Position numbers and translations under genes: made by a program. Below the pieces are notes generated by a model. It had not been told where the DNA came from and did not search any database. It saw nothing but the letters and a program-made list of their open reading frames with translations. Positions 1 to 64,000 of a stretch of 64,000 nt of DNA are shown here, in pieces; the first letter of the stretch is position 1; each line of letters begins with the position of its first letter. The DNA lies in assembly GCA_009103225.1 (NCBI GenBank), contig RHPI01001715.1:373819-437818 (forward strand), given 5' to 3'. The stretch comes from Chlorokybus atmophyticus. Taxonomy: Eukaryota > Plantae > Mesostigma and Chlorokybus algae.

Positions 1-305
1 GGGGGGGGGGGAGCAGGGCACTAGCGTGGTCAATGCACAACGTGTGTGCTACGCACCGTGTGCCCACATTGTCTCTGGAAGCAAGAAATAGGCTTACATG
101 CATTTGCTTATGCATGGTTCGTTGCTCGGGTGCATGCTAAGGATGTTGCCCCAATACTTGTGGTGACTGATGCTTGTGCGTTATACTGAGTGGTGTGCCT
201 AGCCAAGTGTGCATCCGACAGATGCTGCCCCAATAGTTGTGTGAACTGATGCTTGTGCTTCTCCTTTTGAGTGCTGTGCCTGACTAAGTCTGTGCCCGTT
301 CTTAG

Positions 306-1013
306 ATACTGGCTGACACGAGCTACCGCGGCATCGTCATTCGCCCTGGCGTTGTCTTTGGAGGCCGCGGCGGCCTCTTTTCAATGCTGCTTCTGCCTTC
401 GGTATGCATCTTCGCTATATTATACCACTAGACACTCTCAGTGTACACCCAGTCTTTCCTGCTCTTCCTTCTCACAATGCTGCGGGCCTGTTCATAGGTG
501 CTTTCTGGCAAAGCCTCGCTACCATCTGTGCCAGGAGATGGGTCGCAGTTCTGGTCGCTGATTCACAGAGAGGACCTGGCGGCGATATACGTGGCGGCTG
601 TAGAGAATGTTGCTTTCAGCGGGGCTGTCAATGGCGCTGATGGCGGAGGCACCCTTGCAGCTATCGTAGCAGAGATGGCCAAAGCTGTCAACCAGAATGA
701 ACTCACCATTGAGTAAGTATACACACGCACACCGTGACACGCACCCCATGCGCGCGCGCACAACACACAAGTCTCCATCATGCACAACAATTGTCGGGCT
801 TGTGCACAACAACCCAGCATGGTGTGGATGTGGTCTCATTGTCTGGTTGGCAGGTACCGCCAGCCGTCACCTGGTCTGGAGGAAGGCGTGGGGTCGGGTG
901 CACGTGTGGACAATACGCTCGCAAAGCGTGTGCTCGGCTTCCGGCCTGTGCACAACTTCTTTGTGAACTCCAGCCGGTATATCAAGGCCATGGAAGCGTA
1001 TGCTGCAAAGTGA
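306..1013 (+). CDS. 3' exons of an atypical SDR / NAD(P)-dependent epimerase-dehydratase family protein (5' part lies outside or upstream of what I could splice)
   Basis: GT-AG exons 306-401, 498-712 and 854-1013 splice in frame to ILADTSYRGIVIRPGVVFGGRGGLFS...GDGSQFWSLIHREDLAAIYVAAVEN...DNTLAKRVLGFRP...YAAK*. RPGxVxG and GDGxQxWSxIHxxDLA are typical of extended/atypical SDR C-terminal halves. Confidence 0.8.
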
Positions 1014-1403
1014 TGCACTCATACAGAACTGCAGCTTGTTACACAGGTTGGGTTGTTGTTGCCTTTGTTTTTATTTTGAATGAAGCATGACCCTGTGGAC
1101 CTCATCGCTGTCGTTGAACTTATATGATGCAGGAAAGGGAACACTATGCCATCGAGTGGTACTTGTGTAGGTATATGCAATGCTGTGCATGTGACTCACA
1201 TGTGTGCTGTTCATAGCCCAGCTCCCTTTTCTGCTGTATGAGACGAACAGATACCACACCCTGTGTTGCAGCCCTTTAGCGCTGTGCTGGTACCCATACG
1301 CATCTGTACAGAGTACTAGTAGTGACTGAATTGCGTTACAGCTTTTCTGCTATATCATTGAAACGCTGCAGCAAAAGCAGTCTAAGTTCATGTAATAGGT
1401 AAA

Positions 1404-3387
1404 GAGCGGGTGGTGTTACTGAGCAACGAGGCGGGCGTATACGTGCCAGTACCAGCAGCGAGGTGTTGCAGAGGTGATGCTGAGTGCGATGGGAAGGCGC
1501 GTGGTGAGGTGTGGGTTTTAAGAGGTGTAACGTATGACGTGCGGTTTGTGTATTCGCTAGTGATAGTGCCGCTACTATACAATGTACATAAGCCTCATGT
1601 ATACGTCTGAGAGTGTGAGGAGCGGCCGCTGTGGCTGTACCTGTATACAATGTATATGTACTGGTGTGCTTGTTTATAAGTCAGTATCCTACGTGTATCC
1701 AGATGTACATGGGTACAGGTATTGCGCACGCAGCTTACTATCGCATCGCCAGGTCGGCAGTCACTCGCACATAGCACTGTGCACACGCTCACACACAGCC
1801 TGTGGCACAGTCGCGCAGTCAGCCACTCAGTGTGGCACGCTGCTGCCAGGCCACGCCACGGCCCGCACCGGCACATTCGCCTTCAATGCTCCTGCCCACA
1901 TGCTACTTTGCCGCCAGCGCTGCGTCCACCTCGGTGACCGGCGGGCCTGGTGCGATGCTGTACATCATGATGTGTACATGACAGAGTGGGGTGTACTGAG
2001 CGGCTAGAGTGTGTGACACGAGGGTGCAAGGGTCGGTGAGTGACGATGTGCGTGTTCAACGGTTTGTGATGTGGAGTGTACAAGAGATGCGAACATCATT
2101 TCTGAGGTGCTGTTGTGTACTTGCATGCCAGTGCAACACACTGTATACAGCACAACACACTCACCGCAGTGTGTGCGCAGGCGCTCATCACCATGAAGGG
2201 AGGAGCTGCTGCAGTGGAGGTGACGCTGGGTCGGGCGCCAGTNCAGGTAATGCACTACCAATACGCATGTATGCATGACGGCGAAGTCTAGACTAGTGTA
2301 GTGTAGTGAGGAGCAAACAGTGTGTATAGCCCGGTGGTTGTGTTATAATGTGCTTGCATGTTGCTGTTTGGCATGCAGTGAGTGAGGTCATGCATGTCTC
2401 CAACTACTGCCAGCATATCCTGTACACCAGCCGCTAGCAGCCTGTCTACGCCCTTCTGGTCCCACTCCGCACGCACGTACTTGATGTTCTCGTTCGTCAC
2501 GCCATTGCCAGCGCTGCGTCCACCTCCGTGGTCAGCAGGCTTGTCGGCACTGGCGCCCGACCCAGCGTCACCTCCACTGCAGCAGCTCCTCCCTTCATGG
2601 TGATGAGCGCCTGCGCACACACTGCGGTGAGTGTGTTGTGCTGTATACAGTGTGTTGCACTGGCATGCAAGTACACAACAGCACCTCAGAAATGATGTTC
2701 GCATCTCTTGTACACTCCACATCACAAACCGTTGAACACGCACATCGTCACTCACCGACCCTTGCACCCTCGTGTCACACACTCTAGCCGCTCAGTACAC
2801 CCCACTCTGTCATGTACACATCATGATGTACAGCATCGCACCAGGCCCGCCGGTCACCGAGGTGGACGCAGCGCTGGCGGCAAAGTAGCATGTGGGCAGG
2901 AGCATTGAAGGCGAATGTGCCGGTGCGGGCCGTGGCGTGGCCTGGCAGCAGCGTGCCACACTGAGTGGCTGACTGCGCGACTGTGCCACAGGCTGTGTGT
3001 GAGCGTGTGCACAGTGCTATGTGCGAGTGACTGCCGACCTGGCGATGCGATAGTAAGCTGCGTGCGCAATACCTGTACCCATGTACATCTGGATACACGT
3101 AGGATACTGACTTATAAACAAGCACACCAGTACATATACATTGTATACAGGTACAGCCACAGCGGCCGCTCCTCACACTCTCAGACGTATACATGAGGCT
3201 TATGTACATTGTATAGTAGCGGCACTATCACTAGCGAATACACAAACCGCACGTCATACGTTACACCTCTTAAAACCCACACCTCACCACGCGCCTTCCC
3301 ATCGCACTCAGCATCACCTCTGCAACACCTCGCTGCTGGTACTGGCACGTATACGCCCGCCTCGTTGCTCAGTAACACCACCCGCTC
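1404..3387. repeat. Near-perfect 839-bp inverted duplication (arms 1404-2242 and 2549-3387); left arm ends at a single N
   Basis: Identical ORFs on opposite strands (1582..2007+ equals 2784..3209-, and others). Position x pairs with 4791-x. The N at 2243 marks a contig join. Confidence 0.95.
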
Positions 3388-3532
3388 ACGCTGCTGCCAG
3401 CGCAAAGTAATCACTACGTATGTATAGATATGTACGGTGCGGTCTGTGATGTTCGGTAGTGATAGTGCCGCTATTATACAATGTACTACATGGCTTGAGC
3501 CTCATGTAGACGTCTGAGAGTGTGATAGTGAG
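3171..3532. repeat. Diverged ~90-bp inverted repeat pair (about 3171-3260 / 3432-3532), MITE/foldback-like
   Basis: tagtgatagtgccgctattatacaatgtac...cctcatgtagacgtctgagagtgtga near 3457-3525 is the diverged reverse complement of 3171-3235. Confidence 0.6.
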
Positions 3533-3829
3533 GTGCGCATGCGGGGTTAGGCGCGTCACCTTGCCCCACACACCACACGGCTCCCACATCCCACATTCCA
3601 CTCCGCGGTGCTGTTGGTCCAGCACGCATGCCACACGTGCATCCTACTAACGCCCTGCTCACACACAACGACTACTATCATTACCATCAACACGCGTCCA
3701 CACTAGCTGCCCATGCCTACTACTGCGTCGCCAACAATCACACCATCATGTATTCACCACACACACAACTACAGTCCAGCCAACTAAGCGTCAGCAGCAA
3801 CCGCCAAGGCGACGTCCGCCTCGGATGCC

Positions 3830-4090
3830 CGCGCGCCTGTCCCTGTGCGCGCTGCAGTGCCACCACCACCCGCTGCCGGCAAAGGGCGACGTAGCCACTA
3901 ATGCGTTGCAGTGGCAGCCCTCTCGTGTACACCGCCTGTCGTGTGCATGTTTTGAGCACCTCAGCAAAGGCGGCCCCCACCGCGCCGTGGGTCTCCACCG
4001 CCAGCGAGAAAAACTTGTCCTCCGGGGGGTGGTCACTATACTTGCGGCCTACTACCTCACTGCCGCCACCTCAGCGTCTGCCTCAGTGAT
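3830..4090 (-). mobile_element. Degenerate C-terminal remnant of a restriction-like-endonuclease (CRE-type) non-LTR retrotransposon
   Basis: Minus strand reads RKYSDHPPEDKFFSLAVETHGAVGAAFAEVLKTC...CRQRVVVALQRAQ, matching the KY...F.P.A.ET.G..G...RQR.SV.LQR pattern and the homologous ORF at 31198-32052. Confidence 0.65.
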
Positions 4091-4663
4091 CGGTGTTCCC
4101 CTGCGGCACCCGGCACGACCGCCACGGCCACAGCACCACATTCCATCACACCAGTGACTGCGCGCGCTGCAGCGCACAGGCCACGTGCTGCCGGCTCACC
4201 CGCAAGAGCCCTCCATCCGACACTGCTCCGCCATCAGTGCCTTCCGCCATACGCACACCCGCAGTATATGCAGATACCCAATGCATTTTGAAGAGGATTT
4301 AAATTTGCTGCGTGAAGAAGAAGAAACACCAGCACATACATACATGGGACATGGTGTGTGCTTCAACACAACAACACACATTAAACAAGTATAATGAATG
4401 GCTGTCCCAAGCCTAAGGGCTAGCATGACAACACTGAGCATGTGCATGCAGCCATTGCACAAACAGCCTGCAGCGGGAAGCACCACGCAACAGGCAACAA
4501 TTTGACTTGGCATTCTGTATGAGAACGTGACATAAGGCACATACCCTTACTAATATAATAGCTTGTGATAGTGGTTTCTAAACACAACTGTACAAGTAGG
4601 ACAAAAGGTTTTCCAGCAGGCGATGAGAGAATGATTGCATCCTTCACAATACAGCAGCCAATG

Positions 4664-7600
4664 TCACTTCTTTCTTTTTCGGGCAGAGCTTCCCACCTGC
4701 AACATTGTGCGTGAGTTGTGTTGCAAACACTCATGACTTTCAAGCACTAGCAAGCATTCATGAGAAAATCTCAAAACACGTATCGCACCGTGGCGTCTTG
4801 AGATGCAAGGGACTGCTTGCGCGTCTTCATGCCTGCTTTGGCGGAGCTTGCATTGAAGTTGACTGCTCCAGCACCTGAAGCAACACAACATCATCAAGCC
4901 ATTGCTCAACATGGAGCGAACCGATGCTGCGCTGGGCATACCTATTGAGCCAGGCATGAGGTTTTGAAACCCCTCCCGAATGTCAAGGACAGAACCAGTC
5001 TGCGGACATAACAGCCTTTGAGTACCATACGGGCACATCGCAGATCAACACAGAATTGCAACACAACTGAATGTGCATTTGCTTCTGAAACAGCCAAACG
5101 GACAAGAACCAATGCAGGCCAGCAGCAGTCTCACTGCCGCAAGGCACATGGTACGCAGGTACCTTATCCCGAACAACTGCTTGGTTGCACCAATACGCTA
5201 GTCTTGGCAGGATGGTACGGCCTATCACAGACACAGTGTGTTCAATGGACTTATGCTGAATTTCACATTCATGCACTGTACGAGCTCAATGTGTGCCCAT
5301 CAGGCTTGTGAATATGCGCTTACCACTTCTGCTGGCAGGAAGTCCGTACTTGGCAGAAAGTGGACTTAACGTTGGCACTGGAGGTGTCCGTGGGCTCCCT
5401 TTGACCTGTGGTGAGCAGGGCGGCCCGGCTCGTTTGGACATATTGGCTGGTGAAGCTGTGGTTTGAGGCACAGGGGCTGGGCTGGCATCTTGATGTGGCA
5501 TCTCCGCGGCGTACACATCTGGAGTGCTAGTGCGTGTTCGCTTGCCCCCGCGCCTTTGTTGACTGCCGAGTGAGGCTGCTAGCTGAGGGGCAACAGCTGT
5601 GGGTTGAGGGACAAGGGCTGGGCTGGCATTACTTTGCAACACATCAGTGCCGCAAACATCTGGAGTGCTAGCGCGTGGTTGCTTCCCCCCACGCTTTGAT
5701 TGACCGCCGAGTGAGGCTGCTAGCTGAGGGGCAACAGCCCGGCTGGAGTCTTGTTGACAGGGTGACTGGTCAATTTCTTGAATGCGGTCTGTAGTGCGTG
5801 CGGATGGACTTTGCAGTTTAGCAGCTGCTCGCGTCCTCCGCTTGTCTGCAAACTTCTCCGCTGGCCTGTCCACTTTTGGACGGTCAACACCCTTTTCCAC
5901 AGCACCATTGCTACGTTGTTGACAGGGCGACTGATCAGGTGCTTGAGGACGGTCTGCAGAGCTTGCTGATGGACTTTGCAGTTTGGCAGCTGCTCTTGTT
6001 CTCCGCTTGTCTGCAAACTTCTCCGCTGGCCTGTCCATCTCCTGACGATCAACACGCTTACCTACAGCACCATTGGTAACTTGTGGACAGGGCGACTGGT
6101 CAGATGCTTGAGGACGGTCTGCAGTACTTGTAGATGGACTTGGCAGTTTGGCAGCTGCTCTTGTTCTCCGCATGTCTGCCAATTTCTCTGCTGGCCTGTC
6201 CATCTCCTGACGGTCACCACCCAAATCCACAGCACCATTGGCACTGCTCGCTCGTGAGAAAGTGGCTCGCGTCACTCTTGTTTGAGGCCTGGCAGCTGGC
6301 GTGTCCATGTCTTCATGGTTACGCTCCTCGACCTGTTGTGCAATTTGTGGAGACTCGCTTGCAGCTTTTGGCCGTGCATGAGCAGTTTTGGTTTGTAGCA
6401 TAACAGCTGGCGTGTCCCTGTCTTCACACCCCTTATCCTGTTGCTGAGCGGCAACTCGTGCAGACTCACTTGCATAATCTTCACGTGCATGAGTCTCAAG
6501 CGGTTCTTCCTCTCTAGGCACTATCAGAACCTCAACCTGGCATGGTTCAGGGGTACTCTCATTCGTAATGCGTACATCATGCATGGAAGGAGCAGCAGGC
6601 TCAGCAGGCTCAATAGGCTCGGCAGGTTCAGCCGGCTCAGCAGTGGTTGCGACACTCGGGCGCTCCTCATCAACTTCACATTTGACAGTGGCAGCCGTGT
6701 CGCTTTCTGGAGACAGGAAATTGGGTCGGCCACCATGCACGTCAGTGACAGTGGCAGACGGGTCGCGGCTGTTGGACTGCACTCTTGGCAAGGACAAGTT
6801 GGCATGCGGGGAACCATCCGTCTGAGTGCCGGCGGGTGTCATGCTTGGCGAGAACGGTCTCTCTGCCTGGCCAGGGGGCTGCCTCACCTCGGGCGCAAGC
6901 AAACCTTCCCATATTGCAGGGAAGCCACGCTCAAAGGTTCGCACGACCTGCACAGAGCAGCAGTGTTTCATGAACAATCGTGAGTTCATAGCTAGCATTC
7001 ATCACTGCACAATGCCAGTGAGGTCCTGTGCTGAACAGGAGACTTACTGTTGCGGAGAAGCCTTGCTGCGCTGTTGTCTGCGCATCCAAAGGGCCCAGAA
7101 GCTTAACAAGAACGCCAGATGCAGTTCTAAGCTTCCTGGCGCTGTAGCGTTCAGCAATAGCATCACTCGTCCACCAGCACGAGTCAGTGGCCACAGGTGC
7201 TGAACCACTTATCCTGCATGCATGGTAATCGATTAACATTGGCATGAGAGTTGCATGCAAGCTTATAATTGTCTTGCTTACCCAGCTGCCACTGCTGATG
7301 CCAGCAGTCCACGTACTGCAACATGCGGACCTGTGCGTAGCAAGGACCAGTTCTCGATCGACACCTGCAACTGAAGGGTAGGTCAGGGTGCAATAGCAGC
7401 AGGTGGCCATGCACAGCATCTGCCTACCTCGGAGTACAATGGCGAGGCGGCGACACCCACATGCTCAACAGCGGCATTGGGCGAGCCCAGACGAGAGAGC
7501 TCGCACTTCACCTCTTCCGAGTCTGAGGCGCGGCTAACAAAGGGTATGCTTGCATCCGCTGGTGTACTCGGCCCGGTTTGAGCTGTCTCAGCGCCATGCT

Positions 7601-8705
7601 GGCGTGCGGACATCGGGGGAGTGAAGCAAGCAGGCGGCTGTCTCACCTACATTACAGTGCAACAGCTGTGTTGTCATCACAAACAACTGCAGAGCTATGG
7701 CACATTTGCATGCACGGTGTGTTGACCGCTTGCTTTCCCATGGTGACGCATAAACTGAACCCCCTATGCTAAGAGCGACCTGCTCAGTGCAGAATTGAGC
7801 ATACCGGTGTAGTACTGCTATTGCGCACGAGAGCCTCAAAGCTGCTCCTTATTCGGGTCGCGACGTCTGGTTGTGTCCAGGCTGCGGCCACACCCTCCCG
7901 AGCAGCTGCCGCATCACCATGCACTGGTTGTGCCCTGTTCTGCGCCTGCTGGTGAAGAGCTGGAGGGGGCGCCCTGTTTGCCATACATATTACGTAGCTT
8001 TAGACAGTGACGACAAAAGCACCAAGTAAACCAACTCCCCCCACCCACCCACCCACCACNNNNNNNNNNNNNNNNNNNNCCCCCCCCCCCCCCCCCCCGC
8101 CACAAAAAAGACATGCATACAACATGCTGTGCCGTAGCATGAGCCTGGCGCACCATCAAAGTAAACATGCTCTGGCTTTTATGCTTGACCAATGCAGCCG
8201 TCCATCAAGTGGCATGTGCATGTAGGCATGACTATGCATAGTGAATTGATTAGCTGAGCGTACAAATCGGACTGCTTTGGTAACGATTTATTACACAACA
8301 AATGGCGCCGTCAAGCAAACAGGGAGTGCATGTTCACAGCAGCAATGCAGCAAGTAACTACACATGGCTGTTTAAGATGAAGCACGCCAAGGCGAATGCA
8401 ACTTGTTGTGGCAAATGAAGGATAGCTTCATGGCGCAACCAACGCAACCAAGACATTCACACCAACAAGGAGAAAACGTCCACTTACGTGTGCTGCGCAT
8501 GGAAGGGCTCCTGTCTCCCAATGTCTGCAAGTGACGTCCCTGACAAGCTCGACGGAACCCCAGCCAAAGCAAATATTGCACCAGACTTGAGCGGGTCCGG
8601 CGGCTTTTGCCGACTGTAGAGTAGCGGTCCACCTCCAAAGCCACTACCTGCTGCTCCTCCTCCTCGTCCTCCGCCGCAACCGCCGCTGACCGGCTCCATA
8701 GACAT
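4664..8705 (-). CDS. KNL2: Kinetochore protein KNL2 / Mis18BP1 (N-terminal SANTA domain, C-terminal CENPC-k motif), multi-exon
   Basis: Spliced exons give a SANTA-like segment: VSIENWSLL...VAVRG...WWTSDAIAERYSARKLRTASGVLVKLLGPLDAQTTAQQGFSAT|VVRTFERGFPAIWE (about 7365-6895). Exons ending 5323, 5221-5163 and 4999-4942 give PASRSG|RTILPRLAYWCNQAVVRDK|TGSVLDIREG, matching the plant CENPC-k motif SRSGR.L.P.L.FW.NQ..VYD. ATG 8705; stop 4664 after VGSSARKRKK. One internal junction near 7800-7590 is unresolved. Confidence 0.82.
5445..6245 (-). repeat. Coding tandem repeats inside the large KNL2 exon: 3 x 165 bp (55 aa) and 2 x 141 bp (47 aa)
   Basis: gacagg[g] anchors at 5756, 5921 and 6086 (period 165; DRPAEKFADKRRTRAAAKLQSPS). 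gtgaggctgctagctgagggg at 5570 and 5711 (period 141; AVAPQLAASLG..Q..RGGK..R.STPDV). Confidence 0.9.
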
Positions 8706-8957
8706 GCACCATGTCAGAGTTAAGGCTTGCCTTCATTTCCCGCGCTGAGGGAATCCCGTTACACCAGTGCCTGAAACGGCCTTGAATAAAGGGATTCCAG
8801 GCTTGATTCCGTTGCATTGCGCTTGGATTTCGGGCGTTACCCTGAAAAGGTTTGCCGGATTAGGGTTGAGGGCTGCTCAGCGGTATTGGCGAGAACATAG
8901 CCGTCGTCGGCGGCGGCGGCGGCGTTGGCGTCGCCATCCAAGGAATTGCCTTGCGCC

Positions 8958-10040
8958 ATGGTACGGTGATTTATTCAACGCGTTCGTTGCAGCTGGCTCT
9001 CTCGTGCATGTTACAAAACACTAACAACAGCTTTTGCAGCAGCATGCGCTCAAAGCACACTTGACGTTTACTATCACTACATACTTACACCAATGCAGCA
9101 AGGCGTTCTGTGTGTCGGTCTTGGTCAAAGTTTCTTGTATATATCTGCTTGAGTCAATTGTTGTGTACTGTACAATCTCCCTTTGCCTTGTTTGGCAGCT
9201 CTTCTACAGTTACTTCAAGACGCTGGTGGGAAAGGAGGTAGTGGTGGAGCTGAAGAATGACCTGGCGATAGCGGGCAAGCTGCACTCTGTCGACCAATAC
9301 CTCAACATCAAGCTCGAGGGTTGCCGAGTAGTCGACCAGGCGAAGTACCCCCACATGGTTAGCTCACACACCAGCACTGTTTGATTGCTCGGTCGCTTTT
9401 GCCGGAAAATCGCGTGTCATATCTTTCATCACGTGTCTGCTCTTTGCTAACAAAACGTGATGACAACGTATGCTCGTTTTTTAGCTGTGTAGGTAGAGTG
9501 TGCGAAATGAGTATGCCTGTCTCGCCAAGTGTCCAATGTCGTTTGCATTACTACTTCATGTGTGTCTTCAATACTACCACTTCTTGTGAATAACCGTGCT
9601 GAAAACTTGTGCCCACTCCTGTGTTGGTCTCTTTCTTTTGTTTATTGAACTATCCCAGCATTATGTATACAGCAGCATTATGTATACACGCGCCTTGTCG
9701 CTGCCAAGTGTCCTTTGATCGCCAAGTCTGAATTGCCATCGCTTGATGGTATAGAAGCTATCATGTTGTCACTGTCTCAGTGTGTTGCTTGATGCATACT
9801 AGCCATCAAGGGTAGCACCCGAAGTAGTAGTTGATGAGAGGTGGTAGAAGAGCACGCGTCCTTCCATGCAGGGCACAGCGTTTGTTTTACTGATGATTTA
9901 AACACCTTTGCTTGCAGTTGTCCGTGAAGAATTGTTTCATTCGAGGATCAGTGGTGCGGTACGTGCAGTTGCCCCCGGACGGAGTTGACGTGGACATCCT
10001 GCATGACGCGACGAGAAGGGAGGCGCGTGGGGCGACATAG
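8958..10040 (+). CDS. LSM2: U6 snRNA-associated Sm-like protein LSm2
   Basis: Exons 8958-8960 (ATG only), 9199-9357 and 9918-10040 give MLFYSYFKTLVGKEVVVELKNDLAIAGKLHSVDQYLNIKLE...KYPHMLSVKNCFIRGSVVRYVQLP...LHDATRREARGAT*, which is near-canonical LSm2. Confidence 0.97.
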
Positions 10041-10521
10041 CACAGAAACAAGGGTTTGGCATTGAGGATAAGCGGTACGTAAGGGTATGTCATTGCACAA
10101 AGGTTATCTGGTGTTGCCTAGACTATACAAAAAGCGGTAAGAGTGTGCATGGACCGATTTTTAATAGGACTATGCATGTTTGTGATATGAGTATTGAGTT
10201 GTGCTACATTCTTGTTTTCTTGGCACCCAGTGCCTGATCTACGTTGCATGCTATTGTCTGCTTACATCAGTTTCAGCCAGCCCCTTGCTTGTGCTACTTT
10301 GCTTTGCTGTATGGCAGTGGATATCCATTCATGGGTACATATGTTGTTTCCAGCGTGCAGGCTTGCATCATGCTCTACGTTGCAATTCAACTGTTGCATA
10401 CTGACCCAGTGACACTCCGCATTTTATGTACATGCAGTGCTGTGGGTGGTTTGTTTGTGCGCTCGGCACTGAGTGTTTATCACGGATTCCTACACCCGAC
10501 TGCAGCTGTCAGCCTAGCCAT

Positions 10522-10607
10522 AACTGCACATAGACAGATGTAAATTAGACTATGTGACAACCAGAACTGCACATAGACAGATGTAAATTAGACTATGTGA
10601 CAACCAG
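10522..10607. repeat. Perfect 43-bp direct tandem duplication
   Basis: aactgcacatagacagatgtaaattagactatgtgacaaccag occurs at 10522-10564 and 10565-10607. Confidence 0.95.
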
Positions 10608-10700
10608 AATCTGTTCAGCAACGCTGTCCTGTACTTCCATTCATATCTGCACATATAATGCTCATGTGTACATATATTAGTGTTATGACCTGCTTCCTAC

Positions 10701-11763
10701 TTAACAATCGAGTCCAAGGGCACTACGCTGATGTCTTCTATCCAAAAGTATAGCCCTGCAGTCTGGCACAAGCGCTACGCGTCTGCTCAGCAAAGGCCTC
10801 TGCCAGCAGGTAGAGAAAAAGGTCTCCGCGGCTGCAGGAAGACCAAGGCGCTGGACGGACTTCCCACTCGCAGATGGCTGCTGTGACGAGGATGCCTCTT
10901 GCACGCACATCGCTGTTGGCCCGTCAGATGCGCTGCAATCGAGACAGAACGCACGGTCTTGTGGCTGATCATAACTGCGCAGCAGATGGTGTCAGTAATC
11001 AACATAAATGCACTTCATGAATGCATGCTTCTCGCTATGACTTTGCATGCTACTTACTTGGGAATTGAGCACATGCTGCAGTATAGCTGCTGGCAGCCAT
11101 CGCAAAACCGATAACACTTCGTGCAGAGCGCCCGACTGCGGATAAATTAAACGCATTACAAACCAGATAAACCACGCATTCGTTACCACTGCACAACTGC
11201 TGCTTACTCGCAGTGGGCGCAGGCGGCGCTGGGCTCCCCTTTCTCGCACAGGCGGCATTTTCCTGCTGCTGACGATAATGTTGATGTTGGCCTCCCAGAG
11301 GTGGAAGCAGCACTATCAGAGTGCACATGACCACCCGTTCCCCCTACCAACCTCCTGCTTCCGTCTGCCAGCATCTTCAAGGTTTGCTCTGCTCATAAAG
11401 CGAGCAGTGGTGTTGAATGAAACATGCCTGTCGCTAACTGTACGCAAATATTGGTGTTTACGGGGTACATACGGAAAATTGATAACATGATCTCTTACCA
11501 TATACAGAGCGCTCGTCGGTTTTGGCATGTTTCTCATCTGAATGCCTATCTTCGTGCCCGCTAGCTGGCGCTCCTCGCTTGGTCCCCAAAGAGAAAAAGA
11601 ACCTGGTACCTATATCCACAGAATTATTGCAATTCGAAGACAACAGCAAGAGAAAGCAGCCGCCAGGCTGGGGTGCAACCAGATCAGTACCCCATAACTA
11701 AAGCAAGCGTGGAAGCATGGCATGCGGCGCAAGAGAAGGGACACCAACCTCTTTACCTGCCAT
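10701..11763 (-). CDS. SIVA: SIVA-family cysteine-rich zinc-finger protein
   Basis: Exons 11763-11757, ~11609-11499, 11388-11208, 11135-11058 and 10974-10701 splice to ...ERSVYEQTLKMLADGSRR...KCRLCEKGEPSAACAHCDRALCTKCYRFCDGCQQLYCSMCSIPNYDQPQDRAFCLDC. The cysteine spacing matches the Siva C-terminus (CxxCERALCxxCxRxCxGCxxxxCxxC...LCxxC), and the N-terminal VxEKTxxLLFxG-like motif is present. Confidence 0.8.
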
Positions 11764-12097
11764 GCTCAAAGCAGCAGTAGTATAGTACCCCACCCCACCC
11801 CCCACCCCCTCCTCCTCCTTCTCCTCCTCCTTCTCCTCCGCCTGCTGACCGCCGCCGCTGCCCAAGTGACTGTTTCCCGCCAGGCGTCCCGGTTGGGTAA
11901 CAGAAACCTTCGACAGTGAACTGATCCGGTTCTGATTCACTCTGGCCGCAGTGAATCACAGTGATCAATTGAGCATTCCTGCATGCAAATTGATTCATTC
12001 GTGTTATGAACTGTCAGCAAAGTTAACCGCGTCCGGTTAGAATTTGCCGTTCAGGCGTTCAAAAACACAAACGACGAGCTTTGGCGCGGGAAATAAC

Positions 12098-12105
12098 TAG
12101 GGTTT
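12098..12105 (-). promoter_or_regulatory. Telo-box (AAACCCTA) in the SIVA/MMS21 divergent promoter
   Basis: tagggttt at 12098-12105, between head-to-head genes. Confidence 0.4.
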
Positions 12106-12756
12106 TGTTGTCGGCTGGGTTGTGGTCGGCGTAGCTGTTGTTGTCGTCGTCGTGTACGGAGTACGGCTAGCAGACATGGCCTCAGCTGCTAAAAAGTAGT
12201 CTCACTGCTTTCCGGTGAGACTGCTGCAACTCTGCTGTGCTGTGCGGCAAGTGGTTCGGGTGCTGCTGTGTGTGCAGCGCAGGTAAGAAGCCTTTTGCTT
12301 CTCCGCATGGCTTTCCGCATGGCTGAGCTCAATACGATTGCGTGTTGCCATGCTGAAAGGCTGTCGGTGTCTTTGTTCTGCATACGTGTGGATGAAGGCC
12401 CGCGTTGCTTGGTGTGCCTGGCCGTTTGCACAACCGGAGATGCTTTGTGTGCGTGCGTATGTGTGGTTGACACAGCCATTTGCCAAGAAACGAAACAATT
12501 GCCTAGCAGCTGCCGTGCTGTGAGGGTTGGCTCCTGCCAACTGTGTGCATATGCAGGCATCTGCTGCGGTCTGTGCTTTGCCTTTTATACGATACAATGT
12601 AGCCTGAGGCATACTTGCTGATGCTGGTGCTTTTCTGTATGTGGTGCACTTTGCATTGTCTGCTTTTGTTTCGGAGCCAAGCTTGACTTACGTGACTCAC
12701 TTGCAGTGCGCAGCTGCCTTGCTATTTACTCCTGCGAGAACGGAAGAGTTTGTAAC

Positions 12757-13949
12757 ATGGCGTCAGTGGCAGTAAGCCCAGTGCGAACCGCCTGCGGTAA
12801 ACTGCAGGTAGATTGCGTAGACCAAATCTGGGTGCCACGGCAAGTGAGTAATTGCTTCAGCGGTTATCTGACTGTCGGTTGGTCTTGTCACAATTCTAGC
12901 ACCATTTATTATTACTTCTTCGCAGGAACAATGCAAGTTGATGACAACACGAGGTGTGCCAGAGGTTGTGGACCAGGTACACGAATTAGCCTTATTTTTT
13001 GAGAAGGAGAGGAACAAGGAGACGGTACTGGCCTTGCGTGAGGAAATGATGAAGCTCTCGGCCCTTGAGCATGAGCTGCGCTCGCAGCAGAAAGCTATCA
13101 AGTCTGTGTCGGAGCAATACGAGTAAGTGCCGCTGCAAGCCAGTTCTAACTCAGCTGGCAAATTTGCATCATCTCACTGCTTTGTCAGGGCACCAGCGCC
13201 GATGGATGCTCCGACAGATTTTGCAGCAATTCTGACGCAACGCAAGCAAGAGATCATGGAGGCGGACCCCTTGGATGCTGAGAACCACAAGAACGTGAAG
13301 AAGTTTGACGAGGCCGTGTGGGAGGTCAACAATGCGGTACGTTGCACGCACATGCATGTCATCGACATGTGTGTGTGTTGTCGTGTGATTCGGATGTTGT
13401 TGGTGTTTGTTGAGCTTGCATGACCGTTACTGGCTTCGGCACAGGGCCTCCCCATGCCTGGCACGGAAGATGAGGAGGTGATGTGTGCTACGGCTACAGT
13501 CAGCGCTAACACAAAGTGCCCCATCACAAGCGTACCAGTCTTTGAGCTTGAAAACCCAGTGAAGAGCAAACTGTGTGGTCACGTTTATGATGGGTACGTT
13601 TCAATCAGCTTATGTATAGGGTATGAGTCGTGATCAACTTATGTTTGCATCCTGGAGTCGCTCCAATGAGCTTCTTCTCCCTTGCTGACTGTTGCTCTAC
13701 TTCAACAGAAACTGTATTGAGGAGTATATCAACGGGCAAATCAGACACCAAAGACACGGCGCCCGCTCGCGAGCGACGGACGTGCAATGTCCCCAGCACG
13801 GCTGCTCCCGCCTGATCAACAAGTCTGTGATAGAAGAAGCGGATGACATCCTTGCTGAGGCCGCCAGGCTCAGACGGCAACGGCCAACCGGCAATGCCAA
13901 CCGGCAGCATGTTGAAGACATCACTCAAGATGTTGAAGATGTAGAGTAA
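12757..13949 (+). CDS. MMS21: E3 SUMO ligase MMS21/NSE2 (HPY2), SP-RING
   Basis: Exons 12757-12843, 12926-13122, 13189-13336, 13445-13593 and 13709-13949 give ...KKFDEAVWEVNNAGLPMPGTEDEEV...NTKCPITSVPVFELENPVKSKLCGHVYDG...CPQHGC...EDITQDVEDVE*, matching plant MMS21. Confidence 0.93.
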
Positions 13950-14457
13950 TTGCAGCGTGTTCATGCAGAGGCATGCTGCTGCTGTCCTGTTGAGGCCCCG
14001 TGCACACGGCTGCGCAGAGTACTGTTGCTTGGAATTGTCGACCAAAGCCAAGATGGGTATAACCTCACTTGACCACAGCATTAGACATTGGAAGCATGCT
14101 AGCAGGCTCCCACGGACACACTTCATACGTACAGATGTACATGGGTATGGTCACAGCAACAACGCAAAACAACTGATATGAAAAAAGCGTTCCTAACACA
14201 GCACACGCTACTCGCTATCACATAGCACAATTGATGCAAGTTGCACACTGTCAGACACACTTCGGATGTGCGCTAAGAGTGTGAATCATACTGTGTACAA
14301 AGGATGTGACGGTGATTTGGTGCATGTCTCATATGCACCACGGCCCGTGGTCCATGGGAGCTGATGGTGTTGATGATGGGGATGTTGGCATTGGGTAAAT
14401 CAGACGGGCACTTGCGACTACGATGTTGCAATTTGAGAGATTTGGGCGCAAAGGCTT

Positions 14458-14628
14458 CGTTACTGTCTGGTGATGCAGGCTACATTACCAGACAGTAACG
14501 AAGTCAAAAAACTGGTGGGCTTGCCGGGCCCGTATTGTGGAAAGACCGTGTGATGCAGGCTACATCACCAGACAGTAACGAAGTCAAAAAACTGGAGGGC
14601 TTGCCGGGCCCGTATTGTGGAAAGACCG
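14458..14628. repeat. 80-bp tandem duplication (14470-14548 / 14550-14628) overlapping an 18-bp hairpin (14458-14500)
   Basis: cgttactgtctggtgatg-caggcta-cattaccagacagtaacg. The second copy restores the perfect complement catcaccagacagtaacg. Confidence 0.85.
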
Positions 14629-14842
14629 AAGTCTGTTCCCGTCCTTATCGAGGGAGATGCTAAACTTCTCTCGGCTCAACGAACACAAATCAACGACGCA
14701 CAAACCAATACTGTTATGCACAAGACTTTTACCACCTGCACGACAGCTGCTTTGCATCCTGATAGCAGCCGGCGGATCCAGCGGTGGCAGTGTGGTTGCT
14801 GCGGTGGTCTCCGTCAGTGGCGGCGACGGCGTTGGTGGTGGG

Positions 14843-17761
14843 ATGGATTATGACGAGGCGTGGACGGAGTCAGGGGAGGCGCAGCGAGAGGTGGAGTATG
14901 CTGTGCGGGCGTGCTACAGCCACCTTGTGCGCCATCCTGAGGCTCAAAGCCGGTCAGTTTGGTTGCCGTTGCAGCATTGCAAAGCAGCAATAACAGCTTC
15001 CGGCAATGACCTTTTCCAATGCTGCCAAAACCTGTTATACTCCAAGCCAGCTGATAGTGGCTCTGTCTTATTGCATAAAGTGCTTATCGTTTTGCCAAAC
15101 GGCAGCATACGTTTGGTGAGAGACAAGCACGCCGCCTACCTGCTGAAGGGTCTGAAGCAACTCGGGAGCTCTTACGCATGCTTGGATGCCAGGTGGGGCA
15201 GCTGCTAACGCTCACATCATGGTGATCGTACACACAGTGCATACAATGCATGCTGCCTGCAGTACTGGCACGCTTGTCACACACGGTTGCAGGCATGCTA
15301 ATTGACAGCTGTGTCCACCGTGCAGTCGGACATGGTTGTGCTACTGGATTTTGCACGCTTTGGCCTTGCTAGAAGTACCTTTACCAGAGAGCTTGCGCCT
15401 CAACTGCCTGGACTTCCTCAAACGCTGTCAGGTGCTTGAGGACCTAGTGGCATGAGCAGCACGTTCAACTTGTTAGCTCGGTTGTGTGCTTGCGTATGAG
15501 CTTACGAGCAAGTCGCACGCAGAGTACAAGAGGAGGCTTTGGTGGCGGCCCCGGTCAGGTAAGTTGACTCTGCCAAATGCATGTAGGTAAGCTCATTTAG
15601 GCACCTGACAGCTGTCGCGTTCCTGCATTATCACTTGTTTCAAGCTGTGCTGACCTGCATGACTCTGCAGCTACCCCACCTGGCTACCAACTATGCTGCT
15701 GTTTGTGCAATCCTCACTCTAGGAGGTGAAGATGCATACTCCATGATAGACAGGTACTTCATGTTGCACTGTTGCCCTACTGCGCAACCTCTGCACGTAT
15801 TGTCAATTGGTTTACCAATTGCTGGCGCAGGGAGGCTATGCACCAGTACTTGCTCAGTCTGAAAGACCCAAGCGGCGGTTTTCGGTATAGCTGGGCAACA
15901 TACGTCATGTGATTGCATGGAAAATGTTGTGACGTTGCTCTCACACAATTGTTGGGTGTGCAGAGTGCATGCAGATGGGGAGATCGACGTGCGCGGGTCA
16001 TTCACAGCCATGGCGGTCAGTGCGTCATTATCACATGTCTGGCATCTTCAGTGTGTCATGTTCATGTTCAACTGCAAGTGTAAGTTGCTGCTCAGCTTGC
16101 TTTGTTAACTACAGGTAGCGCACCTTCTGAACCTGAAGACTCCACAACTTCTGCAAGGCGTAGGAGAGTACATTGCAAGGTGGGTCAGCTTCTTGGTTGC
16201 ATGTGTTCAACTGTGAATGCTGTCGTTGTGCGTGCTTTCCGTTATGTGTGTTGCCCCTGCGTTCTTAAACAGAAGGCTGTGGCCTGACACACAGCTGGCG
16301 CGAACGTCTTTAATGCCAGCTGTCAAACGTACGAGGGTGGTATTGGAGGTGAGCCAGGAGCAGAGGCGCACGGCGGATACACATTCTGCGGCCTGGCAGC
16401 AGCGGTTCTAGCAGGCACTGCTTCAAGACTCAATCTGCCATTGTTACTGGTAAGGTCTGCTAACTTGAACTGACGTTGTGTGCGCATTCTGCTTGGCAAC
16501 CACATCTATTGCTGTCTGGCAAAGTGTGCGCGTACCTCGCATGTCATCTGCAAGTAGTGCTTGTTGAGCCAACAGCTCAATTGCTCACTTTGCATCAAAC
16601 AGAACTGGGCCGTGCATCGTCAAGGTGCAGTTGAAGGTGGTTTCCAGGGCCGAACAAACAAGCTGGTGGATGGCTGCTACTCATTTTGGCAGGTGAGATT
16701 ATGCTTGCGCCTTACTTGAAATTCAGAGCAGAAAGTAAAGAAACAGGTTCAGGGAAAGCACAATGTAAAGGGCTTTCTACTTGCAGGGAGCTATCTTTGC
16801 CATCTTACAAAGCCTGAAGGGTGAGATGGAAACTCAGTCCACCAACTTGCAGCAACCAGTGTTGGAGGCCGCAAGCTCTGTGCAATCACCTAAAGCAGAG
16901 CAAGAAGCAATAAAACAAGCGCTTGCTGGACCCATAGCACCTGCCTTGGAGCGGGCTACCGCAGCTGAGTTGTTTAGTGAAGCACCCATAGCAAGAACTC
17001 ATCACCAAGCCGAACTTCATGTGCTTTCTGATGGCCAAGAGGTGCGTTACTACCGAAGCTGCAGCTGGTAGCGCTTCATGTCGCGGCTGGCCCCACACCA
17101 ATCTCATTGATCTTCTTGTGCTACGTTACCGCAGGATAACATTTTGGGTGATGATGACGATCTGTTTTGGCTGGCTGGTCAACATGATGCTGATATCGAA
17201 ACCGCAGCAGTCGATAGCACTCCCTCTGCTGGCAGCGAGGAGCAGCACTGGCTCACAACATGGTTTGACCCCATGGCGCTGCAGGGTTACCTTCTCTTGT
17301 GCTGCCAATTGCCTGAGGGCGGTCTGCGCGACAAGCCTGGCAAGTAAGCCGCCTCTTCCCGCAGCATGTCATGGTTGAGATGGGACTTTGTCTCACTTGC
17401 TTGCTCGAGCAGGTCGCGAGATTACTATCACACGTGCTACTGTTTAAGTGGCTTATCTGTCGCGCAACATATGTCAGAGCCTCCCCAAGTGCTGGGCGTC
17501 TCGTCGAATCTGCTGGTATGTGCATTGTTGCGTGCTGTCCACTACACTGCAAGCGCAAACATCCGCAACCCTTGATGCATGCATTGTTGCATGCTGTCAA
17601 CTTGTCCGTGCTGGTTGAGCACTCTCATTGATACGTTTATGACGGTTGAATTGTTGGTCCAGACGGCAACTGAGCCACTGTCAAACATCCGCCTTGACCG
17701 GCATCAAGAAGCCATTGCCTACTTTCATCAGCTTCCGCCAGTTCCCACAGAACCCAGCTAG
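14843..17761 (+). CDS. ERA1: Protein farnesyltransferase beta subunit, multi-exon
   Basis: Exons encode KHAAYLLKGLKQLGSSYACLDASRTWLCYWILHALALL, GGFGGGPGQLPHLATNYAAV, GEIDVRGSFTAMAV, EGGFQGRTNKLVDGCYSFWQG, EGGLRDKPGKSRDYYHTCYCLSGLSVAQH and a terminal EAIAYFHQLP. Confidence 0.95.
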
Positions 17762-20700
17762 ATGTCTCAGCCACCCGTGTGCAACACTGCACGTGCTTTG
17801 CATTATACATGCTTGCGGGTGCCATTGGCCAACTGCTTGTCGATGTGAAGCAGCGACAGCAACTGCCTTGGTGTTGCACTTGCATCTTCTCGTTCACAAC
17901 TCAAGATTGCCAATCACCCACAATGCTTGTGACCTCCCCACACTGGGTGCTGTCAGCAAGGCCTGCTAACCACGCAATCAGCAATGTTGGGCGAGGCATG
18001 GCATCTTGTAGCAATCTATCAGTATGCTGTTGGCGCAGTTCATGCTAGTTTACATTGCGAGTGTTATGTTGGCGCAGTTGCATGCCAACATAACCTTGTG
18101 ATTCCTGTAGCTTACCTGCTATTGCGACTGGTGATGGCGCGTGGGGCAAATACTTCATCTGTGAAATGTCACGTTGCCAATTTGCAACATACACAGTCAT
18201 GCAAACATGTGTGCAGTTCCCTAGCACTCGCTACGATCAGCATTTGACTGTACCGTACATACTTGAGCAGAGCCCCNNNNNNNNNNNNNNNNNNNNNNNN
18301 NNNNNNNNNNNNNNNNNNNNNNNNNNNNNNNNNNNNNNNNNNNNNNNNNNNNNNNNNNNNNNNNNNNNNNNNNNNNNNNNNNNNNNNNNNNNNNNNNNNN
18401 NNNNNNNNNNNNNNNNNNNNNNNNNNNNNNNNNNNNNNNNNNNNNNNNNNNNNNNNNNNNNNNNNNNNNNNNNNNNNCCCCCTTTCCCCCCTCCCCCTTG
18501 CCTCCTTAATCTTATATGCAGCCCCCCTTCACTATTAGCATGCAAGGGCTCCTCGCATACATGCGTGCAAGTGTGTACAAAAGAACAGCTAGGGGATGTG
18601 CTGAGTAGTGGAGGCAAAAGCAAGGGGAAGGTGGGAGCAGTATAAAATTGGGGTAATGCAAAGTGAAGCGATGTAGGATTGTAAAGTGACCTTTGTCGAA
18701 CATGTCGAAATAATCTTTCCAATTGCTGTCGCATGCAAATCATACATAAATGATGCAATGTTTGAACACGCCATGCTCCACCAACCATGCGCACTCATGA
18801 CTCAACATACGGTGGTGGGTTATGCATCACAAGCATAGCATACCATGAGCTGCGAAGGGCAGGCTTAAACCCCTTACAGCTAACACACATGTTGGATCGC
18901 GTGAGCGTTTCCCCACCAGCAAACTGCCGACCAACTTGTGTACCCACCGCCCCTACTAATCATCATAAAAAGTGGGCACTGCGTTTGTGTCACACTGGCC
19001 ACCTTGGCAAGTGTGGCACATAGCCCACGGCGTGGCTATATGATATGTGACACTTGGTTACACGTCGTTTCATTTAAGGTACATTGATGTGAACGGCTAC
19101 TCCTTTCGTGCAAATCCAATGTTTATTTAACAAAGCTCCGAAGCGTTATAGCTTGAAAGCAGGAAGTAAGAATTCTCTCAACCTATGTAATTACATGCGT
19201 ACTATACAAGGTTATATATCAGAATCTTCATAGGTTGCTACAACTACACTCGTTGCAATCATTATTGTCATGTTTTGAGGTTGTCCATTGGATACACTAT
19301 ATCTACTCTGCAAGTACATTTTGCCATGTCATTCGTCCTTGCATGCCAGCCTTCCTCGAGCATGCCTACATCACAATTGCTGCGCCGCCTATCAGCATGA
19401 AGACTCGCGCGCGCGACTAAACAGTAGCTAGATCATGAGTCTAGACTAGCTCATGACCTTAGCCTTCATAGGTACTGCGCGTAGCTGTTCAGTTGTGAGT
19501 TCAGTTATAAAACATGTTTTATATCAAGTTTAGGATTTTCATTAAGAAGCCTTAATATAACCATCAGCTTATGTTCAAAACATTTAAGATTTAATTTGTA
19601 TAAGTAATCAAAGTGTCCATCGGGTTGACAAGTGACACTGTGAGTGAGAAACTTCAAAGAGCTTGTGAAGAGATTTGAACAGTGAATGCGCCACCTCGGT
19701 TGCTAAGAATCCCTTTGCCGTGCAAGAGCCTGTGCATGCTCTTATGCACTGTGCTTGTCATTGATGTGAACTTGGTGTGCTTGGTTGCGGTGTGCTCTTT
19801 AGCATCAATTAGGGCATGGCATCCACGAGTTGCGTGCTCATTCACCTCACTTAACAGTGTAACACATTTTCCACTCATGCAAAAAAATGTGTAAACTTGT
19901 TAAACACCACTACCTACTTGTTGGCTTTGTGCCCTAGAGCACAGCATGTGTACTAGAGTGGAGAGCATCTCCACAAGCTCATTATTGTGATCAGTGAGCA
20001 GGCTTAGGCAGGACTCGTCATCATGAGAGCCGAGTTGCTTTTTGCTTATGCTAACATGCTGCAGCAGCATGTCCGGAGAGCATGTTCTCCTCTATGGCTG
20101 TCCGGAACAGCATGACACTAGACTCACTTGCCATGACAATTCAAATCAATGCCACATTACATATGATGATTATATATATTATACATAACGGTTACAACAC
20201 ATATATGACATGATGCTGAACATGATATTCAGCTCCAAAACCTACATTATCACGTACGTTTATATACTATATGTCTGGCATAGTAATACGCGCATCATTG
20301 ATATTTTTTTTATTGAGCATATATACGTACATTTTCGAATTTATTGTATATAAAACGAAATGCAATCATCTATCATCGATTTCCATGGAACACATGATTT
20401 TCATTACAGATGCACTCTTTGCAAGCACTTATAGAACGATATGAAGGCAAAACACGGCGGGGCAGTACTACTCCATGATATAAATAGCATGGACGTACTT
20501 CAGCACGTACTTCTTTTGACAGTTCATTTCAATACAACATCCTTTGAAGTTGACGAGTGGCCCATTTCTGTAATTGATGTGGTAAAAATTGTCACCACAT
20601 TATCTACTCAATTTCACCATAAAACTTTAGCACTTCATATGTCCGTGTCCCTCTTCATTTATAAACTCAGTGTTGCATATGTTGCATGCGTTAGGTATTA

Positions 20701-22861
20701 TATACATAACACAATGAAGGTGAAAGGGATTGATTGGTCTAGTTTAATGCTCCACGCTCTCAATAGCGATGATACTTATGCAATGATTAATTATGCAGCT
20801 GTTAATCTACACTATTGCACGTTATATGTTGTACTTAGCAACAGCATAGCCGAACATACGGGGACCAGGCTGCAAATGTAGTGCAAAACATACCACTCGG
20901 TTTGAGGAAACATCAAGACAATATCATCACGATACACAACAATTCTTGCAGCATACATGTTTTACATGCAATTTAAACATAGAGTAAAATTTCAACATGT
21001 GAGGCTGTAAATCAGCATTACATCATATTGTTATCAACGCAATGAATTTAAAAAGCCAATTACAACGTAAACGCAACAAAGACTAGGGTTGCTTTTGATG
21101 GCTAAGTCGGTCGCACTTTTTGTTATATTATTTACAAGTAATAATCTATTAACGTAATTGTCAAAACTTATATTACATCTTGCTTAAAATACCACACACA
21201 AACAACACAATAAATATGCATACATATGTATATACCGCTACCTTTCGTCATTATATAAAGTAGATAGCAAGCACAACTTGCGTATGAATAGCGTATCAAT
21301 TGTAAATCGTGTACAACATAATGTGATGCAATCATTATCACATTGCAAGTGTTGTATGTGCAAAGCTCCACAGCACGACACAACATAACACAACACAACA
21401 CACTACAAACGATATGTATGCCACAGGTACATACAAATGTCTTACTTACTCTATACGCAAAACGAAACTATCATGGGTACAAGATGCCATAACTTGCCTT
21501 GCAAGTGGGCCAGAAGTTCTGGCTAATACTTGAGGGCTGTGGACTGTTTATACAATCCTTTGCTCCGTACAACTTGCACATTCGTACGCTCCATCCGCCA
21601 GGGTGAAGCCTGGGTTTTGGCTTCGGAGCGTGCCGAGCAAACACCGTACACGCTTCGTTCCTAACGCGCCCTCCACCACGCATGCGGTCTGTGGCAGAGT
21701 CTCTGCCGTTCGCACAAGTTTTCACCAGCAGCGGCCGTACAAATCTGTACTACGCAGAAACATTCAACTTGTGTGTCGAGCCCGCCCCAGTTGGACCGCC
21801 CACCCAGGCCGTCTGTCGCCACGCAATTTTGGCGACAATATGTATATTTCGAGCCTAGACGTTAAATTTTCCACAACGGGTCATTGAAAGTTTGCGCAGG
21901 CTTTACCAGTCAGGACAGCAGGTGGAAGCGGGCTCTTGTATGATTACCAGTTCATTAAGCATGTTCTGGCTTGAGCAGTCCCTTGCAATCATCATAGTGA
22001 GTGCCTCAGCCTGAGCCTAGCTTGAAGCACCGCAACAAAGCACAAATCATGAAATGAGTAGGTCGGGCCAAATATAACCAACTGCGCGGCGCGACAAGGC
22101 GACTCGTCCTAGACAAGCAAGCCGCTTTTTGCACCAACCAATCATGATGCAATGGCCTTTAACTGACAAGGAAGCTTGCGCGCAGAGTCCCTTTTCTGTT
22201 TTCTCCTGTCGCAGTCAGTTGAGAGGCCACTTCGCCAGGTGGGCTGGTTAATTGAAGGGGACTAATGTGGAATCCGCATGTTTGCAAGTATGCGTTTGCA
22301 GTGTAGGGCCTACTAGGCACGCAGGAGTTAATGGGTACAATTATGCGCTTGAAAAAGCACGTGTACGGCGATTGGTGTTACGGACAAAGGGACGGGATGC
22401 TTCCGTTTAAGTTGTATGCGATATAAGCAAGCACGGTACACTGTACTGAGGATAGCAGGAGGGAAGCTGAGCGATGCGAACGTTACCGTTACGGGAGGAG
22501 CTCTTAACGAACGTGGCTTTTGCGTCCGCATTGGCATTGGCCATAACGTTGGCCGTGGGTGAGTGCGGGCCGCGGCGGCGGCAGCCGTGGCGGTGGTGGC
22601 GAAGGTGTGGGCGGCGGACGTGGTAGCGGCTGTCGGTGCGTGCGGGACGGGGTGGCTTGAAGGGGGCATTGAGGGTGTGGAGCGTCGATGGGACTCGCAT
22701 AGGCGGGCAATGCGGACGCTGCTAAGTTAGGACCAGACCCACATGAGCGAGGAGTGGATGGTTGGGCGGTGATGGCCTGGGCGGTCTACGCCTTGCTGTC
22801 GTTGGGTTGGACGGGGATGTGGTCGTGGGGTTGAGTTGCTTGTCAGGCGTTGCCGTGGCGG

Positions 22862-25754
22862 ATGTGGCTGCCCGCCGCCGCTGTCGCCTCCAACAGCGAT
22901 GCCCCGGGCGACACCGACGATATGCGCACTGTCCTTCCGCGCCTGTCCTTTCGCCCCGTCACAGTTGGCGCAATGAGCAACGAGGCAGCTCTGCCCCCAG
23001 TGCCCCACCACCACGCTTATGGGCCAAACCCTAGCTGGTTCAGTGCTGGTGGGCCAGTGCCGTCAGGTTCCGGCGGTGGGCACCCCTCTACCCCTATGTC
23101 CCTGCCTCCTGGTGCCTGGGGAATGCACGAAGCGCACCCGCACTGGATGCGCCCTGGAAACGCCCCTCCAAGTCCGCCCCTCCTGGCCAAGCACAACAGC
23201 CATGCTGGCCACAAGGTCCCTTCTGGCGACGGGCCGTACGTCCGAGCAAAGCGAGTGCAGGTACACACTGACACTTTTGTCGTGAACCCTCACGCACCAA
23301 TGGCAGGGCACTGCTGAGGGTTGGAACTTACAGACCGACATAGCTGGCTTGCAAGCACTGTGCAATGCTGCGTGTGCCAGTAGTAGCATCAGCTATAAGT
23401 GATCTCAACATGTGGCCAGCCACAACATACCAGTACTTCTGCACTCCAGTGGTCTGTTGTTGTCAATTGCTGTGTAGGTCAGGACGTGTTGCTGTCATGC
23501 ATATGGTCGCCTCTCTTTGCCAGACACTCTTGAACCAAGTTCTATGTAGGCTGATGGCATTACTGTGTGTTTATATTGGCTTTATGCATGGCGCAAGGCT
23601 CAGCATTTCATATGGCATGGTGCAGTTTTTTTGTGACAAAGCTAAAGGCGTTAGTGGCATTTACCGGGTGTTCCCCATGTGTTTCCCCCATGGTACTTCT
23701 GTGTCAGCTTGTGGAGAAGGATCCGGATCGCGCGATTGCTCTATTTTGGGCTGCCATCAATGCTGGAGACCGGACAGATTCAGCCTTGAAGGATATGGCG
23801 ATAGTTATGAAGCAGCAAGGTCGCGCAGAGGAAGCTATTGAGGCAGTGCGATCCTTTCGTGACCGCTGCAGTGCTGCTGCGCAGGAATCCCTCGAAAATG
23901 TGTTGCTGGACTTGTATAAGGTACCAGCACAGTCCAGTGCCACTGGAGCATCATACTTGTGGGTTGCATACCTTATGTTCTAATTGTGTCTGCACTGTTT
24001 ATACTATGCAGCGGTGCGGTCGGCTGGAGGATCAAGTTGATCTTCTGCAACATAAGCTGAAAATGATTGAGCAAGGTGCAGCCTTCAATGGAAAGCGTAC
24101 GAAGACAGCACGGAGCCAAGGGCGAAAGTTCCAGGTGTCCATTGTGCAAGAGCAGACTCGGTTGCTGGTACGCTCTATGTGTGGTAGACAAGGGGGGGTG
24201 AGGGGGACAGCACTACCAGAAAGCATTGCGCTGTTACTGAAGAGATCGCAGTTGTCTGGGAATTGTCACTTCGGTGGTCGTTGATGTTGTCATGCACACG
24301 CTGCTCACTATGAGCGTGTGTCTTCTCAGGGCAATCTAGGATGGGCCTACATGCAGCTGCAGAATTATGAGGCTGCAGAAGCTGTATACAGGTAAGATGA
24401 GCAGCATAAAAACTGGTTCATGGCGATGAAGCGCTAACAACCATTTCCATGCAGAAAAGCACTGGACATTGAACCCGATGACAACAAGGCTTGCAACCTT
24501 GGCATCTGCTTGATGAGACAGCATCGCTTGGCCGAGGCACGGGAGATTCTAGAGCTAGTCAATCCTTATGGAACAGGAAGATGGGGAAGTGAGAGTCGGC
24601 AGAAAAGTTATGAGCGGGCGCAGGAGGTGTTAGTGGAGCTGGATGCTTTGGAGGCTGGAAGGGCTGCATTTCAAAGGGTCGGTCATGACTTCTCAGGACG
24701 TCAGCATGGCATGGACGTTGCTGGCAGCTGGCGAGAAGTGCCTGGCTTTGAACAAGAGGCAGCTGTTGGGTACGATTTAGACGAGAGCGACGAGGACGAG
24801 GAGGGTGACTTCGAGAGTGGTGTTTCTGAACAGCTGACACCCACTCCAATCCCCATTCCCCTGACTAGGTCAGGTTCCAGTCCACATGACATCTCCGAAC
24901 AGGCATCTTTCGGACATCAGGCCAGCGACAGCCATGCAGATTCCGGGCGGGACAGTGCACCTGCGGACAGATACACGATGACGGCCAGTTCCAGCCCTAA
25001 CGTGAGCTCGAGTTCGGGAGTTAGGCCGTATCACTTGTCAACAGAACCCCAGCGCCAGGGATCCGCCCCGCATGCAGGCTGGGGAAGATACCAGTCAGAC
25101 GCCAGCGAGCCAGTTGCATCAACATCTGGCCAACCACCAACAGGTGGCAGCTCACGCTCTGGCGAGTCTTCCAAAGGCATGCATCCGCACCCCAGCAGCA
25201 GATCGAAATTGACAAGTACAGCACCACCCTGGGTGCCGGCTCATCTGGCGGCGGCATCACCCTCGTCTTGCGCAAGCTCCTTAGTCAGCTCAGGTCCGCC
25301 CTCGTCTCTGGCATCTTTAGCTTCAACATCGCGCTCATCATTTTCCTCAACGGACTCTTCAGGTGGCCGAAGAGGCTTGCTGCCCCATGCGCACATGCGT
25401 CGAGACGCCGGCGTGGCTGGCAGTTCCGGTGCAGGCAAGGACAAAGCGGACGAGAATCGGCCTAGCTTCCACCGCAGATCGTCTGTTTCCATTGAAGCCG
25501 AACGCCGCCCTCACTGGGTTGCAGACGAGTCTGCAGGTGGTTACACCAGCAAACCGCAACCAGCTGGGCGCAGGCATTCCGTTTCGGGCGTGCCTGCTCT
25601 TGATGTGGTCTCACAGTTAGCTGCTCGCATGCATGGGGCAAATGTAGATGATGCAGATGGTGAAGCCTCAGGAGAGCTTACTGGTAAAGAACGGCGCCGC
25701 CTCCCTGTCTTTCAAGTGTTGGCCGAGGAGGACTGCGCAGGGTCTGCGAAGTAA
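22862..25754 (+). CDS. MS5/TDM1/SDI1-family tetratricopeptide-repeat protein with a long Ser-rich C-terminal extension
   Basis: Exons to 23260, 23708-23920, 24012-24167, 24330-24391 and 24455-25754 give HKVPSGDGPYVRAKRVQLVEKDPDRAIALFWAAINAGDRTDSALKDMAIVMKQQGRAEEAIEA...GNLGWAYMQ...NKACNLGICLM. The start codon is uncertain (22862 or 22922). Confidence 0.93.
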
Positions 25755-27529
25755 GTCTAGCCTGATAAGCGCGCGTAGCACAATGATCATTGTGCCGTAA
25801 TTGGCTGCGAGCAGTACTGCCTGCAAGTCATACAGCTATGCACTATCGTGCATACCGCAAGCAGTGTGCTGGCAGAAGACAAGTTCAAGCATATCCCATT
25901 GTAGTGTGGTCGTTTGCCACTGGGTGGTGGCGAGATGATACAGTAGATACAGCTGGTGACTTCGTAGGGTTACGAAGGGCCTGCGCGAGTGTTGTATATT
26001 GTCAACATGTACTTATTCACTGTAGCGCCATAGCGGGTGTGGTGTCATGCTCTTTGTTCTCGGTAGTACCTCAGTACTGTAGTTCAGGATGATTTTGACT
26101 AACGATTTTGTCGCAAACTCTGTGACTTATCTCGTCTTGACTAGCCTGGTGAGCGCAGTGCAGGGCACCATATTTGTATACAGGATATGCTTCAATCAGT
26201 TGTATAGATGCAACCAGTACACAAGCGCGAACACATGCAATGATGATCGCATGCAAAACAACTGGGCTACTATGTACTGCAGGTTTCTACTTAGCACGCT
26301 AACTATCCTAGACCTCCCCGTTAGCCATGCATGTCAATGTGAGTTACCTGCCCACACAGGCGCACTGTCAGTTCCGCTCGCAATGGCAACAACAGTGACG
26401 ATGTCAACAGCCAGGACCACTCCCTCTCCCCCTCTCCCGCTGCCTCCCTCGCCACTCTCTCCGCAACATCGTCGTTCTGCTTGCGTGTAGCACCCCACCC
26501 TAACCCTTGCTGTGCACTGCCAACGTCAGCAGTGCACAGCGCAGGGCTGCTGTGGTGCCATTGCTGGTCCGGTGCTGGTTAGGTGCTGGTTAGGTCGCTG
26601 TTGGGGTTAGGTGGTGGGGTTGGGGGTTATATGCACACTCCCCATGTACATACAATGCGAAACGGCAATGTGTTGTACTGTGTCATAAGCCTTGTGTACA
26701 TACGTGTACAGAAAGTACTGGTTTACTACACTATACTGTGGTTGCAGTTGGAGCACTGGAGTGCATGACCACCTGCTTGCACCAAACTTTTTGCGCTACA
26801 TCACAGCATGCACATTCGGCACAAGATGCAACAATAATCTCACTAAGTATATAGCAAATTCCAGCTGTACAAGGGTGATGTCGACATGCTGGTCGAATAC
26901 ATGCATCGTGTTGCTTGCCTCAAAGCAAGTACGCAGTTCTACGTCTTGCATTCACATTTAAGTGTTGTGTCGGCCCTGTGTTAGCAGAATCTGGCCCTGG
27001 GTGGAGCGCTTGCTTCACTTACGCCATGGTAAGCGCTCCATGCAGTGTTGTTGTATACAACCGTAAATGCAATAATAATTGTGACATAGCATCATACACG
27101 CAACAACAATTGTCACGTGCAAGCACACGGTCAGTCACAGCAGTCAGAACACGCTCGACCACCGTGCTGAACTAGTGTTGTAGCTCACCTAGGTCGCCAC
27201 AGTTACTACCAACACTACCGCTCACTCCATTGATCATGCAAGCATGCACATGCACAAGTGTACATAATATGCACGTGATGTATGCAACATGTCAGTGTAA
27301 CCACCTGAGCATGGAGCTGTGTGTAGTAATTCAGCGGAAATAAAGGTGCTCTGTAGCAAGTTTGATTGCCTGTGAACCATAATCTGTGACATAACACCAG
27401 AAGGGCCACCTCACCTCTTTTTCATCCTTGCCAACCTTGAGTGTATCCTATCGATGCAAAACAGTGAAGGTGAAATGCATGGTGCATCAAAACCCGCACA
27501 CTACATGCAGGAGTGGCTTGTTTCATAGA

Positions 27530-28010
27530 TAATGCCATTGTGCATAGAAGCTCACCTTGTACTGATCGCAAGTAAGAATCTTTGTGCGAGAAGTCAAACA
27601 TTGGCGAGCGGACGAATGCCGACACTCCATCCTCGGTTAAAACATATCGCACATGTGCTACGTCTGGCATGTTGTCCAGCGACGCCAATGGTGCATATGC
27701 CTAGCCAAACCTGCGATGGCATTGCAATGTTGCTGCGCCGTGCCATGAAACGCATACTCCGTGCTCATGCTACCATCCCCTCTCACCCTCATGCGCAAAC
27801 TCCGTTGGTAGAAACCCTCGCGGAGGCTCACCTAAATTCTAGCCAAACCTTAAAAAACATTCATGAGCATCCGCTGCTTAGCTGCCTCCACCATCGGTGC
27901 ATTGGCTAACCTCAATGGCAGCAGAGCATATATGCCCGGCTCGTTGAAAATGATCACGATGCCAGGGTTGCACTCGTCCGGTTAGTTACAAAAGCTTTTG
28001 CTGACACGGT
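27530..28010 (-). pseudogene. Decayed ORF segment of unknown family (paralog A)
   Basis: Minus strand gives IVIIFNEPGIYALL...ANAP / LREGF...EYAFHGTAQQHCNAIAG / WRR-LDNMPDVAHV...FVRSPMFD, with stops and frameshifts. It aligns by eye to 30500-30990. Confidence 0.45.
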
Positions 28011-30499
28011 GTGATTGAGCCGTTTGAGATGAACAGATCGACGGCTGCCGTTGGATGCGTTACATGCATAGTTTGCTGCAGGCTCTATACTTGATGAGTT
28101 GGTTCACACATGTAAACTGCCATCTTAGCATGCCATGCAACAAAGTGAGTATCAAGTCCATCATGCAATCACGCCTGCATGGCATCATCCACACCATCCT
28201 CACAAATAGCCGCCTTACACATGCGGCATGTGTTGCAAGCAGCAGCTGCTGTATGACATGTACGCGCTTTCTATCGGTTGGGCCTTGATGCGCTGTGTAA
28301 CAGCTACGCAGCGCATCGAACTGTAACTATGTTATAAAGTGTACAAAACTTGAAGGTGCTAGTACTCACATGCACAAAACGCTTAGCACATGTTCAACAT
28401 CTTCATCATCCATATGCACATCACCTATCACACCGTTATGTGTGACACCTCACTCGCCATACATGCGCAAACCCCGGGGACCACCTTTTCGTTCATTGAA
28501 AAGTGGGCTCTGGCGGTCTGACAAGTATAATGCTTATGGGCGCAACTTCTTGTGTAGATAAGGTGGGCGATTCAGAGAGCAAACAAGAAACAATAACAAC
28601 CGCTTGGAAATGCACTTCAAGCGTTACATAAGGGATGCAATACACCACCAGCCGCTACCAAAGCATACGCACAGCTGCCTACAGTACACATGTGCTCGAC
28701 CTGTTTGAATCTGATGTACACTACCCCAAACACTGCACACACTCCCCCATGTGTTGCCCTACTACTGCGGCCACTCCACGCTAGCAGCACATCCCTATCA
28801 GCAGGGCCACAGCGACAGCTCTACACAATTTGAACCCTCCTTTAGATATATGTGTCACAACAATAATAACAATCAAAGCAGCGAGGGACCAACATCAATT
28901 TGTCCTCCAGTGACCCCCCTGGGGAGAAATTATATCTCCACAGCTCGAAATGGAGACTTAACAAGGAGGACCTAAGTCGGAGAGGGTATGTGCTTGTCAA
29001 TTCTGAGGACGCGCGCAAAGTACAAAAGCACGCAGCTTGCAAGCGAGATAATTGCAAAAACCTTTTACGACGCTGAACGTGTCTAAAGACACTGCTATGT
29101 GATATGTGAGCAAGCATGCCAGTGCGCACATAGTGCGTCTGTGTGACTGCGTGTGCAATTGCACTTCGAAAATTGCATGCATGTCTGCGCATGTGGGTGC
29201 CTGTTTGTATTGATAAACAATGGTGTTTTGTGTGTGTGTGGGTGGGGGGGGGGGGGGGGGGGGGGGGGGGGGNNNNNNNNNNNNNNNNNNNNNNNNNNNN
29301 NNNNNNNNNNNNNNNNNNNNNNNNNNNNNNNNNNNNNNNNNNNNNNNNNNNNNNNNNNNNNNNNNNNNNNNNNNNNNNNNNNNNNNNNNNNNNNNNNNNN
29401 NNNNNNNNNNNNNNNNNNNNNNNNNNNNNNNNNNNNNNNNNNNNNNNNNNNNNNNNNNNNNNNNNNNNNCGCGCGCCTGCGGGTGTTGTGTTCGCACACG
29501 CGTGCGTCCTTGTGTGTGCATGTGGTTGCGCGCGTCTGGGGGCATGTGTGCGTGGGCACGAGTGGATTGGTGAGTTTGTGCGTTGGTGCATGTGTCCGTC
29601 ACAACAAGCGCAAGCAACGCACCTAGCAGAAGCTGCTACGGCACCTTGTCCCTGACCACATGTCTCAGCCTTGAAGCGACGGTGCTATTATTGTAGGCAG
29701 CAGTGTTGCGTATGACACTGGTGTGTAGTTCCGCCCATGTGTGTTGCCATATGGGCGCAACTGGTGAAATCCTAATGACTCTCCAATACATGTCCATTGC
29801 CGCGCGTAAGCAAGTTTGTAAGCGAGAGTGCGAAGACGAAGGTGATGAAGACGAGAAGAAGCAAAACGAAGAGCGGAAGAAAGAAGTTAAAGTAAGTAGT
29901 TTAGCTGAAGCAGCTTGAGGTGCTGCTGCTGGGTGATGTGGAGCGCTTATGTTAGCACAGTCATCTGCGCGCATACACCGTCTTGCATACACTTGAACAA
30001 ATACTACTACCTAGATAACATGTATGCTGGCCAAGGTGATTTGCTTTGTCCAGTATAGACCACTTGCGTACAAGCAATACCTATAACAGCGGCGGTTTGC
30101 CCTGCATTGCCGAGTGATGTAATTGAGTAACTGATAGAGTACGGCTAGGTGGTTGCACTGCTGACACATGTTGCACTTGGGGCAGCTCACATTGAGCTGG
30201 GGCAGCACCCAATAGGCGTACAGAGCAGCAAGAATGCTATACACGCCAATGGGTGTACCATGTGTATAGCGGTACATGTTGGTACCGTTCTTAATGCCTG
30301 CTTAATATTGACATCCCACAAAACCAACAAACTCACTTAAATGCATGTCGCAGGTGGGAACGAAAGATGAGTTAAGGCAGTAATCGGGGAACAATGTGGA
30401 GTTCAGGTGTGACGAAATGTTGCACGATGGTGCCCTCGCATTGCAAGATGAGTTGCTTGTGCACTGTGTCCTATATGTTGTGGTTGTGCCAGCGTGCAC

Positions 30500-30990
30500 A
30501 AAAGCTCACCTGACCACACCAAGTCATAAGTTGGTGTGCGCGAGAACATTGCTTCTCCCTTCACCGTAGCTGCTACACGCAGCACAAGTGCTACATCTGG
30601 CATGTTGTCCATACGGCGCCAAGGGCGCGACTGCCCAACCAAATTGAGCATCAAACCCGCACAGAGCATCGCATTGCTTCATTGTCCCTACAAACGCATG
30701 CTCCTTAACAACATCCCCTCCATTATGCGGAATAACCGCAGGTTGCAACTCACGAAGAGGCTTCTCGAGACGATGTGTACCCCGCATAACTAGTTTGGTC
30801 GGTGCGTTGGCCATCGCTAGCCTTGCAGCGATGCCCTCATCGTTGAAGATGAACACCATGCATGCGCCGTTGCCCTCCTCACCTAGCTAGTAGTACTCAC
30901 AGGCCATTTGCCTGTACAGCTTGATCGTGGCAGGGGACCAGAAAGGCTCCCACTTCATGCTCTCCTCCTCCTCCTCGACCTGAGCAGCAC
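30500..30990 (-). pseudogene. Decayed ORF segment of unknown family (paralog B)
   Basis: Minus strand gives MVFIFNDEGIAARLAMANAP...LRE...EHAFVGTMKQCDALCGF / PWRRMDNMPDVALV...FSRTPTYD; a frameshift separates the two blocks. Confidence 0.45.
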
Positions 30991-31197
30991 TCTTGCGAGG
31001 TGCCGGGGGGCGCCATAACCATTGTGCATGACACGCCGAAGGAAGCCTCCCTAGGCGGAAAACCTGCCGCCCATGAGTACAGCTCCTCGGCTCTTGTCGA
31101 CACCCGTCGCCCCGCCGCCGCCGCCTCCCCCGTAGCAGCCAGCTATATGCACAAGCGCAGGAGACGAGGAGAAGAACGCACATACAACGACGACACA

Positions 31198-31990
31198 TCA
31201 CATGGGTAGAAAGCGCATGGGTCCAAGAATCATCAACACACAACTACTAGGTGTAGGTACAGTAACCTGCCTACTACACCAGTCCGATAAAGTCATGCCC
31301 GCCACATTGCCTAACGCCATATCGTGAGCTGGCCTAGCGTCTCGTGATGGGGCTGCCCGTACAGCACCCGCCGTCAAAGCCAAGATAGCGGATGCCTGAG
31401 AATGCTGCAGGACGACCGAAACACGTTGCCGAATCTGGGCGACCAACCGCTGAATGAAGTGTCTCTCGAACTCGCGTGCATCAGCCACTCGGCGAGCGCA
31501 CAAGGACATCAACGCGATAGCCGGTGCTCCCAGCCAGCCATGAGTCTCATGGATGGCTTTAAAGATGAAGGTGTCGGAATCGGTGTGATCGTGATACTTG
31601 GCCTTCTTCCTGCGCTCCGCTGCCATGGCCCCCGCACCCGGACGTGATTGGCAAGCCGTAACTGTCACATCCAACAGCATGCGACTGTCGCTGCCTGACT
31701 CGCAAGCCACAATGTCCATACGCCTCCCCTGCTGCTCGTGCTCCAACAGTGGCAGTACACCTGTCACCTCACATCTCACGACGTAACCCGCCTCCCGTAA
31801 GATTGCAACGAGGGTGTCGCGAAGAGCGTCATGAGTAGCTATGCGGTGCCCGTCCCGCATGCACATAGACAAGTGAGCATCCCTCGCACTCAGCAGCGGA
31901 TGACCACAGGCGCAGAAACAACTCCTTGGCATGCGCCTGCTCACTGTGTCGAAGCATACGGATTGTTGCATTGGGTTTGGGGGCCCAGTG
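31198..31990 (-). mobile_element. C-terminal CCHC plus restriction-like endonuclease region of a CRE/R2-like non-LTR retrotransposon (5'-truncated, no RT seen)
   Basis: ORF 31198..32052: CACGH...AHLSMC...RIATHDALRDTLVAILREAG...E...RRMDIV...LLDVTV...AAERRKKAKY...HETHGWLG...RQRVSVVLQ, i.e. zinc knuckle, RHD-like motif and PD..D..E..K core. Confidence 0.8.
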
Positions 31991-32659
31991 CGATGAGGAG
32001 GTGCAACAGGAGGAGGAGGATGTCCTTGACGCCCGTCCCACAGCTGAACCAAGCCTACCTTGCAGCAACCTCGGTTGGCCGTTGACTGTGGCTACAAGAA
32101 GACTGGCTTGCCAGTGTTAGTCACGGCTCTAACTGTCAAGGGCCATGCACTAGGTATGACGACGAGCAACAAACGGCAAGAGGACACACGTAGTAGTAAT
32201 CACGTAGAGATGTACGAGACATCGTGTGTACGTGTGTCTCCTCCTCCTGCACTATGCAGGAGGACAACCAAACGGCTGCGTCTTTGATGATGGGTAAGCT
32301 TCCACATGCTCGTGCAGTCAAGCGCAAACAACACCCACATTGCAAAACTGCCACAGACAGTCGTGGATGCGATTGTCCACGACAAAGGTCCACGCGGGCA
32401 TTGCTGCGGCACCAACGTCGGGAATCTGGTGTGTGTATGCGTATGTGTCAGCGTGCGCGTGTCTGCTTGTGGGCGGCGAGCAACACACACGCGCGCACGC
32501 GCACGCGTGCATGCATGCATCGCAGTGCGCTCGTATGTGCGTCGGCGTGTGTATGCGCATTGTTTGCACTGGAAAGCGTGCATGCGTGTGTGTGTGTGTG
32601 TGTCGCCGTGTGTTGTTGGAGTAAAGGTGGTCAGAATAGATCTGTTTACCTGCTTGCAG

Positions 32660-34400
32660 CCTGCGAGGTGGTGAAGCCGCCAGACTGGTTGAGGCTGCCG
32701 GAGGTGGAGCTCACAGAGGGGACATAGAAGGTGCTGACCGCTAACACACTGTAAGTGTGTGCAGTGCACAATCTTCATCGAGTGGAGCAAACATCTACCT
32801 TGTGTAAGCTGGCAAATACACTTCTCTCTGGACGGGTGGCTAATGCACAGGTCATCCGGCGAGGCCTAGCGCCAGATTCAGCTGGACAACAAGATGGAAG
32901 ACGTCCGCTTGAGATAACGTTGTTATGACGATGAGGGTGATGATGGCGGTGATGTTGGTGGTGGTGATGATGTTGGTAGGGGCAGGTTTGACGTGAAGCT
33001 GGCAAGAAAGGTGGAGGGGACGAGGACGACTCCAAGCAGCTGTCAAGCGCGGTTCAACTTGAAGCGAGCAAGCACGGGGCACAGACCCACAACCAATCGA
33101 GTAAGGTGCGTCCCTGTCGCTGTTTTGCACACCTTCACACGTGTGTGTGTGCGCGTCAGCAAGCGTGCATGTGTGTGCGTCCAGGAGCAGATGCCCAGCG
33201 GCGGCAGAGCCGCCACGTCATCCTAAAACAATACCCAGAACGACAACATGACCACAACATAACCATGTAACAGCAGAGACTGCAGCAAGCACTCAAGCTT
33301 GAAGTTTGGCAGCGGCAGCGGCAGCAAGCACGCAAAGCACAGCTAGGAGAGCAGCAACCTGCAAGCGATGCGGGATGGCGCGGGCGGGCAAGGTGATGGA
33401 GCAGATGGTGAACCGGAAGAACTCCCTTCTCGTGCTGTACTTGTTGTAGTGTCCATTGCTCCCCAAGTAACGCCTTCGCAGCCGAGGGGTGCTGGCGTGA
33501 TGTGCCTCGACCTCCACCACCCGCAGCTCCACTGTTCTCGCCACGGGGCTGTACGATGTCACCGTTTGAGTGTACGACGTACGCACCAACTCAACATAAT
33601 GCACCGGCGCCGCCCCATCTTTGTGTTTGGTACGCACAGGCAAACACAAAGACCCTGTCTGTCAGGTACACACCAACTCAACATCATGCACTTGTGCATC
33701 CACGCGCGCGCGCGCACACATGCACAGAGCGGTGCCGCCTGGGCACCCTACTGTTCCACCGTTTTTCACTGCGGTTAGATGATGGCAAGGTCAGCTGCTG
33801 TATATTGAAATGCGCTTGAGAGGGAAGTGTGTATGTGTCTTGCTGTCTTTGCGTATAAGTGTGCGTTTTGCAAGCATGCATGCGTAGACATGTGGACATG
33901 TGCATGTGCATGCGTGCGCATGTGGGCGTGTGCATGTGGGCGTATGCGTGTGTGGCAATACAGGCATAGAGACAGTTTATTGACATCCACGGTGTATTCT
34001 ACTGGAACTGACGGCACTCAACCAGGTTCACGTGTTCGACTTGAATGAGAACAAGCATGAGTCCATGTGCAGGCAGAAGGTTGTGCACAAGGCCAAGTTG
34101 ACAAAGATGTTGTTGAACCCAAAGGTGAGTGTTTTTGGCCGTATGCTGTTGCCACAACTGGCACCCTGGGGGCAACTGTCACAGAGCATACCCCTTGCGC
34201 ATTGTGTGTACAGGATTGCAGCATCTTGACGTGTTGGTTGGCGACAATTGCCGGCGTGTCAAAGCGCTAAAGCTTTTGCCAAATCTGTGCAAGCCAACCA
34301 AGTCGCAGAGCGGATGCATGCTGGCAGAGGTGGTGACCGCGAAGCCATCAACCATATGCTGGAGGAGGCCATTGCGCAGGTGAAACTCTACCAGTTATAC
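32660..34400 (+). pseudogene. DNAI1: Decayed axonemal outer-arm dynein intermediate chain gene (DNAI1 / Chlamydomonas IC78-like)
   Basis: Collinear motifs: VVKPPDWLRLPEVELTEGT*KVLTAN (32670), HFSLDGWLMH (32818), DDSKQL..RFNL..AQTHN (33024), KVMEQMVN (33390), GVMCLD..LATGLYDVTV*VYDVR (33496-33585), AWAPYCSTVF/DDGK|VHVFDLNENKHE...KVVHKAKLTKMLLNPK (33736-34124), VLVGDNCRRVKALKLLPNL (34230). Stops, frameshifts and missing middle WD repeats. Confidence 0.82.
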
Positions 34401-34972
34401 CCAGTGGTAGTGGTTGTACTTGTGCTGCCAATACTGTGTGTCATACGTCGTGTACATCAGCGAGTGCTTTGGCAAATGCACCCGGTTGCCATGATCACCT
34501 TAACCAAACAGACACCATGCCAACCATGCTCTCCTTGCCTGCAAGACTTGTACTTCCGACTAGTATGTCCAACCTGGTTCATGCATAGCTTTGCACCGGA
34601 CCTGCTTGCGCAGGCATACACCAAATGCGAGACAAATCCCTTGCAACAAACAACTGGGCCAGCAGACCTGACATATATTACACCAGTTGGGCGAGGCAAA
34701 AGGGGTTCAATGGTCGGCTTGAAGCATGCCAATCATATGCATGCACTTTATGAGATTGGCCAATCACACAACCAGTACCCGCTGGCGCACGCTCAACGCT
34801 GTTAGAGGGGTGCTTAAAGTAGTTGCTGCTACGCACGTTTTCTGGAACATGCAATGTGTTACTGTAGTACAAAACAACCATTACTCTGTTGCCCTTGCAG
34901 GCGCGCATTTACAGGCAGTTGCAACCTGCAACTGGACTAGTTGGCTTGCAGATGTTGTTGCAGCCTGTGCAG

Positions 34973-36079
34973 TTATGCAAACAGAGGCTGTGGCTTCAAT
35001 GATTTTAGGTCAGGATCCGGCAGAAAGTCCAAATGGTCACTGCACATGCACGGCACGAAATCTTAGACTTCCTGCGCATGACCAGACCCAAATGTGCACC
35101 CATGCATCTGCTTACCGTGCTTTTGCGGCGTGGATTGCTGACTCTGTGGCTGTACGAATATCCTTGATGGAGTTCACAGCCTCTTCAAACTTCAGTTCTT
35201 CCTCTAGTTGCTCCAGTGAAACCGACGCATACCTGAAGTTCAGTGTGATGTGCGAAGAATACCAACAGCGAAGCAAAAGCAGGGACCTCTGTTGACAGCA
35301 TACATGCAATATATATGCTGTATAGCTTCTTGCAATACACGACAGAGCCATAAGATGTGCTCTTTGGCTCGCAGCATGTGGACTCACTTGCTATCCAGAT
35401 CTTTGATCTCATTCAAGAATGAAGCCATGCCCTTGCTGTCAGAGAACTGCAAAGGCTTCCCCAGCGACTGCTCCACCTTGCCCAATGCGGACAGCAACTC
35501 GCGCTCAATGTCATGTGTGTTCACACCAAGTCTGTTATGCACACAGTTATGGCCTATCTGCCTTGAACACATTAGGCAAATGGCGTGTTACGGTGCATAT
35601 CGACTCTTGCATGTCCTGTACATACATGGAGCCAATGGGGCCAGTCTCCAAAATGAAGGTCCTCACGTCCTGTGAGTCCTCCTCTGCAGCATCCAGAAGC
35701 CGCTCCACCCGCTCCCCAAACGAAGGAATACCAACCCTGCATGTGACGTGAGCATACTACGCATGTTGCGCGCATGCCATAACAGGAGAAAGCACACTTA
35801 CTTTGCCTTCAAGTCATCCAGCGCCTTGACGTATGCTTTGACAGCCTTCTCATCAGACGGATCCATGGGCACCTTGATGCTCTGCCTTGCTTTCTCCAGC
35901 TCTAGAAACTGGTTCTGCTGCTCTTTGTACACCGCCAACACGAAATCATCCTCTGCTCCAGCTGCTGCTGCTGCGGACAGGTGGCGATAGGCTGCGTATA
36001 CGGGCTGTGCCTTCACTCCTGACTGCAGCTGCGGCAGAAGGCGCCCCACCGCACCACGGAGGGCACGGGAGAGAGCCAT
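34973..36079 (-). CDS. MGP1: Mitochondrial ATP synthase 24 kDa subunit (FAd), multi-exon
   Basis: Transit-peptide-like MALSRALRG..., then KVPMDPSDEKAVKAYVKALDDLKAK, LSALGKVEQSLGKPLQFSDSKGMASFLNEI, LEEELKFEEAVNSIKDIR and terminal DPDLKSLKPQPLFA*. These are collinear with plant FAd (ITLDPEDPAAVKQYA; EALEKVEKDIKKPLLRSDKKGM; PDVKSL). Confidence 0.82.
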
Positions 36080-36158
36080 GACGACGATCACAGCTCCGCC
36101 TCCACCTTCCCCCTCGCCACCTGCTCCTCAACGACGTCCACCCCCACAGGCGTAAAAC

Positions 36159-36167
36159 AAACCCTAA
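36159..36167 (+). promoter_or_regulatory. Telo-box in the divergent promoter of FAd and the downstream conserved gene
   Basis: aaaccctaa at 36159-36167; a second tagggttt lies at 36782-36789. Confidence 0.45.
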
Positions 36168-36517
36168 TGAAACCAAGCCCTAATGCAAAGCTCAACCCGG
36201 CTCACCAGTTCCGAACGGGCTCTTACGATTCTGGTTTCACGCTCGTGGCTGACGTCTTCAGCAACAACGCTGCCGACAATGCTGCTATAGCATTGAATTC
36301 ATGCGGTGAATCTGATGTGACACGAGTTGCTTGACTCTCAAATCGTAGGCAAGCAAGGGTCAATAATGAGTCAATAAGAGGTGAGGTTCCGCAACAACGC
36401 TACCCACAACGCCTCCCATAGCCACTCAGTTTGTGGCCTGATGTCTTGGCATGGCTTGGCCTGGTCCGGGTTGGCCTGGGCGGTCAGGTCGTCCAGGCGG
36501 TCGGCCTGGCGTGCGTG

Positions 36518-38282
36518 ATGGAGTGCTGCCCGGCGCAAGAGCCGTCGGCGCCGTCGGCACCGCCTTGGTTTGCTAGCGGCGGAGGCGGCACAGGGGGAGG
36601 AGTAGGGTTAGCAGCAGCTGCTGCCGCAGATACGCCTGCCGTTGGACTGCGCTGGCTTGGGCCGAGCCAGCCTGCTTCTCCTGAGCAGGTGCGCAAGCGT
36701 TATTATAGTTGTACGCCAGAGCCTTTACTTGTGCAATTGAGCCTGGCGTTGCGTCGTTATTGCTCCTGCAGAAGCCTTGGCTAGGGTTTCACTGTGCCGC
36801 TGATAGCTGGCTGGCTTCTAAGTTGTTCACATGTGCAATGTTCGATTCCAAACGTCGGATTGGGCAAATTGCACGTTTTGCTGTTCGCAGTTCAGCACAT
36901 AGCGAGCACACCTCCCTTGGTATACAGCGAACACATTGAATCGTCTTGATTGTGACATGTGACATCGTGTCTTCTCGGGGTGACAGCTTGGTTGATTGCA
37001 TTTTAGCTTGTGATCATGCGCAAACGTCGCAGTGCATGTGCAATTACGCACAGCTAGTCGACATTGCTGCTGTCCGTGAGTGACTCATTGGCACTCGGAC
37101 AGGTGTACCGGAGATTGTCTTCTCGTGCGGAGACCCCGCAAGACCATCTGGCACAGGCGCCAACTCTTGGCGTGCCCGTAGAGCGCGCAGAGCCAAGCAC
37201 TCCCCAATGGCTTCCGCCTCCCTCCCGCCGTGGATGGTTGCGGCGCCGCACAGTGGCGACTCCCGCACCCTCGGCTTACAGCCATGAATGCTTCTCAGGT
37301 ATGCCACTGTTGCTGCAGTAGTGCAAGAGTCGTCAGCTCAGAATAACAGCAGCTTGTGCTTGTGTAGATGAGGTGCTGCCAGCGCAACAGCTGGACAGCT
37401 CAGAGTGGTGGGTGCTGGAAGACTTTTACCAACCAGCACAAGGGCTGCAGGACTCCAAACTGCAGGCATGTTAACTTAACTAGGCTGCCTAGCTGCCTTC
37501 TTGCGTGAAATTGTTGTTCTTGCACATGTGCGGGTATGCCGTTACCGCCGTACAGCAAGTGCAACATGTCCAGCATGACATCTCGTCGGTATTATGATAC
37601 TGCCGGATGGGCTTGTTCAGCTCAGTCCACAGCAGTGCTTACTGATTTGACGCATGGTAGTCACCGTGACAATTGCCATGCAGGATTGGCAGGTGGTGCG
37701 GGAATGGGATCGGCGCGAAGCAGAGGAGAATGGCTTTGTTGTTGTAGAGGAGGACGATGTCAGTGATGCAATGGCAGCGTTCATTGCTGCATACCTCTCC
37801 ACAATCCCAGATTATCAGGTCAGTAGCTGTAAAACTGTTATTGATAATCATCTCCAATGGTCGTGGCTAACCTTCATGGCTTGGTTGTCGCAGAAAATGT
37901 CACCGCAAGAGCTTTATAAAGGTCAGTCAGAGACCATTTGCAACATCCTTCTCTTGTTGTGCGGCATGCTTCAGATTGCTATTGTGGTGTAGAGTCCCAC
38001 TGCTGTGTGCTTTGCAGCCCTGGACAACGCTCTTGGGGATGCTAGACCCATGCGATGGTCACAAAGGATGTGGCGCTGGGCAAAGGTTTTGCACCGCTAC
38101 AAGTTCTACACGGATGTTGCTGTGAGGTACTTACAGCTTTTGCTGCCTTTAAATTATGCACTGCTGCTGCAGTACTGGTGTGACTTGATTGTTATGGCAG
38201 TGTGTACACCAATCCCCTGCTGGTGCGAGCAGCAGCAGTGGCAACGTGGATGTGCGTGCGCACGGCTATAAAGCTGCTATGA
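36518..38282 (+). CDS. Conserved plant/streptophyte protein of unknown function, multi-exon
   Basis: Later exons give EENGFVVVEEDDVSDAMAAFIAAYLSTIPDYQKMSPQELYKALDNAL...MWRWAKVLH...GSVYTNPLLVRAAAVATWMCVRTAIKLL*, resembling the plant family motif EDIVDGIACFMAAYL...LSPNQLQEAL...GIYQNPVILRVASKAFW...ISKLL. The 5' exons are tentative. Confidence 0.7.
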
Positions 38283-40002
38283 TGGCTTCATACATATTGC
38301 GCTTGTACATCCCCTCTACTCTTCATTGCCGCTCAACGCAGCAGCTTTAGCGCAGCCTAGCATTACAACAGCCTATTTTGTACAGTGGTTGCAGTCTACG
38401 TCAGCTGGCAGAAATCAATAGCCTTGTGATGGACTATGTACAGTACAACTCCAGTTCTTCGGTCTCATATACAGCTCACAATCACTGCGTGCCAGCTCTG
38501 CACGCGAAGGCCGTGTTAAATTCAAGCAAGCTGTGCACTACCGTGTCATTCATTGGGAATGTAATGGCATTATTTCGGCGGTCATCTTGTGCGTTTCTGA
38601 ACCTGTTGTGTGAGGTGTGGTAGGTGAGCACGACGCGCTATGACCTCACCCGTGTACGCCGCTATTATTTGTCATACGCACGCGCTCGTGTAAGCAGTGC
38701 CATACGCAATACAATCTTCGTGCAGCAGGCTGGAGGTGGGGGTGTGGCTGCATGCATTATGAATGTTGTGTAAACAACTTCTCCCTCATTTTCTCATGTT
38801 CCAATGCGCATGTGGGGTGACCGGCTACTGTTGTCGTTGCTCCTCACCCACGCCTACCTGCCTGATGTTGATGCTGCTGTTTCGCATTGCACATAACTAG
38901 CCTTCGCAACTATGTGCAATGCGATAGAGTCTCGCATGTGCAACTTGGATTGACCTTTGTGTAATTACCGTTTTTGCGTTTTATAAATGCAGTGCATATC
39001 CCATGCTTATGGCTATAAGGGGTATGCACAAGAAGCATATAACATGCTATCATACAATAGGTGCTTATAATACTTGGATAGGATACAACTGTTAGCTGTA
39101 GCAGAGCAGGCGCTAGGCAAGACACAGGCAAAATGTGCAGGCAGAAAAGGCTGCAATGCACGACTGGGGGGCGGGAGAGGTAGGGTGAGAGGTAGGAAGT
39201 AGGTAGCACGTAGGTGCGTGTTAGAGCTCGGTGGTTGCGTGTGTAGTTGTGAGGTGAGTGACTTGCACTCTTCTTATAATGATAATTGAATGCCCCATGC
39301 ATATAATGGCATACGCATATGCTTGTCACATTCATTGTGATACACATGTAAGTCGTATGTACATATGGATTCGTTTTGTACATGTCACGCTCAAAGGGCT
39401 GGCGCAAGTCACTCTATATTCCTTACTTACGTGGTAAGTAAGAGGGACCGAGTGAGGATTCCGCATGCCATGGTGTGTAGCACTTGGCATGTGTGCTTAT
39501 GCGGTCAATCCTTGTCTACTTAGTAGCTAGGGCTATGCTGCACAAGGCACTGTATACCAGCACGCACATGGCTGTTTGGCCATATACTCTGCATGAGTTA
39601 TGGAGTGCTAGTGCGGTGCCACTGGGGCAGCATAGGTGCTGCAAGTGGCAAATCGCAGGTCAGTCATGTGATATGCTAGTATGATGTGTTTGGACAAGCA
39701 CGGGACGGGTTTTTGCATTTTGCAAATACTTGTTCTGTGTTTGAGAATTTGAAATTCGATAATCCCGAGGTTGATGTTATGTGATGGGACAGGTCCTATG
39801 TGGACATTGTCAGCATGTGCTAGAAGGTCAGCACATGGTGACAAGGCCTTGGAAGTGCTGTGTGCCAGATCGGGAGAGCGGCAAGTGGTATAAAAGCTTA
39901 GTAGCAACCTTGAGTAGGGATCACAATGTGTTCACCACTCAAGGGCCACTTGTGTGTGGTGCCTGGTTGTAGCTGTTGAAGGGGCTCTCCCCCTCATCCC
40001 CA

Positions 40003-40034
<32 letters not shown>

Positions 40035-41589
40035 NNNNNNNNNNNNNNNNNNNNNNNNNNNNNNNNNNNNNNNNNNNNNNNNNNNNNGGGGGGGGGGGGG
40101 GGGGGGGGGGGAGCTGTTGGAGGGCTGGCGGTCATCCTCTCCTACCGGACATTGGTGCTGTGTCTCCCCTCCACGAGGTGCTGCACGAGAGTGTGTTGTG
40201 CATGAGTTCTTGTGCTGGTGCATAAGTTGGTGAGGCTCATTATCAAGTGAGTAGTATTGTTACAATACATGTACAAGACGGATGGCAATACCAGAAAATG
40301 ATCATGACACGTTAAACACAAAGCACACATAGCCAACAAGCAGGCTAACACACGCTGTCAGTCGCTAAATGGTGGCACCGGGTGGGGCTATTACGCTATG
40401 CTAGGTGCACTAGCGTAAAGCCTAGAGAGCAAAGACCGAGGAAAGGGTGGAGGAGGGGGTCAAGGCAAGAGTAGAGGACGACTGAATGGCAAAGTTTGCC
40501 ACTACGCGTGGCGGCACATCGATCACTGAAGCCTTGATTGATAAATAGCATGCATAACTCGACCAAACAGGCCCGTGAGGTTTTACCCGTCGTCATGGCT
40601 GTAGTGCGCGACTTACACTTGTATTATTTGCAAGCACAACATAGCATCACACATGCAACCCTACCGTAATAGTAATAGCCGGCTCGTTTGAGTTTGAGAC
40701 TCGTCATGCATGCGGGCAGGAAATCTGTTCCTCGCATAAAACTCATCCATAAACTCAAGTTTATTTACCTGTTTTCTGTACCTTGTCTTCTTCTCACCTT
40801 TAGCCATCGCACAGTCATGTTGTACACATGCATGTATGATGTACCATATGTCATGCATTGCGTGTTCCAGAATTTGCCCCTTAGCTTCTGCATTAAGTGC
40901 TACAAAATATAACCATCTCTGCTCATAATTTTGTATCATGGATGGTAGCATACAGTCGCTTACACAATACCAAATGCTTAGCTCAGCAGACAACTGTAAT
41001 ACAGTCATACAGTCACAGCCATATCAGTCAACCTCAAGAACCCCAATCGACATGTAATTACTTTAAAAATGCCCTGATAGCGCAATTTACCTGCCAATGC
41101 CTGGTGGAACATGCTCCGTCAGTGCCTAGTCACAAAATGGTATTCGGTACTCATGATGTCTTGCAACTCTGTCGCGCACGCACCAACGGCTTGCTCAAGC
41201 AAGTACCACCCCTGCATGCACGCCGACGCCAGACTACCAGGTACGCTGTGTACTTTACCAACATCATCATGACATGCTATGTCCAGATATAGCAAGAGAG
41301 AGCCGGAGTAGTAGGTTTTGCCGTCAAACGGCGGTGCCATTGCATTGATTGGTGCATTCTGCTGACAACCCTAAACTAACTAAGTAAGTTTTCTTGCAAG
41401 TTGTTCGCAGCAGGCAAAAAACGCAGTGCCTGGCGGAAAATATGCTCATCTGAACGAAGCGGTACACTGTGTGACGAGAACGCTGCGCGGTTGCTCTTCT
41501 CCGTGTCTCACCCACCCACACATGCACATACACAGACACATACACGCAGAGAGAAGAAACCCAGCGACAGAAGCACACGGCGTTGGGGA

Positions 41590-42467
41590 ATGGGTGAAGG
41601 CAGGGGCGGCATGATGTTGGGCGCAACATCCGCCAACACGTTGTTCCTGCTGTCGTTGCTGAGCGTAGCAGCCTCCATAGGTAAGTATTTCAGCGCTTCT
41701 GCATGTACGCATACTTGTGTTTGTTCTTTATTCGTTGAGGGAAGGAGTCCATTGTCAGCACACCAGTTTGATGCACACCGCACTACCAACTGCACATCGC
41801 CATGTGTGACATGCTTCCATTGGCTGATGGGCTTGTGTGAACAACATGTGGTGTGTGCAGTGACCGCCCAAGACAGCACGTGGGTGCAAGGGACAGGTAA
41901 TTTGTCGTTACTGCTGCTGCAATTCAAGGACTTGTGAGGACTACATCTCTTTCTCCCAACCACTGACTGTGTGTTGTTCTGCAACGCCACATCTGGTTTT
42001 CAACACCACCTGGCCAACTGGCCACAGACTGGAAACGGTGTGATCACACGCTCAAGTGTGTGTGCGTGTGCGCGCGCACGCGCGAGCGTGTGTGCGCATG
42101 CATGCCCACACACTTTTATGTACAATCGTGCGCTAACCTTGTTTAATGCAGAGTGCGCCAAGAGCCTGCTGTTCCAGCAGTCCCGAGCCCAAGACTACTC
42201 AACGTACAAGCACACCACAATCCAGGCCATCCCCGCGCAAGATGCCGTGCAGGTGTGTTGCTTTTGCTGCTGCTGCTGCTGCTGCTGCTAATGTTGTTTC
42301 CACATGAACGCCGCACACATTACCACACTTCGCTTATCGTCACAGCGTGTGTTGATACCACATGTATCTGGGTCAGGGGCCTGGCGCTCCACGGCCCGTC
42401 ACGCTCTACACCGCGTCTCCCAACAGCCTCCAGAAACGCATCTACCAAGTGACCGTCATCGGAGGTA

Positions 42468-42527
<60 letters not shown>

Positions 42528-44227
42528 GTTGATGCTGAATTGGGAATGGTCGCATTGCCATATGGTGACCCTTCAACTAGCCAAACAGCGACACAGTGTG
42601 CGTGCATGGGTGCCTGCGCGCGTGCGCGTGCGCGCGAGCATTTGCGCGCATGCGTCTGTTTGTTTGCATGTGCGTGTACGTGCACGTGCGTGGGCGCGTG
42701 TGTGCGTGTGTGCATGTACACACGCGTGTCTCTGTCCCCAGACGAGTTCTTCTGGTGCGAGAACACTGGCAACACGAGCGACCGCTTCCAGGACGCGTGG
42801 CACTTCTATTCCGGAAGCGTCTCGGCCGGGGATGTCACTCCCACCACGGCCGGGCGCCTGTCCCCCGCTGTCTACTTCACCTATTCACGATGGGACTACC
42901 CAGAGAGCGTGCTGTTTGCAGTCGACAACTCCGCTGAGAAAGAAGGTGAGTTAGGGAGCATTGTGTCTCTAGTTGCATGTACACGCACACGTGTACTCGC
43001 GCGCACACGCACAGTTGTGTTTCTCACTTCCCCTGCCTGCAGGTGCCGTGGGCAAGCGCTACGTCATCACGACGGGCGACCTTGACGGAATCAAAGTGGT
43101 GGCCAACTGGTTCCCTGACAAGGTGAAGCTGCTGGACAATAGCGGCGTCGTTAGGATCGACACAACAGGTGAGACAAGGGTTGACGTGTGCACGTGCTTG
43201 CACGCTTGAGACTTCTCTCTCGTTCAGCCATTACACACCGCACGGACGTGTGTGTCCCGTGCACACGCACACTCTACTCACCTCATCCATGTTCGCAGTC
43301 ACACCTGTCATGCTGTATTTTACGGATCGCACGCTGAACACGTCTTCGGGCGTGTACCACAAGTCCATCGAGCGTGCACCGTTGTACGGCAACAGGACGA
43401 GGTTGGGTGGTGTGCAGACGATCTACAAAGGCGTGGAGCACGGGTACGAGCCCATAGAGCAGATGCAGCTGGACACCGTCAACCGACGCCTTTTCGTCCT
43501 CCACATCAACTACAACAGGCAACGCTCACAACTCGCCGTACACGACATATCAGTCAACCCACCAACACTCGTCTTCAAGCGACCCATCAATCACGACTAC
43601 GTCAAGTACTTCAAGATCGACGTGTACTCATGTGAGTATACGTGGTCGTGTCTCAGCTTGTGGGTCTTTGGCCTCTGCTGCAGAAAGACTGCATCATGTG
43701 TGCGTGGACATATGCGTCCATGCTGGCGCGAATGTGGTTGTTATGCGTGCTGCCAGTCACATACTTACACCCACTCCATTGTCACAACAGCACCCCCCGT
43801 GCTGTACGCGCTGGTCCTTGGGCAATCGCTCTACAAGGCCCATCTTGTCGCGCTTGACGGGTGAGTAAGTTGCTTTAATACTTTGATGTTGCCTTGATAC
43901 CGACACGTGTCTGAACCCACAGCACCGACATGGGGGCGAGCAATGATACTATTATCGTGGGACCCAAGCTGCAGATCGCGTACGCATCGCTTAACTACTT
44001 CAACGTGTACTCCAACTTCGACATTTACTACGGTACATACACACGCACGCACACACACACACAGAAGCTTGCACACGCATGCACGCACGCACTTGTTGGT
44101 TTATGTGCATAGGTTGCCATGTGCACGCTTTGCAATAAGTTGTTGGTCACATAACCAGTCATCTGTTGTGTGCGATATTGCAGACCCTGAGTGCGTGGCG
44201 GCGTTGGCGCCGGCGACAAGTGAGTAA
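41590..44227 (+). CDS. Predicted secreted protein with beta-propeller-like (YWTD/LY-like) repeats; 3' end uncertain
   Basis: Signal-peptide-like TLFLLSLLSVAASI; at least nine GT-AG exons in TG-rich introns splice in frame; MLYFTDRTLN...SIERAPLYGNRTR...PIEQMQLDTVNRRLFVLH. Confidence 0.65.
42472..42526. repeat. (CT)n microsatellite in an intron
   Basis: About 26 uninterrupted CT units. Confidence 0.95.
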
Positions 44228-47200
44228 TGTGGGTGCTAAGCTGAAGGTAGTTACAAAACAGTGATGAGTACACAACAGTTAACCAATACAACACAAATAT
44301 CAGTTGAAGATGAAAGAGATGATAAAATGCCCACTGGTAGGGCAATTTTGTACCGGCCTTGGTCGATGGGATGTTTGATGTTGAGAGCCCGTTTTTTTTT
44401 TTCCAGCCCTTTTCCTTGCTGCATGCTTGCTTGCGTGCGCGCGTGTATTTTGATGTGTTGTAGTGTACGCATGTGCACACGAGGGGCTGAAACATGGTCG
44501 GTGTAAGCATGCATTTGCGATTGCGTGCGTTGGTCATGCTCAATGCATGTTATTTTGCACGGGCATCCCCCAAGGACTGTTATCGTTGCAAACTAATTAC
44601 TTGTCTTTCGTTGCATCTCACACATCGGGGGGTTGAGCGAGTTAGCAAGTGTGCGAGCTACAAATTGTAGTGTATCAACAGACATGTATCAACTGACATT
44701 GTGGCAAACCACGCCATAATGGCGACCTTATAAATATCAACTTAGGCACAGTCCCTCGTTATATAAATCACGTGTATCTTTCAGCTTTTTGTTCCACTAA
44801 CGGGGTTATCCTCTTAGAGCTTATGAGAATAAATATTCTTTTCTTATTTACATAACATATATTTCACTAATAGGGGTATTGCGTAATAACCCTAAGCCAC
44901 GTCATCATATGCTGACGTGGCAGAAATGAACCTAACAAATAGTCAACACCAAACATATTATGTGCAAAATCATAAATGAGTTATATAACATGTTTATGCT
45001 AATAACAATAGAATAAGCAGGCCGTTAACGGTACTCCCCCGTTACAAGACCAAGCCCACTGAAACTTTCAAGCCTTTGCTTTGGTCTTATTACGTACAAG
45101 ACTATTCCACTAACCGATGACATTTGCCTGTAAAACCATCGGTCTTTTACATATCTATGATCTTAACGGGGTGATTCTCTTAAACCGAAGTCTTTTAATG
45201 TGGGTAGACTGTATATTGGTCTTAGTTATGGTGCGATTGTGCACTACTTAATGTAAGGTTTGAGTAGTGTAGCAAGTACCATACATGTTACGTTTAGTGC
45301 AACAAGTATCATAACAAGTGGTCCATAGCTGATACATTGACATGTTTTAATTAAAGTCGCATGTCATTGCATGCCACAATAAGCTTTCTATTTTTTGTTA
45401 CGCCGCTACTCTACACGTGATGTTCGTCGCGCACGTGTGCATGCTACGATTGAAAGGAGGCCAAGGCATCACCTTATTCATGTGCGAGGTTCAAAGGGTG
45501 GTGTGAAACGCTCTCTAGCTCACACGCGCATAGCAATGGCACCGCCTATGTAGATGCGGCCGTACGTTGCAAGCAAGCAAGCAACCATGCAGACAGGCGC
45601 AGCCGAGTTGAGCCAAGCTTGCTGCGCGGCAGCAGGATCCTTCACAACCACATGCCGTGCAAGCGGCTGTGCTGGTGGGGTCACGTGTGTGGTCCAAGGT
45701 CGAGGGTTATTATAGCAGCCACACGCAATGCTATGGAGGAGGTACTGCGTAAGTGCGCGCAATACCAACGACGGCGCCGTCGATGATAGCACGCGTCACC
45801 ATTGACTCGACTGGGCACCTTGTCCACAAACTTATTAACCCCACCGTAGGGTTATTGATTACAATGGTGACCATAATATTAAGTATGAATCATTGTGGCA
45901 AGTCGATGTAAAAGCCAATTGCTTGCCGAACGGTACCAAACTCGGCAATATGCGCTCGCAACCATTGATTGAACCATCATAGCCGCGGCTAGTCAGCGGA
46001 ACATTGCCTTTCGCATTGTCATGCTAATGTAGTTCATGGTCAAGCCCGCGACGTTGATAGTTATAAATATGCGATTATTAAGTTTGTGGAGTAAGTGCCA
46101 AATTGATTCAATGAACGCGATTGCCGGCATTGTGCGCACTTACGTGCGGAGAATCTTTTGAATGACACTGCATGTTGCTGCCATAAACCTGGATTGGCTT
46201 GGCTTGGCCCACATCATAACAAGGCTTTATAATTTTTAGAGGAGACAATGTCTTTTACGCGTTTTCAATGTAGGTTTGATATGTCCACGACAAACAGAGT
46301 TTATATGGACTCCTATACCACTTTGTCATCGTTACAACCAAACGTGGGAAATTTGTCCAAGTATCGTTTCATAAGCACGATATTTGGCCTACATGTGTCG
46401 CCGGCTGTGAGAGAGGGCGCCCTCTCTCCGACCCAATGTGTAAGGGCCTCATGATTATGCTTTGAAGCAGCAGCCTGGTCGCAGTGCAAAACCCCTGTGC
46501 CAGGCTCCGCTGCTGCCATGACGCCATCTTTTCATCCTCCTCATCTTGTCGCAGCCTCCGCTCTGTTTCGGCTGAGCTTGCATGCATGCATCAATGCCAA
46601 AAAACTTGATATGTATGATTGCCAACCACATGCAATGCACATGTTATGCGGCGCATAACATGCATGCATACATTGACACAAGTTAAATGTATCCGGCAGG
46701 TACTGGACCTACTATTATGGCAAAACTTATGAAGTTGATTATTCTTATCTGCGCGTTTCTTAGCTCAATTAAAAAAAAGGGGCTGCAGTGGATCGCCAAC
46801 ACATCCAACCGTGCTTATATCTCATGCTTAGATTAGCACGACCACCTGACTGACCATGACATTTGAACAGCTCGTGCTGGCCCCCCTGTAGAGGGGCGTC
46901 AGCACAAGCTTCATTAAAAGGGCTCCCGGCGCCGACGCCCTGAGGTGTGTTTTTTTTTGTTTCAACCTGTGACTCCAAGCAATGCCAGGTCTGAGCAAGC
47001 TGTCGCTGACTCCTTCAAGTGGAGCTGCTGTAATTGTCATTGCATAAAGCCACTATATCAAGCATGCCGTAAGCTTGACATAGCAATCTATGCAACTGTT
47101 ATCCTTTCGTTAAAGTTGATGTCCACGACATACAGACAGGGCAACCTTTGCAGCCTTTGCAGTAACATGGTTGTATATTGTGCAGCATTCTCGCTCACTA

Positions 47201-47949
47201 TGCGCTTACTTGCGAGTCTCAAGCTTGCACTTGGTTGGTGTAGTGTTGTTGCAAACTTTGCGAGCTTGCAGGGGATAGCAGATGGACGGCCCACAGCCAT
47301 ATTTATGGCAACAAGAGTCTAAACGCTTCTATGCATACAATCACAGGTGAGCTCAGCAATGCCTCCTACGCTAGTTTTGTGGCAACAAGAGACTTAACGC
47401 TTATATGCATACATACCTGTGAACTCAGCAGTGCCGCTTTTACTTGCGTTGCTTGCTTATGTGCAATGTTTCTGCAGTTGCTGTACTCGCAGCGTTGCAA
47501 TTGCACAGTTTGCTAGCGCATTGGCTGCATCTTGCAAGCACTGCAATTGCACCAGGTACATCACGATCTCTGCTTTCATGTGCTATATGGTGATATCCCT
47601 GTGAGTGTTGGTTGGACAGCTTCACCACATGGAGCAAGCGCCTAGTAGCATTGTCGTCATTATCTGCTGACAAACACATTGCTTTGTACACAGCTGCAGG
47701 ATCAGGCCCGCTCCCGTCCACACATGCTATAAAAAAGCCAACAACTTGTCTACTGATCTGATCTGCTGGTCTACAACTAGCGTGGCTGGTCACTAAATTT
47801 AACTTGTTGACATGTGCTAATCTTATCCGCTTGGCTGGTCGATTGGTCTGTGCAGTTAATCGGCTGACTTGGTCGACTGATCTGGTCAGATTGCTGTTCT
47901 GCACTAGTGTGCCCTGGTCCGGCGGGTCCGCAACTGTTCTGCTTTGATC

Positions 47950-48467
47950 TGTAAATGTAATGATGTGCAGCGAAGTGCAGAGCTGGAGCTGGCGCTACTG
48001 ATTTGGCTAGCTAGAGTAATAGTTGTTGACAGGGCGCGCAGTTCACCATGTTGTTTTTCATGCATTGACCTTGTTGTCCCAGAAGGTGCAATACCCCTGT
48101 GGGAAACACCTTCAATACCTTATATACAGCGCGCCCGATGAAGGTGTTGAGGGTGTCATGTGTGGCCGCCATGCAGTAGACAAAGTCTCCTGGCTAGAAG
48201 CGGTGTTCTTGCTCTTTGTAGAAACCGCTGCGCACACGCTCGTAGTAAAGCGTGTCGCGGTGCTAAGCAATGCGCCGGGTGCTGAAGGCCATGGGAACAC
48301 TGTGTTCAAACAGCGCGCTGCGCATTGTTAGGTCATACAGCATCTAGTCGGGGTTGTCGAGATTGTCCCCCACTCTGTCGACCTCCTGCTGTGCGCGGAA
48401 AGGGAGCAATGGCTGCCTTCCAAACAGCAAATAGTATGGGCTGTACTCCCGCAGTGCTGCCTGCTTA
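47950..48467 (-). pseudogene. Integrase C-terminal remnant of the gypsy element
   Basis: YSPYYLLFGRQPLLP followed by EHRF*PGDFVY...KVLKVFPTGVLHLLG, typical of the post-core integrase region. Confidence 0.7.
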
Positions 48468-48499
48468 GACGGTGCACCCCGACAAGTGCACCTTCTGTA

Positions 48500-49200
48500 C
48501 TTGTGGGTACAGAAGGTGCACTTGTCGGGGTGCACCGTCATCCCTACTTCCTTCATGCTCTGTAGCATTTTCTCAATGTGTCTGAGATGCTCCTCATTGC
48601 TGCGACTGAAGATGAGGATGTTGTCGATGTAGCAGCGTGCGAAGTCCAATCCCTTGAGGGCTTTGTCCATGACGTGCTAGAAGATGGCAGGAGCATTCTT
48701 CAATCTGAGAGGCATGACCTTCCACTGGTACAGCTGCCGGTTGCCCCAGAAGAAGGTCTTGTGCTTGTCCTCCTCTTTAATGGCAATCTGGTTGTACCCT
48801 TGGCGCATGTCTTGTATATAGGAGACTGTACAGTCTACTACATCATCAACGATACCTTTTGCAGTAGGCATTGAGTACCTGTCTTGCTTGGTTTTGTTGT
48901 TGAGGGGGCGATAATCACCGCACATACGCCGGTCTGTCCGGTTGCCTGCTGAATCCTTCTACAGGGGCATGACGGTCGCGGCCGCAAAGTCCAATGTGGA
49001 TTGCTCAATCAGGCCTGCATCTAACAGAGCCTTGCACCTCTACTCCACCAAGTCTTACAACTTGGAGAGTCGGTATAAACGTCGGAATACCGGGTCGGTG
49101 TCCACCGACCCGACGTCCATCTAATAAACTGAGCAGATGCCCAGTTTCTCATGCTCAAGCCAGAATGGCTCCTCCACCTGTTGAGGAGAGCCTCAAGTTG
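48500..49200 (-). pseudogene. Ty3/gypsy reverse transcriptase (inactivated)
   Basis: LLDAGLIEQS..FAAATVMP, RRMCGDYRPLN..TKQDRYSMP, DMRQGYNQIAIKEEDKHKTFF, QWKVMPLRLKNAPAIF, CYIDNILIFS (catalytic YIDD changed to YIDN), HPDKCTF. Confidence 0.93.
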
Positions 49201-49439
49201 TTCTCGTGTTTGGCCGGTAGCCAGTGGTCCAATGGCACGGGACCAGGAGGTAGCGATTGGCAACCACTGCAATGTCCTCCACAGTGATTGCTGCCTGCTC
49301 CTCCATGTGGGCGATCTCGAGGGCGGTGTGTGCTACTTTGACCTCTTGAACGCGATCAGCCCCCCCCCCCGCTAAGTGTTTGAGCTCTTGAAAGGACACA
49401 TGGCGGTCCTGGAGAGCAAAGCACAACTCCAACAACTAC

Positions 49440-50370
49440 ACCATGCTGTTCTAATCCATGGCGCGCCCCAACAACTGACACTGCTGACTGTCGGTCAGCA
49501 TGGAATTTGTGATACTGCCTGGAGAGGATCCCATGGCGCGTTGCGTTCACGAGCGTTGGGTTCCTCCAATCGGCCTGTGTTGAAATCCAACACCATGCCG
49601 TCACTTTTGTTACGGAGGCATACGGTCCCGGATAAGACACTAGAGTGGGGAGCGCACGGCGTCGTTGACAATGCTGATTGCACTGGTCGAAGTGCTGATG
49701 ATCGTGTCGCGTGACCAGTTGCTGTGCGCCCAAGGTCGAAGATAGCGGCGATGTCGCGTGGACGACCGTTGTGCAGATTTTCAGCAGTAAAGAGATCCTC
49801 GACTGTAGCCAGGTTCGTCCACTTGATGCGGACGCGATGAGCGCGGGATTCATGACGCGCTATGCTTTAAGGAGGATGCCTTAGCAAGGAACACACCTGT
49901 TGAAAGTTGTTGGCCACGATGATGACGCTTATCGTTCTCGGAGTGCACGTTCTCGATGATGTATCACAGAGGCCTCGAAATCTAGTTGCTCTGCAGAAGG
50001 GTGATGACGCGCATCAGCTCCCAAAACAGTTGCGAGAAAGGATCAGAGAGTCCTTGGCCTCTGCCTGCTCTGGAGTGTTCTTGACACTCCCATTCTGCCA
50101 TCAGCAGGTCAATGTTGCCCACCGCCAGAAGGTAATCCGCAGTGATTAAACGGATGTCCTGTGGTGCCTTCAGACTGTCTTGCAGTGCTAATAGTGGCAG
50201 CTGCTGCTGGTAGCATTTTTGTAGATGGCGCAAGTAGTGGCCCAGGGCGATCTGTGCATGTGGATCAAGGTCACAGTAGAGGTACTTGGTGACCGTAACG
50301 CCGGTGTTGAGGACAGCGGCGAGGCCACTACCTACATCTCCAAACAGTTTCAACACGGTGATGCCTTGTT
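49440..50370 (-). pseudogene. C5-cytosine DNA methyltransferase domain embedded in gypsy pol (disrupted)
   Basis: Motif I TVLKLFGDVGSGLAA (~50365-50320); motif IV DLLMAEWECQEHSRAGRGQGLSDP (~50110-50040); motif VI YIIENV (~49963-49946); motif VIII RAHRVRIKWTNL (~49845-49810); motif IX EEPN..ERQRAMG; motif X QCQLLGRAMD*N (~49490-49445). The motifs are in canonical order. Confidence 0.88.
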
Positions 50371-50699
50371 GTCGGCGAAAAACGTGGAACTTCACTACTC
50401 CGGTGGCCACCTGGTATTGCTCTTGGACTGCAGCTTGGTCTTTGTACAGAGGGAACTGTGCAGTGAGCTGTGATTGGTCAATGTGTGCGACCACTTGTGC
50501 GCGCCAACGGCGTTCAGATGGTTTCTGTTGGGCCACTTCTTCAATGGCATCCTTTTGGGACTCATCATATGGGATAGGAGAGTCCTGGCCAGGGTTGTGG
50601 GTGACTACCGCTGCTGACCTGTCAGTGGTTATCAAAGCCGACCTGTAGGTGGCTGTTGCAACTGACCTTTGTTAAGAGCGAGTGCGAGACACCAGCTTG

Positions 50700-51100
50700 A
50701 GAGGCAGGTATCCTTGCACCCCTCCATCCTCCTCATCCAAATGGGGACGAAACCATGCCTTCTCTGTCCAGCAGTCCAACCCCATGCCGACAGGAAACTT
50801 GAACTCCTGTCCCAGCAGCAGGTCGAAGAATCCCGCATCGGTGACCACACACTTTTGTATGACCTCGGTGTTGTGGGAAGGGTCCAACCCTGTCAAGCGC
50901 ATGCAGAGGGCATGCTTGGTGATGCCAATCTTGTCACGGCTGCCGGTTGCTGTGTCGAGCACGTATGGGCAGGGCATCAGCTCAGCGCTGGTGATGCCGA
51001 GGTCGCGTGCGAGGTAACGTCCGATGATGATAAGCTGAGCTCCAGAGTCCAGCATCACGCGCTGGGTGCTCGACCATAAATGGTAACATGCTTGCCTTTG
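50700..51100 (-). pseudogene. Retropepsin aspartic protease of the gypsy element
   Basis: RVMLDSGAQLIIIG (DSG catalytic motif) and downstream FDLLLGQEF in ORF 50672..51391. Confidence 0.85.
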
Positions 51101-51734
51101 TTGGCGATCACGGCTGCAATGATGCACAGACACTTGAACCGTCGATAGCGTGTGCGTGGGGTGACTGTTGCTGCAGTCCCCTTTAGTGGTGTCGAGCGCA
51201 GTGCGGCAAGCACCCCTCGACCGGCTGGGGCTTGAGAACCTCTTGCGGCCTGGCCCAAACCGTCCTTGTCTTGGCTGTTGGTATACCCGCTGCGGCCTGG
51301 GTGCCGGCGGTGCTGCATGTGGCTGCCCTGCTTGTGGCGCAGGGGGGTTGCGCCTCGGTGTGTCCAGGGTCATACCTAGTGGCATAGCCAATAGCTGTGG
51401 GAGAAACCCTGGAGGACCGAGTGTTTGTGGGCGCGCCTGTCATGCAGCCTGTTCTTCCTCATAAGTCCAGCGTACATCATGAGCCGCCTCCCTGACCAGT
51501 GTACCTTCCCATGTGGCTGTTGGGTTGTTGACCACGTCACTCCTCAGCAATTCTGAGGCATGGGCTGGAGGTACACTGCGCGCAAGAGCCGCGCTCTTAT
51601 GTCGTGGGTGATGGTGGGAACCCTTAGGATCCCTGCCATGTAGGCATCCCATTTGCCATTGACCACCCCCACTGTTGAAGAAGCTAGCAAGACATGTAGC
51701 TAAGGCTGATGCTGGACATGCACACACACAACTC

Positions 51735-52095
51735 TACAGCCGCGAGAGCATACACAAGAGCAACACTTTCACTTGATTACAACTCAAGCACGGGCTTTTA
51801 TACCCGCTGCAGATACACCTGTCTACTCTAGAAGCAACTGTGTACGCTACACGTTACCTAGCATCATGAACTTAAGTGCATGACGTAGCTAACTTCAAGA
51901 CCTTTCGAACAAGCTAAGCCACGCGCCAATCGGTGTAGTAACCACCGAGTTATGCGTGTTCTTCTACGCGCCTGGAAGTCGCGCCTGGAACCTTCTCTTC
52001 GACTGGAGTCTCCGCCTAGAACCTTCTTGAATGGAGTCCGCGCCTGGAACCTTCTGGCGGCCAAACCTTCGGAGTTGACGCCTATGCCTGTATGA
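51735..52095 (-). repeat. LTR-like segment with internal cgcgcctggaaccttct repeats
   Basis: Non-coding block upstream of the gag/pol remnant; minus-strand TATA-like ggtataaaag; about four copies of a ~17-bp motif at 51967-52055; patchy similarity to 55490-55805. Confidence 0.55.
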
Positions 52096-52099
52096 AGGT

Positions 52100-55000
52100 C
52101 AAGGCTGACCGGATATAGAAATATCCTCAACACCCACTTCTAGCACCGTTGTTGCTCGTGCACGTATAGTGTGGTAAATCTCTAGCTGTTTGACGTGCTG
52201 CTTAAAAGCAGCCGCGATGCGTCTGCGCTGTCGCGCTGCTTCCACTCCTGACAACCTCAACATGGCCTCTCGAGCTCCTTTGAAGGTGTCCATGGCTGCC
52301 GAGGCAACCTCGTCATAGGCTTGCCGTAACGAGCAAAGGAAGACGCTCAACCAGGACGACTTGGTGCCAAATGCGAACAAAGGGACTGCGGGGTGATTGG
52401 TGACTAGCCAAGTTACTAATCTCGCTCTCGCGCTGCATTGCCACCTTCTCGCATCCCCAACATCCGTCTCAGGCCTATGCCTTCTTGTCGATGTAGCATG
52501 GTTGCTTGTCGCAACAAGGTAGTGCGAATTTGCTGTTCTCCCACTGAGCCTGCTCCATCCCATTGTGTACACCCTTGTGGTGTAAGGTAGCCTCTTTGAG
52601 AATCTCGTTGTTCGTCAGGCAAGTCTTCCACTAAGGCGGGTAGCAGCGGGGCGATCACCCCCCTGGTTTGTTGGGCCAGCGCCCTCACCTGGTTAATGTC
52701 GGGCTCAACGGCGAGAGGCGTCGAGCTGGACGATGGGCCAGCGATTGTCGGTTGAGGAACGGAAGCGCGAGCAGCAGCAAGGGCTTGCGTTCTTGCGTTG
52801 ATGGTTGCAGTTTGGTCCTGCCGCCAGTTGAACGCTTGTTTAAGAGCGGTGTAGCGCTCGTGGAGCCGATAATACAGAGGGTTCTCAGTGCTGCGTCGCT
52901 TTTTAAAGGCATATCGGCTGCATCAATGATGTGCTGCTGCACATTGGGTTGCCGGTCTCGATATGTGTCCAGCGGACTTGGCTCGAATGGCTCGCAACGG
53001 ATGTGTACGGGCTGGCGTGGCGCGGTCTGCATGTTGTTGTGCAGAGTTCAGCCAGCTGCAGGGCCAACTCCAGCACAACAACTATTCTGACCACAAAGAC
53101 GCGTTCTCGCATGGGAGGCGCCATGCCGGCGAGGATTTCATTCTCCAGTTGCCGCTGAGTCTGCTCTGCCAGGGTGTGCTATTCAAGCAGCGGGATCACT
53201 GCGTTTAACGCGCGTGGTGTGCTCTCCTCCTCGGCCAAAAGCAGCATCGTAGTGGGATTTGCTCCACGCATGATGGTCTCCCATGCGCGCTCAGCTTGCT
53301 GACCTCGCGGGACAGCCTGAGTGACATCGAGGACGGGCAACGTAGCTGTGCGCATTGCTGTTGTGGCAGCAAACTCAACAATGGCACTGGCAGTGGTTGC
53401 GATAGTGCCGCTCTCCGCGAGAGTGGTCTCAATGCAAACACAAGTGGTCCTATAGCTGGCGGAGCGAGACCGATGCGGTCGACTGCTGCAGAGTCGGTGA
53501 CAGCAGTGGCTGTCGCCATCGTGCTCACCCATGTTGGCGTCACGGTGCCCACTGATATACCAACTTCTGGTGCAACTGGAGTAGTTGCTGCTGATGCTGA
53601 CGGAGTTGTTGACGCAGCCGGTGTGGCTGTTGCTGCTGATGCAGCACCATTGGTGGCTTCAGAGAAGGTAGCTGCTGACGATGTTGCGGCTTCCCCTCGT
53701 GCTCGTCGGGATGGTTAAACGCGCAACGGAGTGCTCATGTCTCTCGTGCGCTCCGGAGCCATCAGTGCCCATTGGGCAGAGTAGCAGGCGCGGTAGTCCT
53801 GCTCCTTGTCTTCCTCCAAGCGTGCCATACGCGCCATGAGAGCAGTAATATGGTCACCAGCTGGCGGGTTGGCTAGAGCCTTGGCGGCAACAGCAGCAGC
53901 ACGCGGACGTCTTTCCAGTCCCCTGCGCTGAGGAGAACAATTCTTCCCCCTGTAGCCTCGTTCTTCTTTACGGGCGTTGGCGCAGTTGTTGTTGTTGTTA
54001 TGGCCTCCAGTGTGGTTACTATGGTAGCCACCAGAGTTGTTGCCGTTGTGGCCTCCAGTGTTGTTGCTGTTGTAGCCACCAGTGCTAATGCCGTTGTGGC
54101 CTCCAGTGTTGCTGCTGTTGTAGCTACTAGAGTAGTTATTGCTGTAGCTGTTGGCAGGTCTCAACTCAGGGAACTTGAGCCAACAGACTGACTCCAAGTG
54201 ACCCGTCTTGTGATAGTGGTCGCAGACCTGGGTTGAGTACTCTTCGGTGCACTCCTTTTTGTAGTGTCAAAGCCGTCCACAACGATAACACAGCACAGGG
54301 GCAGGCAAAGTAGTATAAGCTGAGCGTTTCCCTTTATCGCGTGCTGGTGGAGCATCCCGGCAACGTTCGCGGCGAGGAGGCTCAGTAGTTGTGCTGGCTA
54401 TAGGCCGTGAGGCATTGCGGTTGATGTCCAGCACTGCCTTCTCACACACCAAGCGCTTGTCAATGGCTTGTGCAATCTCAAAAGCTTCCTTGTGCGTACA
54501 GCCAAGGGGCCTGAGGCTGCTGTGGTTTGGGGGCAGGCGCGTCAACTCGCTCAGGGTTGCATCCAACTTATTGACCACTGCAGCAGCCTCGTCACAGATC
54601 TTGTAGTCGATTTCCTTCAACGGCCCTTCCAGTCTGGAGTACAGGTGTAGAGGGTCCTCGGTGAACTTGCATCAAAATCGTCTCAGCTCCTCCACTTTGC
54701 CGGTGGTCTGAGGTGGGAAGGTGTGACGAAGTGCAGCGTATAGAGACTTGAGTAGAGAGTCGGAGATAAGATGGCAGCACCTACGGTAATGGCTGGTGCG
54801 CGCAGTGCAATTGACGTAAGGGTGAAAGCACTGCCTCCCGCACGAGAGCCAGGTGTTGCCAGAGGTAGAGGTGTGCCCACCTCAACGGCTGCAGCTCGTT
54901 GCTCTTTAAGGATAGCAGCAGATTGGTCCAGGATCCGATCCCGTCGTGGTCTCATTCTCTGCAGGGGTCAGGTTGACGATCACCAACTCAAACTCCTCCT

Positions 55001-55805
55001 CCTCTGCCCTGTCGATGGCTGCAGCGATAGACAAGCCGGTGACTGCAACGGGAGTGGCAGGCGGAAAGACGGCTGCTGGACTGTGCAATAACGCAGATGC
55101 TACAGTGCTGGCGAGCTCCTTATAGCCATCAACTCGATGCAATCAGCAACAGACTTCCAGACATCGTGTGCTTCATGGTCCAGATACTGAGCAGCAATGT
55201 GGAAAGAAATCTCATCTGACCAGTCTTTGTTCTTCTGAAGTTGCTGTCGCATCTTTAAATAAAACTTGATGATAAACTCGTCTAGTAAGGTAGTGCCAGC
55301 GCGTCCGGAGAAGCGCAGGGATGTGGTTGAGCTAAAAACCTCCATCTCGTAGTCGTCACTGTCGGACGATAGTGGGGAAGCTCGATGGTGAGGAGTAGAT
55401 TGGAACAAAGTGAAGCCGGAGACAAAACGCGAGCCTTGCTGAAGGACTAGCATGCACATGTAGTTGAGGCAAGCATAGACACACATAGACAGAGCTACCG
55501 CCACCTGAGCATACACAAGTCACATCACATTCATCTATTACAAGTTGGCCCGCTGGTTCTTATACCAGCCAGTTACACACACGTCTACGTTTGCAAGCAC
55601 TGCGTAAGCTGTGCTTAGCCTTTTGACGCGCTCTAAGCTGCGTTGTTTTTTTTACAACCAGAGCTTTCCAACAAGCTCTCACACGCCTAGTATGAGTAAG
55701 TATACGCGGAGATACGAAGCAGTTAGTAAGGCTCCAGTCTGAAGTCCGGAGTCTGGTCCGACGACACCATCTTGCTAAGTCCGGACCTAGTGCTCGTCCT
55801 TACGA
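52100..55805 (-). mobile_element. Second decayed LTR retroelement: LTR-like region plus long gag with two CCHC knuckles, no recognisable pol
   Basis: LRFSGRAG...LDEFIIKF (gag N-terminus, ~55330), CYRCGRL*HYKKEC and CDHYHKTGHLESVC zinc knuckles (~54290-54185), Asn/Gly repeat. LTR-like 55490-55805 shares gagcatacacaag, tatacc and ctttc.aacaagct with 51735-52095. Confidence 0.7.
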
Positions 55806-56040
55806 CCTTTTACTCCTGTGTGGAGGGTCGATGCTGATCGTATGTAGGAATGACTCTCAACAAGCCTTTGCTGCTGCGATCGTTGCTCTCGTTGTTAGTC
55901 CGCTCGTAGGTGAGATTGGAGGTTGGGCTCCAGCTGCTGAGGTCACCCTCGCCTACTGGAGAGAACGGGGTGGGCCTGGTCATACAGCTAGTCCACAAGT
56001 GAAAGTGTATGCAGGGTAGAATGCTTGTGCTCTACTGTCG

Positions 56041-56563
56041 GTCTTGATGCTGCTACCACTTACCACACTAGCGTTTGTGTGCGCACTACGTGATGACAAT
56101 GATGACGAATGTAAGGAGATGTATCCCAAGGTGCAAACTACACTATCTGATGCAGAATGGGATGCATTCACTAGCATAGAGGATGACACTGTGAGTAAAC
56201 AAGCCACTACAATAGGTAGTGCTGCATACAAAGTTTCTTGCATGAGTGGATGATGTACTGCACTGTTAAGTGAGGTGAACAAGCAACTCAGAGATGCTAT
56301 GTCTTGATGCTGCTACCACTCACCACACTAGTGCTTGTGTGCGCACTATGCGATGATAGTGATAACGAATGCAGGGAGATGTATCCCAAGGTGCAGACTA
56401 CACTATCTGATGCAGAATGGGACGCACTCACTTGAGCAAAGAGGATGACACTATGAGTAAACAAGCCACTACAATAGGTAGTGCTGTATACACAGTTTCT
56501 TGCATGGATGATGTATTACACTGTTTAGTGAGGTGCATGAACAAGCAACTCAGAGGCTATGTC
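56041..56563. repeat. Diverged ~260-bp direct tandem duplication
   Basis: gtcttgatgctgctaccact...gagatgtatcccaaggtgca...aacaagcaactcagag starts at 56041 and again at 56301. Confidence 0.92.
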
Positions 56564-57742
56564 GTGACTGATGTAGCAAACACACCACCGCCAAGCTCAC
56601 AACAATGACAAGCACAACGCACAAGAGCATACACTGTGTCTCACGTGGCAAGGCAGTCCTTGACAACCAGGACAATGTGCTTCCAGTTCAAGTCGCTTTA
56701 CAAGCTCTTAAAGTCAGAGTCTCTACTCTTAGTACTCACTCACAGTGTCATCAGCGAGTTTGGTGACATGACTTCCTACTTATACATGTCAATTCATGAC
56801 TGTGCAGTGCCACGCGGGCACTAGGCCAACAATCACATCGAGACCGTATGCTACAACAGAAGTTTCCTAAGATTCGATATAGCACATGAGCTGATAGTAG
56901 ATTCCTAACTGATCAGCTACGCGCGCTTCTTATAGAGTGGTTTACAGAGTAGCTCTAGCTACATGCTACATGGAGTACGAAGTAGCAAGCAATACATTGG
57001 GGCGCGCGCGGTCCACATGCTGGTAGCCCGAGTTTGGGGCTGGATGTAGGCATGCTTGACGAGGACTGGCATGCGAGGGTATTTGGCATGACAATGCCCA
57101 AAACCCTAGCAAATGGACAGGGGACCATGCGTGCCCAGTGCCTGCTACTCGTTTAGCACTGGCGCACGTGACCTTAGGAGCGAAAGACCAGGTGAGATGT
57201 GTCGTCGTGCCCAGGCAGGATGCCAAATAATCTGATCCAGGTTGCTGCTAATATACCGCTCCAACCGTGGTCCGTGATTTGCATGAGCCAGTGCTGGACA
57301 ATGTTGAGTGCTGTTCCGAGACCATGCATGGTCTACGAGGCCCGCTTACGACCGTACCAGCACAGCATGGTCCCACTTGTGAGAACTATGATTGGTCCGT
57401 ACAGTACATGTGTTCTGTACCAGTGCTGGTCACATGCCCTGCCTCATGAGCCGCATGGCATGCGACCAGCCCGTGTCCTATTGCTCAGGCCGCGTGCAAA
57501 CTAGTGGTGTACCGATCTACAAGCCGCGGGACACGCGATCAGCCCTGGTCCGGTCATTCGGACCATACCGGCGGGCTCTGCAACCGAACCACCGGTGGTC
57601 CGATCACGCCGGACCAATCGCGGCACTGGTACGCTGAGCTGTGCCAAACACGGTTTGTGCACCGCCTTCGACTGGTCCGCACGTAACAAGCCCTGTGCAA
57701 TCTAGCAATGGATTAATGTCACCAAATGAAACTCCCTCACAT

Positions 57743-57967
57743 TTAAACCAATGAGTGCCAGTGCTTTCCTGGAGTTTTGGTCTCAGATAGCGCTCCGACT
57801 TGTGAGTAGGGGTCAGCCTCCTCCGGGTTCACAAAGTCCCACAAGCTCTCGTGCTCGAACAACCACTTCATGTGGTTGCTCCAGGTGTTGAAGTTGTCGT
57901 CTCCGAACGGCTCAATCACCACCTTGTCATAGCTGATCGTCATAGTACCACGTGTAGAAATGGGTTT
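57743..57967 (-). mobile_element. Ty1/copia gag N-terminal fragment
   Basis: VIEPFGDDNFNTWSNHMKWLFEHESLWDFV matches the copia gag N-terminal (L.G.NY..W...M..LL....LW..V) motif. Confidence 0.7.
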
Positions 57968-58428
57968 TGGCAAATCAGGTTGGATCCGCAACTTTGTAAT
58001 GGACGACGCCGGACATTATTTGCAATTTCGTAAATTTTACGGCAGATCCGTATAAATGTTATAGCTGCAGCCAAAATTTTATTGCGACTTGTCACAAATG
58101 GCAATCCGTCAACTCTGCTGACTGGGATTAAAGAGGGGCACGTGACTGGCGGCGGCAGCGGCGGCGGCAGCCTGGGTGTGGCTCTTGGCGTGATCTTTGG
58201 CGGCTGTCCTTGCGGGGTGTGGCTGGTTCCCACCCCGCGAGACTCTTCTACCCTCTGTCCTTGGGAGGCGGTGGCCCTGCCGCTCTCTTGTTGACCCGTT
58301 TTTGGTGAACGGCTGGTCAACGACCGCCTGCCGGCTCGTTGCTCGTAGTCCAGAGCTGATCGGCAAGTTTCTTCGGCCTGGTCCTCTCCCCCTCCACCCT
58401 CTCAGCCCCCTCCATCACCAGCTCAAGG

Positions 58429-61316
58429 ATGTCTGCGACTCCTATGTCTCCTGCTGGAGCTGGCTCAGCCTCGACGCCCGTGATGCCTCCATCCCCGGCC
58501 TGGCAGTCGGACGCAATGGATCAGGACGCTCGCCACCCGCTTGCGTCCCGATCCCCCACCTCCGGCACGTTTGGGGCTTATAAAAAAAGCCCCCCCTCCG
58601 CAGCTAAGTTGTTTTCCAGCTTGGTTTCCTCCTCTACCTTGGTTTCCCCTTGTGATGCGGTTGATGAGGTTGCTAGAGCAGCCGTAGACTCTAGTGCATT
58701 CACGGCTTGGCAAATTGCACTCTCCTCTGGTGCTCTTATCTTCACGTTCCCTTTTGTTAACTTCGATTCATCCACTTCTTCTGATAGCATTCGCACTAGT
58801 CGGTTGTCTTGGATAGCAACTGTGTGCTCGGATAGCGCCTCCATCCCTATGTACTCGTCTATTCACTGCCTCCCGGGGGGAGAAGTACATGTTGTTTTCT
58901 CCTCCCCCGAGGCTGCAATTGCAACTCTCGGCCGATACACTGCAGGCACCCTCCCCCTCTGGAAAGGTTCTCCTGTTCGTGCACGGCGCTAGGAGGACGA
59001 TGCGGTGGCCAAGGATTGGATCTCCTTTCCCAATGCCCCCCCCNNNNNNNNNNNNNNNNNNNNNNNNNNNNNNNNNNNNNNNNNNNNNNNNNNNNNNNNN
59101 NNNNNNNNNNNNNNNNNNNNNNNNNNNNNNNNNNNNNNNNNNNNNNNNNNNNNNNNNNNNNNNNNNNNNNNNNNNNNNNNNNNNNNNNNNNNNNNNNNNN
59201 NNNNNNNNNNNNNNNNNNNNNNNNNNNNNNNNNNNNNNNNNNNNNNNNNNNNNNNNNNNNNNNNNNNNNNNNNNNNNNNNNNNNNNNNNNNNNNNNNNNN
59301 NNNNNNNNNNNNNNNNNNNNNNNNNNNNNNNNNNNNNNNNNNNNNNNNNNNNNNNNNNNNNNNNNNNNNNNNNNNNNNNNNNNNNNNNNNNNNNNNNNNN
59401 NNNNNNNNNNNNNNNNNNNNNNNNNNNNNNNNNNNNNNNNNNNNNNNNNNNNNNNNNNNNNNNNNNNNNNNNNNNNNNNNNNNNNNNNNNNNNNNNNNNN
59501 NNNNNNNNNNNNNNNNNNNNNNNNNNNNNNNNNNNNNNNNNNNNNNNNNNNNNNNNNNNNNNNNNNNNNNNNNNNNNNNNNNNNNNNNNNNNNNNNNNNN
59601 NNNNNNNNNNNNNNNNNNNNNNNNNNNNNNNNNNNNNNNNNNNNNNNNNNNNNNNNNNNNNNNNNNNNNNNNNNNNNNNNNNNNNNNNNNNNNNNNNNNN
59701 NNNNNNNNNNNNNNNNNNNNNNNNNNNNNNNNNNNNNNNNNNNTCCGCCCTCCCTCTCTTCCGCGCCCCCTCCGCCTCCCCCCGCACCCGCCCTTCGCCC
59801 TCCTCCTGCTGCTGGCCCTGCCCCACCGCATAGCGGCGCCTTCGGCCCCGCCCCAGTAGGCCGCAAAGCTCGTGCACGCAAGCCTGCCTCTGCTCCTCAG
59901 CTGGGCCAACGCACCTTGGCCGACTTCATGCCCGCCTCCTCCTCCCAAAGCTGGTTCGCCATGGTTGAGGAGGAAGAGCGAGCTGCCTCGCCCCCTCGCT
60001 CGGAGATCGTCGCCCCCCCGGTGCTGCAGCTCGAGGAAGTCCCAGCGGCCTCTCTCCAGCCATGGCTGAGCGCGTGCTTGCAGGCCGAGGATCTGCCCCC
60101 TCCCCCAGCACCGCCCTCTGCTCTCTACATTGCGCCGTGCGTGCTCTCTCCCGCCTGCCCTGATTCGGGGGTGTTGGAAGCCTCCATCCTTTGCACGGAT
60201 GTCGGCAAATCTTCCGGCCTGCTCTTCATGAGAGCTCAGCCCCCTCTCCCTCTCTCCGCTCTCCCCCCTCGCGGCTTCCTTCGCTCGAAAGTCCGCCGCT
60301 CTTTGGAGAGGGTTAAGTTTCATCTTGACCCTGCCACGGAGGACCTGGCAGTTGACTGGAGCCTGAGTGAGGCGTAGCTGTTGGCCATGGAAGACACGGG
60401 CTCCGTGCTTTTGCTGGTGCCAGTCCGCGCCCCGGCCTCACTGCCCCGCGCCCCCATCCCTTCCTACCAGCAATAGCATACCCTTTCTCACTGGAACTCC
60501 GCCCTCCTCTCTCACCGTAAGCCGTCCTCTCTCTCCTCTGAGATTGCTGCGGTTGTGGATCGCTGGCGGCAGGCTCATCTCAGCCCGTCGACGCCCGCCC
60601 ATGATGCGACCCCCCCCTCTTCAGAGGCAGCCACCCATCGCGCAGGCCCCAAGTCGGTTGTGAAGCGCCTCTTCTCCCCCCCGCCTGCCACCTCCGCGTT
60701 GCCGGCGTCACCAGCTCCGACACACACTCGGGTGCGCCTTCTCTCACCATTCCGCCCTCCCCCGGACACCCCGGTGGCGATGGCAGTAGTTCTTCGCTGC
60801 TCGCGTGCGACGTGGTGGCTGGGTGTTCGGCGTCTCCCCTCTCCTCAGGACGGCCCCCCCTTTTCCCTTCCCTCCATCGTCCCCTCTCCCTCCCCGGGGG
60901 AAGAGGATCGGGCTCTCCTTCACGCTGCAGCCGCCCTGCTCGGTGTGTGTGGAGACGTGCAGTGGCGTTACTGGCCGGAAGCCCGACACACTCTTCCAAC
61001 CAGCTCCCCTGGCTCCTTGCTTGTCTGGTCGGTCCGCCTCCCTGGCGACCCGGACGATGCCATGGTGAATGTCTCGGCCAGCCAGCCCGCGCTTTGGTTG
61101 GACGTGGCCAAGCTTGAAGGCGTGCGGGGAGGTGCAGCCTCGCTGCTCGACGACAGGTCCTTGGCTGGCCTTCGCCTTCTTCGCGCCTCTCCCTCCCCTC
61201 TCCACGCACTCATGCCAGACTCGGACAGCTCTCTAAGGGATGTGCTGTACGACACGGCGGCACCTCGGGGGTTCTTTGACATTGCTGCCCTGCTCGGCCT
61301 GCCCACGGATGACTGA
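58429..61316 (+). pseudogene. LINE ORF1 (Pro-rich), interrupted by an assembly gap and in-frame TAG stops
   Basis: ORF 58429..58992 ends in TAG; N-gap 59044-59743. The frame after the gap continues through TAG at 60375 and 60474 to TGA at 61314-61316, directly abutting ORF2. Confidence 0.65.
59044..59743. other. Largest assembly gap (other gaps 8060-8079, 18277-18477, 29273-29469, 40035-40087)
   Basis: Runs of N, mostly flanked by poly-C/G homopolymers. Confidence 0.99.
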
Positions 61317-64000
61317 TTGCCTGCGAGACCCCTTGTCTATTTCGACCTGGAATGTCCGCAGCCTCAATGCCTCATCCTCCTCTCTCGGAGCCAACAAGCG
61401 CTCACGCTTGCTCACGCGCTGGCGTGACTGGTGCCTCCCCCGCAATTCAATTCTGTTCTTGCAAGAAACAAAACTCTCCCCCTCCTCCATGTGGCTTCGC
61501 CGTTTCTGGGGTGGGGGGTCCGTCTGGTCTCATGCTGACGGCACCAGAGGCGGGGTGGCCATTCTCTGCCCTCTTCTTTGGTCAAAGTACGTGGTTGACC
61601 AGGGCGAGGCTGTTCCCTCTAGATGCTGCTGGTTACGCATCCGTTGGGGAGAGGGCCTGTTGTTGCTTGTGTGCGTGTATGCCCCCACGGAGCGCACAGA
61701 GAGGGCTAGCTTCTTCACCTCTCTCCCGTCCCTCCTCCCCGCAGCTGACTGGGCGCTGCTTGGGGGGGATTGGAACGCGGTTGAAGACCCCTCCCTCGAC
61801 AGGTCCCCCCCCTCTTCCTCCTCTCATGAGTCTCCGGCTCTGCTGCAGCTCTGTGAGGAGCTGCAGGTGGAGGACGTTTACCGCACCCTCCACCCCAACG
61901 AGCTCTCGTTCTCTTGGGATAACGCGCACCTTGGCCCCTCTCGTCGGGCTGGCCGACTCGACAGATTTTACCTCAGCCTGGATCTCCGCACATGGGTGGA
62001 CGACAGCTCCGTGATCAACACGGAAGTCCTCTCTGACCACCGGCGTGTCCATATCCAATTGGCGCTGCCGGGCTCTTTCTCTCCTCTCCCCGGGCTGTGG
62101 AAATGCAGCCCCTCCCTCCTCACTGACCCTTTGTTCTTCGCCGCCGCTGAACAGCTCTGGGTCTCTCGCACCCCCCCCTTCCCGGTCCCTCCTTCTCATG
62201 TCGTGGGCTGGTTCGAGGAGGGGCTGGAGGCTTTGACTGTTCTTGCCAAACAGCATGATCGCCGACGGCGCCATGCCAAGGCCCAGCACCAGCGTCGCCT
62301 CCGCGTCGATCTCTCTTCTGCTCGCGAGCGACTTGATGCTGCTCCGCAAGACATGCTCATGCACGCAGAGCTGGTCCGCCTTCAGTCCGACCTGACTGCC
62401 GCGGAAGAAGATGAGGACACGGCGAGGGGGATAAGGGCTCACTCTCGCTGGAGGCTCCAGGGGGAGCGCATGACTTCCTATTTCTTCTCTAGAGCAAAGG
62501 CCCCTCAGCACTCCTCGGCTATCCGTTCTTTCTCTCACTCCACCACCCGTCACTCTCCTCCATTGACCTCTCAACGGCAGATTGTGGAGGCCTGCGCGGG
62601 TTTCTACCGTGACCTCTTCACCTCCTCCCCTGTCTTGCAGCCGGCGAAGCAGGCTGCTATGCATGCTTGCTGGTCGGTGATGGAACGCGCTCTCACGCCT
62701 GAGATGGCTGAGCAGCTGGACTCTCCTCTCCTTTTGGAGGACCTGTGGCGGGCACTGTCTAGCATGGAGCCCCACCGCTGCCCGGGACGGGATGGGCTCA
62801 CGGCGGCCTTCTGGAGGAAGATGTTGCCGGTCTTGGGAGAGGGCTACTTTCGCTACTGTCTACAGGTCTTGGCCCGCGGCAGTTTGGGGGCCTCGCAAAA
62901 GGTGGGGGTGGTCTCTCTCATACACAAGAAGGGTGAACTAGGTGATCTCCGGAATTGGAGGCCAATCACCCTCCTGCCGCTGCACTACAAGATCTTGGCT
63001 AAAGCGGTAGCCTCTCGACTGGCGCCTCTTCTCCCTCTCGTGATCAGCCCGGAACAGGCTGGTTTTGTCCGGCACTGTTTCATTCTGGACAACGTGCTCT
63101 CCGCCCTAGATCTCCTCGACCTGGGCAAGGAGTCCGCCTCCTCCTGCGCTCTCCTTATGCTGGATTTTGAAAAAGCTTTTGACAGGTTGGACTGGAGCTT
63201 CATTGATGGAGCCCTCTCGGCGCAAGGTTTCGGCCCCTCTTTCCGTTTCTGGGTACGCACCCTCAACGGTGGAGGCAACAGTCAGGTGCTGGTCAATGGT
63301 GAGCTCTCAGCGGAGTTTGAGCTGCAACGCAGCGTCCGTCAAGGCTGCCCGCTGGCCCCGTCCCTCTTCATCCTAGCCTCGGAGGCTCTGGGCGCACTCT
63401 TGCGAGCGAACCCCCTGCTACGCGGTTTCCCCCTGCCTTCAATCCGCATGGGCTCCTCGGAGACTAAGGCTCACGGCGAGGAGGACGTTGAGGACATTCG
63501 TCACTTCGAGTACGCGGACGACTTTACCATTGTTTTGAAGCTGACGGCGGAGGCCCGAGTGGCCTTTTCCTCCACCATTGATATCTATTGCCTTGCGTCT
63601 GATTCACTGCTTAGTTGGCAGAAGACGTGTGGCATTCTCTTTGGCGCCCCCCCTCCTTTCTCGGTGGCTGACTGGGAGATCCATTGGCTTGCCCCGGGAG
63701 AGGCAGTGACGCTCCTTGGCGTTCCGATGGGCTTGTCTCTTCAACAAGACCAACTCTTCGCGGACACCATTCGAAAGATTCAATCCAGGTTGGACGTGTG
63801 GTCACGGCAAGGGCTCTCCCTGCTCGGTCGTGCACTTGTTGCCAATAGCTCCGTCTTGGCTTGCTTGTGGTACCTGGCGGCCATATGCTCCCCCTCTCGC
63901 TCCTCTCTCTCTTCCCTCCGATCGTCTTGTCGGTCTTTGTTGTGGGGTCGCGGGCAACAAGGCTCCCCGGCAAAAGGCAAGGTGCGTTGGGAGGTCCTTC
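61309..64000 (+). mobile_element. L1/Tx1-type LINE ORF2 (APE endonuclease plus reverse transcriptase), open to window end
   Basis: I translated ATG 61309 codon by codon to 64000 without a stop: STWNVRSL, LFLQETK, GGVAIL, VYAP, GGDWN, RLDRFY, SDHRRV (APE); PGRDGLT, NWRPITLL, LDFEKAFD, VRQGCPLAP, YADD, LLGVP (RT). Confidence 0.96.

What the first reader, a model, noticed from the sequence alone, without database searches (positions are those of the whole stretch)
49440..50370. Ty3/gypsy retrotransposon carrying a full C5 DNA methyltransferase inside pol, between protease and RT
Seen: on the minus strand the protease (DSG, ~51050) is followed by all major C5-MTase motifs in canonical order, and then directly by gypsy RT (~49200-48500). 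The motifs are I LFGxxG-like, IV W-E-CQ-x-H-S-x-AG with the catalytic Cys intact, VI ENV, VIII RxR..WTN, IX EP...ERxRAMG and X LLGRAMD. This copy is dead (stops near 49982, 49965 and in motif X, frameshifts, RT YIDN). Established: ordinary gypsy pol has no methyltransferase. From memory, methyltransferase-bearing retrotransposons have been reported in dinoflagellates and the charophyte Klebsormidium (de Mendoza et al. 2018), so the class is rare but not unprecedented. Inference: a retroelement-encoded methylase, released from the polyprotein by the protease, could methylate its own cDNA for mimicry or protection, or modulate host methylation. This may be a further lineage or an independent capture.
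Basis: partly seen in the sequence, partly recalled or inferred. Interest (0 to 1): 0.88.

Follow-up and report, generated by a model that had tools for sequence, protein, structure and literature searches.

The report
Jumping gene with built-in DNA methyltransferase
This is a dead copy of a gypsy-type jumping gene whose replication protein contains a whole DNA cytosine methyltransferase domain, which working copies likely use to methylate their own new DNA; the kind was described in one alga in 2018, and relatives turn up across green algae and in a liverwort.

Summary
Confirmed. A complete but broken DNMT3-like C5 methyltransferase domain (50368-49433, minus strand) lies between the protease and RT of a decayed Ty3/gypsy element. 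It is an inherited part of pol, not a later insertion: other copies in two public runs carry it, linker lengths match relatives, and 52 of 263 retrieved proteins share the order, including named ones from Closterium, Mesostigma, Coleochaete and Marchantia. The catalytic Cys and Glu are invariant in 166 of 166 full-length relatives. A complete relative has the A-coding-B-A-B repeats described for KnitGypsy-Dnmt3 (PMC5890265), so this is a new, deep-branching member of a known kind, not an independent capture. This scan reported the same order before in peat-moss DNA. Additions not found in my paper searches: the same methyltransferase group sits after RNase H in chlorophyte elements (142 of 263), and one branch has a conserved in-frame stop just after it, likely read through. 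This copy is dead, has lost RNase H, the integrase core and its 3' repeats; enzyme activity is untested.

The parts
56417..57093 (-). 5' end of the element (likely terminal repeat A and leader); begins TGTCATG like the complete relative L025; inner boundary not fixed
   Evidence: contigs of a flanking repeat stop aligning at 57096 in both runs (table 8)
55437..55862 (-). Nested solo LTR of another element, 426 bp, TG...CA, 5-bp target duplication AGGCT
   Evidence: other copies skip it (joint 55431-55863)
54153..55405 (-). Decayed gag with two zinc knuckles; matches gag of same-order relatives
   Evidence: tblastn E 7e-8 to 2e-4; zf-CCHC E 0.0012
51673..52132 (-). Nested solo LTR, 460 bp, TGTTGA...TCAACA, 5-bp target duplication GTGGG; 71% alike to the other solo LTR over 151 bp
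   Evidence: other copies skip it (joint 51667-52133, both runs)
50744..51064 (-). Aspartic protease (LDSG)
50672..50674 (-). In-frame TAA followed by CAA between protease and methyltransferase: decay or a leaky stop, unresolved
   Evidence: compare L029
49433..50368 (-). DNMT3-like C5 cytosine methyltransferase domain, full length, broken by stops and frameshifts
48500..49036 (-). Ty3/gypsy reverse transcriptase, with stops, YIDN, cut at its C-terminal end
48468..48539 (.). 72-bp fold-back palindrome at the junction where RNase H and the integrase core were lost
   Evidence: loose ends at 48500 and 48470 in both runs
48029..48469 (-). C-terminal part of integrase; no PHD finger or 3' repeats found behind it
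   Evidence: tblastn E 3e-30 to P0223
19321..19974 (+). Second, older relic of the family's 5' end
   Evidence: local alignment score 290 against a maximum of 40 in 50 shuffles

Best explanation
This is a dead, internally deleted copy of a multicopy Ty3/gypsy family whose polyprotein carries a DNMT3-like cytosine methyltransferase between protease and RT, and working copies likely use it to put 5-methylcytosine on their own newly made DNA. Shown: the domain is whole, inherited with the element and has an intact catalytic set across relatives. Inferred: it is made as part of the polyprotein, packaged in the particle with RT, cut free by the element's protease, and methylates the cDNA (most likely at CG, by likeness to DNMT3) before or at integration, so that the new copy arrives already marked like host DNA. 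The host is likely a streptophyte alga (inferred, not identified).
For: Domain: PF00145 33 bits against cut-off 22; 318 of 318 profile columns present. Class: a profile of 66 relatives scores DNMT3A 100 bits, DRM-type 48, M.HhaI 45, DNMT2 22; the model of relative P0024 (pLDDT 96.5) matches DNMT3B/3A at Z 28, rmsd 2.5-2.6 over 264 residues, M.HhaI at Z 23. Catalytic set in 166 full-length relatives: Cys 166, motif VI Glu 166, motif VIII arginines 164 and 164. Part of pol: 249 and 123 contigs of two runs cover 30 of 30 bins from protease to RT with no joint skipping the domain, and one contig runs from motif IX into RT; linkers of 125 and 131 codons against a median of 120 (n=46) and a range of 101-173 (n=10) in relatives; uninterrupted Gag-PR-DNMT-RT-RH-IN proteins exist (P0011; P0270, P0280). 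Shared descent: window RT groups with all 10 same-order RTs at 96/92, and with 10 of 11 in the joined tree at 98/94. Precedent: SymbioDIRS-Dnmt3 methylates CG in yeast (PMC5890265 section 10).
Against: No activity data for this family; KnitGypsy-Dnmt3 itself gave no methylation in yeast, called inconclusive by the authors. Motif IV often reads WECQ rather than the usual PC, in the window and in many relatives, with unknown effect. No single contig spans protease to RT, and cover falls to 4-22 in bins 49670-49900 at 80% likeness. The element shows no special CpG loss (CpG o/e 0.59-0.90 in its domains against 0.71 in the LINE and 0.72 in a host exon). In the methyltransferase tree the window's place among same-order rows is unresolved. 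No Klebsormidium sequence came up, so it could not be placed directly. Substrate, timing and benefit are not shown.
Confidence: 0.6

Rival explanations
1. The enzyme is active but acts on host chromatin: it travels with the integration complex and methylates the target site or other DNA after entry, working with the PHD finger that relatives carry on integrase.
For: Many relatives of both orders end in IN-PHD; in chlorophyte relatives the domain sits next to integrase. Same fold and residues as the best explanation.
Against: In the window's order it is next to the protease and RT, and in the L002/L005/L025 branch it lies on the Gag side of a conserved stop, which suits a packaged enzyme; no PHD found in this copy. 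Klebsormidium has a plant-like methylome despite such elements.
Confidence: 0.17
2. The domain is kept for something other than DNA CG methylation: binding nucleic acid without catalysis, or methylating the element's RNA or non-CG sites.
For: No activity for KnitGypsy-Dnmt3 in yeast; frequent E in place of P before the catalytic Cys; this scan's notes report dead methyltransferase folds in other gypsy elements (unchecked).
Against: Cys, Glu and both arginines are kept in 164-166 of 166 relatives, which a non-enzyme would not need; DNMT2, the RNA enzyme, scores lowest of the listed classes (22 bits against 100).
Confidence: 0.17
3. The methyltransferase was captured independently in this lineage or inserted later into this one copy.
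For: The window's domain is distant from all rows (best 43% identity) and branches deep without support; the element does carry two later insertions.
Against: Those two insertions are skipped by other copies, the methyltransferase is not; gag, protease, RT and integrase tail all match the same family; linker lengths agree; RT clade 96/92.
Confidence: 0.06

Closest known systems
KnitGypsy-Dnmt3 of Klebsormidium nitens (de Mendoza et al. 2018, PMC5890265; read parts 1 and 4 of 7, section 10, passages, and passages of the review file; figures and the main supplement not seen)
   Same: Gypsy element, intronless DNMT3-related domain inside the Pol ORF with key residues kept; a complete relative found here (L025) has the same DIRS-like A-coding-B-A-B repeats.
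   Different: A separate deep branch (best identity 43-50% to any row); this copy is dead and lacks its 3' repeats. The position of the domain in KnitGypsy-Dnmt3 is given only in a figure that I could not see, and its sequence was not among my hits.
SymbioDIRS-Dnmt3 of Symbiodinium (same paper)
   Same: DNMT3-type domain in a Pol ORF, in two different domain orders; shown to methylate CG in yeast.
   Different: DIRS class with tyrosine recombinase; this element has a protease and a DDE integrase, and relative L025 has a 4-bp target duplication.
EpiLTRs of Cymbomonas and Euglena (bioRxiv 10.64898/2026.05.21.726589; read passages and section 7)
   Same: LTR retrotransposons with a C5 methyltransferase.
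   Different: Their enzyme is sister to DNMT4, comes with a Dam and a chromodomain, and the authors call it distinct from streptophyte Gypsy-DNMT3.
Mammalian DNMT3A/3B catalytic domain
   Same: Best sequence and fold match.
   Different: About 26% identity; no PWWP or ADD; embedded in a retroelement polyprotein.

Membership tests
C5 cytosine methyltransferases (PF00145) | Motifs I-X in canonical order with profile score above cut-off | tested here: met
   33 bits against 22; 318 of 318 family-profile columns
C5 cytosine methyltransferases (PF00145) | Catalytic Cys (IV), Glu (VI), two Arg (VIII) | tested here: met
   All four in the window copy; 164-166 of 166 relatives. The window copy has lost the motif I and IV glycines.
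C5 cytosine methyltransferases (PF00145) | Measured methylation of DNA | not testable with these tools
   Needs an assay
DNMT3 family | Closer to DNMT3 than to DNMT1, DNMT2, DRM or bacterial enzymes; unpermuted | tested here: met
   By score and fold only: 100 bits against 48, 45 and 22; Z 28 against 23-25 for bacterial enzymes, on relative P0024
DNMT3 family | Falls inside the DNMT3 clade in a tree with host enzymes | not tested
Ty3/gypsy retrotransposons | Order gag-PR-RT-RH-IN with RVT_1-type RT | tested here: met
   gag, PR, RT and IN tail in order in the window, RH and IN core deleted; whole order in P0011 and L002
KnitGypsy-Dnmt3-like elements | DNMT3-related domain inside the Pol reading frame, no introns | tested here: met
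KnitGypsy-Dnmt3-like elements | DIRS-like split repeats A-coding-B-A-B | tested here: inconclusive
   Met in relative L025. The window copy starts with the same TGTCATG but has no 3' repeats left.
KnitGypsy-Dnmt3-like elements | RT and DNMT group with the K. nitens sequences; same domain order | not testable with these tools
   No K. nitens protein among named hits; Fig. 4c not visible
KnitGypsy-Dnmt3-like elements | Purifying selection on the domain among copies (Ka/Ks under 0.2) | not tested
   No genome held; only protein-level invariance
EpiLTRs | DNMT4-sister enzyme together with Dam and chromodomain | tested here: not met
   DNMT3-like; no Dam or chromodomain hit in the window pieces scanned, though the 3' part of this copy is missing

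The most novel reading that the evidence does not exclude
The 2018 Klebsormidium element is one tip of an ancient gypsy lineage spread across the green plants that captured DNMT3 once, kept it catalytically intact from Mesostigma to Marchantia and through the chlorophytes, moved it between two slots in Pol (before RT, or after RNase H), and tunes its amount with a leaky stop: on the Gag side in the L002/L005/L025 branch, so that particles are loaded with methyltransferase, and behind the stop in L029 and perhaps in the window's branch. The window is a deep branch of its own, and intact Marchantia copies make cDNA self-methylation testable.
Probability: 0.5. Interest if true: 0.72.

Novelty: new member of a known kind. 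Interest (0 to 1): 0.5.

Why it matters
Cytosine methylation normally silences transposons, so why an element should keep its own methyltransferase has been open since 2018, and the one gypsy enzyme tested was silent in yeast. This copy cannot answer that, but it leads to a large family (602 representative proteins at E up to 0.001; not all were classified) with an invariant active site, two domain orders and members in a genetic model plant, Marchantia (cluster of 18). That gives many natural enzymes to assay and a host in which to look for methylated cDNA.

Tried and rejected
No own genome was held, so no copy count, intact copy or Ka/Ks for this family. A word-index search with the decayed N-half found nothing among 581 candidates. 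No RNA holder listed. Runs X3 and X4 laid 0 contigs. A fold of the window's N-half without an alignment was poor (pLDDT 44) and was not searched. The C-half alone: 0 hits in PDB and Pfam. No 5'/3' terminal repeat pair in the window; the two flanks are not alike beyond chance (42 of 200 shuffles as high). CpG depletion as a trace of self-methylation: none. Substitution pattern against other copies: 38 of 67 listed places are loss of C or G in the window, 13 of 38 in CG against 19% expected (p 0.036, one of three tests, places pre-selected by the tool): a weak hint of host methylation only. Viral contigs gave 13 weak, partial matches, not followed. The protein atlas did not complete, so the host lineage was not tested. 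The REM1 paper was not held. Whether the TAA at 50672 is shared by other copies could not be read, since the tables were cut (321 and 1740 rows not shown). No look-alike notes by sequence or place.

Full report
Observation. The minus strand reads gag, protease, C5 methyltransferase, RT and an integrase tail. The protease lies at 51064-50744, the methyltransferase at 50368-49433 and RT at 49036-48500. PF00145 scores 27 bits on the open stretch and 33 bits (cut-off 22) when read with X at stops through motif VI. The C-terminal half has no Pfam or PDB hit alone, but a profile built from relatives finds all 318 columns in order over four frame changes. The copy is dead.

Anatomy. The element starts at 57093 with TGTCATG, where contigs of a flanking repeat stop aligning in both runs. 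Two solo LTRs of another family are nested in it, at 55437-55862 and 51673-52132, each with a 5-bp target duplication; other copies skip both. RNase H and the integrase core are gone, with a 72-bp fold-back palindrome at the junction (48468-48539) and loose ends there in both runs. No PHD finger or 3' repeat follows the integrase tail. The host is not identified: a spliced TPR gene at about 23700-25750 (weak Pfam TPR hits) looks to me like the plant SDI1/MS5 family (recalled), and all named same-order relatives are streptophytes, so a streptophyte alga is my inference.

Is the domain part of pol? No genome was held. Two of four listed runs, from two studies, hold many diverged copies (1132 and 584 contigs). 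Over protease to RT, 249 and 123 contigs cover 30 of 30 bins; the one joint listed skips 10 bases, none skips the domain; one contig runs from motif IX into RT; loose ends show other copies going on in frame where this copy shifts. Limits: no contig spans the whole stretch, cover dips to 4-22 in the variable middle, and the tables are cut. A search of 1.84 billion representatives gave 602 hits at E up to 0.001, of which 150 were listed; a profile search listed 120 of 152. Of 263 proteins held at that point (near-copies included), 52 have the window's order (protease before or RT after the domain), 142 have it after RNase H or before integrase, 61 are fragments without neighbours and 8 lack it. 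Named members of the first order: Closterium NIES-53, -54, -65, -68, Mesostigma viride, Coleochaete scutata (partial) and Marchantia polymorpha; of the second: Scenedesmus, Monoraphidium, Haematococcus, Chromochloris. Most rows carry no organism. Linker lengths in the window (125 and 131 codons) fall inside those of relatives (median 120, n=46; 101-173, n=10).

What class of enzyme? The window's N-half hits DNMT3C/A/B first, weakly (E 0.001). The family profile scores DNMT3A 100 bits, a DRM-type chain 48, M.HhaI 45, DNMT2 22. A model of the unbroken relative P0024 (pLDDT 96.5) matches DNMT3 at Z 28, rmsd 2.5, 264 residues, and bacterial enzymes at Z 22-25. In 166 full-length relatives of both orders the Cys and Glu are invariant and the two arginines kept in 164 (18 unassigned rows left out). 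Many have E instead of P before the Cys.

Trees. Methyltransferase tree, 69 rows (35 first order, 29 second order of which 22 were drawn at random from 129, 4 unassigned): the second order is one clade (98); the window is deep and unresolved among first-order rows, best identity 43%. RT tree, 50 rows (25 of 102 unnamed second-order rows drawn at random): the window groups with all 10 first-order RTs and one Closterium RT at 96/92; the second order is a clade at 100/99. A joined tree of 28 rows puts the window with 10 of 11 first-order rows at 98/94, bootstrap not settled. The outgroup was thin (three chromovirus-type RTs and one more), so that the two orders are sisters, and that there was a single capture, is suggested, not shown.

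DNA of relatives. 39 metagenome loci were fetched, 33 of them with this element. L025 is complete: A (1679-2017), coding region, B (10238-10350), A, B (10693-10805), with a 4-bp target duplication. This is the arrangement described for KnitGypsy-Dnmt3 (PMC5890265). Of 20 loci with both domains examined, 15 keep methyltransferase and RT in one frame, and 14 of these have an in-frame stop at a like place between them (TAG in 9, TAA in 5), followed by CAG TTA, CAA CCA or CAA CCC in 13; they represent about four subfamilies, not 14 events. This matches the CARYYA leaky-stop context (recalled) and would make Gag-protease-methyltransferase the main product. L029 has instead a TAG between protease and methyltransferase. 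The window has a TAA CAA at that position (50672); I cannot tell decay from design.

Mechanism. Shown: an inherited, full-length DNMT3-like domain in pol with a conserved active site. Inferred: made with the polyprotein, packaged, released by the protease, and acting on the new cDNA, probably at CG. For: position, conservation, and CG activity of the dinoflagellate DIRS enzymes in yeast. Against: the Klebsormidium enzyme was silent in that assay, there is no CpG depletion in the element, and nothing here measures activity. I put this at 0.6, action on host chromatin at 0.17, a non-CG or non-catalytic role at 0.17, independent capture or later insertion at 0.06.

Literature. The kind is known: PMC5890265 (parts 1 and 4 of 7, section 10, passages, review-file passages; figures and the main supplement not seen, and these may hold the domain order). 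A 2026 preprint (passages, section 7) still lists 'streptophytes (Gypsy-DNMT3)' and treats its EpiLTR enzymes as distinct; its supplements are closed. PMC12344493 and PMC6338049 (passages) repeat the 2018 result; the latter says broadly that methylase-bearing elements occur in green algae and not in land plants such as tracheophytes. Passages of 10.1101/2021.11.30.470311 and PMC6673714 added nothing. Searches found no paper on Closterium, Marchantia or chlorophyte members, on the second domain order or on the leaky stop; the library lacks most subscription journals and Repbase reports. This scan noted the same order twice in peat-moss DNA.

Verdict. Real and correctly described; a dead new member, on its own deep branch, of a known rare kind. 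The interest lies in the breadth of the family that it reveals. Interest 0.5.

Noticed in passing
P0081, P0181, P0218, P0109 and others: 142 of 263 proteins carry the same methyltransferase after RNase H, mostly as RT-RH-DNMT-IN-PHD; named ones are chlorophytes. One clade in both trees. Not found in my paper searches.
   Followed up: partly
L001, L002 (5083-5085), L005 (4509-4511), L016, L025 group: Conserved in-frame stop between methyltransferase and RT in a leaky-stop-like context, 14 of 15 same-frame loci.
   Followed up: partly
L029:8051-8752 and C-terminal tails of second-order proteins: Adenine-methyltransferase-like motifs behind the PHD finger (31 of 117 tails match a loose motif; Pfam N6_N4_Mtase E 0.0045, below cut-off): possibly elements with both a cytosine and an adenine methyltransferase.
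   Followed up: partly
P0037, P0277: Protein with a very divergent RT, this methyltransferase and a Pfam Dam domain: possibly a DIRS-like element with two methyltransferases.
   Followed up: no
P0208 cluster, Marchantia polymorpha: 18 members annotated as hypothetical proteins, several on the V/Y chromosome.
   Followed up: no
window 1404-2242 and 2549-3387: 839-bp inverted repeat, 100% identical, next to a single N: likely an assembly artefact.
   Followed up: no
window 61237-63999 (+): LINE ORF2 (endonuclease and RT) open for 921 codons to the window's end.
   Followed up: no
window 23700-25755 (+): Spliced TPR-protein gene resembling plant SDI1/MS5 (name recalled).
   Followed up: partly
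window 42450-43860 (+): Exon-like stretches of an unidentified host protein without Pfam hit.
   Followed up: no
window 57700-57945 (-): Short stretch resembling the start of a copia gag (recalled; no Pfam hit in the frame scanned).
   Followed up: no
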